Source: Gnetum montanum (lineage: Eukaryota; Plantae; Gnetophyta). From it: a stretch of DNA of 64,000 bases. Below the pieces are notes generated by a model. That model was given only the letters and a program-made list of their open reading frames with translations. It had not been told where the DNA came from and did not search any database. The stretch spans positions 1,178,001 through 1,242,000 of the forward strand of contig MNCI01000651.1 in assembly GCA_015680685.1 (NCBI GenBank), given 5' to 3'. Position 1 is the stretch's first letter. Every line of letters starts with the position of its first letter. Made by a program: the position numbers and the translations under genes. Below are positions 1 through 64,000 of this stretch, one piece after another.

Positions 1-181
1 ATTCATCAAGAAGGGAACTGCACTATGATTAGTATGCACAAAAATTGAATATTTAAGCACATAGTGCTTGAATTTCTCTAGAGCATACAACACCACCATG
101 GGTTCCTTTTTTGTAGTGATGTAATTGAGTTATGCATCCATAATGCTCCTACTTTTACAATGGATATGCTATGGATGTTTT

Positions 182-1151
182 TGGTGTAGGGATGTTGTAC
201 CTTGATAAACCCTAATAGGACCCAATCCACAACTTCTAAGTAAATCTAGTTTAGAAAGTAAGAGCAACATAATGAAATATATAAAAATTCCCTTTTAGTA
301 AGAAAATTCTCAAATACATAGAAAATACATCAAAGATGAGGAGCCAAGCTTAACTCACAAGCCTCCTAAGGATCTTAAAGGCCACACTTGTCCTCTCTTA
401 ATCCTCAATTTCTCAAAATGGAGCCCAAGCTCAAGACAAGACACTTATAAGAGATTCTCCTAATCTCTCTCAAGTGCTCTCCCTTGCCTCTCATTCAACT
501 TCCTTGCACAAGCTCTCTCTCTTGCCCTCTATTGGGATGTTTGGCCTTCAGTGTTTGTACTTTGGCCCTTGGCACTTTGGCACCAATAATAATGAATTAC
601 ATCAATATTTATAAGCAACCAAAAGGTAAAAACCCTAGAAACTTTTCCTCAACTAAACTTGAGGTTTTGCAGCTATTTCCCAAGTCTTCTCACCTTCTCC
701 CCGATTGTTTTCATCTTGGTTTGGCTATTTCCTAGATTGAAATGAAAATTTTTGGAAGTTTCTCCATGCATCTAGGTCATCTCTAGCTTCATTTAGACAT
801 CTTATGTGAAAGCCTTACTCATGGAAGAGACATCTACTATTTTTTATAGACGTCTTTTATGGACTTGGGATTTCTTTACTTCAAGGGAGACATCGCTAGA
901 AAGACATCTATCTTTTTGGGGATATGTCTATCCTAAAGGTGCCAAAAATAAAAATGCTTGTCTTGATGTTGAAAGCCTTTAGATACCTCCCAACATGTCC
1001 CCATAAATCCTAGAACCCTCTAAACTCAACAAAATAAGCCCAAAACACCCTAAAACATACCAAAACATCCAAAAATCATCCCCAACAAAAGCAACATAAA
1101 AAACACATAACACATAGGGTAGAACAAGGGGATTAGAAGGGGAAGGCACCA
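182..1151 (-). repeat. 3' LTR of element A
   Basis: Direct repeat of 2899-3846. Followed on plus by tgcccccatga, which is the PPT on minus. Confidence 0.88.
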
Positions 1152-1339
1152 TGCCCCCATGACTCAAGGCCATTACAATAATCATGACTCGATGCCTTAC
1201 AAACATGAGAATAAATATCATTGGAGGTTTTGGTCTTGAGCTTTTTTTGCTCATGGTGGCTTGTCCTCATGCCCCACCATGTTTCCTTTAGCTGAATCTC
1301 CTTGGAATGCTTTCCTTACATCCCCATGATGACTCAAAC

Positions 1340-2765
1340 CTATAACAAATAAAGAATAAGAAAAATAAAAGGATTAGGCTTTCTTAATCCAACATCCTTT
1401 CTTTGCTTCTTTTTCCTCTTCTTCACCTTCTCCTTTTGGGTGTTTGGAAGACTACCACTTAAGCTTCCTTTCATCACCACCATGTAGATTACGTTCATGT
1501 TGCACTTCCATTTTACAGCCAAGACAATCAAATCCATCATCACACTTCACAAATTTTTCATTACTATAATCAATAGCAAGCATCTCTAAATTCTAGAAAA
1601 TCATATAATTATCATTGTTTTCACTTACATCAATAATGACCTTCTCATAATGATTATTCCAATAGCCATAATTATTAAACAAATATTCATTATTAGTCTT
1701 CCTATTGCTAACAATGACATCAAAATTCATAACACGACTCTCAATCCCATCACAATCACCACAATGATCATGATGCTCATCATTACCATTGAACAAACCA
1801 CTACCAAGCTAAAGTGAAAAACTAGCATCCATCACACTAGTTTCAACATGAGAGACATTACTACCATCAGCAAGGTCAAGCTCACTCTTACTTACCTCTT
1901 CCTGGCTTCTCCTATCCATCTTTGGTTCAACTTGATCTTCAATATGTGGCTATCAAATCTCATCAAAGGTTGAAGATTCAAGATTCCAAATAGGAGTTCC
2001 CAATTCCAATGGCTTCTCCTCTTCAAAGGAATCCACAACAAGCTCTTCATCCCACTTTTGAGATACAAACTCAAAAGGTAAACTCTCATCCATGGTTTTA
2101 ACATCAAATTAATCAAAAAAATCATTAAAGAAATTATTTTTCCACATGCCTTGGCTAGAAGAATCACCTCTCTCCCATGAGATAGTCTCAACTTGACTTA
2201 GAATCTCCTTTCCCTTGCCACAAGGTGTAGAAAAATTGCAAAAAGAATGATTATCATACCTTCTAGTGCTACCCTTGATCCTCCTTGAAGGAGTCTCTTG
2301 ATTTTTACCACTCTCTTGGCTTTGATCCATCACCTCCCATGACTCATGAGGTAGGAATTCCTCTTGATCAATAACATGTACCATATTGGACTTTGAAGAT
2401 CTTTTGGTTCCTTTTATGAAGCTCTTGGTTTCCTCCCTTGAACCCCTTGAGTATTGAGCACTTCTTCACTCAATAAGAGATACTTGAGAACTCATTTTCT
2501 CATTGATCTCTACTTCATTAGACCTTTCATCTTCCTTTCCCTCTTGAGGCCTAGAAGATATTCTATCAATTCTCCTTAAAATATTTCCCATGTTAGTCTT
2601 GAATTTCTCTATCCCCCTTTCTAAAGTTTTTGCAAAATATTGGTGCTTATGGACCTTTACTTTGGGAAGAACCTCTCACATTTTAATCACAAAATCTTTA
2701 AAGGAGTCCTTAAACTCTTGAAGCTCTTATCTAAGCTCCTAGTATGTCTTCTTCTTTAAAGCCAT
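1340..2765 (-). pseudogene. Decayed ORF of about 470 codons inside element A, function unknown
   Basis: ATG at 2765 and the ORF-track pieces 2109-2384 and 1593-1796 share one frame, interrupted only by point stops. No CCHC, protease or RT motif seen. Confidence 0.55.
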
Positions 2766-2883
2766 ACCTAAAGCAACAAGAATGATATCCAAAAGAAAAT
2801 ACAAAAATATCCATAACGATCTTCCTTTCATTCAAAGAAAACACCAAGCTTCAACATAGAAGTGTGAAAGCCTCTAAACCTTT

Positions 2884-2895
2884 GCTTTGATACCA
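2884..2895 (-). other. Primer binding site (tRNA-iMet) of element A
   Basis: Minus strand TGGTATCAAAGC, 3 nt from the LTR end; consensus TGGTATCAGAGC. Confidence 0.88.
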
Positions 2896-2898
2896 ATT

Positions 2899-3846
2899 TG
2901 GTGCAGGGGTTTTGCACCTTGATAGATCCCAATAGGACCGAATCCACAACTTCCAAGCAGATCTAGTTTAGAAAGTAAGAACAACACAATGAAATATATA
3001 AAAATTCCCTTTTAGTAAGAAAATTCTAAAATACATAGAAAATACATCAAAGATGAGAAGCCAAGCTCAACTCACAACCCTCCCAAGGATCTTAGAGGTC
3101 ATACTTGTCCTCTCTTAATCCTCAATTGCTCACAATGAAGCCCAAGCTCAAGACAAGACACTTATAAGAGATTTTCCTAATCTCTCTCAAGTGCTCTCCC
3201 TTGCCTCTCACTCAAATTTCTTGCACAAGCTCTCTTTCCTCAAGAGCTCTCTCTCTTGCCCTCTATTGGGATGTTTGGCCTTCAGCATTTGCACTTCAAC
3301 CCTTGGCACTTCGGTACGAACAATAATGAATTACATTAATATTTATAAGCAACTAGAAGGTAAAAACCTTAGAAACCTTTACTCAACTCAACTTGAGGTC
3401 CTCCAACTATTTCCCAAGTCTTCTCACCTTCTCCCTAGTTGTTTCCATCTTGCTTTAGCTATTTCTTGAATTAGAATAGGCATTTTCAAAAGTTTCCCCA
3501 TGTGCATGGGTCATCTCTAGCTTCATGTAGACATCTTTTGTGAAAGCCTTGCTCAAGGAAGAGACATCTACTATTTTTGGTAGACGTATTCTATGGATTT
3601 GAGATGTCTTTACTTCAAGGGAGACGTCTATCCTAAACTTTCCAAACATAAAACTGCTTGTTTTCATGTTGGATGCCTTCCAATAAGTACCCATAGATCC
3701 TAGAACCCCCTAAACTCATTAAAATGAGCCCAAAACACTTTGAAACATGTCAAAACATCCAAGAATCATCCCCAAAAAAATCAATATAGAAAGACACATA
3801 ACACATAGGGTAGAACAAGGGGATCAGAAGAGGTGTCCCTACACCA
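2899..3846 (-). repeat. 5' LTR of element A
   Basis: TGGTGCAGGG...CCCTACACCA terminal inverted repeat; adjacent to the PBS. Confidence 0.9.
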
Positions 3847-6238
3847 ATTTCTAATCTTCCATTTGTGTAAGTACTACTCCCAATGCATAGTTGGATGCAT
3901 TTGTCATGATATGAAAAGATTTGGATCAATTAGGAGTACATAGAATTGGTGTTTCTATGAGCTTTTGTTTTAGGTATTGAATGTTTGTTCACATTCCTTG
4001 GTCTACTCAAATGCTACATCTTTCTTAGTAGGCTCAACCAGCGGCTTTGTGATTTTAAAGAAGTTTTCAATAAAACACTTGTAGTTACTAGTATGACCAA
4101 GGAATGATCTTACATCTTTGATAGTCTAAGGTTGCCTAGTCACTCCTCGAATAACCTTTATCTTTTTAGGGTCCACCTCAATTCCTTTAGCTAAAATTTT
4201 ATGTTCCAAGAAAATGCCTTATTGGACCATTAAGTAGCTCTTTTACCAATTGAGTCACAAGTTTGTTTCCATACATTGTTTCAGTACTTGTTTAGGATAG
4301 TCGAATGCTTACTCAAAATTAGCACCATAGGTAGAGAAGTCATCTATGAAAACTATAATTGTCTTGGCTTGGTCTTTTAGAGCAATCTGTATTTGATTAT
4401 ATTCATTGTACCTATGCAAAAAATTGTAATAGTTATGCCCTACAATTGTGTCTAACACTTGGTCCACAAATGGTAATGGAAAATGATCTTTAAATGTAGC
4501 CATGTTCAATAGTTGGAAGTATATAAAGACTCTCCATTGTCTCCCTTTCTTTGGTACAATAATAAGTGGACTTACCCACTTACTATTTGCCACTAGATAG
4601 ATAAATCCTACCTTGAGAAGCTTCTCAACTTAATTTTTAACAATTTGTTTCAATTTTGGACTCAACCTTTTTTGTGACTACCTTTGAGTTTAATAGTGGA
4701 GTCTGTGTAGATCTGATGTTGGCATATGAATAGATCTATTCCTATTAATCATCACCAGTATCAACTTTATTCTCAATTATCAATCCATCATTAGTTATCA
4801 TTGAAATCAAATTATCAGACAACCATCATATTAAATGCATTATCGAGACTTCAATAACTCATTTTCTCATACTCCATAATTTTAGACATTCTAGAATTAT
4901 CACATCTAGAAGATCAAAAGTCAAAGCTACATAAGTTAATCAAATTGCTTTCAAATCAATTCCATTTATCTATTAAGGATTCTTATTGGCGATATCATTA
5001 ATTAGTTTTCGTAAAATTTTTATCATCTATCATCATCAACTAAAGCAATTCAAAAAAGGCATTTTTAAGAGAGGTTACTTGCATTTCCATGATATTTCAT
5101 AGTGGAAGTGTAGATAATTGGAATGAAGTTTGTAACATCCTATCCCTAGATATCCCTCCTTGTTGGTATGTTATATGATTTGAACCCTTGATGTAATGTT
5201 TGACTAGCTTATGCTTTGTACTTTGTACTGCTATGCTTGGTGTAGTATACTTGTGATGTGTGATAGCATGGTTTATGGTTATAGTTGAGTTTTATGCCTT
5301 GTTATTTAATTAGAATGAAATACAAAAATTTATGAAATTTCATTTAACCACAATTTCACAGATACTTTACCCAATAAATCCCCCGATTCATTCAGTGTAG
5401 TAATAATAAACTTCAGTTCTAGTTTTAAATTCCTACGCTTTAGTCATTCAGATTAAGAAAATATCTTTAACAAAATATGAATACATTGATGCATAAATGC
5501 TATGTTTTTGTGGAAGTTTTAATGCTACATTCATTTAAATAGCAAATCATACATTGGTTTTAGATTTTCAATAGTATCTTCCTAAATTTTATCAAGGTAA
5601 TTTTTTTAGTGATAATTCAAAACTCCTATCATGTACATTTACACTATCAAATGGATTTAAAAGGATTTATGAACATAATAATATTTCAGTTTGGATTTTA
5701 CTTTTTCAATTGGAGGTTATATTAGAGCATTTCCAATTGAGCATCATCAATTGAGTGATTGGAAGGTCTCCCATTTAATTCCTTCACAAAATATTTAATA
5801 TATTCATAAATGATCATTCGAGGTTATTTAAGAAACAAAAGTGCTCTTGTGTGCATAAATCATGGGTAGCCTTGAGTCTTCCAACGTTGGCCTCTTTGAT
5901 CCCTAGTACCTTAACCTCTGCTTCAATATTAGGCCTGAGCAACATAGTTATATGATATAGCAGGTTCAAAGATGTTACTAAAGCATACTGTAACTCTCTA
6001 CAGCCTCAACATAGTTATGTTCTAAACCAAAAACAATGTTTTGGTCCATTTCATATTCTTGTGATGGGATTCATTACTGCTTGGCCCTTTGATACAACCC
6101 TTTCATTATGCTTTTGGATTGGTTCAAATTTCTCTCATATCTTCCAAGGTTACTATTATAAACTTGTGTACTTTCTTTTTTCATTGGATTGATGAAGGTT
6201 AGCAAATTTAATTTGAAATTCACAAATGTAAGTATTCG

Positions 6239-6360
6239 AGGTTGTTTCTAAGTTTGTTTTAGAGCATGTACAAATTGATAATCATAGCATTTTAGTTTGA
6301 AGGTTGTTTCTAAGCTTATTCTAGAGCACGTATAGGTTGATAATCATAGCATTTAAGTTT
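6239..6360. repeat. Imperfect 62-bp tandem duplication
   Basis: aggttgtttctaag...gataatcatagcattt occurs twice with period 62. Confidence 0.8.
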
Positions 6361-6731
6361 AGAGTAATTTAGAGATGCTTTAAAAGGGGAAAAAGCACAT
6401 GAAAAAACCTTTAAGCCACATTGATCATTTGACCATTTCATAATAAAAAGAAAATGTTACTAAATTGTTGAAGGCACTCATAATGTTGTGATATGATCTA
6501 CTTGTTAAATTGTTCTTCCTGTAGCTTCATTAAGCTAACAATATGGTAAGAGTTTTGGCCTAGAAAAACCTCATTTTAAAGGTCTAGGAATCTTAGAGAA
6601 TTTAAATAAAAATTTAATTTCAGTTTCCAAAGTAAATCAAATTATAGGATAATTTCTTAGAATCATCACAAATACAATATTGTAGTTCTTCACTAATATT
6701 AAAACTAAACATTTTAAACAATCTGTTCGTG

Positions 6732-6908
6732 TTATTTTAAAAAGTATAAACATGTAACGAAACATTTTATAATCCACAAAAGTCTATTTCATCGAAGCTT
6801 CACATATTTAATGTGATCTTATTTTAAAAAGTATAAACATGTAACGAAACATTTTATAATCCACAAAAGTCTATTTCATCGAAGCTTCACATATTTAATG
6901 TGATCTTA
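6732..6908. repeat. Perfect 87-bp tandem duplication upstream of the TNL gene
   Basis: ttattttaaaaagtataaac...atgtgatctta is repeated exactly (starts at 6732 and 6819). Confidence 0.95.
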
Positions 6909-7779
6909 ATGCAAGGAAATCCTAACAATGAACAGAAATGAATTTTCTGTTTCAATAATAAAATCCGCTGTAAAGGTGGCGATTATTTTCTCGATAGCCA
7001 CTACATAAAGCTAACATGAGCAAAAGCTTTCCAACAAAGAGACTCGGCAAGCAAGCTGTGAGAATGAACAAGCCATTGTCCATTGCTATGTCTTTCATTT
7101 AAGGATAGAAAACGACTTAAGAAATGAGAGATCTTGCTTTCTGACATATCTTTTTGCTCTCTTCATTCCCTCTCTCTATTATAATTTGAACCTAAACTTT
7201 TTTCTGCAGAAAGATTGACAAAGATGCAGTCACACTCAAGTCACAACCTGCAAGGGCGTTAGGCAAATGCATTGGAACAAGAGTCAGCTGCTTTTCCAAA
7301 CTTTCATGTTTCTAATGTTTTTGATTTTATAAAAAAATTTAAACTATGGCAAACAACAATGAATGAGAGTGCATAGGTTTTCATGCTCGGAAAGTTGGCA
7401 TCTGGAGTGGACTGTGGAAAGTATTATAAAACCTTAACTTCAACAATAAATTAGGATGGATGAGGTGCCTTCTACGAGTAAAGATAAAGCCAAATGTCAG
7501 TCTTGTGAAATGGAAATGGAACTCCACATGAAACTCGTCTCTATCTTATGCAGTGTCTCCTTTTGACAATGGCCTAATTTCTGTGGGCAGACCTGTGCTT
7601 TTGTCATGGAAATGAATATGTGGCATCCTTAATTGTTTAAATTTTTTTGTTGGGTGGGCGGTGACCCGGTGAGAATCAATCACAAAAATCTGCAACAGTA
7701 AAAGATACCTTGTTTCAAATGAGCAAACTGTGTTTGAGTATGAAGTATGAACATGGAAGAGTGATCATCTGGAGCACGA

Positions 7780-8177
7780 AACCGTGTAGACTTTGACCAG
7801 TCTTTCCTTAATGGCTTGGCCATTAAGCTAAGCACCTTTTCTATCACACGGAGTGTTATTAATTATGTGCGGTGAAAAAACTTTATGACTGAATATTAAC
7901 AGTGCAAAATAAAGTTAACAGAGAATTGATATTTATATATGCGTTCAGTCGCGCAGAGTTGCCCCTTTATGTATGCGTTCATACGCCGTGCCCCTGAAAC
8001 CCTGAAAACAGTTGCTTGGTTTCAATTCTAAATTCTGCTGCAGTTTCTTACACAAAACGGCTCAATCGGTGTTGCTGCGTTAGTTTCCCCTCAATTCTCC
8101 AGTCTCTGCAAATTATACACCTCTCTCTGTGATCTGATCTGATCTGATCTGTATCTGCCTTGACTGCAACAGGGCAA
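7780..8177 (+). promoter_or_regulatory. Putative TNL proximal promoter and 5' UTR
   Basis: CpG-retaining unique sequence, W-box TTGACC near 7793, TATA-like atttatatat at 7931-7940, and a (GATCT)n microsatellite at about 8130-8150. Confidence 0.4.
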
Positions 8178-8857
8178 ATGGCTGAGAACAGGGCAACTAA
8201 GCGGCTCAAGTCCTGTGATACAGAAGGGAGAGCAGCATCTAAGAGCAGCCGGACACAAGACGACAAGGAAGAGCAAAACATTCAATTCCCGGCAACAAAA
8301 TTGCAGGGTTTGCAGCAGCAGCAGGAGCAGCCTGCAGGGCCTTATTTTGATCCAGATTCAGGTGTTGGGTCATCTTCAACCTCAACTTATGAGGATGGCG
8401 CCAGCAGCAGCAGCAGCAACAAGTTCGATGTATTCATCAGTCACAGAGGCCCTGATACAAAGCAGACTTTGGCTTATCACATGTACGATCTGCTACAGGT
8501 TCATGGCATCCCTGTGTTCCTGGACAAAGAAGAACTTGAGAGGGGTGAAAGATTCGCACCAGCGATTGACGAAGCCATTGCATGTTCCAAAGTGCATGTG
8601 TGTATACTTTCCACTGGATATGCACGGTCTTTCTGGTGTCTGAAAGAATTGGAGATGATGGTGCGGAAATACGACATGGCTCAATCTAAGCTGATTCCTG
8701 TCTTCTATGATGTCCATCCCTCAGACGTTCGACATTTGAAAGGAGAATTCGGGCAGGGCTTTCAGAAACTAAAAACCAGGTACTCCAGTGAAGTTACCGA
8801 CACTTGGGAAAAGGCTTTGCGCACGATTGCAGACATTACCGGATACGAGGGTAAAGG
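8178..8857 (+). CDS. TNL exon 1: low-complexity N-terminal extension + TIR domain
   Basis: FDVFISHRGPDTK, VFLDKEEL, YARSFWCLKEL (catalytic Glu present), LIPVFYDVHPSDVR; donor GG|GTGAGT. Confidence 0.93.
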
Positions 8858-11800
8858 GTGAGTGATGTTATTAGCATCTGTGTTCGCTTATTTTTGGTTC
8901 ATTACGAAAGCAGGCTGATCTTCGGACATTCAAAGCAATAGGACGATATGTTAATATGATTCCAAATTTAGTTTTGAGCTTTCTTGGTAGTTTCTTCATT
9001 GATGCCTGGATTTAGAGTGTTTCTTATGTTTTTTTAAGCAGCAAACTTGGCACCATAAGGTAAAGTAAATTATTTCATGACTCGCAATAAATAAAAACAT
9101 ATATTGGCCTAAGGTTTTAGCTTTTATTTTGAAAGTTACTTTGATTGCCTTCTTATACAGGGAATGCTGTAAGAATATTGTCAACAAGATACTTGAGGAA
9201 CTTGATATTAAATTGCTTGATGTTCCCACCAACATGATTGGAAGAGAAGAGGCTTTACTCAGCACTAAGGATGCTATAATGAGATGCCGTCAGAATGGAT
9301 GTGGTGTGACATCAGTGGAAATAAGTGGTATTGGAGGCATAGGAAAAACCACCTTTGCAAAAGAACTTTATAATCAATTTTGTTCTCAGTATGAAAGGAG
9401 TTGTTTTATTGAAAATGTAAAGGGACTTGTAGAGAGCCATGGCATAAATGAAGTCCATAAACAGCTTATCATTCAGCTTTTCAAATATAATCAAAGTCAC
9501 TTAACAAAGCAAGGAACCCAACTTTTAAGAGAGAGATTGCATAATGCAGAAGTTTTAGTAGTGCTAGATAATATCGACAGTAAAATTCAACTGAGCATGG
9601 TGTTTATTGAAGATCATGTGTCTTTAAATCCTAGAAGTATCATTATTGTAACAAGTAGAGAAGAGGGAGTTTTGAAGCATGATTCTAAAATTGCTAAGTT
9701 TTGTAAGAATTTGATTTCACTGGATATGTTAAAATTAGACTTCTCTACATCAAAAAAATTATTTTGCCAGTATGCATTTGGAGGAATTGAGAATGTTGAG
9801 AACAAATTCAATGAGCTGATAGAAAAGATTGTTAAAAAATGTGATGGGATACCATTAGCATTGACTTTACTTGGCAGACAAGTTTATGGAACAGATATTA
9901 AATTCTGGAAAAATTTATGGAATACTATTGAAGACTCTTTGCATGGTGATCTGAAGAAAATACTACAACTTAGCTATGACAATCTTGATTTAGAGTTGCA
10001 AAAATGCTTGTTCTTAGATGTTGCGACTTTTTTCCTTGGGGAGAAGCAAGAGCTGCTAGTTCAGCTTCGGGGACGTGATAAAAATGGTGAATCAGAAGTC
10101 TTGTGTGCTCTTGAAATATTGAAAAGGAAGCTTTTAATTCAGACATTCTCTAATGGTTTTCTAAACATGCATGTCTTACTTGTGGACTTGGGAAGGAGTA
10201 TAGTCAAAGATGAAGATCCTTGCCCTGGCTACCGTAGTCGGGTGTGGCGTCCTTCCGATGTCAGATATGTGTTATCTGAAGAAATGGTATGATGTTAGAC
10301 TCTGCTTGTTCATATTTTTAACATGTTTTTTTATTAAAATATATAGTATTTTGTTGTTCCCTCCCTTGGCAATGCAATCCTTTTTAGAAGAGGTAGTTAC
10401 CTCAAAGCCCTGTGTCTGAATTTCAGGGGACGGAAAAGATAAAAGCACTTAGCTTAGTGTCAAATGGTTCAGCCGTGGTAGATGATGGATGCCAATGGTC
10501 TGGTGAAGCATTCAACAAACTATCATCTCTGGAATTTTTGATCCTTGATGGTCATTGTATTGAAGGTACAGTTGTGCATGGATTACTGTGTTTTTATTTT
10601 TTATTATTTTTTTAAACAAGGTAACATTTCGATTTGTCCAAGGCTTTTACATTGTTCTATATTTACAGAAGGTAGTGATTTTTCCAAGTTTTCAAAGAAA
10701 CTTTTATGGCTGAAATGGACTAATTTTCCATATGATCATATCCCTGAGACACTCTGCATAAAACGTGTGAGGATCCTAGAACTGTCTGGTGACAGGCTGA
10801 CCCGGTTATGGGAGTGTCGTCCGCAGGTCAGATTCAATAGCTTTTGTTTGAAAAGCAAAATGTTAAAGTCTTATTCCATCCTTGACCCAAATCTGAGTTT
10901 CCTGCTGCATTGAACAGGAGGCTCCGACAAAATTGAGACGACTTAGTTTATCAAATTGCAAGAACTTGCAAAGTCTACCAGAATTCACTGGACATTTTCT
11001 GCACTTATCTAGCATGATACTTTTTGACTGCACATCTTTGAAAACTATTTCAGAGAGCTTTGGCGAACTCCAAGGATTGATGCATCTTCAACTACAAAAT
11101 TGCAAGGCATTGGTACAGTTGCCGGAGGGCTTTGGCAAACTCCAAGGATTGAAGCGTCTTCAACTGCAAAATTGCAGGGCATTGGTACGGTTGCCGGAGG
11201 GCTTTGGAGACCTGCAAAGTTTATGCTCTTTGGAGATGAAGTCCTTAAAAAGGCTAAAATCATTGCCTGAGTCATTTGGGAAAATGTTGCAACTAGAAAA
11301 TCTGATAATTTGGGGGTGCTATTGTCTGGAACACCTGCCAGAGTCATTTGGTAAATTGTCACGATTAAAAATATTGTATATCATTTATGGCAAAGCCTTG
11401 CAACGCCTGCCAGACTCTTTTGGAAATCTGGCGCAATTAAAGAAGCTACATCTCAAGAGCTGCAAAGCCCTCCAAGGCCTCCCAGATTCTTTTGGAAACC
11501 TATCACAATTAAGAGAGCTATATCTCATGAACTGTAAAGCCTTGCAACGCATCCCAAATTCTTTTGGAAATCTAGCGCAATTAAAGGAGCTATATCTTGT
11601 GAACTGCAAAGCCCTGCAAGGCCTCCCTGATTCTTTTAGAAATCCGGCCCAGTTAGAGAAGCTACATTTCATGAACTGCAAAGCCTTGCAAGGCCTCCCA
11701 GATTCTTTTGGAAATGTAGCACAATTAAAGGAGCTATATCTCATGAACTGCAAAGCCTTGCCAGATTTTTTTGGAAATCTGGCACAATTAAAGAAGCTAT

Positions 11801-12075
11801 ATCTCAAGAGCTGCAAAGCCCTGCAAGGCCTCCCAGATTCTTTTGGAAATCTATCACAATTCAAGGAGCTATATCTCATGAACTGCAAAGCCCTGCAAGG
11901 CCTTCCAGATTTTTTTGGAAATTTAGCACAATTAAAAGAGCTATATCTCATGAATTGCAAAGCCCTGCAAGGCCTCCCAGATTCTTTTAGAAATCTGGAG
12001 TTAGAGTTGCTGGATCTTTTGCAGTGGAAAGCCCAGCAAGGCCTCCCAAATTCTTTTGGAAATCTGGCCAGTTAG
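8178..12075 (+). CDS. TIR-NB-ARC-LRR (TNL) disease-resistance protein, 5 exons, about 1086 aa, C-terminally truncated relative to the ancestral gene
   Basis: Exons 8178-8857, 9161-10286, 10427-10565, 10669-10826 and 10918-12075. All introns are GT..AG with consistent phases (2,0,1,0); the total of 3261 nt is open. TIR, P-loop, kinase-2, RNBS-B, GLPL, RNBS-D and MHx motifs and about 16 LRRs are present. Confidence 0.88.
9161..10286 (+). CDS. TNL exon 2: NB-ARC domain
   Basis: GIGGIGKTT, VLVVLDNID, SIIIVTSR, CDGIPLAL, LFLDVATFF, MHVLLVDLGRSIV; acceptor tacag at 9160, donor ATG|GTATGA. Confidence 0.93.
10427..10565 (+). CDS. TNL exon 3 (NB-LRR linker)
   Basis: tttcag|GTEKIKALSL...EAFNKLSSLEFLILDGHCIE|gtacag. 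Confidence 0.82.
10669..10826 (+). CDS. TNL exon 4 (linker / first LRR)
   Basis: DFSKFSKKLLWLKWTNFPYDHIP...LTRLWE; NAGNAG acceptor (cag aag); donor CAG|GTCAGA. Confidence 0.82.
10918..12075 (+). CDS. TNL exon 5: LRR domain
   Basis: Open frame of 24-aa repeats LPxSFGNLxxLxxLxLxxCxxLxx; ends at TAG just after a 1-bp deletion. Confidence 0.9.
   Translation, partial: EAPTKLRRLSLSNCKNLQSLPEFTGHFLHLSSMILFDCTSLKTISESFGELQGLMHLQLQNCKALVQLPEGFGKLQGLKRLQLQNCRALVRLPEGFGDLQSLCSLEMKSLKRLKSLPESFGKMLQLENLIIWGCYCLEHLPESFGKLSRLKILYIIYGKALQRLPDSFGNLAQLKKLHLKSCKALQGLPDSFGNLSQLRELYLMNCKALQRIPNSFGNLAQLKELYLVNCKALQGLPDSFRNPAQLEKLHFMNCKALQGLPDSFGNVAQLKELYLMNCKALPDFFGNLAQLKKLYLKSCKALQGLPDSFGNLSQFKELYLMNCKALQGLPDFFGNLAQLKELYLMNCKALQGLPDSFRNLELELLDLLQWKAQQGLPNSFGNLAS
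11385..12075 (+). repeat. Near-identical 72-bp LRR-coding tandem array
   Basis: About 9-10 units of tgcaaagcc(c/t)tgcaaggcctcccagattcttttggaaat, with a 351-bp higher-order period. Confidence 0.92.
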
Positions 12076-12115
12076 AGGAGCTGAAGCTGTCACCCTGCCA
12101 AATCTGCCAGTTATA

Positions 12116-12495
12116 TGTGAGGTGTTCGAAGTTCAATTTGAGCGTTGATTTTCTCCGGATATTTCTATGCCTTGTGTCTATGTTATAATTAGTCCCATCC
12201 CTATCTCACCAAAATAAATTAATCTTGGGTTCCGTGACATATATAAGGAGGTCAAAGGGAACATCCAAAGCACTACATTTTTCAAAGCATAATCTTGAGA
12301 AACATCTCTCTTCTATTGTAAATTCTTCTTCATCTTCAATTTTCTGAAGCTGTGCTGTTAACAGTCCAAGAATCTATTTTTTACTGGGTTTCTCACCTTG
12401 AAAGTTTTTCCTAGGTAACTCTTGTCTTTTTTTTTTATTTTCTACAATTTTTTTTAAAATTTAATGTAATATTGGTGCAAGCCACTGAAATAACA
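12116..12495 (+). mobile_element. 380-bp solo LTR (copia-like) inserted in former LRR coding sequence
   Basis: TGTGA...TAACA termini, perfect 5-bp TSD TTATA (12111-12115 and 12496-12500), internal TATATAAGG. Confidence 0.88.
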
Positions 12496-12500
12496 TTATA

Positions 12501-13722
12501 TGACCGGTGATCTGTAATTCCAGTGGTTGTATAGAAGGGTTAGCTGAATTATTTGGATACTTGACAAACTTGGTTCGCCTGGACATCTGGGATTGCAAAG
12601 GAATGGAAGGGTTACCTTAATCATTTGACCGTCTTCCACGCTTAAAATTTTTGAGTATCCATTGTTGCAATGATCTGAGAAGGCTACCTAAATCATTTGG
12701 GCATCTTTCACAGTTACAAACCTTGAGGATCAAAAATTGCAGTGCTCTACAAGGGTTACCTGAATCATTTGTACATCTTCCGAATTTACGGTACTTGAAA
12801 ATTGACAATTGCAGGGGTTTACACGGGTTATCTGAATCATCTGGACATCTGAATACATGAAGTTCCAGGATTGCAATGGTGAAGCTACTCAGCATCAATA
12901 CCTTCAATCGCTGGTGCATGAGGTTACCCAACGGACCACATTAATGAAGCAAAAGAGAGACAGTGTTGCCAATTTGCTTTCCGTCAATAGTGAAAATACA
13001 CGTCGTCAATTAAGTGATATTGAGGTAAATAGCCCATCATTTTATACAAAGGCACCAATCTGCCCTCCATCCACGGTATCAAATGGACTGCTTGTGGTTG
13101 GGAAGCTTATGGGCCATTCCAGAGCTGTTGGACGATATAGCCGGTCTTTCAATTCTGACAAAGCTGAATCTTGATTCATGCTTGAACCTAACAGTGCTTC
13201 CAACACACATAAACAATCTTTCACATTTGACAGAGTTGTCCCTTAGGAGGCTTTGGAATTTAGAGGAGTCGCCGGACACCATTGGCAACTTACAAAACCT
13301 ACGAAGTTTGTGATTGCATTGTTTTGAAAGGATTCCCATTTCAGTTAGGGAGTCTTTTTAGGCTGCAACTCCGAGCAGTTATAGATTGCTGGATGGTGGA
13401 AGTCCTGCACACACAAGCATTGGTCAGTCTTGAAGAGCTTCAAGTGATTGGCTGCGTAAACATGAGCAGCATTGCAGGGCTCTGGGGCCTTCCCAAGCTT
13501 AGAGCCATTACAATTGAAGGGTGTTTGAACCTCACAGACATCCTGGTCATAGCTTATATAAATGAATGTGCCAGCATGAGATATTTGACGAGTCTCAATA
13601 TCAGTGGGTGTTACCAGTTACGTCTTCTGCATCATGTCGTTGTGCACCTGCCTCAGTTCATGAATCTGCGGGTCACGCTTAATGACGATTTTCTCAGCGA
13701 ATCATTGGAGAACGATACTAAG
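12501..13722 (+). pseudogene. Decayed 3' LRR region of the TNL gene
   Basis: LRRs continue (FGYLTNLVRLDIWDC; LPKSFGHLSQLQTLRIKNC; LPTHINNLSHLTELSL; LVSLEELQVIGC) but with nonsense TAA at 12618 (LP*SF) and frame breaks near 12857 and 13311. Confidence 0.85.
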
Positions 13723-15779
13723 GTACGTATGTCTATATATTTTGATAAATAATATATGCAATTCTCATTTGCAAGTTGAGTTACGGATGTGCCTGTTTGT
13801 GATTACATAAATTAATGTGGACACAATTATACAGATTGACATGTTTATGTAAATAATAGGTGGAATTCTCGTTTACAAGTTAAGTGTGTGTACATTTATG
13901 ATTGCATAAATTATGTGGAGCACAGACATTGCCACCATGTCGTTTATGTGGAGAGCAGATGTTGCCAGGGGATGTAGTAAATGCGAAAACAAGCCCGGCA
14001 TTGCTTTTGGCAGTGGAAATTTGCTCAATACCATAGACGACTGCTCATTCTCTTTTCATAAACTTTTGCCGGATCATGACGGTTCCTCTTCATTCTTATT
14101 CAGCAACGGCTACTACATCAGTCACCACGACGACGTCATTAAAACTAAAACAACAACGATTTGTTTTGTCTCAACCATTTGCACTGTCGACTTCCCAATG
14201 CATATTCCCCCGCCTACAACCATATTAAATCTACAAGGGAAATCTACGAAATGTCAATCTACATGCTAGTGAAAGGTAATGTAGTTGATTCAAGAAAAAT
14301 CGTTCGATAAACCAAGAAGAAATTCCCCTATGCTAAATACTCTATTTCGGACAAGAGCCTTTAGAAACCTTACATAGAAAGAGAAGATTGGGTATATTAA
14401 ATAGTGAATGGTATGATCATGTCATTTAAAGTTATTGATGAACAAGAAAGGATTGTTTAACAATACCTTTAAAAATGATTGGGAGATTGATGCCTTGGGA
14501 GGATAGAATAACATAACTATTTTTTTTTAAAGACCTCAAAGGAAAAATCCCAAAGCCATGACCAACTTGTTTTAAATTTATATATGATTCTACAAATGGA
14601 ACCATATGATATTAGTGTTGATCAAAGTTCTATGTAAGAGTTCCACTATTCAATAGATCTACAAGGTCTATGTATTATCATAAAATTTTTCTTTAAGTTT
14701 CAATTTAAATTATATCATTAAACAAAAATATATTTCTAAGGGTGACAAATTGTTTCTTTGCTTAGAAGTTAGCTTTATTGATTACTTCAAATTAGATAAA
14801 TATGAAGGAGTTGACATTAGAAAGTAAAGTTAGTTATTTCATCATTAATTTTATTTAGTATCTTTTAGGTAAGTACATGGTAGAGAGGTATACTTATGTT
14901 GTTTGTAATTATGTAACTTGCATTTCATGCATTATTCAATTTTAAATATTTGAAGTAGATTTACATAACTATATTCTCTTGTATGAATGTGATTTTTTGT
15001 TGGGGCCTAGATGTTTTGTGAAACATTGCCCACTTTGTGGATCTTAATAAAATTAGAATTATTATGAATATAGATATAAATGTTGTCCATACATCCAAGT
15101 ATACAAATCATGAGCATTACATGTGATGTGATCATAATCTATGGAATAGATTAATGGAGCTTTTAGATAGTTAAACGTTGATCACAAATTGCTGTCTTTC
15201 CAACTATGCTTATCTAGATCATAGTTCATATAGTTAAGTATAATTGAGGCATATGATCATTAGTGTTATGTGGTCATGATAAAATAATATTTAAAATATA
15301 AAGATTTAATTTAATGAATTTAGGAACAATGAATAAACTATAAGCTACCCTAAGTGATGAGTATCCATTCCCAATTTGCCATACACATCTTGAATTTACA
15401 CAATCATTGTTGGATTACCAAGTGCTAATTATTGGATTTGGTAAGTGACAACACTACTAATATTACCAAACAATTACATATTTATGCTCAAAATTGGTTG
15501 TACTCAATTTACAAAGTTAACATACATTTTGGAATTAAAATATTAACAAAGTGCATGAAAGTACATAATAGTGAAAGCAAATTGCTAATAGGAAAACATT
15601 AAGCTTAGTTAAAATGTTACAATAAAGATAAATTAATTTCAATCCTATTGTTGTCATGAATTGTATCCATGTACAATATCACTTGAACAAGATTATATTC
15701 AATTAATTAAAGTTCATGTTGTGGGCACTCATTGATTATGCTAACTTCTATGAAATAAGAGTTCTGTTACTATGATGAT

Positions 15780-16589
15780 AGATGAGTGGCAAGGTACTCG
15801 TACACTCAACCATACGAATACTAGCGTTTCATGCACAATTTGGTTGAACTCCAAGGACTAAGTGCTTATGCATCTTAATGGAACACTTAAGGTTAATCAA
15901 TCGTTGTCTTCTCAAACTTACTTGTATTGTCACGGTTGTATGGTTAAGTAAGCTTGAGGTATATGATTTTTATATCTTTTATCTTTTTAATGTCTTATGC
16001 TAATAGGGGAAGGTGAAGAGAACTGAGTGACTAACTTTCATTAACTATTCACCAACTACGTTCTAATTGTTCCTAACACCAGTATTCGTTCCCACTTGCT
16101 GCACACATCCTGAACTAGTGCAACGCTACTAGGATTACCAAACGCTAATCGTTAGGGTTACCAAGTGCTATGCACATGCTCGAAGCAGTCGTACTGAGTG
16201 TACTTAATTAGGAGAGTCAATGGTTGAGAGAGATTAATTAACTAGGAAAGCATTTAAACATTCAACAATAATTAATTACTATTTGGCTTAGTCTACATGC
16301 TGCAAGGTTTATCATAAAGTTTGTCTTTATTGCTGTACACAAATGTGTGCTTATGTACAATTTGCTCGAATAAAGATCCATTCACTTTAAGACTCCTACT
16401 GCGAGCACATGGAAATTATTCTAACTTTGGAATGGTAAAACTGCAAGAGTTTAGCTAAGGGTCTAAGTCTAAGTGTCTAGAACAGGGAAAGCTATCTCTT
16501 ATTTATAGAAATTGCGACAGGTAGCGATACCATGTATGTGATGTCACAAGGCGGACGCGATATCGCGGATGCGATATCATGGCTCATCA
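15780..16589 (-). mobile_element. Solo LTR, Athila-like GATATC clan
   Basis: Homologous to the LTRs at 18965, 28025 and 55677. Termini (A)GATGAG...CTCATCA; TSD ATGAT at 15775-15779 and 16590-16594. Confidence 0.9.
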
Positions 16590-18964
16590 ATGATCAAATA
16601 GTGAAATTAATGTGGTAGGTAAGTAATATTTATAGGAATTTATTGTAATTACAACATTGCATTTATGATATACATCCCATTCTCCAATATAGTAGATTTG
16701 ATATTGTAGTCAACAAACATAATTTTCATCCATTCCACGATAAGAGCTATATTGGCATTTTCCCAGTGAATCATCACTTTAGCCTTAAGCTTTTTGACAT
16801 ATGACATATGATGCTTCATTATACCCACACAAATCACCAAAAACTTATCCTAATGTTATACAAAATGGATGAAATTTCATTGCAAAAGTTGTAAGGTGAC
16901 TAGAAATAGATTGATTGATATTAGAAAACTTGAATATCACATCATAAAATTTATTTAAGTGGTTGTTTCAGAATTTTAAAAAATGACTCAACATACAAAT
17001 AAAACATTGTCAAAACTACATGAGATCTTCAAATGTTTTATCGACTTTAAATCTTCATGCCATCTTAGAAAATTGTGGTTTTTATCTTGATGGTGGTTTT
17101 TAACTCCTTTCATGCATAATTTCTAAAGGGACAATTGATAATTTTTTGCATTAGTCTATGGATCTCTAGGTAGTAAACATGTGACATTCAAGCTCTAATT
17201 CATGTATTTACTACTTGCTCACAATTTTGTCCTCTTCTTGGCCTCTTCTTATTCTTTTCTCAACTTCTTCTCCATGCCTTGCGAAAGTCTCCTAACCTTA
17301 GAAACTTGGTTAGGTGTTATTTGAAATCACCAAGGATCAAATGTTAAACTAGATTTGTCATGATACTTAAACGCTTTTGATCCTTTGGTTTTTTTAATTA
17401 AAAATATAAAAATCTGGCATCAATGGCACAGGTTGATTATGAAATATCATTCCATAGGTTTTAAGGTAACCAAATCATCAAGTTAGTAGACACTTTTCAA
17501 TTAAGTTTCATTATTTTATCATTAATTACCTTAGTGAGGTCAAAAGGGGTATTAGGAAATTCTTCAAAAATTGTAGTTATGTTCCCCCATGATAAGGAGC
17601 ACAACTCCAAGAGGTCAAGGACTTTTGTATTACTAAAATTGGACTCTTGAATTGTAAGTTATGGCACTTGGAAGTCTTTGGGCTTTGGAAACAACAACAA
17701 CTCTCCATGTGTTTAAATTAAAACGTGGAAAATTGACTAAGAGGCATCACATATATACACTAGTTTTTAAGGCTAATATCATAGTTATGACATTGTAGGT
17801 TCCTATGATATTGTAACTATGATATCATTGGTTGAAAGTTTTGGATTTTATTTATTTTAGGCTTGAAAAATCATTATTTTATTACGTTATGAGTGTCCCA
17901 ATGCTTATTGAGGAATGCTAAATTGGAAAATAGTTGTTGTTTATGATTGGGATAAATCAAAATGATCAAATCAATGATTAAAGATTTATCTTTAACTAAA
18001 AATTGGGAGATTAAAGAAAAATCCATTAAATGATAGAAAAATGCAACAAAATCTTGAAGGTAAGTATGGTTCATAATAATGCATGAAAATAGATGAGCTA
18101 CTTGTGATGCTTAGGATAGTGTAGTTTTGGTTCTTGGACATGATCCTCAAGACTTATACAAGTGGATCCTTCTCAAAGGAGGCTCCTACTTTTAATGTCC
18201 TTGTATAACCATTCACACAAGTGTTTATAGGTACCTTAATTAATTGAATGTGGATCATATCTTTATTCTAATATACACATGCAAAAATTGGAGCTGGGAT
18301 CTTGCATTGTGCTATACAAAATCATCAAACCCACAATTGTAGATTGTAGTGAGGTGAAATGAAGTCAGAATGAATTATACAAGTGGCATATGAGGTACCA
18401 TACCATGGTTGTAATGGATCCTTTGTATAGAGCATGGTAAAAAATGGTCAACTAACCATCTATTGGGATTCCAAAGTCCATGCCTCTTAGATTGACATTA
18501 TGTTGCATCACCCTAGACCCATCACCATGATACCAACTCACCATCATATTGAAACAATACCATTCAATAAGAAAATCATTGGGAAACATGCATTAGAAGT
18601 ATTATTAAAAAAAATTAATTAAGCATTTATGTTCATAATAAGGAACTTGGCCATTGGATAAAGAAGCACCTTTAAGCATGAATTACATGTCTTTCTAGTC
18701 TCATAACCAATGCTAATAATAAAAGGTGGACTTTCATGCATGGGTTACATATCTTTCACATGGTACCCAAAAAATGATTTCTTTAAAATTTAATTAATTA
18801 TTTAACTCATTAGCTTTGGGCATATATCGCATGCCTTCCCAGTAAGAAGGGAATAGTTGTTTTCAAATAATATTTTCAAACAATAATGAAAAATATAAGT
18901 GTTATTAACATAAGATCGAAACCTAAGGTGGAACTTTAAGAAATCAACAAATCCCTTTAATGTC

Positions 18965-19760
18965 TGATGACTAGTGAGGTACCCCTATGCTCAACTATAT
19001 GAATACGAGCATTTCACACACGATTTGGTCGAATTCCAAGGACTAAGTGCCTATGCGCCTGTGTGGAACAATAACGGGTTGATTAATCGCTGTCTTCCCA
19101 AACTTACTTGTATGTCATGGTTGTATGGTTAAGCAAGCTTGAGGCATATGATTTTTATGGCTCTTATGTGTTTTATATCCTGTGCTAATAAGGAGGGGAG
19201 AGAGAAATAACTAAGTAACTAATCTAATTTAACTATTCATTAACCAACTTCTAAGTACTCCTAACACCAGTATCTGTTCCCACTTATCGTATACATCCTA
19301 AACTAGTGCAATGCTACTGGGTTACCAAGTGCTACATGCATGTTCAAAGTGGTCGTACTGAGTGTATTTAACTAAGAGAGTTGTAGGGTGAGAGAAATCA
19401 TTAATTAACTATGAAAGCATTAAATAATAATTAATACTAATTAATCTATTCTGTATGCTATAAGGTTTATCATAAAGTTCGTTTTTATTGCCATCCACAA
19501 AGTGTGCTTAGGTACACAATGCTCGAATAAAGATGCATTCACTCTATGACTCCTACTGCGGGCACGTAGAAATAATTCTAACTATGGAGGGAGAGAATGG
19601 CAAGAGTTTGGCTAAGGGACTAACTTCTAATTGTGGAAACTAAGGGTGTCGCCTCTTATTTATAGACAAGGAGATGGGCTGCGACATCGGGTATCCGACA
19701 TTGCATGGTAGATCCGATATCACGGACACAATATCGTGGACATGATATCACGATTCATCA
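18965..19760 (-). repeat. 3' LTR of element C
   Basis: Direct repeat of 28025-28860; PPT (gtcatggggata on minus) at 19761-19772. Confidence 0.93.
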
Positions 19761-21652
19761 TATCCCCATGACTAAATGAAACTTGTCCTCAAGTTCCTTA
19801 CAAAATATTGGGAAGGTATGGAATTATTAACTGAATGAACATTGATGGTGGAACAGGTTGACTGACTCAACATGCCCAGTGAACAAATCAACAATACAAT
19901 ACATGACATCATTAGTGTTCATGACCACAAAAGTGAACACTGTACATAAATGACATCCAACCTTATTTGGCAGCTGGAAAAGAAGAAGGAGAGAAAGAAA
20001 AGAATAAGACATGCAGCTGCGGATGCCAATATTGCGCCTTTCGTTGTTCATCCATAGCCACACCACCAATCTTGCTCCTTTCGCAAATGTTCTAGTTCCA
20101 ATCCATCCTGAGTGTTTTCTCTAGGCCCAGTCCATTGTTGTATGATTGTCATTTGCACACACAACATAGTCACAAATGAACGAGGATAGATAAATCATAA
20201 TGTAGTTGATACCTTGCCTTGATGTGAAGTGCATTGTCTAAGTTGTGGTTATGGCAGCTACTGGTTTTGAATTTTTAACACTGGTGACTACCTAAGGTAT
20301 AGGGGTTAGGAAAAATTGAAAAATTTGTGCCCGGGCCCCCATGATGAAGAGCAAACCTCTGGTAGCGATAGGATGGAAAAAGATAAGGAATAAGAAAGGT
20401 GGAGAAAAAGTAACAACGGCAATGCCAATAAAATGGATGTCATAGACGAGGATGAAACAAAAAGTTTTTGATTGTAGGAAATGTTTAAGGGAAAGAAATT
20501 AACAAATGCACTAAAAAGGAATGCCAATGGGTCCTCCCCAAAGCAGGCTCATGCCTTTAGTACCCTGATAGACCCACAACCCAAAGAGTCCATAGGCTCT
20601 AGGAATGTTAATTGGAAGCAAGAGTTAAAAACTTACCCATAATAAATTACTAAGGAAGAACAATGCATCAACCAAGATACAAACTAATGATAAAACTGGC
20701 AATGAGGTAAGAAATGGAAAAGAAAGATGGAGAGCAGAGAATGGAATGAAAACCCAAGAACAAGGTTGTGTAAAGTTTCTTGTGTGTTTCATGGTTAATG
20801 TGATAGAGAACTCATTCCAAATCTAGGCTCAACAATCTACATTTAGTGACCTCACATCAACACATTTGACCAACCCATCCCCTTGAAGCAACAAGAATGC
20901 CTCTACAAAAAGTCACCACCACTCCAAGGAAAGCGAGATGGAGAACCAGGAAGTGAGAAGGGGCCTTAATTAGAGGGAACCTTCAGGCATGGGTAACATG
21001 TCTTTCCAGTGCCATAAACAGTGCATGTAGCCCAAAATCATTATTGTGTCTAAGGGGTGTGCTTTGAATTCTTACTATTTTTTTTTGTGTTTTTCACGTG
21101 AGAACCACACCATGCAAAGACTTATTTTTATGTACTCAACTTCCGATAATTTGGTGAATGATCAGAATGGCAGAAAACCCAAGCAAAAAGCATCCAAGCA
21201 CTCAAGAGAATAGTTAGTAAAAATGCATATAATCCCCTTGAAGTCACACCCTTTTCATCCTTTGAGTCCTTTCTCGATCTGAGAAATACCCAGTTACCAA
21301 TTCATTAATAGTTTTATTAGAGGAAGGGACTATACAATTCCAAGCCAAGGAAAACCATAGGATTGTATGGGTGCATGAATGACATGGACTCATTACCTGT
21401 TAATCAAAAGAACCATACCCTAATTATCAACATCATACTTCAAAGGTAAAATCCAAACATTACCAATCAATATGATCTTATTCATACCACCATCATGAAC
21501 ACTTATTGGGTGATGAACAAAATGAAGTAATCACACAAAGAAATCGTAAAAATATGAATGATGATGTAAAACAAAAATAAGAAGATTAAAGAAATATGTA
21601 AAACAAAAATGTGTAAAACAAAAATTTGGAAAGAACTGAGGGTCTTTAATGA

Positions 21653-24600
21653 TTAGCAAGGGTGGCCATCTCCCCCATCACTGAATGGGAAAGAGGAGAT
21701 CCAAAATAACGAGCAAGCTTGCCCACTTACAGAGGTAGCATATGTTCTGGTTGACCTAAACTCATGGAAAGGTTTTGTTTGTTGCACATTGACTAATAGT
21801 CTCTTATCTGGGCTCTCAAGTTTATCTATGGTCATGGCCCCTAAAGGAAAAGTTGCATAGATAATGTAAGGTCCTTCCCACAATGTTTGAAATTTGGTAT
21901 GTTGTAACACATGTGTGGGATTCTAGTAGAGAACCTTATCTCTTGGCTGGTAGTTAACTGTCCTAATTTTTAGGTTATGACATTGTTTATTAAATGCCTT
22001 GTGCAACTCATTAGATGATAAGACAACTAGTTAGTTCTCATCTAGCAAGTTAAGAGTCATCAACCTTTGTTTTTATGCTAGATCAAGGTCAAGGTTGAGG
22101 TCACATGCCATAGCTAGCATATGGAGCTTAGTTTGGATAGGAAGCGTTGGAAGTTTTCCATACACTAACTCATAAGGAGAGTAGCCTATAGGGAGTTTCC
22201 ATGTGGAGCGGTATGCCCAGAGAGCATCATTCAGTTTAGTGCTCCAGTCTCACCTATATTTGCTAATGGTTCTGGCTAGTATCTTAGTAATCTCTCTATT
22301 GGTGACCTCGGCTTGATCGTTTGCTTGGGGGTGGTATGGTGTAGTCAATTTGTGCTCAACCCCTAAGTGTTGCATTAACTTCTGAAAAGTTGCACCTGTA
22401 AAGTGTGTGCCATTATCTGAGATAAGTGCATGTGGCACACCAAACCTGTTGACGACTTGTTGTTGGACAAATCGTGCAGCTGTAGATGAGGTGCAATCTT
22501 TAACGGCTGCTACTTCAGCCCATTTTGTTAAGTAGTCTACGACAACTATGATGTATGCTTTTCCATTGGACATTAGTGTAATGGGCCCCATGAAATCGAT
22601 TCCCCAAATGTCGAAGGGTTCTAATGGTTGAATCCATTGTTGTGGCCCCTCCATTCTAGCAGTCATTCCCCCATCACGTTGACAATGCTCACAAGATTGG
22701 ATGAATTGATGGGTGTCCTGGAATAAGGTAGGCTAATAGTACCCTATAAGAAAGATCTTAATGGCTATTCATCTCCCAGCATAATGACCCCCACAAGGGC
22801 CCTCATGAGCATCTTGAAGAACTCTTGGTTGATCTCTATCGAGAACACATCATCGAACCAAGCCATTGGGACATACTTTGTAAAGTTGTCCATTGATTTC
22901 CATAAAGTACTTAGCTCTATAAAGAAACTGTTGTTTCTTCTTAAGGTCTAACTCTTGTGGTGTTTTTTGGATAAGGAGATAGGTAAGAATGCTACTATAC
23001 CAATTTGTCTTCATGGGTGATTGATTATTCACTATACCAACAAAGAGGAACTCATTAGGGAAGTGATCGAAAATAGGATACTCGTCCTCTTTGCTATCCC
23101 AGTGCAACTAAGATAAATGATTGGAAACTACGTTCTTGGTGCCTTTACGATCAATCATTGTTAGATTGAACTCTTGTAGGATTACTAGCCATTGTATAAT
23201 ACGGGGGCTTACCATTGGCTTATTCATGAGGAACCAGATGACACTATGATATGTGTGTATGAATACTTTATATCCCAATACATAGTGCCTAAATTTTTCT
23301 AGTGAAAACACTATAGTCATTAATTCCTTTTCTATAGTAGTGTAGTTAAGTTGTGCACCAGCTATACTTCTATTTGCACAGTGGATGTAATAAGGGCATT
23401 TTTGAGCATCTAATTGTGTAAGTACGGCTCCTAAGGCATAGTTAGATGCATTAGTCATGACATGGAATGGCATGGACTAATCAAGAGCTTGTAGAATGGG
23501 TGTTTCTACCAGCTTCTACTTCAAAGTTTAGAAAGCTAGTTTGCATTCCTTGATCCACTTGAAGGGTACATCTTTTTTCATTAGCTCTACCAATGATTTG
23601 GCAATCTTTGAAAAGTTCTCTATGAATCTCCTATAGTAGCTAGTGTGTCCAAGGAATGATCAAATGTCCTTGATAGTTTCCGGTTGATAGGTAATTCCTT
23701 GGATGACCTTGATTTTCTTAGGGTCTACCTCTATCCCTGCATGTAAAATTTTATGCCCAAGTACTATGCCTTCTTGGACCATTAAATGGATTTTCTACTA
23801 GTTGAGCCTTAGATTAGTCTCTACACATCTTTTTAGCACTTGCTCTAACCAGTCCAAGGCTTGATCACAACTTGCTCTGTAAGTGGAGCAGTCATCCATA
23901 AAGACTTCCACACCATTTCCTATCTACTCCTGGAATATGCTTAGAACTAAGTGTTGAAACATGGTAGGGGTATTGCATAAGCCAAACGACATTTGTTTGT
24001 ATGCAAACATTCTCCAAGGACTGGTGAATGTGGTTTTGGCTTGGTCTTCTAAGGCTATTTGTATTTGGTTGTATCCACTATAGCCATCTAGAAAATTATA
24101 ATAGTGATGCCCTACAATTGTGTCCAAGACTTGGTCAACAAATGGCAACGGAAAGTGATCCTTAAATGTTTCCATGTTTAGTAGCCTAAAATCTATACAC
24201 ATCCTCAATTTGTCTTCCTTTTTAGGCACAATTACCAAGGGGATAACCCATTTACTATTAGCAATGGGGTATATGAACCTAGCCTTTAGAAGTTGTTTGA
24301 TTTCTTCTTTTACTACTTGTTTCAACTTTGGGTTCAATCGCCTCTGTGGTTGTTTTCGAGGCTTCATGGAGGAGTCAATGTAAATCCTATGCTGGCATAT
24401 CCTAGGATCTATTCCAATTAATTTTGGATATGACCAGGCGAAGAATTTTGACCACTTGTTTATTACCTTGAGCAGACTTTCTTTTTGTTGTGGAGCAAGT
24501 CTTGCGTTGATGATTACTAATTTTCCATTCTTAAGGAATGTGTATTCCATACCGGTGGGTAATGGTTTTAGCTCCAGGGGATCTTGTTTAAATTTCTTGG

Positions 24601-27600
24601 GAATTTTCAACTTCCCCCAGTTGATGTTTTCTAAGTTAGGATTGGGAAGCTGGTGGTGGACTTGCTCTAATGCATCAATGCTATTTATATAAGCGCAAGT
24701 CAAACCCTTAGTTAGTTCCATGCATATAAGTGAGCTGCTTTCTTGATTAGCTATCAACCACTAGGTGTCTTTTTGTCGTGTGGCTGCTGCATACAGGCAC
24801 CTTTGTATGTTGATTGTTTGTGCACACTGATTGCATGCAGGTAATGCTAAACTTTGCACAACCCATGATCTCTGCAGGCAATTGCACCCTAAGTCACTGT
24901 ATGCGATGCATGGAACCTTCTTCTTCTCGATCTTTCTAAAAGTGTTTTCCTTAGATATTTCTAAGGGAAGATCACAGATACCTAGGCGCACATCGATAGT
25001 GCTTAGCCATGCCCTTCCCATTATGATTGGGAAGTCCCCCTTACTGTTATTCATTTGGATCACCAAGAAGTTAGTTGGATACGATCACCCACAAACAGTG
25101 GTGACAATGTCCTCCACTAATCCCAAGGGGACAATGATGGACTGGTTGACTAACTCTAAATGAACATTGCTCTTTTTCAATGGGGGTAGGTTTGAGGCCT
25201 TATACATTTCTTGGGATATTAGGTTGACACCGGAACTTGAATCTAAAATAGCTTTGCATGGCTCATTTCTAGCAATTTGTAGATAGATTAGGGGACTCCT
25301 AGGATTAGATAATTTCTTGAGAAGGTGGCCAGCTTTGATCCAATCAGTAGTGGCATGTGTTAACATGATCATATGCATTGAATGTGGTGTTAAGTTTGAA
25401 GGGGGCTCTGAAGCTTTAGTTGATACGGAGGCGTCCAAAGACTTAGCCACTTGAGGTTGCAAAGGCTTAGTTGGATTGTTGGTTTTGAAGAAAGATCTTT
25501 TCTTTGTACGATTCTCAAAACCAACAGTAGGTTGAGGATTAACAACCCTTGTGGTATTGCGTTGTTGTGGCTGAGCATGGAGTTCACCTTGCATTGCTGG
25601 AGCAGGTGGTAATGGAGCTATTGTTGGGAGAGATGCGGCTGGATTGGAAGGATGGTACACTTGTGGAATGTCACCCCTAGGAGAGGAAGTCCTATAGTAC
25701 TCGTAGGCCTGGTAGTGATGTTGGGGAGTAACATGACCAACAGAATCATGTGGAGAGACTGGATGTTGCACGTAGTATCCATATGGGTTAGGTTGTTAGT
25801 AAGGATATTGTTTCTTTGGCGATGGCATTCCCCATGATTGTCGGTGCTGCGACTGTTGATGTTGCTCCATTGGTTGTGGTGGAGTTCCACTTGGATAATA
25901 TGTTAAAGGTTGGTGGAACTGCCTTGGGTTACCTTGGGGATAAGGTAATCGTCGGGATGTTTTTCTTTTGTTTAAACGTGGATTAAGTGCATACACCCCA
26001 GACTCCTGTAAATGTGAGATTACAGGGCAACATCCCTTAGGATGGTTGTATTGATAGATCTCACATCCACTATCATCATCCATATTTGAGACCACAACCT
26101 CTTCAATAATAGCAACTTTACCCTTACCCTTGTTACGTGCATTTTCTGCTTCTCTCTTTTTCCTTTTGTTATAGTCACTACCTCACTCCCTAGACTCCTC
26201 TACTACTTTGAGCATAGTTTGAAACCTACTATCCAGGGAGTCCCACATTTGGTCTACCTTTGCTGATACTTCAGATGCTAACTTTTGAATAGGCAAGGTT
26301 TTCCTATTCACCATCTCTTCGAGTGGTGACTCTTCCTCATCCTCACAAAATCTTACTCCCTTCTTTTGGAGAGAAGGATCTCAGCTGTATTCTTTTGCGC
26401 TCTCTCTTTTTCGTAGCTCCCCTTCTTCTTTAGCTACTTGCTCCAGAAGTCTGTGAATTTGATGGGACCTAAGCTTAGATAACCTTCCTTGGGCATAAGT
26501 CCTAAGGGTCCTTCTTGTTTCATGCCTAAGCCCATCTATGAGATGATGTAGTTGATCCCGCTACGAATAACCATGGCCAGGACAACAATGTAAGAGTGCA
26601 TAATAGTGGCCCATGGTAGCATCCAAGGGTTCATGATTTCCTTGTTTCCATCCTTGGATTTTCTTTCACAGGTTAGATACCTACGAGTACATTCGGTACT
26701 TATCGTTATAACATCGTACTCCACCTACGAATGGATTTTGGTTCTAAGGACCGATACTAGCTTTCAGTTTCTTTTATTAGTTTTCGTGGAAATAACTTAA
26801 GCTTTTGCCACTCATTTTCTATGTTTTGCAAGGCACACGCATCATGAAATTCTTGTAAGTGATTTTGAGGATCAACATTATATCCCCCTTCAAATTGTGG
26901 GATGTTATTCATGTCTAGCCTCTTGATCCTACTATCTTTTTGGTGCCTTGTTGGAACTCTCAATGCCTCAATTATATCTAGCATGCTTTGTGTGGCAAGT
27001 AGGGGTTCATCATGATCATCTCATTCATAGCATCTATGGTGTCTATGCGGTTCCCTACTCTCCCTTCTTCTATGGCATGATTTCTTAGAGTGCCCTCATC
27101 CTTTATTTTGGTTGTCTCATCTGTGACTTCCACTTTGTTTGCCCTTATCCTCATGATCTGTTTCTCTATGGCTATGTCCGGACATACAAGGAGAGGATGA
27201 AGGAGACAATGGGGGTGAAGAAGAAGGATAATTGCCATCATGATGTTGTCTACTACCTTTTCTTTGGTGGTCTCTCTCTCGATCGTGATTGCGATCAGAA
27301 TGTCCACCTTTGCCATGTGCCCTTGTTCCTTTTTTAGACTTTTTGTGTCTGTTGGTATCAGCACCTGGGTTGTGAATAGTAGAATGAAGGTTTTGATACA
27401 CAACCCCTTGGCCAAAGTCAAGGGGAGGAACATCATTATGTGGGTGACTACCTAAGGAAGGTTCATCATCCTCAATTTTACTTAAAAACCAGGGGGCATC
27501 CTTAGACCATTTTCCCTTTAAGGACTTATGGTGTCTCTCCTGTTGCATGTCACTTTGACATTGTGCTTCGGTGGGATGATAGTCTCTCAAATCATAGTCC

Positions 27601-27892
27601 TATGCAGTGTACTCTACATGTAAGTGTTGCATGCCTATTCATGTGAGAGCATGAAGAAGCATTCTTGGGACTGAATGGTCAGAAGGTAACACTATGTTAC
27701 CTTCAAAGTCACACCAATGCAGTTGTTTGTCTTGGTGGAGAATAAAGGTGAAGTTTGGTACATATTCATCAGGGTGAATATATACCACACGAAACTATTG
27801 AGGAACTGGCGGATTAATGTCATGTGTAATTTACTGCCGATTGCTTCTTGTGTTAGTCCTAGTGAAGTGCTTTTGTGTGAAGAAGAAGACAT
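21653..27892 (-). pseudogene. gag-pol of element C (many stops and frameshifts)
   Basis: Gag DPQNHLQEFHDAC...KLKLFP; PR AILDSSSGVNLI; RT KDHFPLPFVDQ, FLDGYSGYNQI, VFMDD; RH ASNYALGAVL, NYTTIEKEL; IN WGIDFMGP, ISDNGTHF, EVTNREI. Confidence 0.93.
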
Positions 27893-28005
27893 TTTGTCTT
27901 GTTCAGTGTGCAATGCGCTATTATATTTTTCTTAACCAACCCTAAGGGTTCATTCCAGAGATGTGAATGATTTCCTAAGTTCTACTTAGCACACAAACAA
28001 CTAAG

Positions 28006-28023
28006 TCCCCAGCAATGGTGCCA
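28006..28023 (-). other. PBS (tRNA-Asp type, Athila-like) of element C
   Basis: Minus strand TGGCACCATTGCTGGGGA versus the Athila-type TGGCGCCGTTGCCGGGGA; differences are at CpGs. Confidence 0.85.
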
Positions 28024-28024
28024 A

Positions 28025-28860
28025 TGATGAGCGACAAAGTACCCCTATGCTCAACCATATGAATACGAGCGTTTCACACATGATCCAATCAAATTCTAAG
28101 GACTAAGTGCCTATGCACCTGTGTGGAACAATAACGGGGTGATTAATCGTTGTCTTCCCAAACTTACTTGTATGTCATGGTAGTATGGTTAAGCAAGCTT
28201 GAGGCATATGATTTTTATGGCTCTTATGTGTTTTATATCTTGTGCTAATAAGGAGGGGAGAGAGAAATAACTAAGTAACTAATCTAATTTAACTATTCAT
28301 TAACCAAGTTCTAAGTACTCCTAACATCAGTATTCGTTCCCACTTTCCATACACATCCTGAACCAGTGCAACGTTGCTAGGGTTACCAAATGCTAATCGT
28401 TACTGGGTTACCAAGTGCTACACGCATGCTCGAAGTGGTCGTACTAAGTGTATTTAACTAAGAGAGTTGTAGGGTAAGAGAAATAATTAATTAACTATGA
28501 AAGAATTAAATAATAATTAACACTAATTAATCTATTCTGTATGTTGCAATGTTTATCATAAAGTTCATCTTTATTACCGTACACAAAGTGTGCTCAGGTA
28601 CACAATGCTCGAATAAAGGTCTATTCACTCTATGACTCCTACTGTGGGCACACAGAAATAATTCTAACTCTGGAGGGAGAGAATGATAAGAGTTTGGCTA
28701 AGGGACTAACTTCTAACTGTGGAAACCAAGGGCACTGCCTCTTATTTATAGACAAGGAGACAAGCCGCGATATCAGGTATTTGACATTGCATGGTAGATC
28801 CAATCTTGTAGATGCGATATAGTGGACATGATAGTGCGTACGTGATATCACGGTTCATCA
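28025..28860 (-). repeat. 5' LTR of element C
   Basis: TG...CA termini; U3 GATATC cluster at about 28765-28855; TATA (ctataaat on minus) near 28750. Confidence 0.93.
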
Positions 28861-29149
28861 ATGTCAAACCCTTATCTTGCCCTCTTGATCCTTCCTCCTT
28901 TCTTTAAGGTAGGTAGGCAATTGTGAATTACTTTTTAGTTTCATTTGTGATGAGAATTATGTTATTTCCATGATATGGACCTCTTATTGATGGAAATAAA
29001 GGGATGAATGATGTATTCTTATTGATTTACATAATTATTCCTTTAATAATTTGATAGCTTAGAACATAATTTCAACAATGAAGTTGATTCCTATACAAAA
29101 TTGGTAACTTCATTAAATTTTAAATTGACTAAAAGAAATTGTAGTATTA

Positions 29150-30859
29150 TAAAAGAAAATAAAAAATCTTATGTATTATGTATTCTAGTTATGAGAATTT
29201 GGAAGGTGCTAGTACCAAGAGTGTTATGTGTTCTAGTTGTTCATCCAACCACCATACCTCAGCTTGCCTTCTTCACAACTCAGATAAAATTTTTTGTCAG
29301 CATTCACAATTTCTAACTCATCCCATATCTTGATTAGCTTAATCTCTACCATGCTGTCAATGTTTCTTAATAGCAACTTAGCACTTAGGTTGATTCTCTA
29401 TTCTTCTTCTACCTAGTGGCTAGTCCTAGGTTGATCAGTGGATACCTAGAGGACTTCTACTCTATGCTGGACTTTGTGCCTCAATCACTTTGAAGAGAAA
29501 GCACTTCATGAAGGAACATGAATTTGAGACTAAAAAAGGGCATCAAAATGGATCATGGGTGGATCATCTACTAAGCAAGGATAAAAATGGAAGAGATTAT
29601 CTCTTATAGCCTCATCACCCATAATGGTAAACCCTCAACATAAATTGTGGTAGCATGTCACTCATCTTCAATATATATAATAGGTTGAAAACCATCATCA
29701 AGAAGAGATTCTTGGATTTGCTGGATGCTAAAACCAGGAGGTCAAGAAACATATCATCTTCTAAATTAGGTACTACCCTAATGATCTCTAGATGTTTTCT
29801 AGGGGCCACTACCATTATATTTTCCTAGTTCACCATTCCTGTTGTTATGGAATGCCTTCCCACATGATTAACTATGACTACCAATTCACAAAGCTTTCAA
29901 ATTAACCCTAGTATAGCATAGACCTTCCTATTATCTCTAGTCATATTCTCAATCTTTCTGAATCAAGGCCTTGTAAAGAAAGAATGAGATGTTAAGGACA
30001 TCTCTCTCATCATTGCCACAACTTTTGCCCTCTCAGCAAAGATACCTGATGGTTGTTTTGTGGGAAAAAAGTTATGTGTGATAATAGTGTACACTACATT
30101 ATGACCTACAGGAAGTTTGAACATCTTCACCTCTACTTTATTCATGTTGAAGACCTTAAATAGGATCTTTGATTTAAGCTTAGGCTTAGTCTTGTGGTTT
30201 TATGAACACCAATTATTCACTAGTTCATTTGGGAATCTTGTGGTCCTAAAGATTACCCATGTAGAAATAGACATAGGAACTCCATCAAAGAAAGTCATAA
30301 CATCATCTACTACAAGGTTTTGGTAGAATATCCATAACTCATGCTAGTACCAACTGAAGGACTAGGTGATACACTCATAGAAGCCTATATATTATAGTGA
30401 CTCATTGAGCTCAAGAGGATTGAGCTTAAGGAATTGATGATAATTCTTCTCTTCAAGGATTTGTCATTGCTGGACATCATGTGGATCCATGCCTTCTTGA
30501 ATATCATATGCTTCTTCATCATCCTCTTTTGCTAGCTCTTTTGGCACTTGACCAATTACCTGTTACCACATATGCATTCAATTGAAGGATTGAGAATGTA
30601 ACTACTTGCCTCCCAATATACTTCTGGATGAAGCTATTTTTAGAGAAATAGTTGTAGATTTTGAATTAGGAGATCTAAGTTTTCCTTCTTCTTCCTAATA
30701 AAGAATTGGTGGTTTGTGCAAGGATCTATATACAGAGGTCTAATATTTTTTAACCTAAGCCCTTCTTGGTTTGTGAAGCTTGAATTGCAATCACCCTAAC
30801 ATTATGAGCTATGAAAATTGTTAAAAATTAAGTGAGTTCCCTAGGCATCATCCTACCAT
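29150..30859 (-). pseudogene. Decayed accessory ORF of relic Y (Athila-type extra ORF)
   Basis: VYTIITHNFFPTKQPSGIFAERAKVV resembles the YxIxxxxxxPxxxxxxI core seen in the other two accessory ORFs. It lies downstream of a TATA + palindrome cluster (31236-31325) and the conserved stem-loop (31788-31840). Confidence 0.55.
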
Positions 30860-32928
30860 TGCAAAAATTGCACATGAAAAAAATGATAAATACAACTTTT
30901 AAAAATACTTAAGAAACATTATCATAACTGTTGAATCATGGAATATATGGATAAGTATAAATAATGTTGAAATATTTAAATAACTACTAGATGCATTAAA
31001 GATATACATGAATTGGTGTCTCTTCCCCATGACTAAGTTACAAGATACTAGGCTTGAACCACAGCTAGAACACCAAGAACACGAAAAAACAAAAAGAGTG
31101 CTTGTAAAAATATCATTAATCCAATCATTGAGGTAAAAAGTTGGCAAAGTTTCTCTTCTTTATGGTCAAATTGGAAGCAAAGGAAAGAAATAATGAAAAA
31201 GGTAAACTACAAAAATATGTTTGGAAGATCCTCCCATTTATAGTAGTGCATTGATGCAGGGAGGGTATGCTAGCATAGGGATATTGATGCCCCTACATTA
31301 ATGCATGGGGTGCATTAGCACATCCTCCCAAACTTGAAAAAAATGCAAAATGTCTCAAAAAAATACTCAAACTTATCTTCCTTCACTTCTAGAGCCTTGT
31401 GCAAGTTTAATAACACATCCAAATTACCATGAATTGACCTAGTAAAGCATCTAAGAACTAAGACAACAAAAGCATTATAAACTTACTTTTAGTGACATCC
31501 ACAATCATGGAAATTGAGATGATTGATTAATGTATGCATTCCCATGAACCAAAAGCTAGAAAAGAGGGGGTTAGAAAAATAGGAAAATTATTAAAGCATC
31601 AAAAATAATGGAATACAATCATAATTAAGGTGAATTGAAGAGAGTTTGTCATAGTTAAATCTTAAAGCACAATAGAGTCAACACTTGCACAAGTGAAAAA
31701 CCAATCAAGTGCCTTATGTAGTGCAACCACCATCATCACTAAGAGCTAAGATTTAATTACTAGCTTAAAATGTCAATCCACCAAGGATTCACAAGTGAAT
31801 CCTTCCCATAGCAAATACTTACCTTTCTTGATCTTGTGAAACTTTTTGATGAGACATCCATGGATTTCTAATAACTAGTGAGACATGAGCATCCGATACA
31901 AGTTTGTCCCCTTGAATGACCAGATCTCATCCTCTACTTCACCTAATCAACTTCTTATCATACATAACAATGGATAAGAAATGGAATGAAAAAAAATGAA
32001 GAATGAATAATGAATAATATAGAGAAAAGGATGAAAGTGCAACATTAAAAAATCGCTAGCCAACCATTCAATTAGCTCATGGAGCACGTGGGCATGTCCT
32101 ACATCTCATGAAAGATATATTACAACATCCTTTTATTACTACTCATCCATATAATGGGTATATACCTCAAAGTCTTCTTTCCAAGCACAAGGTCACACCT
32201 ACCACTTCCAATGTCATATAACCTTGATTATTCTATAGTCCAACCATTGGTTAGATTTGAAAGTTAAGATTCCAATTTAGTTTTCATCCATTTGTACATG
32301 TATACACAATAGGCTACATGAAGATTGCTTTACCAAAAACCTTTCATTGATCCCTTTGGTTGCACTAACCAATCTCATATCTTGATAGAAATCACAATGC
32401 CATGATCAAACAAAGGAAAATTCCATGTTCAAATAGAGTCACGGCTTCGAACAAGGATTATGAGGTTGATTCTTCAAAAAAATGATTTGGAATTTTAGGT
32501 GAAAGAAACATTTGATATCACACAAGTTTACTCAAAGAGAGACTTGTGGATATTTATGGTCATGGGTAAGGATAAGCAAGAGATTTTCTTGGATTATGAT
32601 AGTTTGGAAAATCAAGTAATCTATGCAATGGGTTAATTATGAGGAAAATTTCAATAGGCATTGATTCAAGCACTGATTTGATTTTGATATGAGAAATTAT
32701 AAAATTGGTTTGAGATGGTAAAAATGATAATTTACTTGGACTAATAAGCTTGAAGTTACATTACTCTTTTCATCATGTTTTTTTTTCATTATTATTTTAC
32801 TAATACTTTTTCTATTATTTTTTCTTTTTAATCATAATTTCTTTTTTCATCATTTTTTGCATTTTTCTTTTCATTTTCATCATTTTTTGAAAGAGGATTT
32901 TTTATGGAGCATGAGAATCATGGGAATG

Positions 32929-33715
32929 TGATGAGTGATACAAGTCATAAGTGTTCATGCATGACTAGATCATAATTCATAGATGGACAATGTAAGTATA
33001 ATAACGAGTTGAAGTTAAGTTCATGATCATTATCTTCCCACTTAGAGTTAGTGAGGTGCAAATCATATGGTTTAACTTTTAGTGAGGTACATCATGAACT
33101 AATGTTGTTTGGCTTTAAGTGTCCTAAGTATAATGGAATTGTAAATCTATTTTATCCTATGATGATAAGCATATCTTCCTGGTTTTCTGTACACATTCTA
33201 GGTTGGTATAATTGTTATTGGGATTACCAAGCAACTTTATGACTGAGAAAATTAAGTAAAGTTACTACTAGGTTACCAAATGATTACAGTGCATGTGAAA
33301 CTAGTCATACTTATTTCATCTTACTAATAGACATTGAAATAGTAAATGACTCAGTAAAAGTAAATGATTGGATAAAAGTAAACATTATGGAAAAATAAAA
33401 GTATGCTAAGTGATATGCTACAATGATGAAGAATACTCTTGATCTTTAGTTCCATTCATGAATTTTTTCCAGTAGCAATCCACTCGAATAAAAATTCCAT
33501 ACAACTATAATTCACTATACTACAGCCATTCACTCTAACTCTAACTTTACGAAAACAAATTTCAAGAATTTCGCTAAGTATTGGAAAAAAATTCTTATTT
33601 GAATATGATGATGGATTGGAATTTATAGATACTACATCATATCTATGATGATCTATGCATAGCTAAGATATCATAACTACAATATTAGAGTTTTTATGTA
33701 TAAGATATTTCATTA
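32929..33715 (-). repeat. 3' LTR of element D
   Basis: TGATGAGTGAT...TTCATTA; similar to the reverse complement of 62556-63457; followed by the degenerate PPT block tacttccataattgactaaaaacttatcctcaagttc. Confidence 0.7.
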
Positions 33716-33959
33716 TACTTCCATAATTGACTAAAAACTTATCCTCAAGTTCTAATGAAAAGAGGATAGAGTTCCTTACAAACTTGTGGGGTTACATATA
33801 CTTTGACAATATGACACTTATATACAAATTGATTCTCCTATGAATGTTGCATGGTGGTTTAAGTGGTGTTACAAAATTATCATGTAATACATGATTGACA
33901 CATATGACAAGAACAAGAAAAAACCAACCAAAATTAAGTGTGATATAATTTTCTTCATG

Positions 33960-36743
33960 TTCTAGGTAATGGTGGATCCTACATTGGCTTGTTCCCCTTG
34001 TCATTAAGCTTCTAGAATTGATATATGTTTAGTAGCACTTTGAGTTTTTCTTCTTTTGACCTAAGATCATGTACCATCCAAGTGCATTTAGCAATTTTGG
34101 ATGGTATTGGTACTTCCCATGGACATGGCAGTTGTGGGAATATTTTGTTAGCCTTGACATACCATGTTGCAAATTACATCCTTTCCTCTTCAAAAGCTCT
34201 AGCCACTTTCTTCAATTCTTGATAGTCTATCATTTTTCTAGCTACATTTGCTACTACATCTTTCTGATCTTGATAGCTAGCCTTGACTACTTGTAGTTTA
34301 GAGTTTGCTATGTAAAGTTTTTGTTGGACATGTTTTCTATCAACAAACTCATTTTCATATATTGAATATATAGTAGCCACTTGTTGCTCTAGTTTTGTTC
34401 TTGGTTTGCTAGCTGTCAACATGGCCAAGTTAGCATACTTGAGATTTGCTAACACCATGTATTCTATTAAGTTCTCAATTTGCAAGTCTTTATTCTTTGC
34501 TTCAGCTTGATGAACATGGGTAAGGCTATGCAAGATGGGTTGTTAATTAAGTGTCTATATTGTGATAGAGCTAATTCTAGCTTTGACCACCTAGATCTTC
34601 TTCTCATTGATTTTCTTGTACATGCCCACTTAATCTCTAAAGTGCTTTTTTAGCCTTTCATGTTTCTTGGCCTGATTTTTCCATACGTTGATCTCAATTT
34701 GTAATTTCTATCGCATATCATGGACTTCTTCCATTGATAAGGTTTTATTTTATTGGGCTAATTGTCTTATGTTAAGGTTGAATTTGATGAATTACTCTCT
34801 TAGTTGATGAATACTTTCTTTTAACACATTATTTTTCTTCTCAATGTCTGTCAACCTCATGTTTTTAGCAATAATTTTCTTATTTTCTTCTTCTAATGTA
34901 GTTATAGCCTTGGCATGGGCATATGTCTGTGCATTTGCTATATCATCATTCCACATTACCTTTTTCTTCTCCATCTCCACTTGTATGTATTTGGTTATTA
35001 GTTGGCCAATCTACTTATTTTTGAACCTATTCTAGTTGGTTAGATGCAATGTATCATGCAGGGTCTTATCTTTCAGCTCTTAGTATAGTCAATTCCTCTT
35101 GTAACTTTTGCACTTGACTTTCTGCATGTTGCATTTGAGTTTCTGTCATGAACAGTTTATCTTTTGTTGAAATTAATTTGGATTAGAGTGTAGTGATATC
35201 ATTGGGGATATAAAAAAAGTTTTACATGACTTTTTCTATATATAGTAGTCTCTCCAACATGTCTTCATGCTCTGTGGGGCCATTGATGTTCTAGCTATGG
35301 TTTCTACATTTTTGGTTCCAGTAATATCAAACAGTGGCATAATGGAAGCATTGAAATATTTTTTGATGTGATTTGTTATAATCTCTATTGCTCTTATTGC
35401 ATCCTAATTTTGCATTATCACCACTATGGATCCTTCTCTTGTTTCTAGCATTAGTTGGTAGGAGACAACATTCCTTGAAATCTGTTGTGTCCAAACATCA
35501 TCTTCTCTTTCTTGTAAAGAGACTTGATCGCTAGTGGGTCCTATTGATACAACAAGTCTATTGAGATTATCTTTGAATTTGTACATGCTTGATACTTTCC
35601 TACTTCTCCAATTGCTTGTTTTCACAATCTGCTATAAGTGGCTCATTAAGGATTCATAGTTGGTTATGCTAGTTGAGCACTTTACCTTGGTTTGTCTATT
35701 GCTGGAGTCAACCCACTAGGTCTTAATTGTTTTGTTATTGAGGCTAGAATGTTTTCCATTGATGTAGATTTTGCTATAGCCTTAGGGCTTGTTAGATTTT
35801 AACTTGATCCCTCTTTGGTAATAATGGCTTAGAAATTTTAGCATATGAAGCATTTTGGGATTTTTGATGAATATCATTGGTGTAGCCCAAGATTTCATCC
35901 TACTAACATAATCTTCTAATAAGACAAGGAAATGGTATTGTAGGTTTCCCTATCTTCTTCTTCTCAAATCTTCTTTGTATTTTTAGGAACAACATATGGA
36001 TGATGTTGGCTTGGAATTTCCCCATCAAGATAGTGCTTCCTATGATAGCATAGGTGGAAATTCTATTAAACCTTTTTGTTGGGAATATATGGTATGTTCT
36101 AATCTTGAAATAGATCTTTTTAGGAGTGGAAAATCCGCTATATACCTTTTCAATAGTTGCATAGGTCCTCTGGAGTGGTAAATTCCTTACATTGGTGTTA
36201 GACCTTATATATATTTGAGCTATATCAACTTGAATAATTGGTATGTTTACTATCTTTGCTATTACTTCTACTAAATATAACATTGTGACTTCCTCAACTT
36301 TCATGGTGGCATCATCTTGTTTATTTGTAAAAAATTAATAAAATTTTCCCAAGTACTATTCACCATTTTTTAAAAAGATGAACCATAAAAAAGAGGCTTA
36401 TAGCTACTCATGGACTTTAGCAAGTGAAAATTCCATAAAGGATAAAAAATTCAACTCCATTATGATAGTGGACATGATGGACTTCTCTTGGATTTCTTAT
36501 AAATGTTCATGAGAGAGTTTGAGATGTTGTCCTTGTTTTGGAGCAAATGCAGTAGGCGGTGCATTAGATTTAGCTTATGTAGATTGTCCTATTGTAGGTG
36601 TGGGCTAATATGTGTTGTAGAAATGTACCTCTATCTTTGAAGGAGGAGTTTGTTCTTTACTGCATCCTCTATCTTTCCCTCTAGGTCTCTTCTTAGGTTA
36701 TGATGGTCCTCCTACTTTGAGTCCCTTTCATAGCATTTGCCGT
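33960..36743 (-). pseudogene. Decayed accessory ORF of element D
   Basis: KKRPRG N-terminus; KIYFKIRTYHIFPTKR...IPFPCLIRRLC; coiled-coil; LQIENLIEYMVLANLKYANLAML; CPWEVP. Colinear with 50953-53760. Confidence 0.8.
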
Positions 36744-37303
36744 TATAGAAAATTGTTAATATTACATAAATGTTTCAAAAAAATCCTCTAATGGATCATA
36801 TCCTTTCATCACATTTTGGGTTTTGAAAATCATTATTTATTATCAAATTTATTTTCGAATTGGATTGTAGAGTTCGAAAAGTTTATTATTTAGATAAAAT
36901 CTTTTCTAAGAAAAATCCTTTATTAAATGATTTCTATCAATTAGAAACAAATTTATCTTAAGTAACCTATCATAATCTTCAATTGATTATTTAAGACATA
37001 TTTGAATGATTAATTGTAATGAAATATTAAGTTTATTAGGTTTATGTAAGATGAGAATGTGATTATCTTCTTTTGTTTTTCTTAGCCTTACTTTATTCTT
37101 CTTGGTACAATTTGTAAGAATCTACATGAAATGCTCTTCCCCATGATTTATTTGGTCACTTTGTGAGCAAAATAAAATAAGAATGACTCAAATCACACTT
37201 TTGGTAAGAAAGATATGAAGCTTTGTAGGCTTAAAAGTTAGAAAAATTGCATGTACTTCCTAGGTGTGAAATGATGAAATGAAAATTTTCCTAATGGTCT
37301 ATG

Positions 37304-37397
37304 CATATATATAGATTTTTATAATGGATATAGTATAGATACAATATCGTGGATGTGATATCATAATGGCTAATATATCATATCTATGATATCATTG
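37304..37397 (-). promoter_or_regulatory. Internal promoter of element D: GATATC cluster + TATA
   Basis: ctatatatatg on minus at 37304-37314, preceded by several (G/A)ATATC copies like those in the clan's LTR U3. Confidence 0.55.
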
Positions 37398-39049
37398 TTG
37401 AACTTTTGAAAATTTTTGTGAGTTTTGATAAAAAAAAAAGAGTAAAATGGATAGTATGAAAAGTGTAAAGATGATCTAGAGGGTTCTTGATCATAGATGA
37501 TGCTTAGAATATAGGAATTAGTCATTAAAATTATGTCAAGGAAGGAGTTTAGCTAAGGCAAGTCAATTAAGCTTTTAGGAGATGGTTGATCAAAATTGCT
37601 AAATGTATGAACAAATATGAATATGTAGGAAATAACAATGATTATTTAGGTATTTAGGAGGTACAAATGATGTGGAATTGATCATCAAGTATGAAAGAAA
37701 GGAGTTATACAACTAGGTCCTCTCCAAAGTAGGCTCCTACCCTTAATGCTCTTGTATAACTACATCGAAAAGTATTCATAGGCACTCAAGGAGTTAAATG
37801 TAAATCATACTTGTCTTTCAAACATATATATCAGTATTATCTTAATAAAAAAAACTATATTATATAGAGCCATTAAATTATAATTATATATAATATTGAG
37901 GTGAAATGATAGTAGCAAGGATTATAGAAAATGGGACACGAGATGTCTTACCATAAGCATAATGAATCTTTGTTGTAATGCATGATTAAGATTATCATTA
38001 ACCTTTTCATCCAAGATCCAAACCAAGTCTATATCACTTACTAGTGACATTGCATTGTATCATCCCAAAATTGACAATCACAAAACTATCAAATCTGAAG
38101 GAAATATGATCACTTAGTAATGAAGTATAAGAACACAATTTATTAACACAATTTATTTAAAAGGAGACTTGGCCATTGGATAGAGAAGTGTCTTCAGGCA
38201 TGGGCAACATGTGTTTTTAGCTCCATATTCAATGCGAGTCCAAGAAACCTTGAAATTTCTAAGAAGTTACCTATCTTCAAGCATTAGTAACATGTCTTTC
38301 CAGTGGAACCTCCTTAGAAATTTTTAATATATGTATTAGATTATTTCTAGATCAACCTTACCAAAGGACTATCTTCAGGCATGGGTAACATGTTTTTCCT
38401 ATGACATGTTAAGGCAACATTTATTTTAGAACATACTTCCATTTTTTTTCATTAGAACTTAAGTAAATAATACAACTTAATAGTAGGATACAATTCATAG
38501 TAATAGATTTAAGGAATCTACAAATCCCCTTGATGTCACATCCTTTTCATTTCCACTTGGTTCTTCACTTTTCTATCCAAGCATAATGATCACAAGTTTA
38601 TTTTAGTTTTATTGTTAGAAAAATGTCATTATATGCATGGTAAGAACCTCTTATTATTGAAAATGAGTGGTCTTACTATCTATAGAATCAATCATTTAAT
38701 GATTTGATAACATAGGGTGAAATTCTTATTGTTTCAACTACATTTTGTTTATTTTATTACACTTTATTAGAAAGATCAAAAAAAAAAAAAACTATGTACA
38801 TGGAAAATGATAAAAATCATAGAAGAAAGAGAAATGGGTAAGAATGGAAAACCATATAAAGAATTTGAAAGATTTTAAAGAATGAAAAATGATAAGAAAT
38901 GTGAAAAGTTTAAAAGAATAGGAAAGAAATCAAAGAATGCAAAAAATTGGTAAGGAATGTGAAAAGTATATCAAGAATATAAATGAAAGGTTTGGTTCCT
39001 AAGTATAAAAATTGACACCCCCATGACTATTGTCAAAAGTAGTAATTTA

Positions 39050-41640
39050 GAAGATCAAACAGGTAGTGAGTGGTCCATTGTGCAAGGTAGAGTCTATGAA
39101 GTAAGAAAAGTCATGAAATGATTTACTCTATTTAATATTAACAAGGATGAGCCTCTATGGGTCCATTGGATGATAAATTTGCATGGCACCCAATTGATAT
39201 GTGACATGGACAATATAAGATCCTTCCCATAAGGTTGAACTTTGGCTTTTACGAGACATGGTTTGGATTATAGTAAAAGACTTTATCTCCAAGCTTGATT
39301 AATACTTGTCTAATTTTGGTACCATATCTATGTTTGAAATACTTTTTATGGATTTCGTTACTCATTTGAGCTACTAATTGATTTTCATCTAAGAGATTAA
39401 GATTCATTAATCATTCTTTTTGAGCTAAGTCTAACTCTAGGGTAAGTATGTAAGCAATTGTAAGGGTATTAATTTTGCTTGAATTAATAGAGTAGGTAAT
39501 TTTCCATAAACTAATTCATATGGTGAATACGCTGTAGGAAGTTTCCAAGTTGATCAATATGCCCATATAACATCATTAGGTTTAGTATTCTAATCCTTCC
39601 TATATTTACTAATGATTCTAGTTAATATTCCTGTAATTTCGTTGTTAGTTACTTTAGCTTGACCATTCACCTGGGGATGATAAGATGTAGTTAATTTATG
39701 ATTGACCCTAACTTGTTGCATTAACTTCTTGAATGTAGCTCTAGTGGAATGAGTTGTCTAATATTAACATTTGTGGTACTCCAAATTTGTTCACCACATG
39801 TTGTTGAAGAAATTTTGTAACTGTTGTGGCTGTGCAATCTTTAACTGTAGATACTTTTGCTGACTTAGTATAGTAATCAATAGTCACAATAATATAAGAA
39901 TTCTCATTTGATATTGATAGGATGCACCCCATAAAGTTAATTCTCCAAATATTAAAGGGTTCCAATGGTTGTATCCACTCTTGTGGTTCTTTGCTTTTAG
40001 CTCTTAGTCCTCCATCCCTTTGGCATCTCTCATAAAATTGTACAAATTGATGTGGATCCCTGAATATGGTAGGCCAAAAGCAATCTGCCATCATCAATTT
40101 TACTACGGTCCATTATCCTACATAGTGACCACCACATGATTCTTCATGTACATCTTGTAGAACTCTCTGTTGATTCTCTTTTAAAACACATTATTGTATT
40201 AATCCATTTGCACATATCTTATAAAGATTTCTTTTAATTTCCATATACTATTTTACTTTGTAAAGAAACTATTCTTTTTGCTTTCTATCCCATTCAATAG
40301 GAAGTTATTTTGTTGTTAGATATGTCATGTAATCAATAATCCATGATTTGATTGCCAAATCTATAATCATTGCTATCTTTGTAAATAAATTTTCATTAGA
40401 AAATTGGTCTAATAATGATTTTTCATTGTTTTGTAGTTCTCATCTTAATCTTGACAAGTGATCAACTACAACATTTTTAGTTTCTTTCCTGTCGATCATT
40501 GTGATGTCAAATTCTTATAAAATGACAAGTCATCTTATTACTCTTGGACTTGCCACTGGTTTTTTCATTAGAAATTTGATAGCATTGTGGTCAATATGAA
40601 CATAGATAGGATATCTAAGCACATAATGTCTAAAATTTTCAAGTGCATATACCACAACCATAAGCTTCTTTTATGTAGTAGTATAGGTAAGTTGTGCTCC
40701 AGTAATGCTTTAACTAGTACAATGTATGTAATATGGTTAATTTTTATCATCAATTTGAGTCAATAGTTCTTCTAATGCATAATTTGAAGCATCTATCAAA
40801 ATGTGAAAAGGATTAGACTAATTTGAAGCTTGAAGGATTGGTGTCTCAGTTAATTTCTATTTTAGGCTCTGAAATGCTTTCTCACATTATTCTGACCACT
40901 TACATGGTGCATCTTTCTTTATTAGTTCAACAAGAAATTTTGCAATCTTTGAAAAGTTTTCAATGAATCTTCCATAGTACCATATATGGACAAGGAATTA
41001 TTTGATGCCCTTACTTATTTGTAGCCTTTGAGTGATGTTCTAAATGACTCTAATCTTATCTAGATCTACCTTGATTAGTTTATAAGATATTTTATGTGCT
41101 AGGACTATGCCATCTTGGATCATTAAGTGGCTTTTCTACCAATTCAGCTACAAATTTGTTTCAACATATCTTTTCAAAACTTACTCTAATTGCCTAAAAG
41201 TTTGTTTGAAATTAAGCCTGTATGTAGAAAAGTTGTCTATAAACACTTCAATTGCATTACTAGTATGTTTTTAAAAGTTGATGAGGGTAAGTCTTTAGAA
41301 GGTGATGGGAGCATTATATAGGCCAAATGGTATTTGCCTATATGCAAACATTTCCTATAGACACATGAACATCATTTTCTCTTAATCCTTTGATGTAATA
41401 TGGATTTAATTGTGTTCATTATATCCATCTAGGAAGCTATAGTATTGATGTCCTTCAATGGTATCTAGGACTTTAACAAATGACAAAGGGAAATGGCCTT
41501 TGAATATTACCATGTTCAATAATTAGAAATCTATAGAGACCCTTCACTTGTCATCCTTTTTTAGGATAATGACTAATGGGCTAACCCATAGGATGGATGA
41601 ACCTTGCTTTTAATAGCTTTTCTAATTCTTGTTTAATAAT
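39050..41640 (-). pseudogene. pol (RT, RNase H, integrase) of element D
   Basis: FWPTIFRD...CQRDGG...PLEPFNIW; degenerate RH and RT motifs. Confidence 0.85.
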
Positions 41641-42546
41641 TGATGAAGCGCTAAATAGTCGATGCGTTGACTAGGCTATGTATACGGGGCCCCATATACA
41701 TGGCCATATCGATGTAGCCCTGTTGACACATCCGTCTATGCATTGATGTGGCCCCGTTTATGCGAAGCTTGTTTTAGCTTATAAATAAGTGGGCTTATGC
41801 CACACTTGGGTACCTTTTTGACAATTGTAGCGAAGCTCTTGCAGTTCATTTCTGCAAGAGTTAGAATATTTTCTAAGTGCCTGGAGTAGGTGTAAGAAAG
41901 GTGTCTAGCTCTTTATTCGAGCACTAATGTACTTGAGCCCATTGGTGTGAATGGAAATAAAGATGAGCTTTTCAAGCATTCCTTGCAACAATTGGACTTA
42001 GTTATTTGATGCATTTAATAGTTTAATATTTCTATGCTTTGATAATTCCTTAAGTTTTTGTTGTTATTACCTTAATTTCCATCACTCTCTTATAGTTTGT
42101 GAAGACCATAAGTACGACCATCTCGAACATAAACCCAACACTTGGCAACCCAGCGACGCATAATGTCTAGAAACCCACTAGTGGCTAGGGGATGCTCAAG
42201 ATGTGTATGGAAGATGGGATCGGATACTTATGCTAGGAAAAGTTAAGATATAGATTAGGATAACTATAGATTGCATAATATTCCATTCCTTACTTTCTAT
42301 TTCAAGAATTAGCCGCTAGAAGATAAAGTGAAAAAGCCATAAAAATCATTTGTCTCAATCTCACTTAACCATTGCAATCAAAACATCACAAGTGAGGTTG
42401 GAAAGACAATGATCATTTTAACCTAAGGTTTTTCTAGTTAGGCTCTAGTGTATGAAAAGTGCTTACAGTCTATGGAATTCGACCAAGTCATGTGTGAACA
42501 CCTGTGATTTGCATGGTTGGGTATAAGGGTACCTAGCCACTCATCA
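41641..42546 (+). repeat. 5' LTR of element B
   Basis: TG...CA termini; U3 with GTATAC/GTCGAC-type palindromes; TATAAAT near 41780. Confidence 0.92.
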
Positions 42547-42547
42547 T

Positions 42548-42565
42548 TGGTGCCGTTTCCAGGCA
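42548..42565 (+). other. PBS (tRNA-Asp type) of element B
   Basis: TGGTGCCGTTTCCAGG, 1 nt after the LTR end. Confidence 0.8.
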
Positions 42566-42704
42566 CTGTTAGTCTTACATGTAACCTTAGGAAAATTATC
42601 ATTCATGTCATGGGAACGGACCTAGGATAGTAAAATCTATGCACACTAGGCGGCCTAAGTAAAAAAGTAAGGTACACCAATTAGTGGATTATCTAACATC
42701 CAAC

Positions 42705-45700
42705 ATGTCTTCTTCTCACAGGCAAGATGGATCCAACCCACCAATGCCACAAGAATGTCAGGTGGTATACACGCATCTAGATGAATATGTCCCAAACTTC
42801 AACTTTATCCTACATTAGGATGAGCATTTGCACTGGCGGGACATGGAAGGCAACATCATACTACTGCCTGACCGATCAACTCCTGGAATGTTGTTTCAGA
42901 ATCTTGCCTGACTCGGCATTCAGGACTATGATGTGGAGTACGTCATGGAGGATCATGACTATTGGGGCTATCGTCCCACTGAGGCCCAACATGTACGAGA
43001 CCAATAGCAAGAAGAATGGTATGAACACATGAAGGGGCATTAGTTCAGTAACCCCTTATTCTTGTAAGGGTTGTAGGACGATGGGGAACCTATATTTTAT
43101 GATTCCCATTTGGCCAAACTTTCAGTGGGGCATCAGATCATTCAGTCCATCATTCAAAACAAGAAATCAAGTGATTGGGACCCCTAGGAGGATGGAGGAT
43201 CACGTAGGAGAGGTCATGGAATAAGCAGAGATGGGCATGAAGATTGGGACTATCATTAAAGTAGAGGGGGAGATCAACGTCGAGGTGGTGGTGATTCTTC
43301 TCCCTCTTCTCCATCCTTTCGCTCCCCTCTACCTTCATCCAGTTCCAACTCAGATTGGGACTACGGTAGAAAGGAGCGAGGTGATGGTGGTCGTAGGGAC
43401 CAAAGGGAATGACGTGAGGGAGTGCGTGAACAATGACACGAGCCTCACCATCAAGAAAGGAGATGTAGCTAGAATCGTCATAGAAATCATGGCCTTCAGT
43501 AGGACTATGACTTGGATGAACTATTGTTGGCTACTCGAAGCATGCTCCATATCATAGAGGTAGTTCAAATACCCAATAAGGACTTGAAGGATAGCCAGAT
43601 CAAGCGCATTGACATGAAAAATATTCCTAGATTTGAAGGGGGATATAATTGTGATATGCAAACTCACCTACAAGCATTTCATGATGCTTGCACCCTGCAG
43701 AACATCAATAATGATTGGCAAAAGTTGAAGCTATTTCCTCGCACACTCATCAAAGAAGCAAAAAGCTAGTATCGATCTTTGGAATCGGAATCAATTAGGA
43801 GATGAAGTACAATGCTGGAGATCTTCAATGACAAGTATCAAACCTACTCTAGAGTGGCGAACCTGAGATGCCAAATCCAAGGGTGGAAGTAAGGTATTCA
43901 TAAACCCTTAGATGCAACCATGAGCAGATACTACTCACTGTTGCATTAATTCCCTGATCATGGCTATTCTCAGTGGGCACAACTTTGCCATATCATTGAT
44001 GGGCTCTGCTTTGAAACTAGAAAGACCCTTGGTGTGTACACGTAAGGATAGCTATCAGAACTAAGAGCCCATCAACTATAGCACCTAATTGAGCAAGTGG
44101 ATAAAGAAGAGAGGGAACTTAGAAAGAAGGAGAGTGTAGAGGAGTTTAATTGGGATCCCTCCATTAGAAAGAGGAAGGTCCAATTTTGTGAAGATGAGGA
44201 GGAATCACCATTGGATGCAGCAGTGAACTAAAAAACCTTTCCCCTACAAAAATTTTCCTCTAAAATATTGCTAACGTGGATAAGATGTGGGACTCTTTGG
44301 ACGAAAAATTTCAAAGTGTTCTGAAAATTGCAGAGGAGTCCAAAGAGCAAGGTAATGATCGTGATCGGCATAGGAAGAAGAAAGCTGAACGTGCCTACCA
44401 TAAAGGTAAGGGCAAAGTTGCTATAGCAGAATAGGTTACGGACTTTGATACAGAGGAAGATGATGAATGTAACATATGCCAATACAAACATCCTAATGGG
44501 TGTTATCTTGTGGTGTCACATCTATAAGAGTCTAGGGTGTATGCATTGAATCCTCGTTTGGAAAAGAGGCAAACTCCCCAAAGGTTGTCTTACCCACAAG
44601 GCAACCCCAGGCAGTTCCACCAGTAGTAAGGATATTATCCAAGTGGAATGCCACCACAACCTTATGAATACTTTCAGCAATGGCAGCACCCACAAGCATG
44701 GGAAATGCCACCTCCAAGGTAGCAGTACCCTTATCGACATCCAAATCCCTATGGGTACTACGTTCAGCAACTAGTCTCCCTGTGGGACTCTTCCAGTCAC
44801 GCAACCTTTCAGAATTACTACCATCCCCATAATATTTCTGACCATAGTCTTCATCACCTAGGGGAGGCCAACATCTCTACTATCCTTTATCACCTTCTCC
44901 TGAAGGCCCTACTTAGCAACACCCCACTCAGTTACCACCTGCTTCACCTATGTAGGGGGAGATACCACCACAACCACAACAATGCAATGCTACGAGGGCT
45001 GTTAACCTACAATTGGCTTCTCAACCGAATGGACAGGAAGCCAAGCCATGGAAATGTCCCTTTTCTCGGCCTAATAACCTAAGCATACCCTCACATGCAC
45101 TTGTGGCTAGTGCCTCTAAACCTCAAAATGCCTCCACTGTTATACCCTTCGAGTAGCCTTCAAACTAAATGCCCTCCAACGTACAAACAATCATGCTCAC
45201 ACACGCCATGACCAACTGGATAAAATTAGATCATCTTCCTTGAAAATTGACTGATCTGGGAAGCCCCCTCATCTATCTTCAGGTGGCAAGGAATGAGCCA
45301 TGTAAAGCTCTTCTAGATTTGGGGTTGAGAGTCAACTTAATTTTACATGACATGTACAAGACTTGGAACTTGCCTCCATTAAAGAAGAGCAACATTTGGC
45401 TTGAGCTGGCAGACCAATCCATTACTGTTCCCTTAGGATTGGTAGAGGACATTGTGACCACCATTTGTGGGTGGTCCTATCTTGCTGATTTCCTTGTCAT
45501 TCATGTTGAGAATTACAAGGAAAACTTTCCAATCATAATGGGAAGAGCTTGGTTGAGCATGGTGGATGCAAGATTGAGACTCTAAGATCTTTTTCTTAAA
45601 ATTTCAAAGGAAAATACTTTTTGAAAGACTGAGAAGAAGTGCATTCCATGCATCGCGTACAGTGACTCCAAGTGCAACTATGTGCAGCAGCTATGGTCCG

Positions 45701-48700
45701 CTTAGCGGACATCTATCCAAGCATGCAGTTGGTGTATTGAGGAATCGCAAGTTCAAAAATGCTTGTACATAGCAGCCACAAATCAAGAAGGCACCCAGTG
45801 GCTAACTGCTGATCCTACTAGCAGAACTTTGTGCATCGAACCATCTGAGGGGCTTGTATGTGCCTATGTAGAAAGCATGGATGATTTGGAAGAGGTTCAT
45901 CAACAAGTATCCACTATTGATGACCTTGATGATTGGGGAAAGTTGCAAATCCATGAAAGTTTTAAACTAGAGCCCTTGGAACTCAAACCCTTACTAGCCC
46001 ACTTAGAATATGCATTTTTGCAGAATGGGAAACCAGTGATTATCAGTGCCACCCTTGCTTCTGAATAGAAGAAGAAGTTGCTGAAGGTGGTGAACAAATG
46101 GGAAGCTACTTTTGCATGGTCATATTCTAAATTAACAGGAGTTGATCCTAGGGTTTGCCAACATCAAATTTATATTGACCCCTCCATGAAGCCACGACGA
46201 TAACCACAAAGGTAATTGAACCCCAAACTAAAGTAAGTTATCAAAGATGAAATTGAGTAGTTGCTGAAAGCAGGGTTCATCTATTCCATTGCTGATAGCG
46301 AATGGGTCAGCCCACTCATTATTCTACCAAAGAAGGATGGAAAATGGAGGGTTTGTATAGATTTTCAATTGCTCAACATGGCTACCTTCAAAGATCACTT
46401 CCCATTCCCATTCATGGACTAGATGTTGGATACCATTACGGGGCATCGTTATTATAGCTTTTTGGATGGCTATAGAGGCTATAACCAAATCCAAATCGTG
46501 CCAAAAGACCAGGCCAAGATAACCTTCACAAGTTCCTAGGGGAAATTTTTCATACAAAAAGATGTCCTTTGGCCTGTGTAATGCACCTGCCACTTTCCAA
46601 CGCCTTGTCCTCAACATCTTCTAGCAAAAAATTGGAAATGGGGTAGAAGTCTTCATGGATGAATTCTCTACCTATGAAGCCATGTTTGGTCAAGCCTTGG
46701 ATAGCCTTGAGCAAGTTTTGAAAGGATGTGTGGAAACTAATCTATGGCTCAACTGGCAGAAAAGCCACTTAATGATCCAAGAGGGCATTATGCTAGGGCA
46801 CCGTATTTTACAAACAAGGATTAACATGGATCCTGAAAAAATCAAGGTCATCCAAGGAATTACCAGGTAGCCAAGCACTGTAAAAGATGTTCAGTTATTC
46901 CTTGGCCACATTGGTTACTATCGACGCTTCATTGAAAATTTCTCGAAGATCGCCAAGCCATTGGTGGAACTCATGAAGAAAGATGCTTTATTTGTCTGGA
47001 CCAAGGAATGTGAATCTTCATTCAAACACTTAAATAGAAACTCGTAGAGGCCCTAGTTCTATGAGCACCTGATTGGTCCAGACCCTTCCACATCATGACG
47101 GATGCATGCAATTATGTATTGGGAGTCGTGTTCACATATTGGGATATTAAAAAACGCTCATACTATATTCACTATGCAAGTCGTAGCATTGTGGGTGGTC
47201 AACTTAACTACACCACCATTGAAAAAGAGTTGATGGTGGTGGTGTTCGCCTTGGAAAAATTTTGACACTATGTGCTCAGGTACAAGGTGTTTGTGCATAC
47301 TGACCATAGTTCCATCTGGTTCCTAATGAACAAACCAATGATGAGCCCCCGTATCATATGGTGGCTGGTGATTCTTCAAGAGTTTGACCTCACTATGGTA
47401 GATCAGAATGGAATTGAGAATGTGGCCACTGACCACTTGTCTTGGTTGCGATGGAATAATGCAAAAGAGGAGGAGCCACTCTCTGACCAATTCCTAGATG
47501 AAATCCTCTTCGTGGGAGCGGTCGATACGCAGGTGCCCAAAGAATAACCTTGGTCCAACCATATCCTCACCTATCTCACAACTCAGGAATTGCCAAAGGA
47601 GTGGGACCACCAACAAAAAGAATAGTTTTTCCATAAGGCCAAGTGCTTCATGGAAATAAATGGTCACCTTTACAAGGTGTGTGCAGATGGCCTAATTAGA
47701 TGGTGTGTCCTTGATGATGATACACTACGCATCCTCTAAAATGCTCACGAGGGCCCTTTTGGGGGCCACTATGTTAGATGACGCATGACCATTAAGATCC
47801 TACTTGTAGGATATTACTAGCCTACAATTTTCAAGGATGCAAAATGGTTTGCCCACTCCTATGAACGATGCCAGAGAGACAGTGGGATGACTGCACGAAT
47901 GGGGGAACCTTAATAGTGGATCCAACTGTTGGAGTCCTTCAACATTTGGGGCATCGAGTTCATGGGTCCAATCACATCCCTGTCTAACGGAAAGGGATAC
48001 ATCATCGTGGATATGGGCTACTGCACAAAGTGGGTAGAGGCGGCAGCCGTTATCAACTGTTCCTTAAACACTATCGCACAATTTGTCCAACCACAAATCA
48101 TCAATAGGTTTGAAGTGCCACGTGCACTCATCTCAAACAATGGAATGCATTTCATAGGTGTCACTTTTCGTAAACTCATGCAACACTTGGGGGTTACCCA
48201 TAAGTTTACAACACCTTATCACCCCCAAGCCAATGGGCAGGCCGAAGTTACCAATAGGGAGATCACCAAAATCCTTACTCGAACCATAAATAAATATAGG
48301 AGGGATTGGAGCACCAAAATTAATGATGCCCTCTGGGCCTACTTCTCTACTTGGAAACTTCCTATAGGTTACTCTCCCTATGAGTTAGTGTACAATAAGC
48401 TATTGAAACTTCCAATTCAAGCAAAACTCTGGACACTATCTACAACCTGTGACTTGGGTCTTGACCTACCACTAGCACAACATGAATGACTTATCAACCT
48501 AACTATGCTAAATGAGAATCAATTGGTGGCCCTGTCATCAAATGAGATACACAAGGCCTACAATAAAAAATTTCATGATCTTAGGATTCGGAAGGTAACA
48601 TTTAGATGTGGAGATAAGGTCCTTTATTGGAACCCCACACACATACCACAACCAACCAAGTTTCAAACACTATGGGGGGGACCTTACATTATCTCCGAAA

Positions 48701-48900
48701 CCTTTTCATCTGGGGCCTTACTTATACAAAAACCTGAGGATCCCATGAGAACACAGTTGGTCAATAGGCAATAATTAAAACTTTTCTATGATCCCCACTA
48801 AACTAGTCCTACTGCATCATCATCACAAGGACAGGATCCTTCCATTTTTTTGCATCTCCTCCTTCCAGCCTAGTCGTGGGGGAGATCGTTGTCCATGCTA
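42705..48900 (+). pseudogene. gag-pol of element B (many stops)
   Basis: MSSSH start shared with element C; gag IPRFEGGY...KLKLFPRTL; PR ALLDLG; RT KDHFPFPF, VFMDEFS; RH; IN TPYHPQANGQAEVTNREI. Confidence 0.93.
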
Positions 48901-50118
48901 ATCCATTCTACTAAGATCCCCACTATTTTTGGAACTTTTTGTTTTTCACTTTTTTGTTTTTCAACATTGTTCATACGTTTGCCAATTCTTACTAAGTTCT
49001 TCATTCTTTAATTACTTTTCCATTTCTTTGTTGCTTACTTATCTGTGTTTGTTTCATTTCCAGTTGGTTGCTAATACATCATCTTATTTTCATCAGGTGT
49101 ATGGTGCGGATGGTTTTTGTTGCGATGGGTCACGTGAAAAGGTCCACCTATTTTATCTCACTCTTGCCCTCACATTATTGTTCTTGGAATTTACGTCTAC
49201 TTTCATCTCATAAAATCAACAGTGAGTCGACATCATCCACCTATTCATCCACTCCATGGTTTTCCTCCCTTTGGAAACATGCAAACCCCTTTACTTAAGA
49301 ATATTTTAATTAATGTGTGACTTGTGTAGTTTCCAGACTCGGGGATGATCCAATGGTTTGAATCGGGTGTGATTTCAAGGGGAATGCAAAATTCATCGTC
49401 CTCTTCTATCCCTTGAGTTGTAGAAGTGCCTTTACAGATTTCTTACCACTCCAAGTTCTTTTCTACAAGGAATCTCGTTAGCAATTTGACCTTGAATGGT
49501 GTGGTCCTCATCGCAAAAACACAAAAAAAACGTGAGGATTCAAAGCACACCACTTGGTCGAATGCATGCAACCAAGCATGGGTCTTTGCATGGTGTGGTT
49601 CCCACAAAATCAAACTAAAAACAAAAATAAAGTCCTAACTATGTGGGAATTCAAAGCACACCCCTTAGACTGCCTCTCATGGGCCACAAGCACTAGTTAT
49701 GGGACTCGCTTCATCCCCTCTAACTTAGTCTCGATGCACTTCCTTCCTCTCATGTCTGTTAGAGTGGTGGTTCTCTGTGGGTGCATTCTTATACACTTGG
49801 GGGGTGGACAAGTCTTCATATGTTGCTGCAATGTCATTGTATGTGGTTGGTTTTGGGTTTGAACTCGGGAAAGGTCCTACTGAGTCACTTAACCACAACT
49901 TCACATGGGGTTTCATGTGATCGATAATTGGAATTTCAATTCTCTCTTCTCTCTCATCATCCATTTCTCTCCATGACTCACCTCACTTCCTATCTTATGT
50001 TTTGATAGTTTGTCATGATTTCCATGAACTCCTCATGCTTCAGCAAGTTCTCATGGATGGGAGTATTAACTTGCAATCATCATTTCTTGACCCTAGGACC
50101 CACGAACTCTAGTGTTGA

Positions 50119-50177
50119 GGATATGCAAGGGCTATTGCAGCTACCGCTTGCTATGGGGAGGACCTACTTGCATATCC
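50119..50177 (+). other. Conserved stem-loop (11-bp stem, 37-nt loop) in the post-pol spacer
   Basis: GGATATGCAAG / CTTGCATATCC. Homologues with different stem sequences at 18154-18208, 20518-20574, 31788-31840 and 37703-37761. Confidence 0.75.
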
Positions 50178-50429
50178 CTAGTCCCATTTGTTAGTCTTTC
50201 ATCCTCTTGATTTTGTTGGTGGATTGTTTTCATGATACCCATCGCTCGACTTCTTCTCCGCAGAGTTCTTTTTCACCACATTCTTCTACTTTTGACTCCC
50301 TTTTTTGTTCACTTACCTTCCTCTTTCTCTTGGCCATGTTCCTGGTCTCTCCAACTCTACAACCACCCCAATTTGGCATTTTAAATCCATTTTTGGGCTT
50401 TTATCAGGCTAGTTAATGCTGGTCAATGG

Positions 50430-50952
50430 GTGCAACCCCTTGCGTATACGTGGCCTTGTATACGTAGCCCCCCTGCATATACACGACCCCATCAACGTAG
50501 CCATAAACCTCTATATATACCCCCATCATGTGTTACATTTTCATTAATTTTACACACAAATTGGGTAGAGATTTTTCATTTTTCTACCTCGCCTCTTCTT
50601 CCAAGCACTTACATTGTCTACCGCGCATCCTAATCAACCTATCCTTTCCTTCTTTAGAAATTGAAGGTATGCTCTCAATCGTGGGGGGTGAGGTCTATTC
50701 AAATTAATTAATTACTTACAATTACAATCAATAAATACTTAACACCTCTTAAGGGAAGAAACAAAAACAACAGTTTAAACTCCAACTCATGCCTATTGTT
50801 TTTTGGTTCTAACCGCCCATCAATTACTACTCCAAGAAGTTTAATGGGATGCACGTGATAGCACCATAACTTAGTCAAAATGAGAAGGTGTATGAGGGCC
50901 ATTTTGAGCAATTTTTTATACAATATTAATTAGTAGTTATGTTTTATTGTAG
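50430..50952 (+). promoter_or_regulatory. Internal promoter + leader intron of element B accessory ORF
   Basis: LTR-like GTATAC/GGCC cluster at 50441-50503, CTATATATA at 50511, donor AAG|GTATGC at 50667, acceptor ttttattgtAG|ATG at 50952. Confidence 0.62.
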
Positions 50953-53760
50953 ATGGCACTGAAACCAAGGCATCCAAGGGGAGAAGGACCATCACAACCA
51001 AGGGATAAGCGGCGAAAAATGAGAAGAGGATGAGGTGTGCAACACCTAGAGCATGCAGAGGACACCCATGCAATTGGCCCCATCCATGAAGGACTTGATG
51101 TTGAATCTGTTCATCATATTCCTAAAGAGGATATCCTTAGTGAACAATCGCAAGGGGATGAGACTCCGGTGATAGTGCCACGGCTTGAGGTCACCTTGAC
51201 CCAGGTATGTCTTAATGCTATCAAGCCAAGGGAAGTGTAACAAATGGTCCTAGAAGAGCTGAAATTTGGACCATTTCTTAAGAATGCACCAGAAGAGGTG
51301 ATGCTCCAATTACAAAACTCCCCTATGTGGCCAATAATCACATCCATTGGTGAATGGTACTTAGGAGAGACTTACCTCTTTTGGACAAATCGATAGCTGG
51401 GGTCCAGAGTAAGAATCAAGCTCTGGGGTTACCTGAGACTAGAGTCAATATGGCGAAGATCCCTAAGTAGGCAGATCCCAAGGTAAAAAGGGAGTGGATT
51501 AGGTGGTGTTATGGGATGGATCGTAAAGAGTTTGGCACTCAGACCACCGTGGAGAGGGTGTATTTAAAAATTATGTCTTACCACTTGAACCCAATGATGA
51601 GACCCAAAAAAATCATTGCCTTCTCCACTCATGCATGTGCTGCTCTAAGTGAAAAATTTCCAATGAGCCTTCCATAATTGTTGTTCCTGGAGATTGAGAA
51701 AAGGTTCGTTGAAAGCGAACGTGGAAAATAGGCTTTACCCTTTCCTTGCTTAATCAAAAAATTATGCAAACGAGCAGGGATAGCACGATATGTCAATGAT
51801 ACACTTCGGCACGCCCTGATTGCCTTGTGATGGGAAATGATGAAAGATAGGACTTTGGCCACCACACAAACTAAGAAAGAGCAGCAACCGCCTCCACCAC
51901 TTATGCAAAAAATGAGGTCAAGTTCACAAACAATCATAGAAGATATACATGAAATCTAGCAATCACTCTTGAGCCAACAAGAGCAACCTGGAGGGATCGG
52001 TGGAGGAGAAGAGCCTTCGGTTTATTGCCCTGCAATGAGCCATTTGGAGCAAGTGGCTCGATCAATAAGTCTATTAGAAAGAGCAAGGCTGATGTTCTCT
52101 ATTGCCTAAACACAAGTACCTACAAGAATTAATCCTAGTGTCCAAGAAGTAACGGTATCCATCCAACAGTTGTTTCCTGAAATTTTAAGGAATGCTGCTA
52201 CTTTTTTGGTACGCTTGGAGGATGGAGAGGGGGTGACAGTCCTAGTGATGCAGCACCAAGGATAGGAGATTACAGCCGAAGTGGTTGCTAATACAATTGC
52301 TACAGCCCTCAATGCACCAGTGGCACCTATACTAGATGTACATGGACTCAAAGATGTACAAGCGTTTGCTAGGACTTCACGTAGGAGGATCGATGTAGCC
52401 CAACATGAAGAACTATTGGATCGACTGATGGAAACTAGGCAACCACTTCTGGATGTTTTTGATGTTTCAGATAGCATCACTACAACCCAATCGGAGCTAC
52501 TTTCAACAAGGTTTAAGAGCCTCATCTTGGAGGGGAAACTCAAAGTTGCTCAAGCCAATTGTCAATGCTTAGCAAAACAAAAGTTACCTAATTAAGGGCC
52601 CACCTTGTCGATCTAACTCTTTTCAACCGTGAACTCACTAGAGATGAATCTTTTCAATGGCTTCAAGTCAAACTCCAAATAGTTGAGGATGAGCATGAGT
52701 CGATGACTTTTGATAAGTCCTTGGCAGACGTTCATGCATATTACCTAAACAAGGACCTGATAGAGGTTCGCCAGAAGAATATAAGGCTAACCACGGAAGT
52801 TCATTGCCTGCGCAATGTTGGTGATGAAAAGCAACACATGAAAAGCTTTATCCACCAATAGCAGGAAGAGCTAGCTAGCGTAAATGTTGATGTGAGGGGT
52901 TGGCCACTAAAAATCAAAATCTGTCCATGGAGGAGGTTTGTACCTTGTGACAGAAATCAGCCATCAAAATCGCCACTTTGAAAAGTAAAGCCCTTAAGTT
53001 TGAAAAAGTTAAGAATCATTACAAGGACCAAGTGGGTTACAGAAGGAAGTGAATGAAAAACATATTCAAGTCATTAAGGCTAAATTGAACCAAGTGCTCT
53101 AGCAGCTCTAAGAAGAAGGTGAGGTATGGCAACCTATCTTTGATGGGTTGAATGCATACAACCAGGCTAAAATCCATCTCAAGGAACTACAGATTGAAGA
53201 AATGACAGAGTACATGGAGTTGGCCAACCTTCGCTATGCAAACTTGGCTATGCTAATAGTTGGGAGACCGTGGTTTGACCTAGAAAAGAAAGTGACCACC
53301 TCCTATTCTTTATACAATGGCGAGTTCCATGCACATAAAGCAACAAAAAAAATTGAAAACAACAAATGCAGAACTCGAGGTCCTTCGCACGTATTTTAAG
53401 GGACAATGTGTGGTTTGGTTTTTCAATTTGAACAAAAATAGTTCGTGGCTTGGTTTGTCAATTTGAAAGAACTCTTCCCTGCGCGTCCATGCCCTTGGGA
53501 GGTTCCAGTCCCAGCACACATTAGTGAAGCCACTTAGATAGTGAATGATCCTAGAAGTAAGGAAGAAAAAATGAGGACTCTCTTGGAGGCATTTCGGTTG
53601 CCTCCAGAAGTTGCAGTTGCTATGAGACAACAATCATCCGTGCCATCATCACCACATGTGCCAGAGGCTGGTGAAGGTTTGTCAAAACCACTGGCACCAG
53701 GGATGATGTAATCTTCTCTAGCAATTTTTGCATCTTTCAGCACAACAGAGAATCCAAGAT
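50953..53760 (+). pseudogene. Accessory ORF of element B (about 930 codons, decayed): basic N-terminus, plant-transposon-protein-like core, long coiled-coil
   Basis: MALKPRHPRG...RRKMRRG; VYLKIMSYHLNP...ALPFPCLIKKLCKRAGI; LQIEEMTEYMELANLRYANLAML; CPWEVP. Confidence 0.82.
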
Positions 53761-53954
53761 TGTTGGGGTGTTCAGTTTTATCTCTAAATCCCACCATTTT
53801 GTAATTTTTCCTTCTCTATACACTCAAGCACTTGGTGCATTAGTAAAATTGGTGTTATGTCATGTGTGTTGTGTCATGTGTGTTGTAATAAGAAGTCCAT
53901 ACTTCCAAATTGTATAGGAACTCAAGGATGAGTTTTTACTCAGTCATGGGGGTA

Positions 53955-54905
53955 TGATGAAGCACTAAATAGTCGATGCGTCGACTAGGCCATGTATATG
54001 GGGCCTTGTATACATGGCCATGTCNTGGAAGCCCATTTATTTATAGGCTAAAACAGGCTTCGTGTAAACGGGGCCACGTCGACGCATGGATGGATGCGTT
54101 GATGGAGCCGCATTGACATGGCCATGTATACAAGGCCCCATATACATGGCCTAGTCGACGCATCGACTATTTAGTGCTTCATCATACCCCCATGACTGAG
54201 TAAAAACTCATCCTTGAGTTCCTATACAATTTGGAAGTATGGACTTCTTATTACAACACACATGACACAACACACATGACATAACACCAATTTTACTAAT
54301 GCACCAAGTGCTTGAGTGTATAGAGAAGGAAAAATTACAAAATGGTGGGATTTAGAGATAAAACTGAACACCCCAACAATCTTGGATTCTCTGTTGTGCT
54401 GAAAGATGCAAAAATTGCTAGAGAAGATTACATCATCCCTGGTGCCAGTGGTTTTGACAAACCTTCACCAGCCTCTGGCACATGTGGTGATGATGGCACG
54501 GATGATTGTTGTCTCATAGCNGTGTCTGGTAACCCAATAGTGGCTAGGGGATACTCAGGATGTGCATGGAAGATGGGATCAGATACTTATGCTAGGAAAA
54601 GCTAAGATATAGATTAGAATAACTGCAAATTACATAATATTCCATTCCTTACTTTCTATTTCAAGAATTAGCCACTAGAAGATAAAGTGAAAAAGCCATA
54701 AAAATCATTTGCCTCAATCTCACTTAACCATCGCAATCAGAACATCACATGTGAGGTTGGGAAGACAACGACCGTTCTAACCCAAGGTTTTTCTGGTTAG
54801 GGTATGGTGTATGCAAAGTGCTTATAGTCTACAAAATTTAACCCAGTCACGTGTGAACGCCCATGATTTCCATGGTTGGGCGTAGGGGTACCTAGCCGCT
54901 CATTA
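53955..54905 (+). repeat. 3' LTR of element B (mis-assembled internally)
   Basis: The start matches 41641, and 54522-54905 matches about 42163-42546. The interior is interrupted by N at 54025 and 54521. Confidence 0.85.
54026..54520 (-). other. Inverted contig between two gap Ns (assembly artefact)
   Basis: 54115-54520 is an apparently exact reverse complement of 53619-54024; the segment is bounded by single Ns. Confidence 0.85.
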
Positions 54906-55676
54906 ATAACTTTCTTGATCTTTGGGTTCAATCTTCATTGAGGTTGGTGGCATGGTTTAATAATTGGATTAATGTAGATTCGATGTTGACAAATGCATAG
55001 ATAAATGCTAGTTATTTCATCATAAGATCATGTGAATGTAGTTGGCCACTTATTTACCATGTCCAATAATTTTATTTTTTGTTCTTTATCACGATTAACA
55101 TTTATGATTACTAGTTTCTTGTTATTAAGGAAAGAATATTCAAGTGCATATCATAGGACTTTCAGTTTTAGTAGTTTTGGTTCATACCTTTCTGGTATCT
55201 TTAACTTTCCCCATTCAATATCATTCTTCTTGTGATTTAGTGTAGGTAGGTTGTCTTTGTATCTTTTCTAATGCATTTAGGCACATGCAATCTTATTCAC
55301 TAGTTCCATGCATATGTTTGACTTTGATTTTTCTTCATTGATCAACCACCCAATGCCTTCTTGTTTGGTGGTTACTGCATATAGAAATTATTGTACACAC
55401 ATTTCTTCAATGTACTTTTTGCATGTTGTGATAGCGTCATGCCTTGTTATCTAAATTCTTTACACCCAGTTGCACCCATTATCATTGTATGTGATATATA
55501 AAAGTCTATATCTCTGAATTATTCTGGCTTCATCTTCCTTAAAAATTTCCAGGGACAAGTCTTTGATTCCTAACTTAGCATTCACAATGTTAAGCCATGC
55601 TATTCCCATGATTATAGGAAATTCTCCTTTATTCTTCCACATGTGAATGATTAAAAAATCAATAAGATATGACTAG

Positions 55677-56514
55677 TGATGAGTGGCGAGGTACCCCTAC
55701 ACTCAACCATACAAATACGAGCGTTACATGCGCGATCTAGTCGAACTCTGCAAAATAAGTGCCTAGACGCCTCATGGAATAGGTTAATCATTTGTTGTCT
55801 TCCTAGACTTACTTGTAGATGTCACGGTTATATGGTTAAGTAAGTCTGAGGTATGTGATTTTTATATCTTTTCTGTTTTATCTCCTATGCTAATGAGGTG
55901 AAGGGTGAAGAGACTAATTGACTAACTTTAACTAACTACCTAAGCCTTAATTAACCTATCATCATCATCTGTTCCCACTTACCATTCACACCCTGAACCA
56001 ATGCAACCTTGGTTACCAAACGCTATTCGTTACTGGGATCACCAAGCGTAACGCACATGCTCGAAGTGGTTGTATTGAATGCACTTAACTATGGGAGAAG
56101 GGTTGAGAGAGATTTAATTAACTAATAAAGAAATTAAATGGTAAAAAATAAATGATAATAAATAAAGTCCTATTTAGCCTATTTAGCTTAGTCCATGCAT
56201 TGCAAGGTTTATCCAATAGTTTGTCTTTATTGCCATACAGAAACTTGTGTTCAGGTACAATATTTTCTCGAATAAAGATTCATTCACTTTGGAGTTCCTA
56301 TTGCGGGCACATGGAAATTATTCTATCTTTGGAGAGGTAAAACTGCTAGAGTTTCGCTATGGTCTAGGCCTAAATTGAGAAACAAGGGAGAGCTGCCTCT
56401 TATTTATAGACTTGGTGGTGCACCGCGATATCGCGGGGGATGACACGATATTGCGTGGGATGCGATATCATGGCATACATGATATCGCGGCCCATGCGAT
56501 ATCGCATCCCATTA
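55677..56514 (-). mobile_element. Solo LTR, Athila-like GATATC clan, inserted in the protease region of element D
   Basis: TGATGAG...CCCATTA termini; perfect TSD ACTAG (55672-55676 and 56515-56519); CGCGATATCGCG cluster. Confidence 0.92.
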
Positions 56515-58899
56515 ACTAGCCACTTATGGTAGTGATCACATATTCTACTTGTTCAAATGGAACCATGATTGACTAGTTTACTAGCTCTAATTAGATGTTG
56601 CTTTTCTTCAATGGAGGAAGATTCTAAGCCTTTCTCTGTTAATATTAGAAGCATAGTATTCTCCTAAGGACCTTGTGTAGATAGAGTAGAGTTAGATGAA
56701 GTCCCCATTCTTTGAACCTTTTCTGGACTTGCCCTAAAGAATGGGCATTTCCTAGATCTTGGTTCACTTGTTGTTATATCCTCTTATGTAGTGAATACCC
56801 TAGTAGCACTCTTTTGCTATGGCTATGTTGGTAGTTCTCTTTGCATGACTCATGATCGTATTAGTGGTAATGGATTAGAAGCTTAATATGAGAAACCAGG
56901 TGCTAGTTAAGATGTGTAAGGATAGGAATCCATGCATGATGTTGTGGGTCTATGGTATTCAAGTAGATAGAAGAGAGAGGAAGTAAAATAGAAGTATTTT
57001 TGGGAGAAATTAGGCATTGTACATAGTATCCATAGGGATCCAACTACCTATATGGATACTACTACGTTGGCAATGACATTTTCAATGATTATGATGAATG
57101 CCAATATTGCTAGTATTGCTCCTATAGTTAAGGATAGATGCCGCTTAGATAGTATAGTTGTTGGTAGGGCTATCTAAAATTACCTTGCGAGTAAGATAAT
57201 TACTTGGGCATTTGTTTCTTAATAAACTTTAGATTAAGTACATATGCCCTAGACCATTGTAAGTGGATTGTGATAGAAAAACATCCCTTAGGATATTTAT
57301 ATTGGCATACTTTACAATCTGTGTCTTTTTTGAACTTGAATCTATTATTTTTTCTACTGTAGGAACTATTCCTTTATTGCTATAGTTATCATGTCCATTG
57401 TCCTTTTTCTTCTTTCTATCTTTATTGTTGTTAAAGACTTGCTTAGTTCTTTCCTCTATTATCTTGAGTATTGTAGTGAATTTCTCATCCACATAATCCC
57501 ACATTTTCTCTACTTTTATTACAATGTCACTTACTAATTTTTGAATAGGTAGAGTCTCCTACTTGATTGCATTTTCTAGTGTTTCTTCTTCTTGTGTTTC
57601 ACATATCCTTACATCTATTTTTTTGATAGATGGATCTCTATTATGTTCTTGAGATGACTCTCTTTTCCATAACTCCCATTCTTCTTTCTCCACTTGGCCT
57701 ATCAGCCACTGGATCACCACCTAAAATATTTCATCCAAATGGCTAGAGTGCTAGATCACCACCTAAAATATTTGACTTGCACAAGCATGAAAATTCATCA
57801 CTTACTGCATGGCATACATAGATTCATGAGATCACAAACCTCTTCTAACTAGGATGGCTAGGCAAAGTAACATGTGCACCTTGTTCTACTCACACCTATT
57901 AGTCCCATCTAGTGATCATAAGGATTTTCAATGAACATTTCATTGATCAAGGCTCTACTTTGGACCTGTTTGGCACTGTTGCATCTTCATCATATATATA
58001 ACTCACTCATCCACCATTGGCTTTTAGATGAGAATTCATAAAGCGTATTAATTGATTTTCCTACAATACACACAAATAAAAACTCTATAAATGAAAAGAA
58101 AATATCATAATTGATTATCCATTAAGTTCAAAATGTATAAAATTCTAACTAAAAATACTAACTTTATTACATGCACAAATGAAAAATAGCAAAAAATAAA
58201 TAAATTTTCCATGGCTTGGAGGATTTATTCTTCATGATTTAATCATTTCTATTATCTCATAGACCTATAAATGTTAAATTAAGCATTATACATGCAACAA
58301 AATATATTCATTATGGTACAATAGTTATTATTCATCAGTGTTCCATTTGGCTCGCTTGAATGACACATGCACATGGTGCTACTAAACTAGAAAGGATCAC
58401 AAGGTATTTTCTAGTAATTCATCCTTCTAATCTCATCTCTTCTACCAATTTTGAGCTAAAGGCCTTGGAAGATTAATTTGGCATTAGTTGTCCTCAACTA
58501 GGCTCTTCCCATGATAATAAGAAGATTTTCTTTCATCTTGTTTTATGACTTGATCATTAGAAAATTAGTGGAATACAACCAAACTACAATAGAAGTCATT
58601 ATATCTTACACCTGTCACATGGGATATGAATAGGATTAGCCTATCAACTTTAATCAAATGTTAGTAAACTTGAGAGAAGAAAGCCCCCACTCAAGGTACT
58701 ACTACAATAAGATGAGATTGACTCATAAATAGAAGTCACAGAGAGCTAGGAAATGACCCTTTTTAACAATTTGAACTTTCACCATGGGACTACGAGGATC
58801 TAATTATTTTTTAGGTAAATATCCTTATTGCCCATGTAGCCACCATAGACATGGGAATGGTGATAACATCACCATTAGGTGTCATCTTGTTACCTATAC

Positions 58900-61153
58900 T
58901 AGACAAAATGTAAATATGATCTTCATTGACTTAGAAAAAGCATATGACCTAAAAATATTATTTCGTGGCCCTTATGGAGGGAAAACATCCTTGATAAAGA
59001 TATTAAAGTGATTTAAGACACGTATGAATGAGCTGCCTCTAAAATTACAATAGTTTATGGCCTAACATAAGATTTTCCAATCATAGTAGGTGTACATTAA
59101 GCATTTGCACTTAGCAGGTACTTATTTTCCATTATTTTGGATAAAATAACAAAGAAAATACAATATGAAATCCCTTAGTGTATGCTATTTGCAAATGATA
59201 TTTTATTAGTGGATATTGTAAAATTTTTTTGGATATAAGATTTGAAAGAATTTTTTATTTTACAAATTTTTGGTAGCCATATATATTAAATTATGTGGGC
59301 AACCCAACTTAGAAAATTTGAATTTTTTCTTATTTTATAGTTGTAATATCTTCATGATCTATATGAACTTTGGCCTAGTATTAGGCTTGTTAGAAATATT
59401 GTTCTGAAATCTATTATCTTATAAAATTTTTAATCAATTAGATTTTATTTGATCATTCAAATCTTTCTTCAAAAAGGGGTATAGAATAAAATTGTTTAGT
59501 GTCTAGAATATGAATTATTGTTGTGCAAGATGAATATCTCTATGATCCTAGAGAGTTATAGAGTAAGTAAACACTTGATAGAAAACTCTTTCAACAATCT
59601 ATGTACCTACATAATTTGGAATTAATTTGAGTTGTTTCGATGGTTGAAAACTATTACATAAAGGTGACCTTGAATGTGATTGTTCAACTTCTTTGATTAG
59701 TGAAAATTGATGAATATGATGAATTGATGATGGATGAACTTGTAATGGGATAAATTATGAAATTATGAATGGATTGTAGATGATAAATAGGATATGAGAT
59801 TATTGATTAAATTGTAAAATTGGTGATGCAAGGATTGTAGATGATAAATAGGATATGGGATTATGGGATAAACTGAGAAAATTTTGTAATATATTCAATC
59901 TTCTTTATTCATTATTAATTTGCCTTAAGGACATTATTTAACTCTCCTACAAACATTATTTGCACTCATATTTGCAGCCAAATGATGGGACCATGATAGA
60001 ATATAATGGGACAAGCTTATTTTATAAAAAATTAGGTTGAAAATTCAATAAACATGAGAGATTGGGATCATTCTCTAATTACATCCATCCATTAATCTTT
60101 TAATTAAAGTAAAAATAATAGAATTTTCTATTTTATATTATGTGGTATAATAATTAAAATATAAATTACATGGCTTGGGTCCTTATTTTATTAAAAAAGC
60201 CATTTTGGCTTCACTTGATCTTTGTCTTCTCTTAAGAATTAAGCTTTGACAGGGTGCTTTTACTATATTTTCACATGTAGATATGGCCTTCTATTATCTT
60301 GAATTTGGATTGTTAAATTCATTTCTTTGTCTTGGTTCTAAACTACAACATGAGCATTTAGAATGAGTGGAGTAAGAGTTTTCAAAGTGCATACTAGAAT
60401 CAATAGATACAACTCAAGAAAATATTGTTGCTAAAATAGAGAAGTGGAGACATGCTCTAGAATCAATAGGCCTAAAATTAGTAGAATTATGATAGAATAT
60501 ATGGAATGAAATTTTAATAACATAAACAATGGTGAAATAGAAATGACAATTCAAGGTAAAAGAGTCCCTCGCTGCAAATAGTTTCACTACCTAAGATTAA
60601 TCCTTCATTGAATTAGTAAAATTAATAAAGATATCAAAAATAGAATTGGGGAAGACTAGTGGTTTTTTATATGATAAAAGAATACAAATAAAATTAAAGG
60701 AGAAATTTTACAGGACAACAATTAGGCCTAGTATCTTATATGATGATGAATCTTAGGTAGTACAAAAGAGACATGAATAATAAATCAATGTGGTAGAAAT
60801 GTGAATGCTTTGATGGATATTTAATGTTACTAAAAAAGATAAATTACACAATACAAGCATGAGAGGAAGACTTGGAAAGACTTCTATTTAAGATAAGCTA
60901 CAAGAATAGTGGCTTAGATGGTGTGGACATGTATAAAGAAGATTAGACAATGAGCCTATAAACAAAGGTTACTACATCACTATTCTAGGAAAGCCACTGA
61001 AAGAAAGATCAAAGAAGACATGGGAAAAAAATCATCAAAGATGATTTAAAGAAACTACAAAGAAACAAGGATATAGCTCTTCATAGAGGTAAATGAGAAA
61101 AAAGAACTTATGTAGTTGATCCCATTTGGTATGATAAGGGCACGATGATGATG
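58900..61153 (+). mobile_element. 5'-truncated RTE-clade LINE relic
   Basis: MIFIDLEKAYD; EIP*CMLFANDILLVD; WRHALES; KFYRTTIRPSILY; WLRWCGHV; ends in a (GAT)n tail. Confidence 0.88.
59217..60405. mobile_element. Probable solo LTR (about 1.19 kb) inserted in the RTE RT domain
   Basis: TGTAA...CAATA (CA to TA); TSD GATAT/GATAC. Removing it restores the in-frame LVDTTQE. Confidence 0.65.
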
Positions 61154-61339
61154 AATGTGTATCAATGATGTGCTATGAAAAATGATCATGCATGTTAGTC
61201 CCATGTTTTGCATAGCTCAACAAAAGACATGGATATGCATGTGAATCCCATAATTTGCATTGCTCAAAGAAAAAAAATCTTGATATTACACCAAATTTTA
61301 GTCCATTAGTTTTATAATATAAATATAAGACTATGATTA

Positions 61340-61467
61340 TTTGAGTGCAGGCTATAGCCCAATTGGTTTACTTACAAGATTTATATCCAATGATGTTGGG
61401 ATCAAAACCCATCACAAGCTTTCCCATATCTTAGAAAAATAATGTAGGCAAACTCTTTTAAAAAAAA
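61340..61467 (+). mobile_element. Degenerate tRNA-derived SINE-like element
   Basis: A box TAGCCCAATTGG at 61355, B box GGGATCAAAACCC at 61398, A-tail, flanking aagactatgatt repeats. Confidence 0.45.
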
Positions 61468-61469
61468 GA

Positions 61470-61630
61470 CTATGATTCTTTAATTAGACTTCCATAAAAT
61501 AAAAGCACTCATGATTCTTTGACTAGACTTCCTAAAATGAAATCATTATGATTATTTGACTAAACTTCCTAAAAAATTAGACTTCTTAAAATAAGCCTAT
61601 AATTCTTTAATTTACTTCCTAAACTAAAAG
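61470..61630. repeat. Degenerate minisatellite, unit about 37 bp
   Basis: atgattctttgactagacttcctaaaa variants, about 4 copies. Confidence 0.6.
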
Positions 61631-61749
61631 CTTATTAAAAATAATAGGACTCAACTAAAATTATTTTAGGTGGATAAAATAATTAAACTCTTCTAAAAAA
61701 AGACTATGATTCTTTGACAAAAAGTTTTGTAACTCTTCTAAAAAAATAA

Positions 61750-61940
61750 GGTATTAGCCTAGTGGTCAAACTCTTGATTTGAAAGCTCCAAGTTATGGAT
61801 TCGATTCTAGTTAACAATGTTGAGTTGTAAAGATTAGACTATATATCTTGAGATCTACCTATATTATAATTATTTTAGGGTTCCAACATAGCCCCTCATT
61901 ATAATGACCTAAATCAATCTAATTCCTTATTTACCAAAAA
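61750..61940 (+). mobile_element. Second degenerate tRNA-derived SINE-like head
   Basis: A box TAGCCTAGTGG and B box GGATTCGATTCT at tRNA-like spacing. Confidence 0.35.
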
Positions 61941-62555
61941 CATGTCTTTACTAAGGCATTTACAAAAATAAATAAGAAATATTACCATATAGTAATAAAA
62001 TTTAAAAATTGAAACTAAAGTTGAAACTAAATGCATTAATAAAATATTTTAATATGAAAGGGCATTGTAATAATAAAATATATAATAGGATTTTAACTAA
62101 GAAAAATAGTAAAGTATTTAAACAATCATCAATGTCCTTGCATTAGTTTACTATTATTACTCTTCTTAAGATAGCTTCTTAAGAAGAATTCAATTAACTA
62201 TCTTTTTGACTATAAAATCTTCCACAAGCAGAAGCAACCATGATCATATAATAATAATATTGAATTATACAAACCATATGTAAAATTATTCTAAATTCAA
62301 AAATTAGCACACAAAAAAACCTTTACATGCACATACATCTCTAGATAATTTGAATTCTCTTTTGGGGATTCTTATGAGAAAAGAAATCTAATAATACAAA
62401 ACCATATATACAGTTAAACGAGAATCACTAATAATATTTTTAGACAATAAAAATATAAAGAAAATCCTTTTGCATACTCCACATCAACCTAAAACATATA
62501 TAGTCTTTATTAGCAAAATCATTATAAAGAATTTCTTTAGTAGTGGAAACATCAT

Positions 62556-64000
62556 TGATAAATTAAGTTTTTACATGGCTATGATATTGAGCATTCGATA
62601 TCAAAGTTGCAATATCAGATCCACAATATCAAGGCACAAGCTATGATGTCAGCTATCTAATATCATGAACACATGCAGGCCTATAAATACAACACTTAGG
62701 CACATAGTCCAAACAACAATTTTCATTCCACCTTACCAATACTCTTGCAATTTATTTTCATAGCTTAGTAATAAAGTGTATGCCCATAGTGTGGTGTTGA
62801 GTGATTGTACAAAGTCTTTATTCAAGAATCTTGTACTTGGACACAAGTGTGAACAACAATAATGATCAAAATTACTTTACACCATTACAATATCCACTTA
62901 GTTTCTTTACTATTTACCTAGAATAATGTTTACTATTTTCACTTAGCCTACTGATTACTGTTTTCTTAGTTACTATTTACTTTTCCATTAACTTTACTTT
63001 TATTATTGTTAAGTAGAATGAATACAATTGATTTTGAGTGTAAAGTTTGATCATTTGATAACCTAGTAGTATTATCGCTTGGTTCACCTAGTAGTGAGGT
63101 ACTTGGTAATCTCAGTAATGATTACTTAAGTCTAAAATGTGTGTGGAGAGTTAGGAATGGATGCCCATTACCTAGGATAGACTAGATTCATTTTCCATTT
63201 ACTTAGACTTTGAAACGACTTTCATTTACCTTATGTTTACTAGGAGTTATGGCTTACCAATATCAATATATCATACACCTCACTAAGAGCTAAATCATAT
63301 ACATAGATTATACTAGCTCCACATGGGAACATAACGATCCTAAACTTTAACTAACTACTAGCATATTCACATTGCCTTGTCCATGGAATTTGACCAAGCT
63401 ACACATGAACACTCATATCTCATATGGTTGGGTGTTGGACTACTCCATCACTCATCATTGGCACTATTCTTAGGGACAAGTTAATATATGCTAAGTAATT
63501 TATTTCACAAAGTTCATTATACTAGAATGCAAGTTGAACTTTATAACTCTAAGACAAGGCACACTTAAAATAAACATCTAAAAGAATAGAATATGGCTTC
63601 AAACAAAAATACACACTACCTGCCAAAGAGACAAGAAAGAGCAATAATAGAATAAGTGATAAAGAAGAATGGGGGATGCCAATGTAAACAATAATCACTT
63701 ATGCTCACACTAATCCTTATCGTCTAGATTTTACTTTCATCTTCCATCAAGATAGTTAGATGAGGTGGAGAAACATACAAGGTGACATTGTCCTACCTCT
63801 AGAATGTGTAGCATTCACCATTCTTCAAACTACCTTAAAGGGAATGAATCTTAACCAAATCCAAGAAGGGTACCATTTGACTAAGCACATGACTAGGCCC
63901 TATGAACCCACAAAGGAGAAAATGAGAAGAGATGCTGTCATGGAAATCAAACATGTACATAACAAATTAAAGCAATTCAACACTTCTATTGTTTTGGAGA
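62556..64000 (+). mobile_element. 5' end of another old Athila-like element E (LTR about 62556-63457, PBS 63459-63477), running off the window
   Basis: GATATC cluster + CTATAAATA; LTR end CTCATCA; then TGGCACTATTCTTAGGGAC (degenerate Asp PBS). The LTR start is approximate. Confidence 0.75.

What the first reader, a model, noticed from the sequence alone, without database searches (positions are those of the whole stretch)
10167..10175. Natural MHD-to-MHV substitution in an otherwise intact TNL
Seen: ATG CAT GTC (MHV), one base from GAC, with an intact P-loop GKTT and TIR catalytic Glu (WCLKEL). Established: the engineered D-to-V change in MHD is the classic autoactivating mutation of plant NLRs (for example Rx and flax L6). 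Inference: this is a naturally primed or autoactive executor held in check by expression, miRNA or a partner. Caveat: the third MHD position varies among TNLs, and the gene may be an incipient pseudogene.
Basis: partly seen in the sequence, partly recalled or inferred. Interest (0 to 1): 0.72.

Follow-up and report, generated by a model that had tools for sequence, protein, structure and literature searches.

The report
Truncated gymnosperm TNL with natural MHV
A spliced immune-receptor gene of a likely gymnosperm carries valine where 40 of 42 related contigs carry aspartate, a change that switches such receptors on in the lab, but the gene has lost its tail end, so it is likely either a pre-armed receptor like Arabidopsis TNT1 or a copy that no longer signals.

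Summary
The MHV codon (10167-10175) is real. Zero-difference contigs cover it in 4 of 6 runs laid, one of them spliced. It is derived: 40 of 42 contigs covering base 10174 read Asp. TIR Glu157, the P-loop, RNBS-B and GLPL are intact. The gene is not otherwise intact: a frameshift near 12067 stops it at 1086-1087 aa after 16 LRRs, and the downstream LRR exons hold at least three more lesions (not checked in reads). The upstream 3.26 kb has no lesion (P about 0.013-0.02) and its LRR repeats show pN/pS 0.29, so it has likely been under selection. Closest relatives are Ginkgo TNLs. A natural autoactive MHV is already described (Arabidopsis TNT1), and 0.226% of NLRs carry Val here. Best reading (0.42): a primed, recognition-truncated TNL restrained by its remaining LRRs and by mRNA dose. 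Rivals: a non-signalling or decaying copy (0.33), or a regulator in which Val does nothing (0.22). No linked partner was found. Activity is untested. This is a new member of a known kind.

The parts
8178..8857 (+). Exon 1: Q/S-rich N-terminal extension and TIR domain (about 8421-8855), catalytic Glu157 at 8646-8648
   Evidence: Pfam TIR E=1.3e-37; aligns with L6, RPP1 and Roq1 TIRs; intron 1 joint seen in 4 of 4 runs
9161..10286 (+). Exon 2: NB-ARC. P-loop 9327-9353, Walker B VLVVLDNID 9552-9578, RNBS-B TSR 9651-9659, GIPL 9846-9857
   Evidence: Pfam NB-ARC and WHD_ROQ1; Roq1 E=5e-36; model mean pLDDT 90.6
10167..10175 (+). MHV motif; derived T at 10174 (GAC to GTC, Asp to Val565)
   Evidence: identical contigs in X1, X2, X5, X6; 40 of 42 contigs have A at 10174
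10427..10565 (+). Exon 3 (NB-ARC to LRR linker)
   Evidence: GT..AG joints; tblastn to Ginkgo TNLs
10669..10826 (+). Exon 4; two in-frame acceptors (10669 or 10672) give 1087 or 1086 aa
   Evidence: joints 10563-10667 and 10561-10668; translation of the 10669 form; the 10672 form read from the sequence
10918..12075 (+). Exon 5: 16 LRRs of about 24 aa, including a 72-bp array of 9.6 copies (11390-12065); ends at TAG 12073-12075 after a 1-nt frameshift near 12067
12213..12218 (+). AATAAA 138 nt after the stop; candidate proximal poly(A) signal, untested
12517..12878 (+). Broken LRR exon remnant (about 5 repeats): TAA at 12618, frameshift near 12852
13085..13722 (+). Broken C-terminal LRR remnant collinear with Ginkgo TNL LRR ends: TGA 13311 and/or frameshift 13311-13425; donor GT at 13723
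13861..14270 (+). Possible remnant of a terminal post-LRR exon (weak evidence)
   Evidence: exon-like GC 0.41 between AT-rich flanks; no Pfam hit; no convincing alignment to Ginkgo C-termini

Best explanation
This is a spliced TIR-NB-ARC-LRR gene that is cut short after 16 LRRs and carries a derived Asp-to-Val change in its MHD motif; the change is predicted to weaken the ADP-locked resting state, so the protein likely acts as a pre-armed signaller whose output would be set by dose rather than by binding a pathogen effector. Shown: the codon, its derived state, splicing, intact TIR and NB motifs, and the broken 3' exons in the assembly. Inferred from L6, M and TNT1: Val favours the ATP-bound oligomer and so TIR NADase activity. 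Inferred: restraint comes from the remaining LRRs and from mRNA level (nonsense-mediated decay of a read-through transcript, or choice of the poly(A) signal at 12213), or from an unlinked paralogue. Inferred from the literature: in a gymnosperm the signal would pass through EDS1-PAD4 and RPW8-type helpers, because SAG101 and NRG1 are reported absent.
For: The codon is real and spliced and derived against an Asp background of 40 of 42 contigs. Identical Val contigs occur in runs with four organism labels from four studies. Other pieces of X5 and X6 differ from the window by 1-3%, which suggests that Val is older than those splits if the pieces are orthologous. There is no lesion in 3.26 kb upstream against at least 3 further lesions in about 1.0-1.2 kb downstream (P=0.013-0.02 under uniform decay). 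LRR repeats give pN/pS 0.29 (16 nonsynonymous and 16 synonymous changes over 6 units). NB-ARC departures at conserved columns (7 of 46) lie within the range of the five Ginkgo rows (4-8), and TIR departures (4 of 38) are ordinary. Precedent: TNT1 MHV is needed for cell death, and its TIR-NB without LRR still kills; L6, M and M1 MHV are autoactive; LRR-truncated DM10 alleles cause autoimmunity in crosses; NMD limits TNLs and is eased on infection.
Against: There are no activity data. The gene lost roughly a dozen LRRs and its post-LRR region, and deleting or mutating the C-JID abolishes death by RPS4 and N; executors keep this region better than sensors do. The distal repeats show damage (L to P, G to R, C to W, 9-bp and 3-bp deletions), and pN/pS may predate the truncation. 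MHV is not sufficient by itself: full-length TNT1 without its membrane anchor does not kill. TNT1 death needs SAG101/NRG1, which are reported absent in gymnosperms. No linked NLR lies in 64 kb. The TIR has Tyr at the usual Ser/Asp site before the His (2 of 197; that this site is part of the AE interface is recalled). The base rate of 0.226% makes one such gene per genome unremarkable.
Confidence: 0.42

Rival explanations
1. Tolerated change in a copy that no longer signals. The C-terminal truncation, or decay of its mRNA, disabled the receptor, which let an otherwise costly Asp-to-Val change persist; the gene is eroding from the 3' end towards a pseudogene.
For: Frameshift and at least 3 further lesions; damaged last repeats; C-JID loss kills RPS4, N and P2 function; long terminal branch of 1.08; NMD is proposed to mask harmful new NLR variants.
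Against: Lesions are confined to the 3' part (P=0.013-0.02); catalytic and nucleotide motifs are intact; spliced contigs exist; the same Val sequence occurs under four organism labels. The clustering test excludes death at the first lesion but not a recent death.
Confidence: 0.33
2. Functional sensor, modulator or TIR-signalling copy in which the third MHD residue matters little, as in RPP1 (MHT) and many TNLs with MHN, MHQ or MHA; Val does not make it autoactive.
For: 85 of 301 homologous motifs lack Asp; Ginkgo sister rows have MHS and MHE; RPP1 has MHT; sensors have weaker MHD conservation and shorter LRRs.
Against: The close paralogue set conserves Asp (40 of 42); the TIR catalytic site is intact, unlike typical sensors; no head-to-head partner was found.
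Confidence: 0.22
3. Sequencing or assembly error at base 10174.
For: The window holds an apparent assembly artefact at 54 kb. X16 and X17 show no Val contig.
Against: Zero-difference contigs span the codon in 4 runs from 4 studies; at most one of these could be the window's own source.
Confidence: 0.01

Closest known systems
Arabidopsis TNT1 (AT3G04220; bioRxiv 10.1101/2025.04.25.650432)
   Same: TNL with a wild-type MHV, intact P-loop and TIR Glu; proposed there as a restrained death switch.
   Different: TNT1 is full length, ER-anchored by an N-terminal TM domain, linked to TN13, and signals through SAG101/NRG1. This gene is a likely gymnosperm TNL, truncated, with a polar Q/S-rich N-terminus and no linked NLR. 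It was not placed on a tree with TNT1; an independent origin is inferred from its Asp paralogues.
Engineered MHV alleles of flax L6, M and M1 (and Rx, recalled)
   Same: Same Asp-to-Val change at the same aligned position.
   Different: Those are lab mutants of intact receptors with shown autoactivity; here the change is natural, in a truncated gene, and untested.
Ginkgo biloba TNL clade (Gb_26309, Gb_07607, Gb_11386, Gb_36932)
   Same: Nearest named relatives (37-40% NB-ARC identity; 4-row group, SH-aLRT 98, quick tree); shared Walker B 'DN' and collinear exon-sized blocks.
   Different: They carry MHS, MHE, MHE and MHD. Gb_26309 and Gb_36932 run 260-330 aa past the last LRR match.
Arabidopsis DM10 LRR-truncated risk alleles
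   Same: LRR-truncated TNL that can still drive autoimmunity (one passage).
   Different: No MHV is mentioned in the passage seen; activity there appears only in specific crosses.
Cotton D11 TNLs P0034 and P0098
   Same: Natural MHV (MHVLLQEMGR) in TNLs of two Gossypium species.
   Different: Angiosperm, about 1200 aa, in a separate clade with MHA/MHN relatives; no functional data seen.

Membership tests
Plant TNL | TIR, NB-ARC and LRR in order, with TNL exon layout | tested here: met
Plant TNL | NB-ARC motifs (P-loop, Walker B, RNBS-B, GLPL) and fold | tested here: met
   Walker B reads DN, as in 25 of 323 aligned motifs and in the six best-scoring rows
Intact full-length TNL | Uninterrupted LRR and C-terminal region | tested here: not met
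   frameshift near 12067 and at least 3 lesions downstream; assembly only
Natural MHV autoactive TNL (TNT1 type) | Wild-type Val at the third MHD position | tested here: met
Natural MHV autoactive TNL (TNT1 type) | TIR catalytic Glu and P-loop Lys present | tested here: met
Natural MHV autoactive TNL (TNT1 type) | Val-dependent cell death without effector | not testable with these tools
   needs transient expression
Paired TNL executor | Head-to-head linked sensor NLR | tested here: not met
   none of 1713 tblastn HSPs from 273 NLR proteins fell outside 8100-14400; 8 kb upstream and 50 kb downstream seen
Paired TNL executor | Well-conserved MHD and C-terminal (C-JID) region | tested here: not met
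   MHV and broken 3' exons; criterion; whether the ancestor had a C-JID was not shown
Paired TNL sensor | Compromised TIR or an integrated domain | tested here: inconclusive
   Glu157 intact and no integrated domain; unusual Tyr before the His in helix A (2 of 197)
Pseudogene | Lesions and neutral change throughout the gene | tested here: not met
   lesions only 3', pN/pS 0.29, spliced contigs; recent loss of function is not excluded
miR482/2118 target | Complementary site over a GMGG[V/I]GK P-loop | tested here: inconclusive
   core is GIGGIGK, not the preferred type; no miRNA sequence of this lineage was compared

The most novel reading that the evidence does not exclude
A gymnosperm has turned a TNL into a tripwire. 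It dropped the effector-binding end, gained the on-switch mutation, and is gated only at the RNA level (nonsense-mediated decay versus proximal polyadenylation), so it fires whenever infection relaxes RNA surveillance. It would signal without SAG101/NRG1 and be kept beside a near-identical MHD copy across several species.
Probability: 0.1. Interest if true: 0.72.

Novelty: new member of a known kind. Interest (0 to 1): 0.38.

Why it matters
If active, it would be an independent natural origin of the textbook on-switch mutation, in a lineage reported to lack SAG101/NRG1. It would give an effector-free handle on gymnosperm TNL signalling, for which a 2026 preprint asks for MHD-mutant full receptors. 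A near-identical Asp copy exists in X5 (2 differences in 64 bp), so nature may supply the control. If inactive, it is one of roughly 128 MHV NLRs implied by the RefSeq survey (0.226% of 56,686) and shows that MHV alone does not mark a primed receptor.

Tried and rejected
No whole genome is held, so paralogues could not be counted as genes. No run is on record as RNA (no RNA holder listed); transcription rests on spliced contigs, and contig depth was not used as expression. Protein searches found no relative above 40% identity, so no dN/dS on orthologues was possible. The variant tables are unphased and cut (one search shows 40 of 427 rows), so they were not used for a selection test. The AlphaFold model is in the closed state (rmsd 3.7 to resting NRC2, about 15 to Roq1/RPP1 resistosomes); this was not counted as evidence on activity, because the alignment is mostly MHD and no ligand is modelled. 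No complex was folded, since a TIR dimer would pass by likeness to solved structures. Two stops and a frameshift at 12880-13050 were dropped from the lesion count because that stretch may be an intron. A C-JID remnant at 13861-14270 was not supported. Walker B 'DN' was rejected as a second priming lesion because it is a clade trait. Earlier scan notes held nothing. The paper search returned 0. Searches listed no paper whose title or abstract start concerns a natural MHV in a gymnosperm; that library lacks most subscription journals. The tree is the quick version; the careful search did not finish (52 rows: the window, the 45 best of 257 and 6 added).

Full report
Observation. Bases 10167-10175 read ATG CAT GTC, in frame with the NB-ARC exon. 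In the spliced model this is M563-H564-V565. It aligns with MHD of Roq1 and MHT of RPP1. The P-loop and the TIR catalytic Glu157 are present; Glu is found in 191 of 197 aligned TIRs and lines up with L6, RPP1 and Roq1.

The base is real. Contigs with no other letters span the codon in X1, X2 and X5 and in X5 and X6. That is 4 of the 6 runs laid, carrying four organism labels and four study codes; one could be the window's own source. The X2 contig joins 10285 to 10426 across a GT..AG intron, so the Val form exists as spliced sequence. X16 and X17, each about 75% read, show no Val contig, which does not prove absence.

The base is derived. In one search, 40 contigs covering 10174 read A (10, 7, 14 and 9 in X5, X6, X16 and X17). 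The remaining depth matches one identical contig each in X5 and X6, giving 40 of 42. No change is listed at 10173 and only C to T at 10175 (3% threshold), so these read Asp. Contigs are not genes, and one gene can be counted in several runs. X5 also holds a contig with 2 differences in 64 bp; the depth arithmetic puts it among the A-reading ones, so a near-identical Asp allele or paralogue exists. Elsewhere X5 and X6 have pieces 1-3% different from the window (5 in 323, 3 in 284, 3 in 245, 5 in 171). If these are orthologous, Val predates those splits; unphased contigs cannot prove it.

Gene structure. Exons are 8178-8857, 9161-10286, 10427-10565, 10669 or 10672-10826, and 10918-12075. All four introns have joints, some possibly from paralogues at 85% likeness; the X2 records across introns 1 and 2 have no other letters. 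The frame is open for 1086-1087 aa and ends after 16 LRRs in exon 5, where a 1-nt frameshift near 12067 gives TAG at 12073. LRR sequence continues at 12517-12878 and 13085-13722, collinear with the LRR ends of Ginkgo TNLs. It holds TAA at 12618, a frameshift near 12852, and a stop and/or frameshift from 13311. The title's 'otherwise intact' is therefore wrong for this assembly. Both read-laying runs went to the 5' part, so the 3' lesions are unchecked in reads. Even if the first frameshift were an error, the substitution stop at 12618 would still truncate the protein.

Is the remaining gene alive? Three further lesions in about 1.0-1.2 kb against none in 3.26 kb give P=0.013-0.02 under uniform decay. 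Six full 72-bp LRR units differ from their majority unit by 16 synonymous and 16 nonsynonymous changes, pN/pS 0.29, though this may predate the truncation. The NB-ARC departs from 7 of 46 conserved columns: above the median of 3 (37 of 262 rows have as many) but within the 4-8 of five Ginkgo rows. The TIR departs from 4 of 38. The NB-ARC folds with mean pLDDT 90.6. Against this, the last repeats carry L to P, G to R, C to W and two small in-frame deletions, and the terminal branch is long (1.08). A long-dead gene is unlikely; recent loss of function is not excluded.

Lineage and neighbours. The five best-scoring NB-ARC rows by BLASTP are Ginkgo biloba TNLs at 36-38% identity, and the window groups with three of them (SH-aLRT 98, quick tree). 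A gymnosperm source is inferred; the species was not determined. No other NLR-like sequence lies in the window; identified neighbours are retrotransposon fragments.

How unusual is MHV? Among 301 aligned motifs from 273 proteins, 216 have Asp and 2 have MHV, both cotton TNLs; this set is enriched in multi-domain and cotton entries. The TNT1 preprint (10.1101/2025.04.25.650432; passages, section 15; supplements not seen) counts Val in 0.226% of 56,686 NLRs. It shows that the natural MHV of TNT1 is needed for cell death in N. benthamiana, with P-loop, TIR Glu and EDS1/SAG101/NRG1 dependence. The same paper shows both sides: TIR-NB without LRR kills, while full-length MHV protein without its membrane anchor does not.

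Mechanism. MHD holds the winged-helix domain on ADP, and changes in it lead to effector-independent activation (PMC8813719, passages); L6, M and M1 MHV are strongly autoactive (10.1101/2023.08.02.551391, legend passage). I infer that Val565 biases this protein to the on state. The distal LRR and C-terminal region bind effectors in Roq1 and RPP1, so the truncated protein would have lost much of that surface, and output would depend on dose. The premature stop lies upstream of old introns, which would invite NMD; NMD limits TNLs and eases on infection (PMC6032283, passages). An AATAAA at 12213 could bypass it, as proximal polyadenylation yields LRR-truncated NLRs in Arabidopsis (PMC8116057, passages). 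Both routes are untested. SAG101 and NRG1 are reported absent in gymnosperms, while conifers and Ginkgo have many RPW8-type helpers (PMC6691002, passages) and Ginkgo TIRs can kill in Nicotiana (10.64898/2026.05.20.726525, passages). miR482/2118 prefers GMGG[V/I]G P-loops (PMC5026261, passages); this gene has GIGGIGK, which weakens but does not exclude miRNA control.

Rivals. C-JID loss abolishes RPS4 and N cell death, and executors conserve MHD and C-JID better than sensors do (PMC13725568, passages). A non-signalling copy tolerating Val (0.33) or a regulator indifferent to it (0.22) is therefore almost as likely as priming (0.42). The Rx example is recalled, not checked.

Verdict. The gene carries a real, derived MHV in spliced sequence, and is a truncated but probably still selected gymnosperm-type TNL. 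It may work like TNT1; it is not an intact TNL and not a linked-pair executor. It is a new member of a known kind; interest 0.38.

Noticed in passing
window 53619-54520: A 495-bp block between single Ns (54025, 54521) is an inverted copy of the sequence just before it; likely a scaffolding artefact, not a real hairpin.
   Followed up: partly
window 10669-10672: Tandem (NAGNAG) acceptors of intron 3; both in-frame joints are seen in contigs.
   Followed up: partly
window 9552-9578: Walker B reads LDNID; the Asn is shared with the Ginkgo sister clade and 25 of 323 aligned motifs.
   Followed up: yes
window 8466-8483: TIR helix A reads LAYH where Ser or Asp is usual (Tyr in 2 of 197); a paralogue loose end in X2 also reads LAY.
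   Followed up: partly
window 8190-8447 and 9160-9683: X1 holds a second version about 4% different in these stretches but a single identical contig over 9817-10287 at about the summed depth; possibly two copies that share the Val segment.
   Followed up: no
window 11390-12065: Recent 72-bp LRR expansion, 9.6 copies, with a 9-bp deletion in one unit.
   Followed up: yes
window 21597-26996, 39182-41589, 43530-48963: Decayed LTR-retrotransposon copies (RT, RNase H and integrase hits) about 65-70% alike, in both orientations; a further fragment at 3847-4749.
   Followed up: partly
window 15781-16582, 18965-19747, 28025-28833, 55677-56490: Four copies of an unidentified repeat of about 800 bp, 68-87% alike.
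   Followed up: no
proteins P0034, P0098: Two cotton TNLs also carry a natural MHV.
   Followed up: partly

Follow-up and report, generated by a model that had tools for sequence, protein, structure and literature searches.

The role of the extra 3' gene of Athila retrotransposons has been an open question for over twenty years. The locus studied here lies in a window of 64,000 nucleotides from Gnetum montanum (contig MNCI01000651.1, positions 1,178,001 to 1,242,000 of the forward strand) and raises this question anew: what is the relation between such a gene and the block of palindromes in front of it? Judged from its sequence, the stretch under study (49000-53954, plus strand; the 3' part of an element termed E1) appears to hold the accessory gene at the 3' end of an Athila-like element in decay, placed behind a block that repeats the LTR palindromes of its own family. 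The architecture of this unit is real, and the unit has very probably been conserved by selection.

Anatomy and class of the element

E1 (41641-54905, plus strand; element D of the initial annotation) is a decayed, full-length Athila-like LTR retrotransposon, surrounded by a 5-bp target duplication with one mismatch. Its 5' LTR of 906 bp (41641..42546) runs from TGATGA to CTCATCA, with GTATAC-type palindromes in the head and a TATA at 41780. The LTR is followed by a primer binding site (PBS) of the Athila tRNA-Asp/Asn type (42548..42560, 11 of the 13 letters of the published core) and by a decayed gag-pol (43150..48801) with a protease-like motif, reverse transcriptase (RT), RNase H, and integrase, the stop of the latter being at 48801. 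The gag and protease gave no Pfam match; their placement rests on position, on motif, and on resemblance to element E3. A word resembling a polypurine tract (PPT) was found immediately 3' of the integrase stop (48874..48882); across the window it has 13 matches versus 1.37 expected. The terminal polypurine tract (53944..53954) precedes the 3' LTR (53955..54905), which is split by a flipped contig (54026-54520) lying between two N. This segment contains a reverse copy of 53619-54024 without mismatch over 406 bases, and the apparent 900-bp inverted repeat at 53619-54520 was rejected as an assembly artefact. The two LTRs exhibited identities of 87.8% over 384 bp and 82.7% over 156 bp. As they are 12-17% apart and all genes are broken, this copy is dead.

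The order of the pol domains (RT, RNase H, integrase) fits the Athila lineage (Ty3/gypsy, OTA), as does the tRNA-Asp/Asn type of PBS behind an LTR ending in ATCA. An additional RNase H is a mark of Tat. Neither this domain nor a chromodomain gave a Pfam match before RT, between RNase H and integrase, or after integrase, in a search whose sensitivity is lowered by decay. The element is classed here as 'Athila-like', an assignment that rests on domain order, PBS, and the absent extra RNase H and chromodomain.

The palindrome block, the extra gene, and the neighbouring elements

The candidate internal promoter of E1 (50440..50520, plus strand) consists of two GTATAC palindromes and a TATA run. 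It ranked best of 452 internal windows of E1 compared to the element's own LTR head, with z-scores of 5.6 and 7.4 toward the two E1 LTR heads (500 dinucleotide shuffles) and at most 1.1 toward seven other LTR heads. The LTR-mimic block that the initial annotation had placed as a promoter before the 3' ORF was recovered. The corresponding block of E2 (37295..37410, minus strand) is of the GATATC type and matched five GATATC-type LTR heads (z 3.9-8.5; two others 2.3 and 1.7), whereas the z-scores toward both E1 heads were below 0. Downstream of the TATA the match between block and LTR vanishes (z -0.7 and -0.9). Because it ends there, the block is not a nested LTR, and a nested solo LTR was rejected as its source.

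The position of the block is homologous among E1, E2, and E4. Over RT-RH-INT, the amino acid identity between E1 and E3 is 66%, compared to 55% and 58% versus E2. As the pol of E1 is nearer to that of E3, yet the E3 LTR is of the GATATC type like that of E2, the E1 motif is likely derived, which suggests a joint change of motif in the LTR and the internal block. In contigs of a related organism, the summed depth, which is not a copy number, reached 98,709 on the ORF and 374-481 over the palindromes, and four of the six joints listed skip within 50385-50505. The thin coverage of the palindromes and the skipping joints point to fast turnover at the block.

The extra sense ORF of E1 (50953..53711, plus strand) comprises about 920 codons and is broken by stops and several frameshifts. 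As had been annotated, it encodes a basic, helical (coiled-coil) protein behind the LTR-mimic block: ten of the first 30 residues are K or R, and the C-terminal half is predicted to be helical or coiled-coil, the helices being modeled at low confidence from the homologous E2 piece. A Transposase_32-like region lies at about 51220-51800. The matches to PF20167 (E 4.8e-6 and 1.2e-4) remained below the Pfam cut-off of 45 bits, with 27 bits for E1 and 22.4 bits for E2, and span the C-terminal half of the profile only. The ORFs of E1 and E2 are homologous (tblastx E 1.6e-60), and their identity by codon position (53/66/40% over 419 codons) is conservation of the coding type. Their C-terminal region is conserved as well and belongs to no Pfam family. 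Unlike env-like proteins in the strict sense, the E1 protein exhibited no transmembrane helix, with a peak 19-residue hydropathy of 1.22 over all six E1 pieces; higher peaks were reached by E5 (1.96) and by a single E2 piece in heavy decay (1.90). No match to DUF1985, DUF287, PMD, Transposase_28, or ATHILA was obtained up to E 10 in six ORF pieces. AlphaFold models reached a pLDDT of 36.6 for the Transposase_32-like domain and of 51.1 for the C-terminal piece (E2 homologue; long helices of low confidence), and no solved structure matched the extra protein. Homologue searches yielded no usable sequence among 4875, 61, and 1210 candidates, and one 134-amino-acid fragment with the same domain was found among 1.84 billion representatives.

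Four further elements, all on the minus strand, were compared. E2 (32940-41635, continuing at 54906) carries E1 inserted in its RT; its extra ORF (34018..36730), the homologue of that in E1, is heavily decayed. E3 (18965-28860) has a gag-pol, and neither a palindrome block nor a long extra ORF was found in it. In E4 (about 15080-18964), a candidate promoter is present (17750..17850) and the ORF behind it is deleted; this block matched the LTR head at 62560-62695 with z 8.7, compared to 1.3 for its own decayed head. E5 (about 29300-32930) retains a block and an ORF piece (29780..31345). Its palindrome-plus-TATA block (31228-31345) represents a third motif type, with no LTR in view for comparison. 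The ORF piece is distant with the same domain (protein z 10.3 versus the E1 piece and 2.8 versus E2) and gave no Pfam match. The initial annotation had described a recurring order of pol, repeat array, structured RNA, promoter, intron, protein, and PPT. All of these parts except the array were identified in E1, the promoter and the intron as candidates. The recurrence held in part: of the five elements, only E1 and E2 combine the block with a long ORF, the post-pol tandem array is confined to E2 (38823-38979), and the hairpin described below is carried by two of the five. It is plausible that E3 and E4 are dependent derivatives; the successful Athila-lineage family Diaspora, too, is known to have lost the extra ORF (PMC1142308).

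Proposed feedback by the extra protein and its alternatives

The block is probably a real internal promoter. Separate transcripts of the extra gene would start from it, and the candidate intron would be spliced from them. The Transposase_32-like domain may bind DNA and the helical half may oligomerise. The protein, likely nuclear, would bind the palindromes, acting on its own gene first and then on the LTR, which would make a self-activating loop. A PF20167 ORF of sunflower Athila is described as predicted nuclear (PMC11728184); an association of MAIL2 with a palindromic motif and a structural resemblance of the MAIL1 PMD domain to DUF1985 are reported (10.1101/2024.09.27.615353). At the sequence level, E1 has related elements in its U3 and in front of the internal TATA, as expected from the logic of internal promoter and Tas in foamy virus.

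We regard feedback of the extra protein on the palindromes, as activation or anti-silencing, as a tentative reading that falls somewhat short of an even chance. The apparently coordinated change of motif is the footprint expected of a self-encoded, sequence-specific activator; a shared host factor or U3 copying would leave the same. Counted against feedback are the number of protein-motif pairs (n=2 in the 64-kb window, within which copies were compared) and the mismatch of the E4 block with its own decayed LTR head. The lack of matches to DUF1985, DUF287, PMD, Transposase_28, and ATHILA, the PF20167 scores below the cut-off, the poor protein models, and the RNA data described below also weigh on this side, as do the accounts of Sirevirus palindromes and of the spliced Arabidopsis ORF2 message. 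The wider proposal is more doubtful. It holds that Athila-like elements encode their own activator or anti-silencing factor, a Transposase_32 protein that is made from the internal promoter and would read the CpG palindromes of its family in promoter and LTR; that protein, promoter, and LTR would diverge as lock and key; and that ORF-less derivatives would borrow the protein in trans.

The second promoter may instead be real and stay matched to the LTR through a shared host factor, siRNA escape, or U3 copying at reverse transcription, with the protein serving another job such as chromatin tethering, particle assembly or movement, or suppression of RNA silencing. This explanation is somewhat less likely than feedback. 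It accounts for the motif match without new biochemistry, an equal layout is reported for Sireviruses (PMC2829016, PMC4728375), and the palindromes are retained in the ORF-less E3 and in solo LTRs. The PPT-like word beside each block might be a priming site near template switches. For the Arabidopsis Athila domain, coiled-coil pentamers with many host contacts are described as predicted (PMC13547354). However, several motif types in one genome exceed the needs of a single host factor, and the match is loose, consisting of short motifs with no long identity, unlike recent copying.

A quite unlikely alternative dispenses with the internal promoter: the gene would be the usual Athila env-like gene, its message spliced from LTR-driven RNA into an acceptor in front of the ATG, and the block would be either a relic or an enhancer. 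The intron candidate (50667..50952, plus strand; 286 nt, 67% AT) has GT at 50667 and AG at 50951-52, the latter directly abutting the ATG at 50953. Expression by splicing is reported for Athila ORF2 and Bagy2 (PMC7197481, PMC7264820), the Arabidopsis ORF2 message being described as spliced out of the full-length RNA (PMC7197481). The RNA data constitute a weak test: over 50300-51500, 115 reads from three runs were obtained, all from diverged relatives and none 99% alike. Neither a start site nor a splice joint was seen among them, reads were present inside the candidate intron, and four RNA runs gave no splice joint over 20 kb. Against LTR-driven splicing stands the arrangement itself, as palindromes, TATA, an ATG-free first exon, and a donor 286 nt upstream form a complete small promoter-intron unit. 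The intact canonical pair of donor and acceptor was found in E1 only, with a PPT-like word at 50679 inside the intron candidate. E3, and in decayed form E4, likewise show a donor-like site adjoining such a word, which again speaks against this alternative.

The initial annotation had further suggested Rev/RRE-type handling of genomic RNA by binding of the protein to the stem-loop. On this reading, the protein would bind a bulged hairpin and thereby export or package unspliced RNA. Two copies of this hairpin lie in E1 (49497..49553 and 49591..49664, plus strand), the first with 6-bp and 8-bp stems, a 6-nt bulge, and an A-rich loop, and one in E3 (21054..21112, minus strand). In favor of a Rev-like protein, all three copies share the same fold, with 41 of 42 cells paired and two changes on both sides; the N-terminus of the protein is basic, and the hairpin, which precedes the internal block, would be present in the long RNA only. 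Covariation was not significant (52 of 500 shuffles), though, the fold z was only -1.4 to -2.3, and no Rfam family was found (one chance-level match, mir-70, with 24.6 bits versus 90). The pattern had no match in metagenome contigs. Moreover, E2 has the ORF without the hairpin and E3 the hairpin without the ORF; the two do not travel together, which argues against a Rev/RRE pair. This claim was thereby weakened, and we consider it improbable. The likely role of the hairpin is that of a cis signal by which Gag or host proteins, and not the extra protein, recognise the genomic RNA for packaging, export, or translation. A second non-coding motif (50080..50195, plus strand) is common to E1, E2, E3, and E4 and has no consistent fold (z -0.2, 0.1, -0.35, and -1.3). 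A unit repeated in E2, E3, and E4 folded no better than shuffles, and sliding folds revealed no broad structured RNA domain, with windows at z -2.5 or lower numbering 3/57 in E1, 0/48 in E3, 1/60 in E2, 4/47 in E4, and 0/35 in pol.

A chance or assembly origin of the anatomy is largely refuted and very improbable: the blocks were initially chosen by eye, the 3' LTR artefact is real, and one control window reached z 3.7 against one LTR head, but in unbiased scans the blocks ranked first of 452 and of 313 windows, the E1 match persists using the 5' LTR alone, and parts of the stretch were found in contigs from several organisms.

Relation to known systems and meaning

The closest relatives of the gene are the 3' sense extra ORFs of Athila (PF20167 / PF03078; sunflower Athila 14 aORF, Arabidopsis Athila ORF2), with which it shares the lineage marks, the position between pol and PPT, a PF20167-like domain, the basic N-terminus, the acceptor before the ORF, and the coiled coil. 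It is longer (about 920 codons versus 487 in sunflower Athila), and the conserved C-terminal region is additional. An LTR-matched palindrome/TATA block before the extra ORF was not found described in the Athila literature searched.

Sireviruses (SIRE, Ty1/copia) are reported to have extra PPT copies as well, and CpG palindromes that vary between families and stand both in front of the LTR TATA and ahead of the env-like gene; an internal promoter has been proposed, and these accounts treat the palindromes as cis-regulatory DNA and as a hotspot of siRNAs and show no binder encoded by the element (PMC2829016, PMC4728375). They belong to another superfamily, whereas E1, with its integrase after RNase H, is not in Ty1/copia order, and their extra PPTs cluster at the 3' LTR, whereas those of E1 are spread (after the integrase, beside the donor, and terminal). 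The ORFs of maize Grande gene23 and Retand TRP28 are a close precedent, but are antisense, belong to the Tat/Retand lineage, and carry a TRP28 domain; no LTR-matched promoter is described for them in the sources used.

VANC and the VANDAL transposons are described with family-specific short motifs of fast turnover in non-coding DNA, an accessory protein with conserved and variable parts, and co-evolution of VANC and its target motifs (PMC5735166). However, VANDALs are MuDR DNA transposons and E1 is an LTR retrotransposon; the VANC targets are tandem arrays of non-palindromic motifs of 8-9 bases and those of E1 would be palindromes, and DUF1985 and DUF287 were not detected in the six ORF pieces. 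The closest analogue among working systems appears to be the pair of internal promoter and Tas in foamy virus, and not Rev. The logic is that of the self-activating loop proposed above, as the foamy virus product is reported to bind both internal promoter and U3 (PMC3185757). Foamy virus is an animal retrovirus with no protein similarity found, and the loop shown there is proposed from sequence for E1.

The pairing of block and gene was seen in two different families here and likely allows the gene to be switched on separately. The family-matched block makes the old question precise, with the prediction that the protein of each family favors the palindrome of that family. Should this hold, a loop of the foamy virus or VANC kind would provide a function for the long-unexplained 'env-like' gene of Athila, and a major genome-expanding lineage of plants would, like VANDAL transposons, have control over its silencing. 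Otherwise, Athila-like (gypsy) elements and Sireviruses (copia) would still have converged on twin palindromic promoters and extra purine tracts.

Host element and surroundings

In this plant DNA, nested LTR retrotransposons surround E1 (element D of the initial annotation), a decayed element at 41641–54905 (+). Its 5' LTR (41641–42546, +) is followed by a primer site that agrees with the Athila core in 11 of 13 letters (10.64898/2026.03.20.713144, the ATHILAfinder preprint), and E1 is flanked by a 5-bp target duplication with a single mismatch. Pfam matches revealed the gypsy order of RT, RNase H, and integrase. Pfam gave no trace in E1 of either an additional RNase H or a chromodomain; by the criteria of Neumann et al. 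(PMC6317226), this domain content points to Athila rather than Tat. All E1 genes are broken, and LTR–LTR identity is 87.8% in a 384-bp and 82.7% in a 156-bp stretch. A flipped contig between two single N (54026–54520) provides the head of the 3' LTR in reverse orientation. Since this piece contains a mismatch-free reverse copy of 406 bases, the 900-bp inverted repeat at 53619–54520 was rejected as biology and regarded as an assembly artefact.

Elsewhere in the window, a TIR-NB-ARC-LRR resistance-type gene (about 8148–14269) carries ~ten 24-aa leucine-rich repeats, seen as a 72-bp array (11390–12065). The element at 180–3833, in which a short gag-like interior separates two 950-bp LTRs of 82% identity, is likely non-autonomous and of another lineage; its primer site is likely of the tRNA-Met type. 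A perfect 87-bp duplication (6732–6908) is possibly an assembly overlap. Decayed stretches at 58980–59240 and 60400–61100 resemble, by eye, a non-LTR (RTE-type) reverse transcriptase.

Palindrome blocks and LTR heads

Upstream of the extra ORF, the sense accessory gene between pol and the terminal PPT, E1 contains two GTATAC palindromes followed by a TATA run (50440–50520, +). The neighboring element E2 carries a GATATC-type block at 37295–37410 (−). In unbiased scans against the respective LTR head (the LTR start with palindromes and TATA), these blocks topped 452 internal windows in E1 and 313 in E2.

The internal blocks of E1, E2, and the further elements E4 and E5 were compared with nine LTR heads (z, score against shuffles). 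The E1 block matched the two E1 heads only (z 5.6 and 7.4; remaining heads at most 1.1). The E2 block matched five GATATC-type heads (z 3.9–8.5) and two others weakly (2.3 and 1.7), with no match to the E1 heads. The E4 block matched solely the LTR at 62560 (z 8.7), whose family is closest to the E4 LTR tail, and not E4's own decayed head (z 1.3). None of the nine heads was matched by the block of E5, whose own LTR lies outside the view. In this fragment (29300–32930, −), palindromes of a third type (ATGCAT, GCTAGC) occur along with a TATA and a distant accessory-domain piece. Two GATATC-type LTRs without own interior were located at 15781–16590 in the E4 LTR and at 55677–56520 in the E2 pol region (both −).

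Block–LTR likeness stops at the TATA, and the blocks of E1, E2, and E4 occupy homologous positions. Because E1 and E3 (another element of the window) are the most similar in pol (66% amino acid identity; other pairs 55% and 58%) while the E3 LTR carries the E2 motif, the E1 motif is likely derived, its LTR and block having switched jointly, as judged from three elements with no outgroup. In contigs of a related organism, the ORF was covered far deeper than the palindromes, where deletions occur, in line with fast turnover.

The LTR produces genomic RNA; from a second promoter of the same palindromes, a short message would arise that is spliced and encodes a nuclear, oligomeric protein. A family-specific factor is the simplest single reason for a motif that a family's two promoters share and that differs from one family to another within this genome. 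The obvious candidate for it is the gene that follows the second promoter. We tentatively propose that the protein feeds back on its family's palindromes. That a host factor or copying explains the shared motif, the protein having another job, is somewhat less probable.

Extra gene, candidate intron, and hairpin

The E1 extra ORF (ATG 50953 to 53711, +) spans ~920 codons and is interrupted by numerous stops and several frameshifts. Its E2 homologue lies at 36730–34018 (−; tblastx E 1.6e-60, six collinear blocks). Identities at codon positions 1, 2, and 3 were 53, 66, and 40% (419 aligned codons), at the sequence level the pattern of a conserved protein. Transposase_32 (PF20167) matches were below the cut-off (E 4.8e-6 in E1, 1.2e-4 in E2), and these ORF pieces had no other Pfam domain up to E 10. 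PF20167 may share the plant mobile domain/DUF1985 fold, given similar short motifs. E1–E2 identity amounted to 44–53% in the C-terminal half, 31–33% in the PF20167-like part, and 30% in the middle block. The more distant E5 piece reached z 10.3 with one E1 piece and 3.4 and 2.8 with the other pieces compared; it had no Pfam match. The basic, coiled-coil protein of the initial annotation agrees with 10 K/R among the first 30 residues in E1; the C-terminal half was modelled as long helices at low confidence only. Hydropathy revealed no membrane-like stretch in the E1 protein; values of 1.9–2.0 were reached in one decayed E2 piece and in E5. As a sunflower Athila ORF with PF20167 (487 aa, nuclear signal predicted) is published (PMC11728184), the E1 gene belongs, by sequence, to a known kind of gene or is closely allied to it. 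The eORF tables of PMC6317226 may include this protein group.

The proposed intron was found in E1 as a candidate from GT 50667 to the AG before ATG 50953 (+; 286 nt, 67% AT), preceded by an ATG-free first exon (64% AT); splice sites in other elements are decayed or partial. Three RNA runs yielded 78, 1, and 36 reads over 50300–51500 (0 of 115 at 99% identity), with neither a splice joint nor a start site for the LTR-mimic promoter and with some reads inside the supposed intron. The joint was likewise absent in four RNA runs across 20 kb. This is a weak test, since roughly 2% or 26% of each run was sampled and the reads derive from diverged relatives. Expression of the extra ORF by splicing from LTR RNA alone is improbable; the Athila ORF2 message is described as a spliced product of full-length RNA (PMC7197481), and passages of PMC3276544 contained nothing on this point.

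The PPT-like word TCRTGGGGR occurs 13 times in the window (1.37 expected): at 48874, 50679, and 53944 (+), at 39026, 37146, 31032, 20344, 19771, and 17592 (−), once inside the artefact, and three times elsewhere. Sites lie after the integrase stop, at the terminal PPT, and beside a donor-like site ~170–200 nt past the internal TATA; the extra words are likely additional plus-strand priming sites. E3 retains the donor-like site and the word (19770–20500, −), but its final 730 bp contain neither a palindrome block nor a long ORF, although a short, unrelated reading frame may come next. A 30–45 bp unit (38161–38407, 20981–21024, 18640–18757; −) is present in three copies in E2, two in E4, and a single one in E3, immediately past the hairpin; it was not found in E1 and has no consistent fold.

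Two E1 copies and one E3 copy of the hairpin share a 6-bp stem, 6-nt bulge, 8-bp stem, and A-rich loop (41 of 42 cells pair, two pairs altered on both sides; 52 of 500 shuffles do equally). Searching the window with a model built on these copies yielded no others (next best hit at E 0.13); thus E2 has the ORF without the hairpin, and E3 the hairpin without the ORF. The recurring architecture of the initial annotation is partly confirmed: long ORF and LTR-matched block occur together in E1 and E2. Many RNA reads of relatives carry the hairpin (depth 331 in run X13, where ORF and hairpin reads favour opposite strands). It is likely a cis signal rather than the partner of the extra-ORF protein. 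These distributions argue against the Rev/RRE-like pairing of the initial annotation, and a Rev-like protein is improbable; the interpretation given there is partly supported overall.

Relation to known systems

The foamy virus internal promoter with Tas follows the same two-promoter logic (PMC3185757), and VANC with its motifs parallels a family-specific factor (PMC5735166). Plant mobile domain proteins, structurally resembling DUF1985, associate with motifs, one palindromic (10.1101/2024.09.27.615353; PMC13547354). Sireviruses carry family-variable palindromes ahead of the LTR TATA and again ahead of the env-like gene, where an internal promoter was proposed (PMC2829016, PMC4728375). Grande gene23, whose product is nuclear, is driven by a promoter of its own, and extra ORFs were previously suggested to act like Tat or Rev (PMC7264820, PMC11963269); a VANC-like role of retrotransposon ORFs was posed as a question for Athila (PMC12844716), and Diaspora has lost the extra ORF (PMC1142308).

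In the main texts of the literature searched, no description of an LTR-matched internal promoter in Athila was found. In Arabidopsis, Athila elements give 3' transcripts with an internal start; the promoter itself would accordingly be less new. The feedback hypothesis is already in the literature; the family-matched block gives a sharp test of it.

Follow-up and report, generated by a model that had tools for sequence, protein, structure and literature searches.

Mammalian LTR elements keep RNA export signals behind pol, as in the CTE of MPMV, the RTE of IAP and the MTE of MusD, and the packaging signal of Ty1 is found at its 5′ end. In plants, in whose genomes Athila elements are very abundant, the 3′ part of LTR retrotransposon RNA can contain the ENE triple-helix, a stabilising structure with an internal loop that is U-rich on both strands. 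Another class of structure, the exoribonuclease-resistant RNA (xrRNA) of the flavivirus type, forms a three-way junction in which the L3 loop pairs with the sequence just 3′ of P1. A second xrRNA, coremin, occurs in beny-, cucumo- and other RNA viruses, as described in three reports (PMC6546385, PMC10520033, PMC10321173). For Athila itself, one report gives as criterion the order gag-PR-RT-RH-INT without an additional RNase H (PMC6317226), and two others describe priming by tRNA-Asp and an extra polypurine tract, or PPT (PMC1142308, PMC2829016). Our searches of the open-access literature turned up no account of a structured cis-acting RNA located in the spacer of Athila elements, and none that links coremin to retrotransposons.

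Here we analyze a stretch of 64,000 nucleotides of Gnetum montanum DNA (the window), in which a preliminary description had reported five related stem-loops within retroelement copies. We describe the larger motif to which these stem-loops belong as a new structured motif and a candidate cis-acting element of retroelement RNA, a class that is already known.

Results

Host elements and their setting

A nest of decayed gypsy-type LTR retrotransposons adjoins a TIR-NB-LRR gene in the window (Table 1). Five elements, B, C, D, X and Y, carry the motif; all except B occupy the minus strand, one nested within another, and X is a partial element with a truncated accessory ORF. In B and C, the RT, RNase H and integrase (rve) domains follow one another in this order, and no additional RNase H family was detected among 86 scanned fragments, which are short and decayed. 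The PBS resembles what we take to be a tRNA-Asp site, extra PPT-like tracts are present, and B and D have homologous accessory ORFs 3′ of pol (tblastn E 1e-33). By gene order, PBS, extra PPT and 3′ extra ORF, we classify the host elements as Athila-type. The accessory ORF of D has a weak match to Transposase_32 (PF20167; E 3e-4, below the curated cut-off), homology of the downstream ORF of Y to that of D is not established at E 0.057, and a search of the decayed gag regions of B, C and D that allowed one mismatch found no CCHC knuckle.

In an integrase tree with a midpoint root and no labelled references, the cores of B, C and D form a long branch outside a 23-row flowering-plant clade (97/99), which suggests that the host elements belong to a divergent Athila-type lineage and may point to a non-flowering host plant. 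The best integrase identity among the 120 matches listed is 51%. Scans of the window for tRNA and tmRNA found none; a scan for bacterial promoters and terminators, of no relevance here, was empty.

Table 1. Positions of the motif, its host elements and neighboring features in the window, and of the motif behind pol in flowering-plant loci (positions within each locus)
Feature	Position	Strand	Remark
Element B	41641-54903	+	LTR 41641-42546, PBS 42548, broken gag-pol to ~48800, then spacer; broken accessory ORF; PPT 53942; 3′ LTR scrambled at two Ns
Element C	18961-28859	-	LTRs 28859-28026 and 19760-18961; 5-bp target duplication; broken gag-pol
Copy B	~50093-50179	+	stem-loop first reported 50119-50177
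B P0	50093-50112	+	6-bp hairpin, 8-nt loop; the model for all copies has 5 pairs
B P1, outer stem	50119-50129 with 50167-50177	+	closes the 37-nt three-way junction
B P2, arm	50130-50152	+	3 bp, 5-nt A-rich bulge, 4 bp, variable tetraloop
B P3	50154-50166	+	4-bp hairpin, purine pentaloop; most widely shared part
Copy X	18149-18236	-	in partial element; stem-loop 18154-18208
Copy C	20514-20601	-	P0, P2 and P3 intact, P1 weak; stem-loop 20518-20574
Copy Y	31782-31869	-	stem-loop 31788-31840
Copy D	37700-37787	-	stem-loop 37703-37761
B internal TATA box	50512-50519	+	predicted promoter of accessory gene
B predicted 5′ UTR intron (GT...AG)	50667-50952	+	PPT-like tract at 50678; directly before ATG 50953
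B broken accessory ORF	50953-53700	+	homologous to D accessory ORF
PPT-like tracts	50678, 37147, 31034, 17593, 48872, 39028		just after pol and 80-220 nt after each internal TATA
Stretches before internal TATA	50360-50520, 37320-37470, 17760-17910		short repeated words resembling LTR U3
Second small hairpin	20981-21007, 18670-18696, 18732-18758, three near 38200-38420	-	flanked by GGAAA / TGAAG
Duplicated block	49500-49670 (+) and 21048-21121 (-)		common to B and C spacers, 75-82% identity
B 3′ end	53640-54903		two Ns enclose a nearly perfect inverted duplication; probable assembly artefact
Solo LTRs of C's LTR family	15781-16590 and 55677-56520		each with 5-bp target duplications
TIR-NB-LRR resistance-type gene	8148-13750		72-nt LRR repeats
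Post-pol motif, L005	3172-3234
Post-pol motif, L008	6130-6193
Post-pol motif, L013	9027-9088 and 10508-10580 (-)		two elements
Post-pol motif, L014	4573-4636
Post-pol motif, L018	930-992
Post-pol motif, L007	~2360-2405		variant

Structure of the motif

All five stems were found where the preliminary description had placed them, each enclosing exactly 37 nt, and their arms differ yet pair: among the 9 positions closing the 37-nt loop, Watson-Crick pairs number 9 in B, 9 in X, 8 in Y and 8 in D, and C, which had been called a decayed variant, forms 4. Loops of 35, 36, 38 or 39 nt would be closed by 1-4 Watson-Crick pairs only, and at least 8 closing pairs are reached at 21 of 63,900 window positions (0.03%). 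The loop itself had been described as a hairpin followed by a linear sequence motif. Instead, the loop contains two helices, the reported YTGCTWTGGGGAGGACCYA stretch being mostly paired.

The five copies align nearly without gaps over 96 columns. A further covarying hairpin, P0, lies about 9 nt upstream of the reported stem, so that the unit in B is larger than first described. We model the whole as P0, a linker of ~9 nt and a three-way junction made of the outer stem P1, the bulged arm P2 and the purine-loop hairpin P3, with one unpaired base between P2 and P3. P0 has 5-6 bp across copies and a loop that starts with CC or TC; an alternative 5-bp register of P2 also fits (21 of 25 cells); and the last four letters of the P3 loop, AGGA, are invariant in all five copies.

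Each of the five elements has one copy of the motif in its spacer. A degenerate loop pattern at no more than 3 mismatches occurs at exactly these 5 window sites (shuffle mean 0.03), a count that is circular because the pattern was drawn from the same five loops. With a covariance model the five copies score 82-91 bits and the next window match 12.7 bits, and no sixth copy was found. Since D and X are related (72% over 109 nt), the five copies amount to about four independent lineages.

Pairing and covariation

Across the five copies, 85% of the 129 cells of the structure model are paired and 11 of 26 pairs change on both sides. Two-sided changes occur in four of the five pairs of P0 (79% of cells paired), in five of the ten pairs of P1 (88% paired) and in two of the four pairs of the P2 hairpin (P2b); none was seen among the five copies in the base of P2 (P2a) or in P3. 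On five measures the observed values were reached by 0-5 of 500 shuffles, and slid controls pair at 32-50%, a comparison to be read with the model having been derived from the same five related sequences that were scored. Identity between copies is 0.46-0.73 in the core and 0.22-0.35 in ungapped flanks.

RNAalifold predicts P0, P1 and a variant of P2, and misses P3. Single-copy folding of the whole unit is no better than that of shuffles (z -0.74 in B, -0.30 in C and +0.50 in D), the core alone reaches z -2.3 for B only, and the minimum free energy structures of C, D, X and Y depart from the model. Among 105 model cells, G-U outnumber A-C combinations on the sense strand, at 16 vs 6 (one-sided p 0.026), which leans toward sense RNA, and antisense folding is not better overall (alifold -10.7 vs -14.2 kcal/mol). 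We consider it highly probable that the motif folds as RNA on the sense strand of the element.

Independent variation was sought in contigs of four public DNA runs with four organism labels, which were aligned to positions 50060-50220 (1,067-1,637 unphased contigs per run). In one run (X1), summed depth reaches ~90,000 over 50150-50173, falls to ~15,000 along the 5′ arm and is 400-5,900 in the flanking sequence. The 3′ core has 15-30 times the summed depth of the flanks, and the other three runs give a profile of the same shape. Although summed depth is no copy number and seeding favors conserved stretches, this profile suggests that the 3′ core is common to many more elements than the flanks of B. 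The two pairs disrupted in copy B are intact in 89-95% of summed contig depth. Variants at 8% or more affect 15 paired positions. At 13 of these the variation fits pairing, and this set includes three position pairs whose two sides vary at comparable rates (unphased); the two pair-breaking variants are both G>A at CG or CHG sites, which are methylatable contexts. The remaining variants of the junction are confined to the bulge and the tetraloop.

Position relative to pol and the internal promoter

In B, C and D the motif lies 1.0-1.3 kb after pol, in the spacer that separates pol from the accessory gene. The preliminary description had put an internal TATA 330-550 nt downstream in four copies, and we measured 335 nt in B, 397 in X, 546 in Y and 380-392 in D. 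Element C has neither internal TATA nor accessory ORF, with no TATA within 800 nt of the motif, and keeps the motif though it lacks the accessory gene. Being upstream of the internal TATA, the motif would be confined to genomic RNA if the TATA marks a real start site. Pairing, contig variation and the absence of a matching Rfam family (below) together support the preliminary claim of a conserved, covarying and uncatalogued structure upstream of the internal TATA.

Four raw RNA runs with the same species label gave 45-625 reads each, mostly less than 90% alike and from both strands; these reads heap up at A- or T-rich tracts, and depth at the motif is 0-2.4. None of them was seen to bridge the predicted 5′ UTR intron of B. 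Reads from relatives also accumulate at the block duplicated between the B and C spacers, next to A-rich tracts.

Short repeated words before the internal TATA resemble those of LTR U3 regions (Table 1), hinting that the internal promoter may have been copied from the LTR or may co-evolve with it. The region upstream of the TATA shares 6-mers with the LTR of its own element only weakly, at p 0.21 in B, 0.04 in X and 0.03 in D (uncorrected, 28 comparisons). A second small hairpin, present in up to three repeats, precedes the motif by 400-670 nt in C, X and D (Table 1) and also occurs in loose ends of reads from relatives of B; by eye, its layout does not fit that of a hammerhead.

Searches against known families and other DNA

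The Rfam check that had been suggested found no family at the motif in Rfam 15 (4,227 models, ribozymes included), with a sensitivity lowered by the decay of the copies. One 16.6-bit match to an unstructured lncRNA model overlies C (E 4.1, gathering 60) and none overlies B. Rfam ribozyme models gave no match at E 1 in the window and none at E 10 in 400-nt stretches around B and C.

A scan with the motif pattern found 0 occurrences in viral contigs and 0 in bacterial genomes. One metagenome match (L001) was set aside as chance because it lies in GC-rich, bacterial-like DNA, lacks the outer stem and has a model score of 8.5 bits. In viral contigs, searches with integrase returned 0 loci and 1 unrelated locus, and there was no plant element among the 10 matches listed for plasmids. 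An integrase-alignment search of bacterial assemblies returned 44 loci, many of them plant contamination; within many bacterial genome records we find plant retrotransposon contigs (L003-L033) that are contamination, and the seven contaminant loci that were placed in the integrase tree fall inside the flowering-plant clade. One of these contigs, L008, has an open gag-pol frame of 2,015 codons and, on its minus strand at 750-855, matches plant snoRNA R71.

A coremin-like motif behind pol in flowering-plant Athila

Seven distinct Athila-like loci have at least 80 nt after the pol stop, and in five of them (L005, L008, which is the same as L009 and L010, L013, L014 and L018) a hairpin-spacer-hairpin lies no more than 20 nt from the stop. 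It also follows pol in a second element in L013 and is absent from L003; in L007 a variant occurs ~770 nt after the pol stop, behind an extra ORF. The spacer is A-rich, and each stem has one two-sided change among four sequences. The motif agrees at 9-11 positions with the final 13 letters that PMC10520033 prints for coremin, compared with a background in which 9-10 matches occur in 0.6-5% and 11 in none of 799 window tiles. It has 3-4 loop-to-spacer pairs, like the Watson-Crick coremin of PMC10321173. As the loops mostly break the YG..AD rule and some spacers differ at positions essential in BNYVV, we grade the motif as coremin-like, not as coremin. It has no Rfam match.

The motif in the window and the one behind pol are alike in having a 5′ hairpin with an 8-nt loop and in the order AAG, GCT, TGGG-purine loop-CCCA, CTT. 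The window covariance model has no match in the 12 flowering-plant loci searched, and covariance models of the two motifs do not detect one another in either direction. A profile of the window motif ranks six of seven post-pol motifs in the top 3-10% of 402 control tiles; the reverse profile ranks C in the top 0.5% and the other four copies in the top 16-57% (368 tiles). Homology of the two motifs is weakly supported by these rankings.

Discussion

If the motif folds as an RNA, what might it do? The preliminary description had suggested packaging, dimerisation or export, functions inferred from position. We tentatively favor the possibility that a protein recognises the motif as a mark of full-length genomic RNA and that this serves packaging or nuclear export. 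Four points lead us there: genomic RNA and accessory mRNA would have the same 3′ end, the motif would lie just outside the accessory mRNA, its P3 loop is invariant and it is kept in C, which lacks an accessory gene. With the predicted start of the accessory mRNA at the internal TATA, 335-546 nt beyond the motif, a mark placed shortly before it could be read by Gag, or by a host factor for export or stability, to distinguish the two RNAs; the invariant AGGA loop and the A-rich bulge would be the contact points. Against this reading stand the 5′ location of the packaging signals of retroviruses (psi) and of Ty1, the CCHC knuckle that was not found in the decayed gag regions of B, C and D, the unremarkable folding of single copies and the weak 6-mer resemblance between the internal promoter region and the LTR. 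Since the motif is compact and can be made in vitro, the sorting of genomic from accessory RNA would be directly testable.

The main rival, which the preliminary description had not considered, is that the motif is an xrRNA whose fold would stall XRN4-type 5′-to-3′ decay and leave a stable 3′ fragment over the accessory gene. The coremin-like motif at five of seven flowering-plant Athila loci makes this a serious alternative, in which the motif in the window would be its lineage-specific counterpart; even so, we think such a block rather unlikely. For it speak the 9-11 of 13 coremin letters and the 3-4 loop-to-spacer pairs of the post-pol motif, the 8-nt-loop 5′ hairpin common to both motifs and their ending in GCT followed by a TGGG/CCCA purine-loop hairpin, and the ranking of six of seven post-pol motifs in the top 3-10% by the window profile. 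However, the models do not cross-detect and the reverse profile is positive for C only; the window copies match coremin at background level, without the AACUA spacer and without a YG..AD loop; and the motif lies 1.0-1.3 kb after pol, compared with 20 nt in the flowering-plant loci. The P0 loop could form a pseudoknot, for which 20 of 25 cells are paired, but covariation is absent (305 of 500 shuffles) and the loop has two alternative partners of equal fit.

In a wider form of this rival, which we likewise think rather unlikely, Athila elements would carry xrRNAs behind pol of two kinds: a pseudoknot of the coremin type in flowering plants and, in the divergent lineage, an elaborated form that joins a hairpin to a three-way junction. 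If this is true, decay by host XRN4 would yield a subgenomic RNA with defined limits from the 3′ part, much as happens in plant RNA viruses, which would tie LTR retrotransposons to a viral strategy and provide a source for Athila 3′ transcripts. Should either motif block XRN4, an LTR retrotransposon would contain an xrRNA, for which we found no precedent in the open-access literature.

It is improbable that the conserved letters are transcription-factor sites in a DNA-level upstream element of the internal promoter, with pairing incidental. The motif does lie 335-546 nt upstream of the TATA in four copies, B has an exact GGNCCCAC, which we take to be a class I TCP-like site, at 50096-50103, and a second occurs at the P3/P1 boundary in most relatives. 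Yet the exact GGNCCCAC is absent from the motif in C, D, X and Y, leaving one of five copies, C has the motif without a TATA, and two-sided changes in P0, P1 and P2b are unexpected for factor sites.

We see similarly little likelihood in shared ancestry without selection on structure, whereby an old conserved block would have acquired stems by chance or by post-hoc fitting. Five related copies with unremarkable folding energies would suit such an origin, and related sequences may beat shuffles without any structure. Nevertheless, the flanks are at background identity, four copies form 8-9 of 9 Watson-Crick pairs around exactly 37 nt with different arms, and the independent variation in contigs respects the stems.

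Still less probable is a single-stranded DNA or reverse-transcription signal tied to the extra PPTs that would act in pausing, in strand transfer or in ending plus-strand synthesis. In B (48872, 50678) and D (39028, 37147) the motif has PPT-like tracts on either side, in C, X and Y such tracts come after it, and a stem-loop at the PPT has been proposed for Sireviruses (PMC2829016); but the nearest tract is 170-760 nt from the motif at a spacing that is not fixed, and G-U pairs are tolerated on the sense strand. Least probable is that the motif acts as an undescribed self-cleaving ribozyme and would cleave genomic or antisense RNA there. Small ribozymes typically show what is seen here, namely a loop of constant length, invariant purines in a junction and a size of ~90 nt, and ribozymes occur in plant retrozymes; yet no Rfam ribozyme model matches in the window (E 1) or around B and C (E 10), inspection finds neither a hammerhead core nor an HDV-type nested pseudoknot in which a junction strand precedes the closing stem, and efficient cleavage would destroy the genomic RNA.

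How does the motif compare with the systems described so far? Like the window elements, Sireviruses (PMC2829016) are plant LTR retrotransposons that have an extra ORF, extra PPTs and, in the 3′ non-coding part of the internal region, a stem-loop that is conserved; however, they are Copia and the window elements gypsy, and the Sirevirus inverted repeat encloses the terminal PPT at the PPT/3′ LTR junction, whereas the motif in the window has several helices and lies far from it. The likeness to coremin extends to the 5′ hairpin, which has 3-5 bp and in some cases an 8-nt loop (5-6 bp with covariation and an 8-nt loop in P0), to a spacer of 8-10 nt before a second helical domain (a linker of ~9 nt in the window) and to location, coremin being found in 3′ UTRs and intergenic regions and our motif in a non-coding spacer. 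Coremin differs in its essential AACUA spacer, where the window copies match 7-8 of 13 letters, as background does; in its YGAD or YG(N)nAD loop, which P0 lacks; in having a plain second hairpin in place of a three-way junction; and in a 3′ hairpin whose sequence, unlike that of the motif, is not conserved. A three-way junction is also the feature common to the motif and flavivirus-type xrRNAs. An L3-type complement 3′ of P1 has 4 bp in X, Y, D and C and 3 bp in B at positions that shift, and its pyrimidines can instead extend P1.

The ENE is, like the motif, a structured element in the 3′ part of plant LTR retrotransposon RNA, but its U-rich internal loop is absent from the motif, whose bulge is one-sided and A-rich. 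The export and packaging elements CTE, RTE, MTE and psi have no sequence or Rfam match to the motif, which is far smaller than the RTE or MTE, and psi differs further in lying near the 5′ end. With these elements the motif nevertheless shares the nature of a non-coding structured element on genomic-length RNA, its confinement there being predicted; like the CTE, RTE and MTE it lies behind pol; and in P3 it presents, as export and packaging elements do, a purine-rich loop on a short hairpin.

What the first reader, a model, noticed from the sequence alone, without database searches (positions are those of the whole stretch)
50430..50955. Internal promoter that copies the element's own LTR palindromes, in a lineage-specific way
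Seen: in B the cluster before the internal TATA (CGTATACGTGGCCTTGTATACG...CCATCAACG) repeats motifs of B's LTR U3 (GGCCTTGTATAC at both 50452 and 54002). In D (37304-37397) and X (17751-17830) the same position holds GATATC clusters like those in the GATATC-clan LTRs. Y (31236-31325) holds GCATTGATGC, the deaminated form of GCGTCGACGC. In B a leader intron ends exactly at the accessory ATG. Inference: the LTR and internal promoter evolve in concert, as expected if one factor binds both.
Basis: partly seen in the sequence, partly recalled or inferred. Interest (0 to 1): 0.75.

Follow-up and report, generated by a model that had tools for sequence, protein, structure and literature searches.

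The report
Retrotransposon's second promoter mirrors its LTR
A plant jumping gene carries the same spaced DNA palindromes in front of its main promoter and in front of a predicted second promoter for an extra gene, and in one lineage both sets differ together from those of its relatives, which likely means that one protein reads both; the layout is already known from another retrotransposon group.

Summary
Observation confirmed. B (41641-54905) is an Athila-like Ty3/gypsy element. Before its accessory ORF lie four palindromic 8-mers (YR-TATA-YR, YR-TCGA-YR; 50443-50497), a TATA box and a predicted intron ending at the ATG. B's LTR U3 ranks this cluster first of 5,494 non-LTR windows; ATAT-type LTRs pick the ATAT clusters of D and X. 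Units recur at 14 nt in both clans (17 of 29 intervals). The internal TATA-leader is homologous across B, D and X and is no LTR copy, while B's nearest LTR and pol relatives carry ATAT: both arrays differ together. That is one lineage contrast, not a trend: 3 pairable elements, Y unpaired. No transcript, start site or splice junction was seen. The layout is published for copia Sireviruses (PMC2829016); I found no such report for Athila. The scan noted a similar layout in an animal element. Likely mechanism: internal promoter read by the same factor as the LTR, perhaps the element's own protein (untested). New variant of a known kind; interest 0.45.

The parts
41641..54905 (+). Element B, Athila-like Ty3/gypsy LTR retrotransposon, decayed, inserted in the pol gene of element D
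   Evidence: LTR pair and flanking D pol; RT, RNase H, integrase in that order, no aRH or chromodomain hit; target duplication 4 of 5
41641..42546 (+). B 5' LTR
   Evidence: matches 53955-54034 and 54523-54903; PBS-like site from 42548
41679..41748 (+). U3 array of B: five units (TATA, TATA, TCGA, TCGA, TCGA types; spacing 14, 14, 14, 20), TATAAAT box at 41780
50443..50497 (+). Internal array of B: four units at 50443, 50457, 50476 (TATA type) and 50490 (TCGA type); spacing 14, 19, 14; unit number varies among family copies
   Evidence: family contigs in four DNA runs
50512..50519 (+). Internal TATA box (TATATATA); start site predicted near 50543-50547
   Evidence: not among the 40 shown of 86 variant rows; start site inferred from spacing only
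50545..50666 (+). Predicted non-coding first exon, pyrimidine-rich, no ATG; holds an acceptor-like site ending at 50657
   Evidence: the A of that AG is changed in 9-27% of contig depth
50667..50952 (+). Predicted 286-nt GT-AG leader intron with 7 upstream ATGs, ending at the accessory ATG
   Evidence: no spliced read seen
50679..50686 (+). TCRTGGGG motif (like the core of the PPT), +167 from the internal TATA; +167 in D, +165 in X, +210 in Y
50953..53711 (+). Accessory ORF of about 920 codons, broken by stops and frameshifts: basic N-terminus, weak Transposase_32 match, long helical part, conserved C-terminal domain, no membrane-type segment
   Evidence: (E 2.8e-5, below the curated cut-off)
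53944..54024 (+). PPT and start of the 3' LTR U3 (LTR from 53955; units at 53993, 54007)
54026..54520 (-). Flipped, partly duplicated contig inside B's 3' LTR (assembly artefact); holds the rest of the 3' U3 array
   Evidence: 406 of 406 identical arms, single Ns at both ends
37306..37394 (-). Internal ATAT array and TATATAT box of element D, before a homologous accessory ORF (about 36740-33990); D 3' LTR 32930-33712 has one clean ATAT unit and one near-match 14 nt away
17750..17827 (-). Internal ATAT array and TATATAT box of element X; accessory ORF deleted
31235..31303 (-). Internal TCGA-type array and TATAAAT box of segment Y, before a distant accessory ORF from 30859; no LTR of its own found in the window
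18966..28860 (-). Element A: ATAT arrays in both LTRs, nearest pol and LTR relative of B, lacks the internal array, TATA and accessory ORF

Best explanation
50443-50952 is likely an inherited internal promoter and spliced leader for the accessory gene of an Athila-like retrotransposon, and its palindrome array likely binds the same dimeric factor as the array in the element's LTR. Shown in the sequence: array, TATA box, ATG-free leader, GT-AG intron ending at the ATG; the same unit types and 14-nt period in B's U3; a different core (ATAT) at both sites in D and X. Inferred: the core promoter descends vertically, while the arrays gain, lose and exchange 14-nt units, and selection keeps both matched to one factor. 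The factor I think most likely is the element's own accessory protein (predicted nuclear, no membrane segment), which would switch on or unsilence first its own promoter and then the LTR; a host factor is nearly as likely. All copies here are dead relics.
For: B's two U3 copies rank B's internal cluster first of 5,494 windows; D, A, one solo LTR and E rank D's or X's first. Clusters of 2 or more ATAT units occur at 7 places and of TATA units at 3, all in U3 or internal promoters, with no mixing. 14-nt spacing in 17 of 29 intervals and in 4 of 4 internal clusters (the LTR pairs are not independent). Internal box TATATAT in B, D, X versus TATAAAT in 9 of 9 LTR copies; B's leader does not align with any LTR body; TCRTGGGG at +167/+167/+165. 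B's LTR body aligns over about 725 nt (62-64%) with ATAT-clan A and solo LTRs, and pol transversion distance B-A 0.107 is below B-D 0.166 and A-D 0.157. The region is a multicopy family trait (857, 797, 681, 383 contigs in four runs); none of the 40 shown of 86 variant rows falls in a TATA core, the TATA box or the donor GT, and array length varies. 0 ATG in the 122-nt exon, 7 in the intron. A lacks both array and ORF. Hydropathy maximum 1.22 in B's pieces and basic N-termini in B and D. Parallels: Sirevirus repeats (PMC2829016), VANC targets (PMC5735166), foamy Tas (PMC3798896).
Against: Only one lineage contrast. Y carries TCGA units yet abuts X's intergenic region (29062-28933); if Y belongs to X, whose LTR is ATAT-like, it is a counter-example. 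X's U3 did not rank X's cluster in its top 6, and X keeps the array without an ORF. Four RNA runs gave depth of 1 or less over 50422-50822, few reads 95% alike or better (40, 5, 19, 10) and no splice joint: inconclusive. A second acceptor-like site at 50657 and the acceptor at the ATG fit splicing from the LTR transcript, the route stated for Athila ORF2 (PMC7197481, PMC7264820). No DNA-binding domain was found: no solved relative, 2 database relatives, fold pLDDT 39. In another plant's Athila-type locus a shared palindrome pair has no TATA or ORF behind it (L019).
Confidence: 0.5

Rival explanations
1. Homogenisation without a shared factor: template switching or gene conversion copies 14-nt units between U3 and the internal site, which serves only as a CpG-rich spacer or weak enhancer.
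For: About 27 nt of near-identity over two units including the spacer; unit number varies among copies; repeats are known indel hotspots in Sirevirus LTRs (PMC4728375, passages).
Against: Similarity stops at the array; flanks, TATA box and leader are not LTR-like; the array sits just before a TATA box at both sites in every clan; neutral copying gives no reason for that position.
Confidence: 0.2
2. The accessory mRNA is spliced from the LTR transcript, as for env-like genes; the internal TATA and array are an enhancer or a relic.
For: Acceptor exactly at the ATG and a branch-point/pyrimidine/AG site ending at 50657 with no conserved donor between it and the TATA; stated route for Athila ORF2 and Bagy-2 (PMC7197481, PMC7264820, passages).
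Against: A donor 155 nt after the TATA in B and canonical donors at +222 and +228 in D and X; TATA-to-motif distance kept across clans; the A of the 50657 AG is changed in 9-27% of depth.
Confidence: 0.17
3. The palindromes act in the genomic RNA (hairpins, or pairing between the internal array and the 3' U3), which selects for the same motif at both sites with no DNA-binding factor.
For: Own-clan duplexes are more stable than shuffles (B z -2.9 and -3.7; several ATAT pairs z -2 to -4.6) and several arrays fold; hairpins reported for Sirevirus arrays (PMC4728375).
Against: Any shared palindrome pairs by construction; B's internal array folds weakly (z -1.7) and D's own pair is weak (z -1.8); the position before TATA boxes fits a DNA role.
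Confidence: 0.1
4. Chance resemblance among decayed, CpG-rich repeats.
For: Motif classes were defined after inspection; few elements.
Against: Class-free ranking, 14-nt period, family-wide presence.
Confidence: 0.03

Closest known systems
Sirevirus (Ty1/copia SIRE) repeated motifs, Bousios et al. 2010, PMC2829016 (abstract, sections 9, 10 and part 1 of 15 read) and 2016, PMC4728375 (passages)
   Same: Element-specific palindromes cluster before the LTR TATA box and before the extra ORF; elements without the ORF lack the internal copies; an internal promoter was proposed.
   Different: Copia, not gypsy; CGG-CCG core and 8-32 copies versus CG-N4-CG cores and 3-5 per site at a 14-nt period; they could not identify the internal promoter, whereas here a TATA box, leader and intron are visible and homologous across clans.
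Athila clade 3' extra ORF (ORF2, env-like; Transposase_32 PF20167 / ATHILA PF03078): PMC6317226, PMC11728184, PMC7197481, PMC7264820 (passages)
   Same: Non-chromovirus pol without aRH, sense 3' ORF, acceptor at the ORF, weak Transposase_32 match; a sunflower Athila ORF of this kind is predicted nuclear.
   Different: Those texts have ORF2 expressed by splicing from the LTR transcript; none of the passages I saw describes LTR-matched palindrome arrays or an internal TATA. About 920 codons with a C-terminal domain that found no relative.
Foamy virus Tas / internal promoter circuit (PMC3798896, passages)
   Same: Internal promoter drives a spliced accessory transcript; response elements in both the internal promoter and U3.
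   Different: There the protein is shown to bind both; here binding and transcription are untested, and the element has no env.
VANDAL VANC anti-silencing system (PMC5735166, abstract and section 9)
   Same: Family-specific motifs in tandem units that gain and lose copies and change together at several non-coding sites of one element.
   Different: DNA transposon; VANC domains (DUF1985, DUF287) not detected here; no methylation data here.
Grande gene23 and Retand TRP28 antisense ORFs (PMC7264820, PMC11963269, passages)
   Same: Gypsy accessory gene with its own promoter and a nuclear, possibly DNA-binding product.
   Different: Antisense, Tat lineage, different domain; no LTR-matched array reported in the passages seen.

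Membership tests
Athila clade (Ty3/gypsy, OTA) | pol order RT, RNase H, integrase; no chromodomain | tested here: met
   Pfam on three frames of B and A
Athila clade (Ty3/gypsy, OTA) | No archaeal-type RNase H (separates Athila from Tat, PMC6317226) | tested here: inconclusive
   no second RNase H family hit in broken frames; decay could hide one
Athila clade (Ty3/gypsy, OTA) | Sense extra ORF between pol and 3' LTR | tested here: met
Athila clade (Ty3/gypsy, OTA) | PBS for tRNA-Asp | not tested
   PBS sequences resemble the Athila PBS as I recall it; not aligned to a tRNA
Athila clade (Ty3/gypsy, OTA) | RT/RH/INT phylogeny with reference elements | not testable with these tools
   no reference set at hand
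Sirevirus repeated-motif layout | Same element-specific palindrome before LTR TATA and before the extra ORF | tested here: met
   B clear, D fair, X weak
Sirevirus repeated-motif layout | Internal copies only where the extra ORF is present | tested here: inconclusive
   A lacks both; X keeps the array without the ORF
Sirevirus repeated-motif layout | CGG-CCG core and Ty1/copia pol | tested here: not met
   cores are CG-N4-CG types; gypsy domain order
Foamy-type Tas/IP circuit | Transcripts start at an internal promoter | tested here: inconclusive
   sequence fits; RNA lay gave almost no reads there
Foamy-type Tas/IP circuit | Accessory protein binds and activates both promoters | not testable with these tools
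   needs bench work
VANC-type anti-silencing | Family-specific tandem target motifs of variable number | tested here: met
VANC-type anti-silencing | VANC or plant-mobile-domain fold in the protein | tested here: inconclusive
   no such Pfam hit, no PDB sequence hit, fold unusable
VANC-type anti-silencing | Sequence-specific loss of DNA methylation | not testable with these tools
   no methylome

The most novel reading that the evidence does not exclude
The long-unexplained 3' accessory protein of Athila-type retrotransposons is a self-encoded, family-specific DNA-binding activator or anti-silencer: it is made from its own internal promoter, binds paired palindromes 14 nt apart at that promoter and at the LTR, and changes specificity together with both arrays, a foamy-virus or VANC-like circuit in a plant LTR retrotransposon.
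Probability: 0.25. Interest if true: 0.8.

Novelty: new variant of a known kind. Interest (0 to 1): 0.45.

Why it matters
The function and expression route of plant 'env-like' extra ORFs are open questions. A defined internal TATA-leader, and natural families that differ in one 4-base core at a fixed spacing, make them testable: swap arrays between clans and ask which promoter answers to which factor. The same layout in copia Sireviruses and in gypsy Athila-like elements would point to a shared regulatory design in the largest plant retrotransposon groups. If only copying between repeats is at work, it is a minor structural note.

Tried and rejected
No whole genome is held, so per-family motif discovery was limited to the window. 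No RNA holder was listed. 4 of 6 raw-read RNA runs were laid (2% of two, 26% of two, 80% likeness): mostly partial reads of other families; the only joint was a repeat jump at 49670/49523. Viral contigs: no relative of A's integrase. One metagenome scan with a PPT-region pattern gave 38 loci; none hit pol or accessory queries by tblastn; of 15 inspected for repeats, L019 alone had a palindrome shared by LTR and internal region, L017's internal repeats belong to a nested insertion, and most others were short or unrelated. Homologue searches: C-terminal part none; N-terminal domain 2 fragments, 1 on repeat; PDB none; the protein atlas gave no result; the fold had pLDDT 39 and was not searched. 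Rejected: the 900-bp palindrome in B's 3' LTR as biology (artefact); a donor at 50565-50566, changed in 84-95% of family depth; recent duplication of the LTR promoter; D's 3' LTR doubling as a 5' LTR for Y (no PBS after it, read). Literature: ten searches showed no paper on LTR-matched arrays before Athila ORF2. Passages of PMC3276544, PMC7319988, PMC12859917 and bioRxiv 2021.07.15.452536 had nothing on it. Steimer 2000, Wright and Voytas 2002 and Panda and Slotkin 2020 were not held; I recall Athila-derived TSI transcripts from the 3' half, unchecked, so an internal Athila start may be in print. No supplements were read; Bousios 2010 additional file 2 bears on the comparison.

Full report
Setting. 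The window is plant DNA: a TIR-NB-LRR gene at 8178-14269 among nested Ty3/gypsy relics. B runs 41641-54905 on the plus strand inside the pol gene of D; A (18966-28860) sits inside X; there are two solo LTRs and the LTR of a further element E at about 62560. B and A show RT, RNase H and integrase with no aRH or chromodomain hit. With the sense 3' ORF this fits the Athila clade as defined in PMC6317226 (passages); no tree with references was possible. B's LTRs differ by 12% in R/U5 and by 17%, all transitions, in U3: an old, methylation-decayed copy. No whole genome is held.

The observation. Allowing for CpG decay, the unit is an 8-mer of three kinds, YR-ATAT-YR, YR-TATA-YR and YR-TCGA-YR, usually followed by a 6-nt spacer. 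B's U3 has five units (TATA, TATA, TCGA, TCGA, TCGA), B's internal site four (TATA, TATA, TATA, TCGA); D and X have three ATAT units each, Y three TCGA units. In 64 kb, clusters of two or more ATAT units occur at 7 places and TATA units at 3, every one a U3 or one of these internal sites. A class-free local alignment that treats transitions as neutral ranked B's internal cluster first of 5,494 overlapping non-LTR windows for both B LTRs, and D's or X's first for D, A, one solo LTR and E; X's own U3 failed (6 of 7). Successive units are 14 nt apart in 17 of 29 intervals. The large palindrome in B's 3' LTR is a flipped contig (406 of 406 identical).

Is it a promoter? After the array come TATATATA (50512), a pyrimidine-rich 122-nt stretch with no ATG, a donor at 50667, 286 nt holding 7 ATGs, and an acceptor directly before the ATG at 50953. 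D and X have canonical donors at +222 and +228. A TCRTGGGG motif lies +167, +167, +165 and +210 from the internal TATA in B, D, X and Y (14 hits in the window against 1.3 expected). The internal box reads TATATAT in B, D and X, the LTR box TATAAAT in 9 of 9 copies, and B's leader aligns with no LTR body. So the TATA-leader unit is inferred to be old and vertically inherited, not a fresh LTR copy. Four DNA runs, labelled as four organisms, laid 857, 797, 681 and 383 contigs on 50410-50700. Depth is high on both flanks and drops across the array, and loose ends show further units; none of the 40 shown of 86 variant rows is in a TATA core, the box or the donor GT. RNA did not decide it: depth of 1 or less, no splice joint. 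Against: an acceptor-like site at 50657, kept in most copies, would suit splicing from the LTR transcript, the route given for Athila ORF2 in PMC7197481 and PMC7264820 (passages).

Is it concerted? B's LTR body aligns over about 725 nt with the ATAT-clan LTRs of A and the solo LTRs, only in patches with D, E and X; B's pol is nearer A than D. B therefore differs from its nearest relatives in U3 core and from D and X in the internal core, in the same way, while the neighbouring promoter parts stay homologous. That is the real content of the finding. Its limit: three pairable elements, D and X related, in effect one contrast; A has lost the internal array; Y has no LTR and adjoins X's intergenic region, so it could be a counter-example. 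One Athila-type locus of another plant, L019, has a different palindrome pair 22 nt apart in both LTR and internal region, but after the LTR TATA and with no ORF or TATA behind the internal copy: a partial parallel only.

The protein. B, D and Y encode related, broken ORFs; B and D match Transposase_32 below the curated cut-off. B shows a basic N-terminus and no membrane-type segment, so it does not look like env. Searches found two fragments and no structure. DNA binding is neither shown nor excluded. PMC11728184 predicts a nuclear sunflower Athila ORF with this domain; PMC12844716 speculates that element-encoded factors shape Athila methylation; PMC13547354 links VANC to MAIN but, in the passages seen, not the Athila domain (all passages).

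Mechanism. I commit to an internal promoter whose array binds the same dimeric factor as U3 (0.5). A constant 14-nt geometry with a changing core, among families in one host, fits one protein family changing specificity better than a change of host factor; this is inference. It favours the element's own product (about 0.25 overall), as in foamy Tas (PMC3798896, passages) and VANC (PMC5735166, abstract and section 9). Rivals: copying of units without a factor (0.2), splicing from the LTR (0.17), RNA pairing (0.1; feasible but true of any shared palindrome), chance (0.03).

Prior art and verdict. Bousios et al. 2010 (PMC2829016; abstract, sections 9, 10, part of 15) reported this layout in copia Sireviruses: element-specific palindromes in the LTR and before ENV, absent where ENV is absent, with an internal promoter proposed but not identified. 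Ten searches showed no equivalent for Athila, but three key Athila papers were not held. An earlier scan note (e1-9358293, unchecked) describes a like layout in an animal element and named the foamy review; e1-10417404 notes the same protein domain elsewhere in this genome. New here: a gypsy case, a visible core promoter, the fixed period, and the split between inherited promoter and matched arrays. New variant of a known kind; interest 0.45.

Noticed in passing
window 53619-54520: Perfect 406-nt inverted duplication between single Ns: a mis-oriented contig in the scaffold, not a real giant palindrome.
   Followed up: yes
window 50679, 37146, 17592, 31032, 20344: A PPT-core-like TCRTGGGG motif in all four leaders, also kept in A, which has lost promoter and ORF; possibly an internal plus-strand primer or a splicing signal.
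   Followed up: partly
window 28866-32925: Segment Y (own promoter and distant accessory ORF) directly adjoins X's post-pol intergenic region with no LTR or PPT between: nested deletion, or one element with two accessory units.
   Followed up: partly
window 53049-53660 and 33991-34620: The accessory C-terminal domain is better conserved between B and D (40% over the alignment, 47-53% in blocks) than the Transposase_32 part, yet has no database relative.
   Followed up: partly
window 55677-56510: Solo LTR inserted in D's protease region whose ATAT units are 17 nt apart instead of 14.
   Followed up: no
L019, about 1450-1930 nt before its PPT; L014 LTR: An ORF-less Athila-type element of another plant carries internally both its own LTR palindrome pair and a motif found in the LTR of the related family L014.
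   Followed up: partly
window 8178-14269: TIR-NB-LRR resistance gene with 72-nt LRR repeats, set among the retroelements.
   Followed up: no
window 6732-6908: Exact 87-nt tandem duplication upstream of the resistance gene; may be an assembly effect.
   Followed up: no
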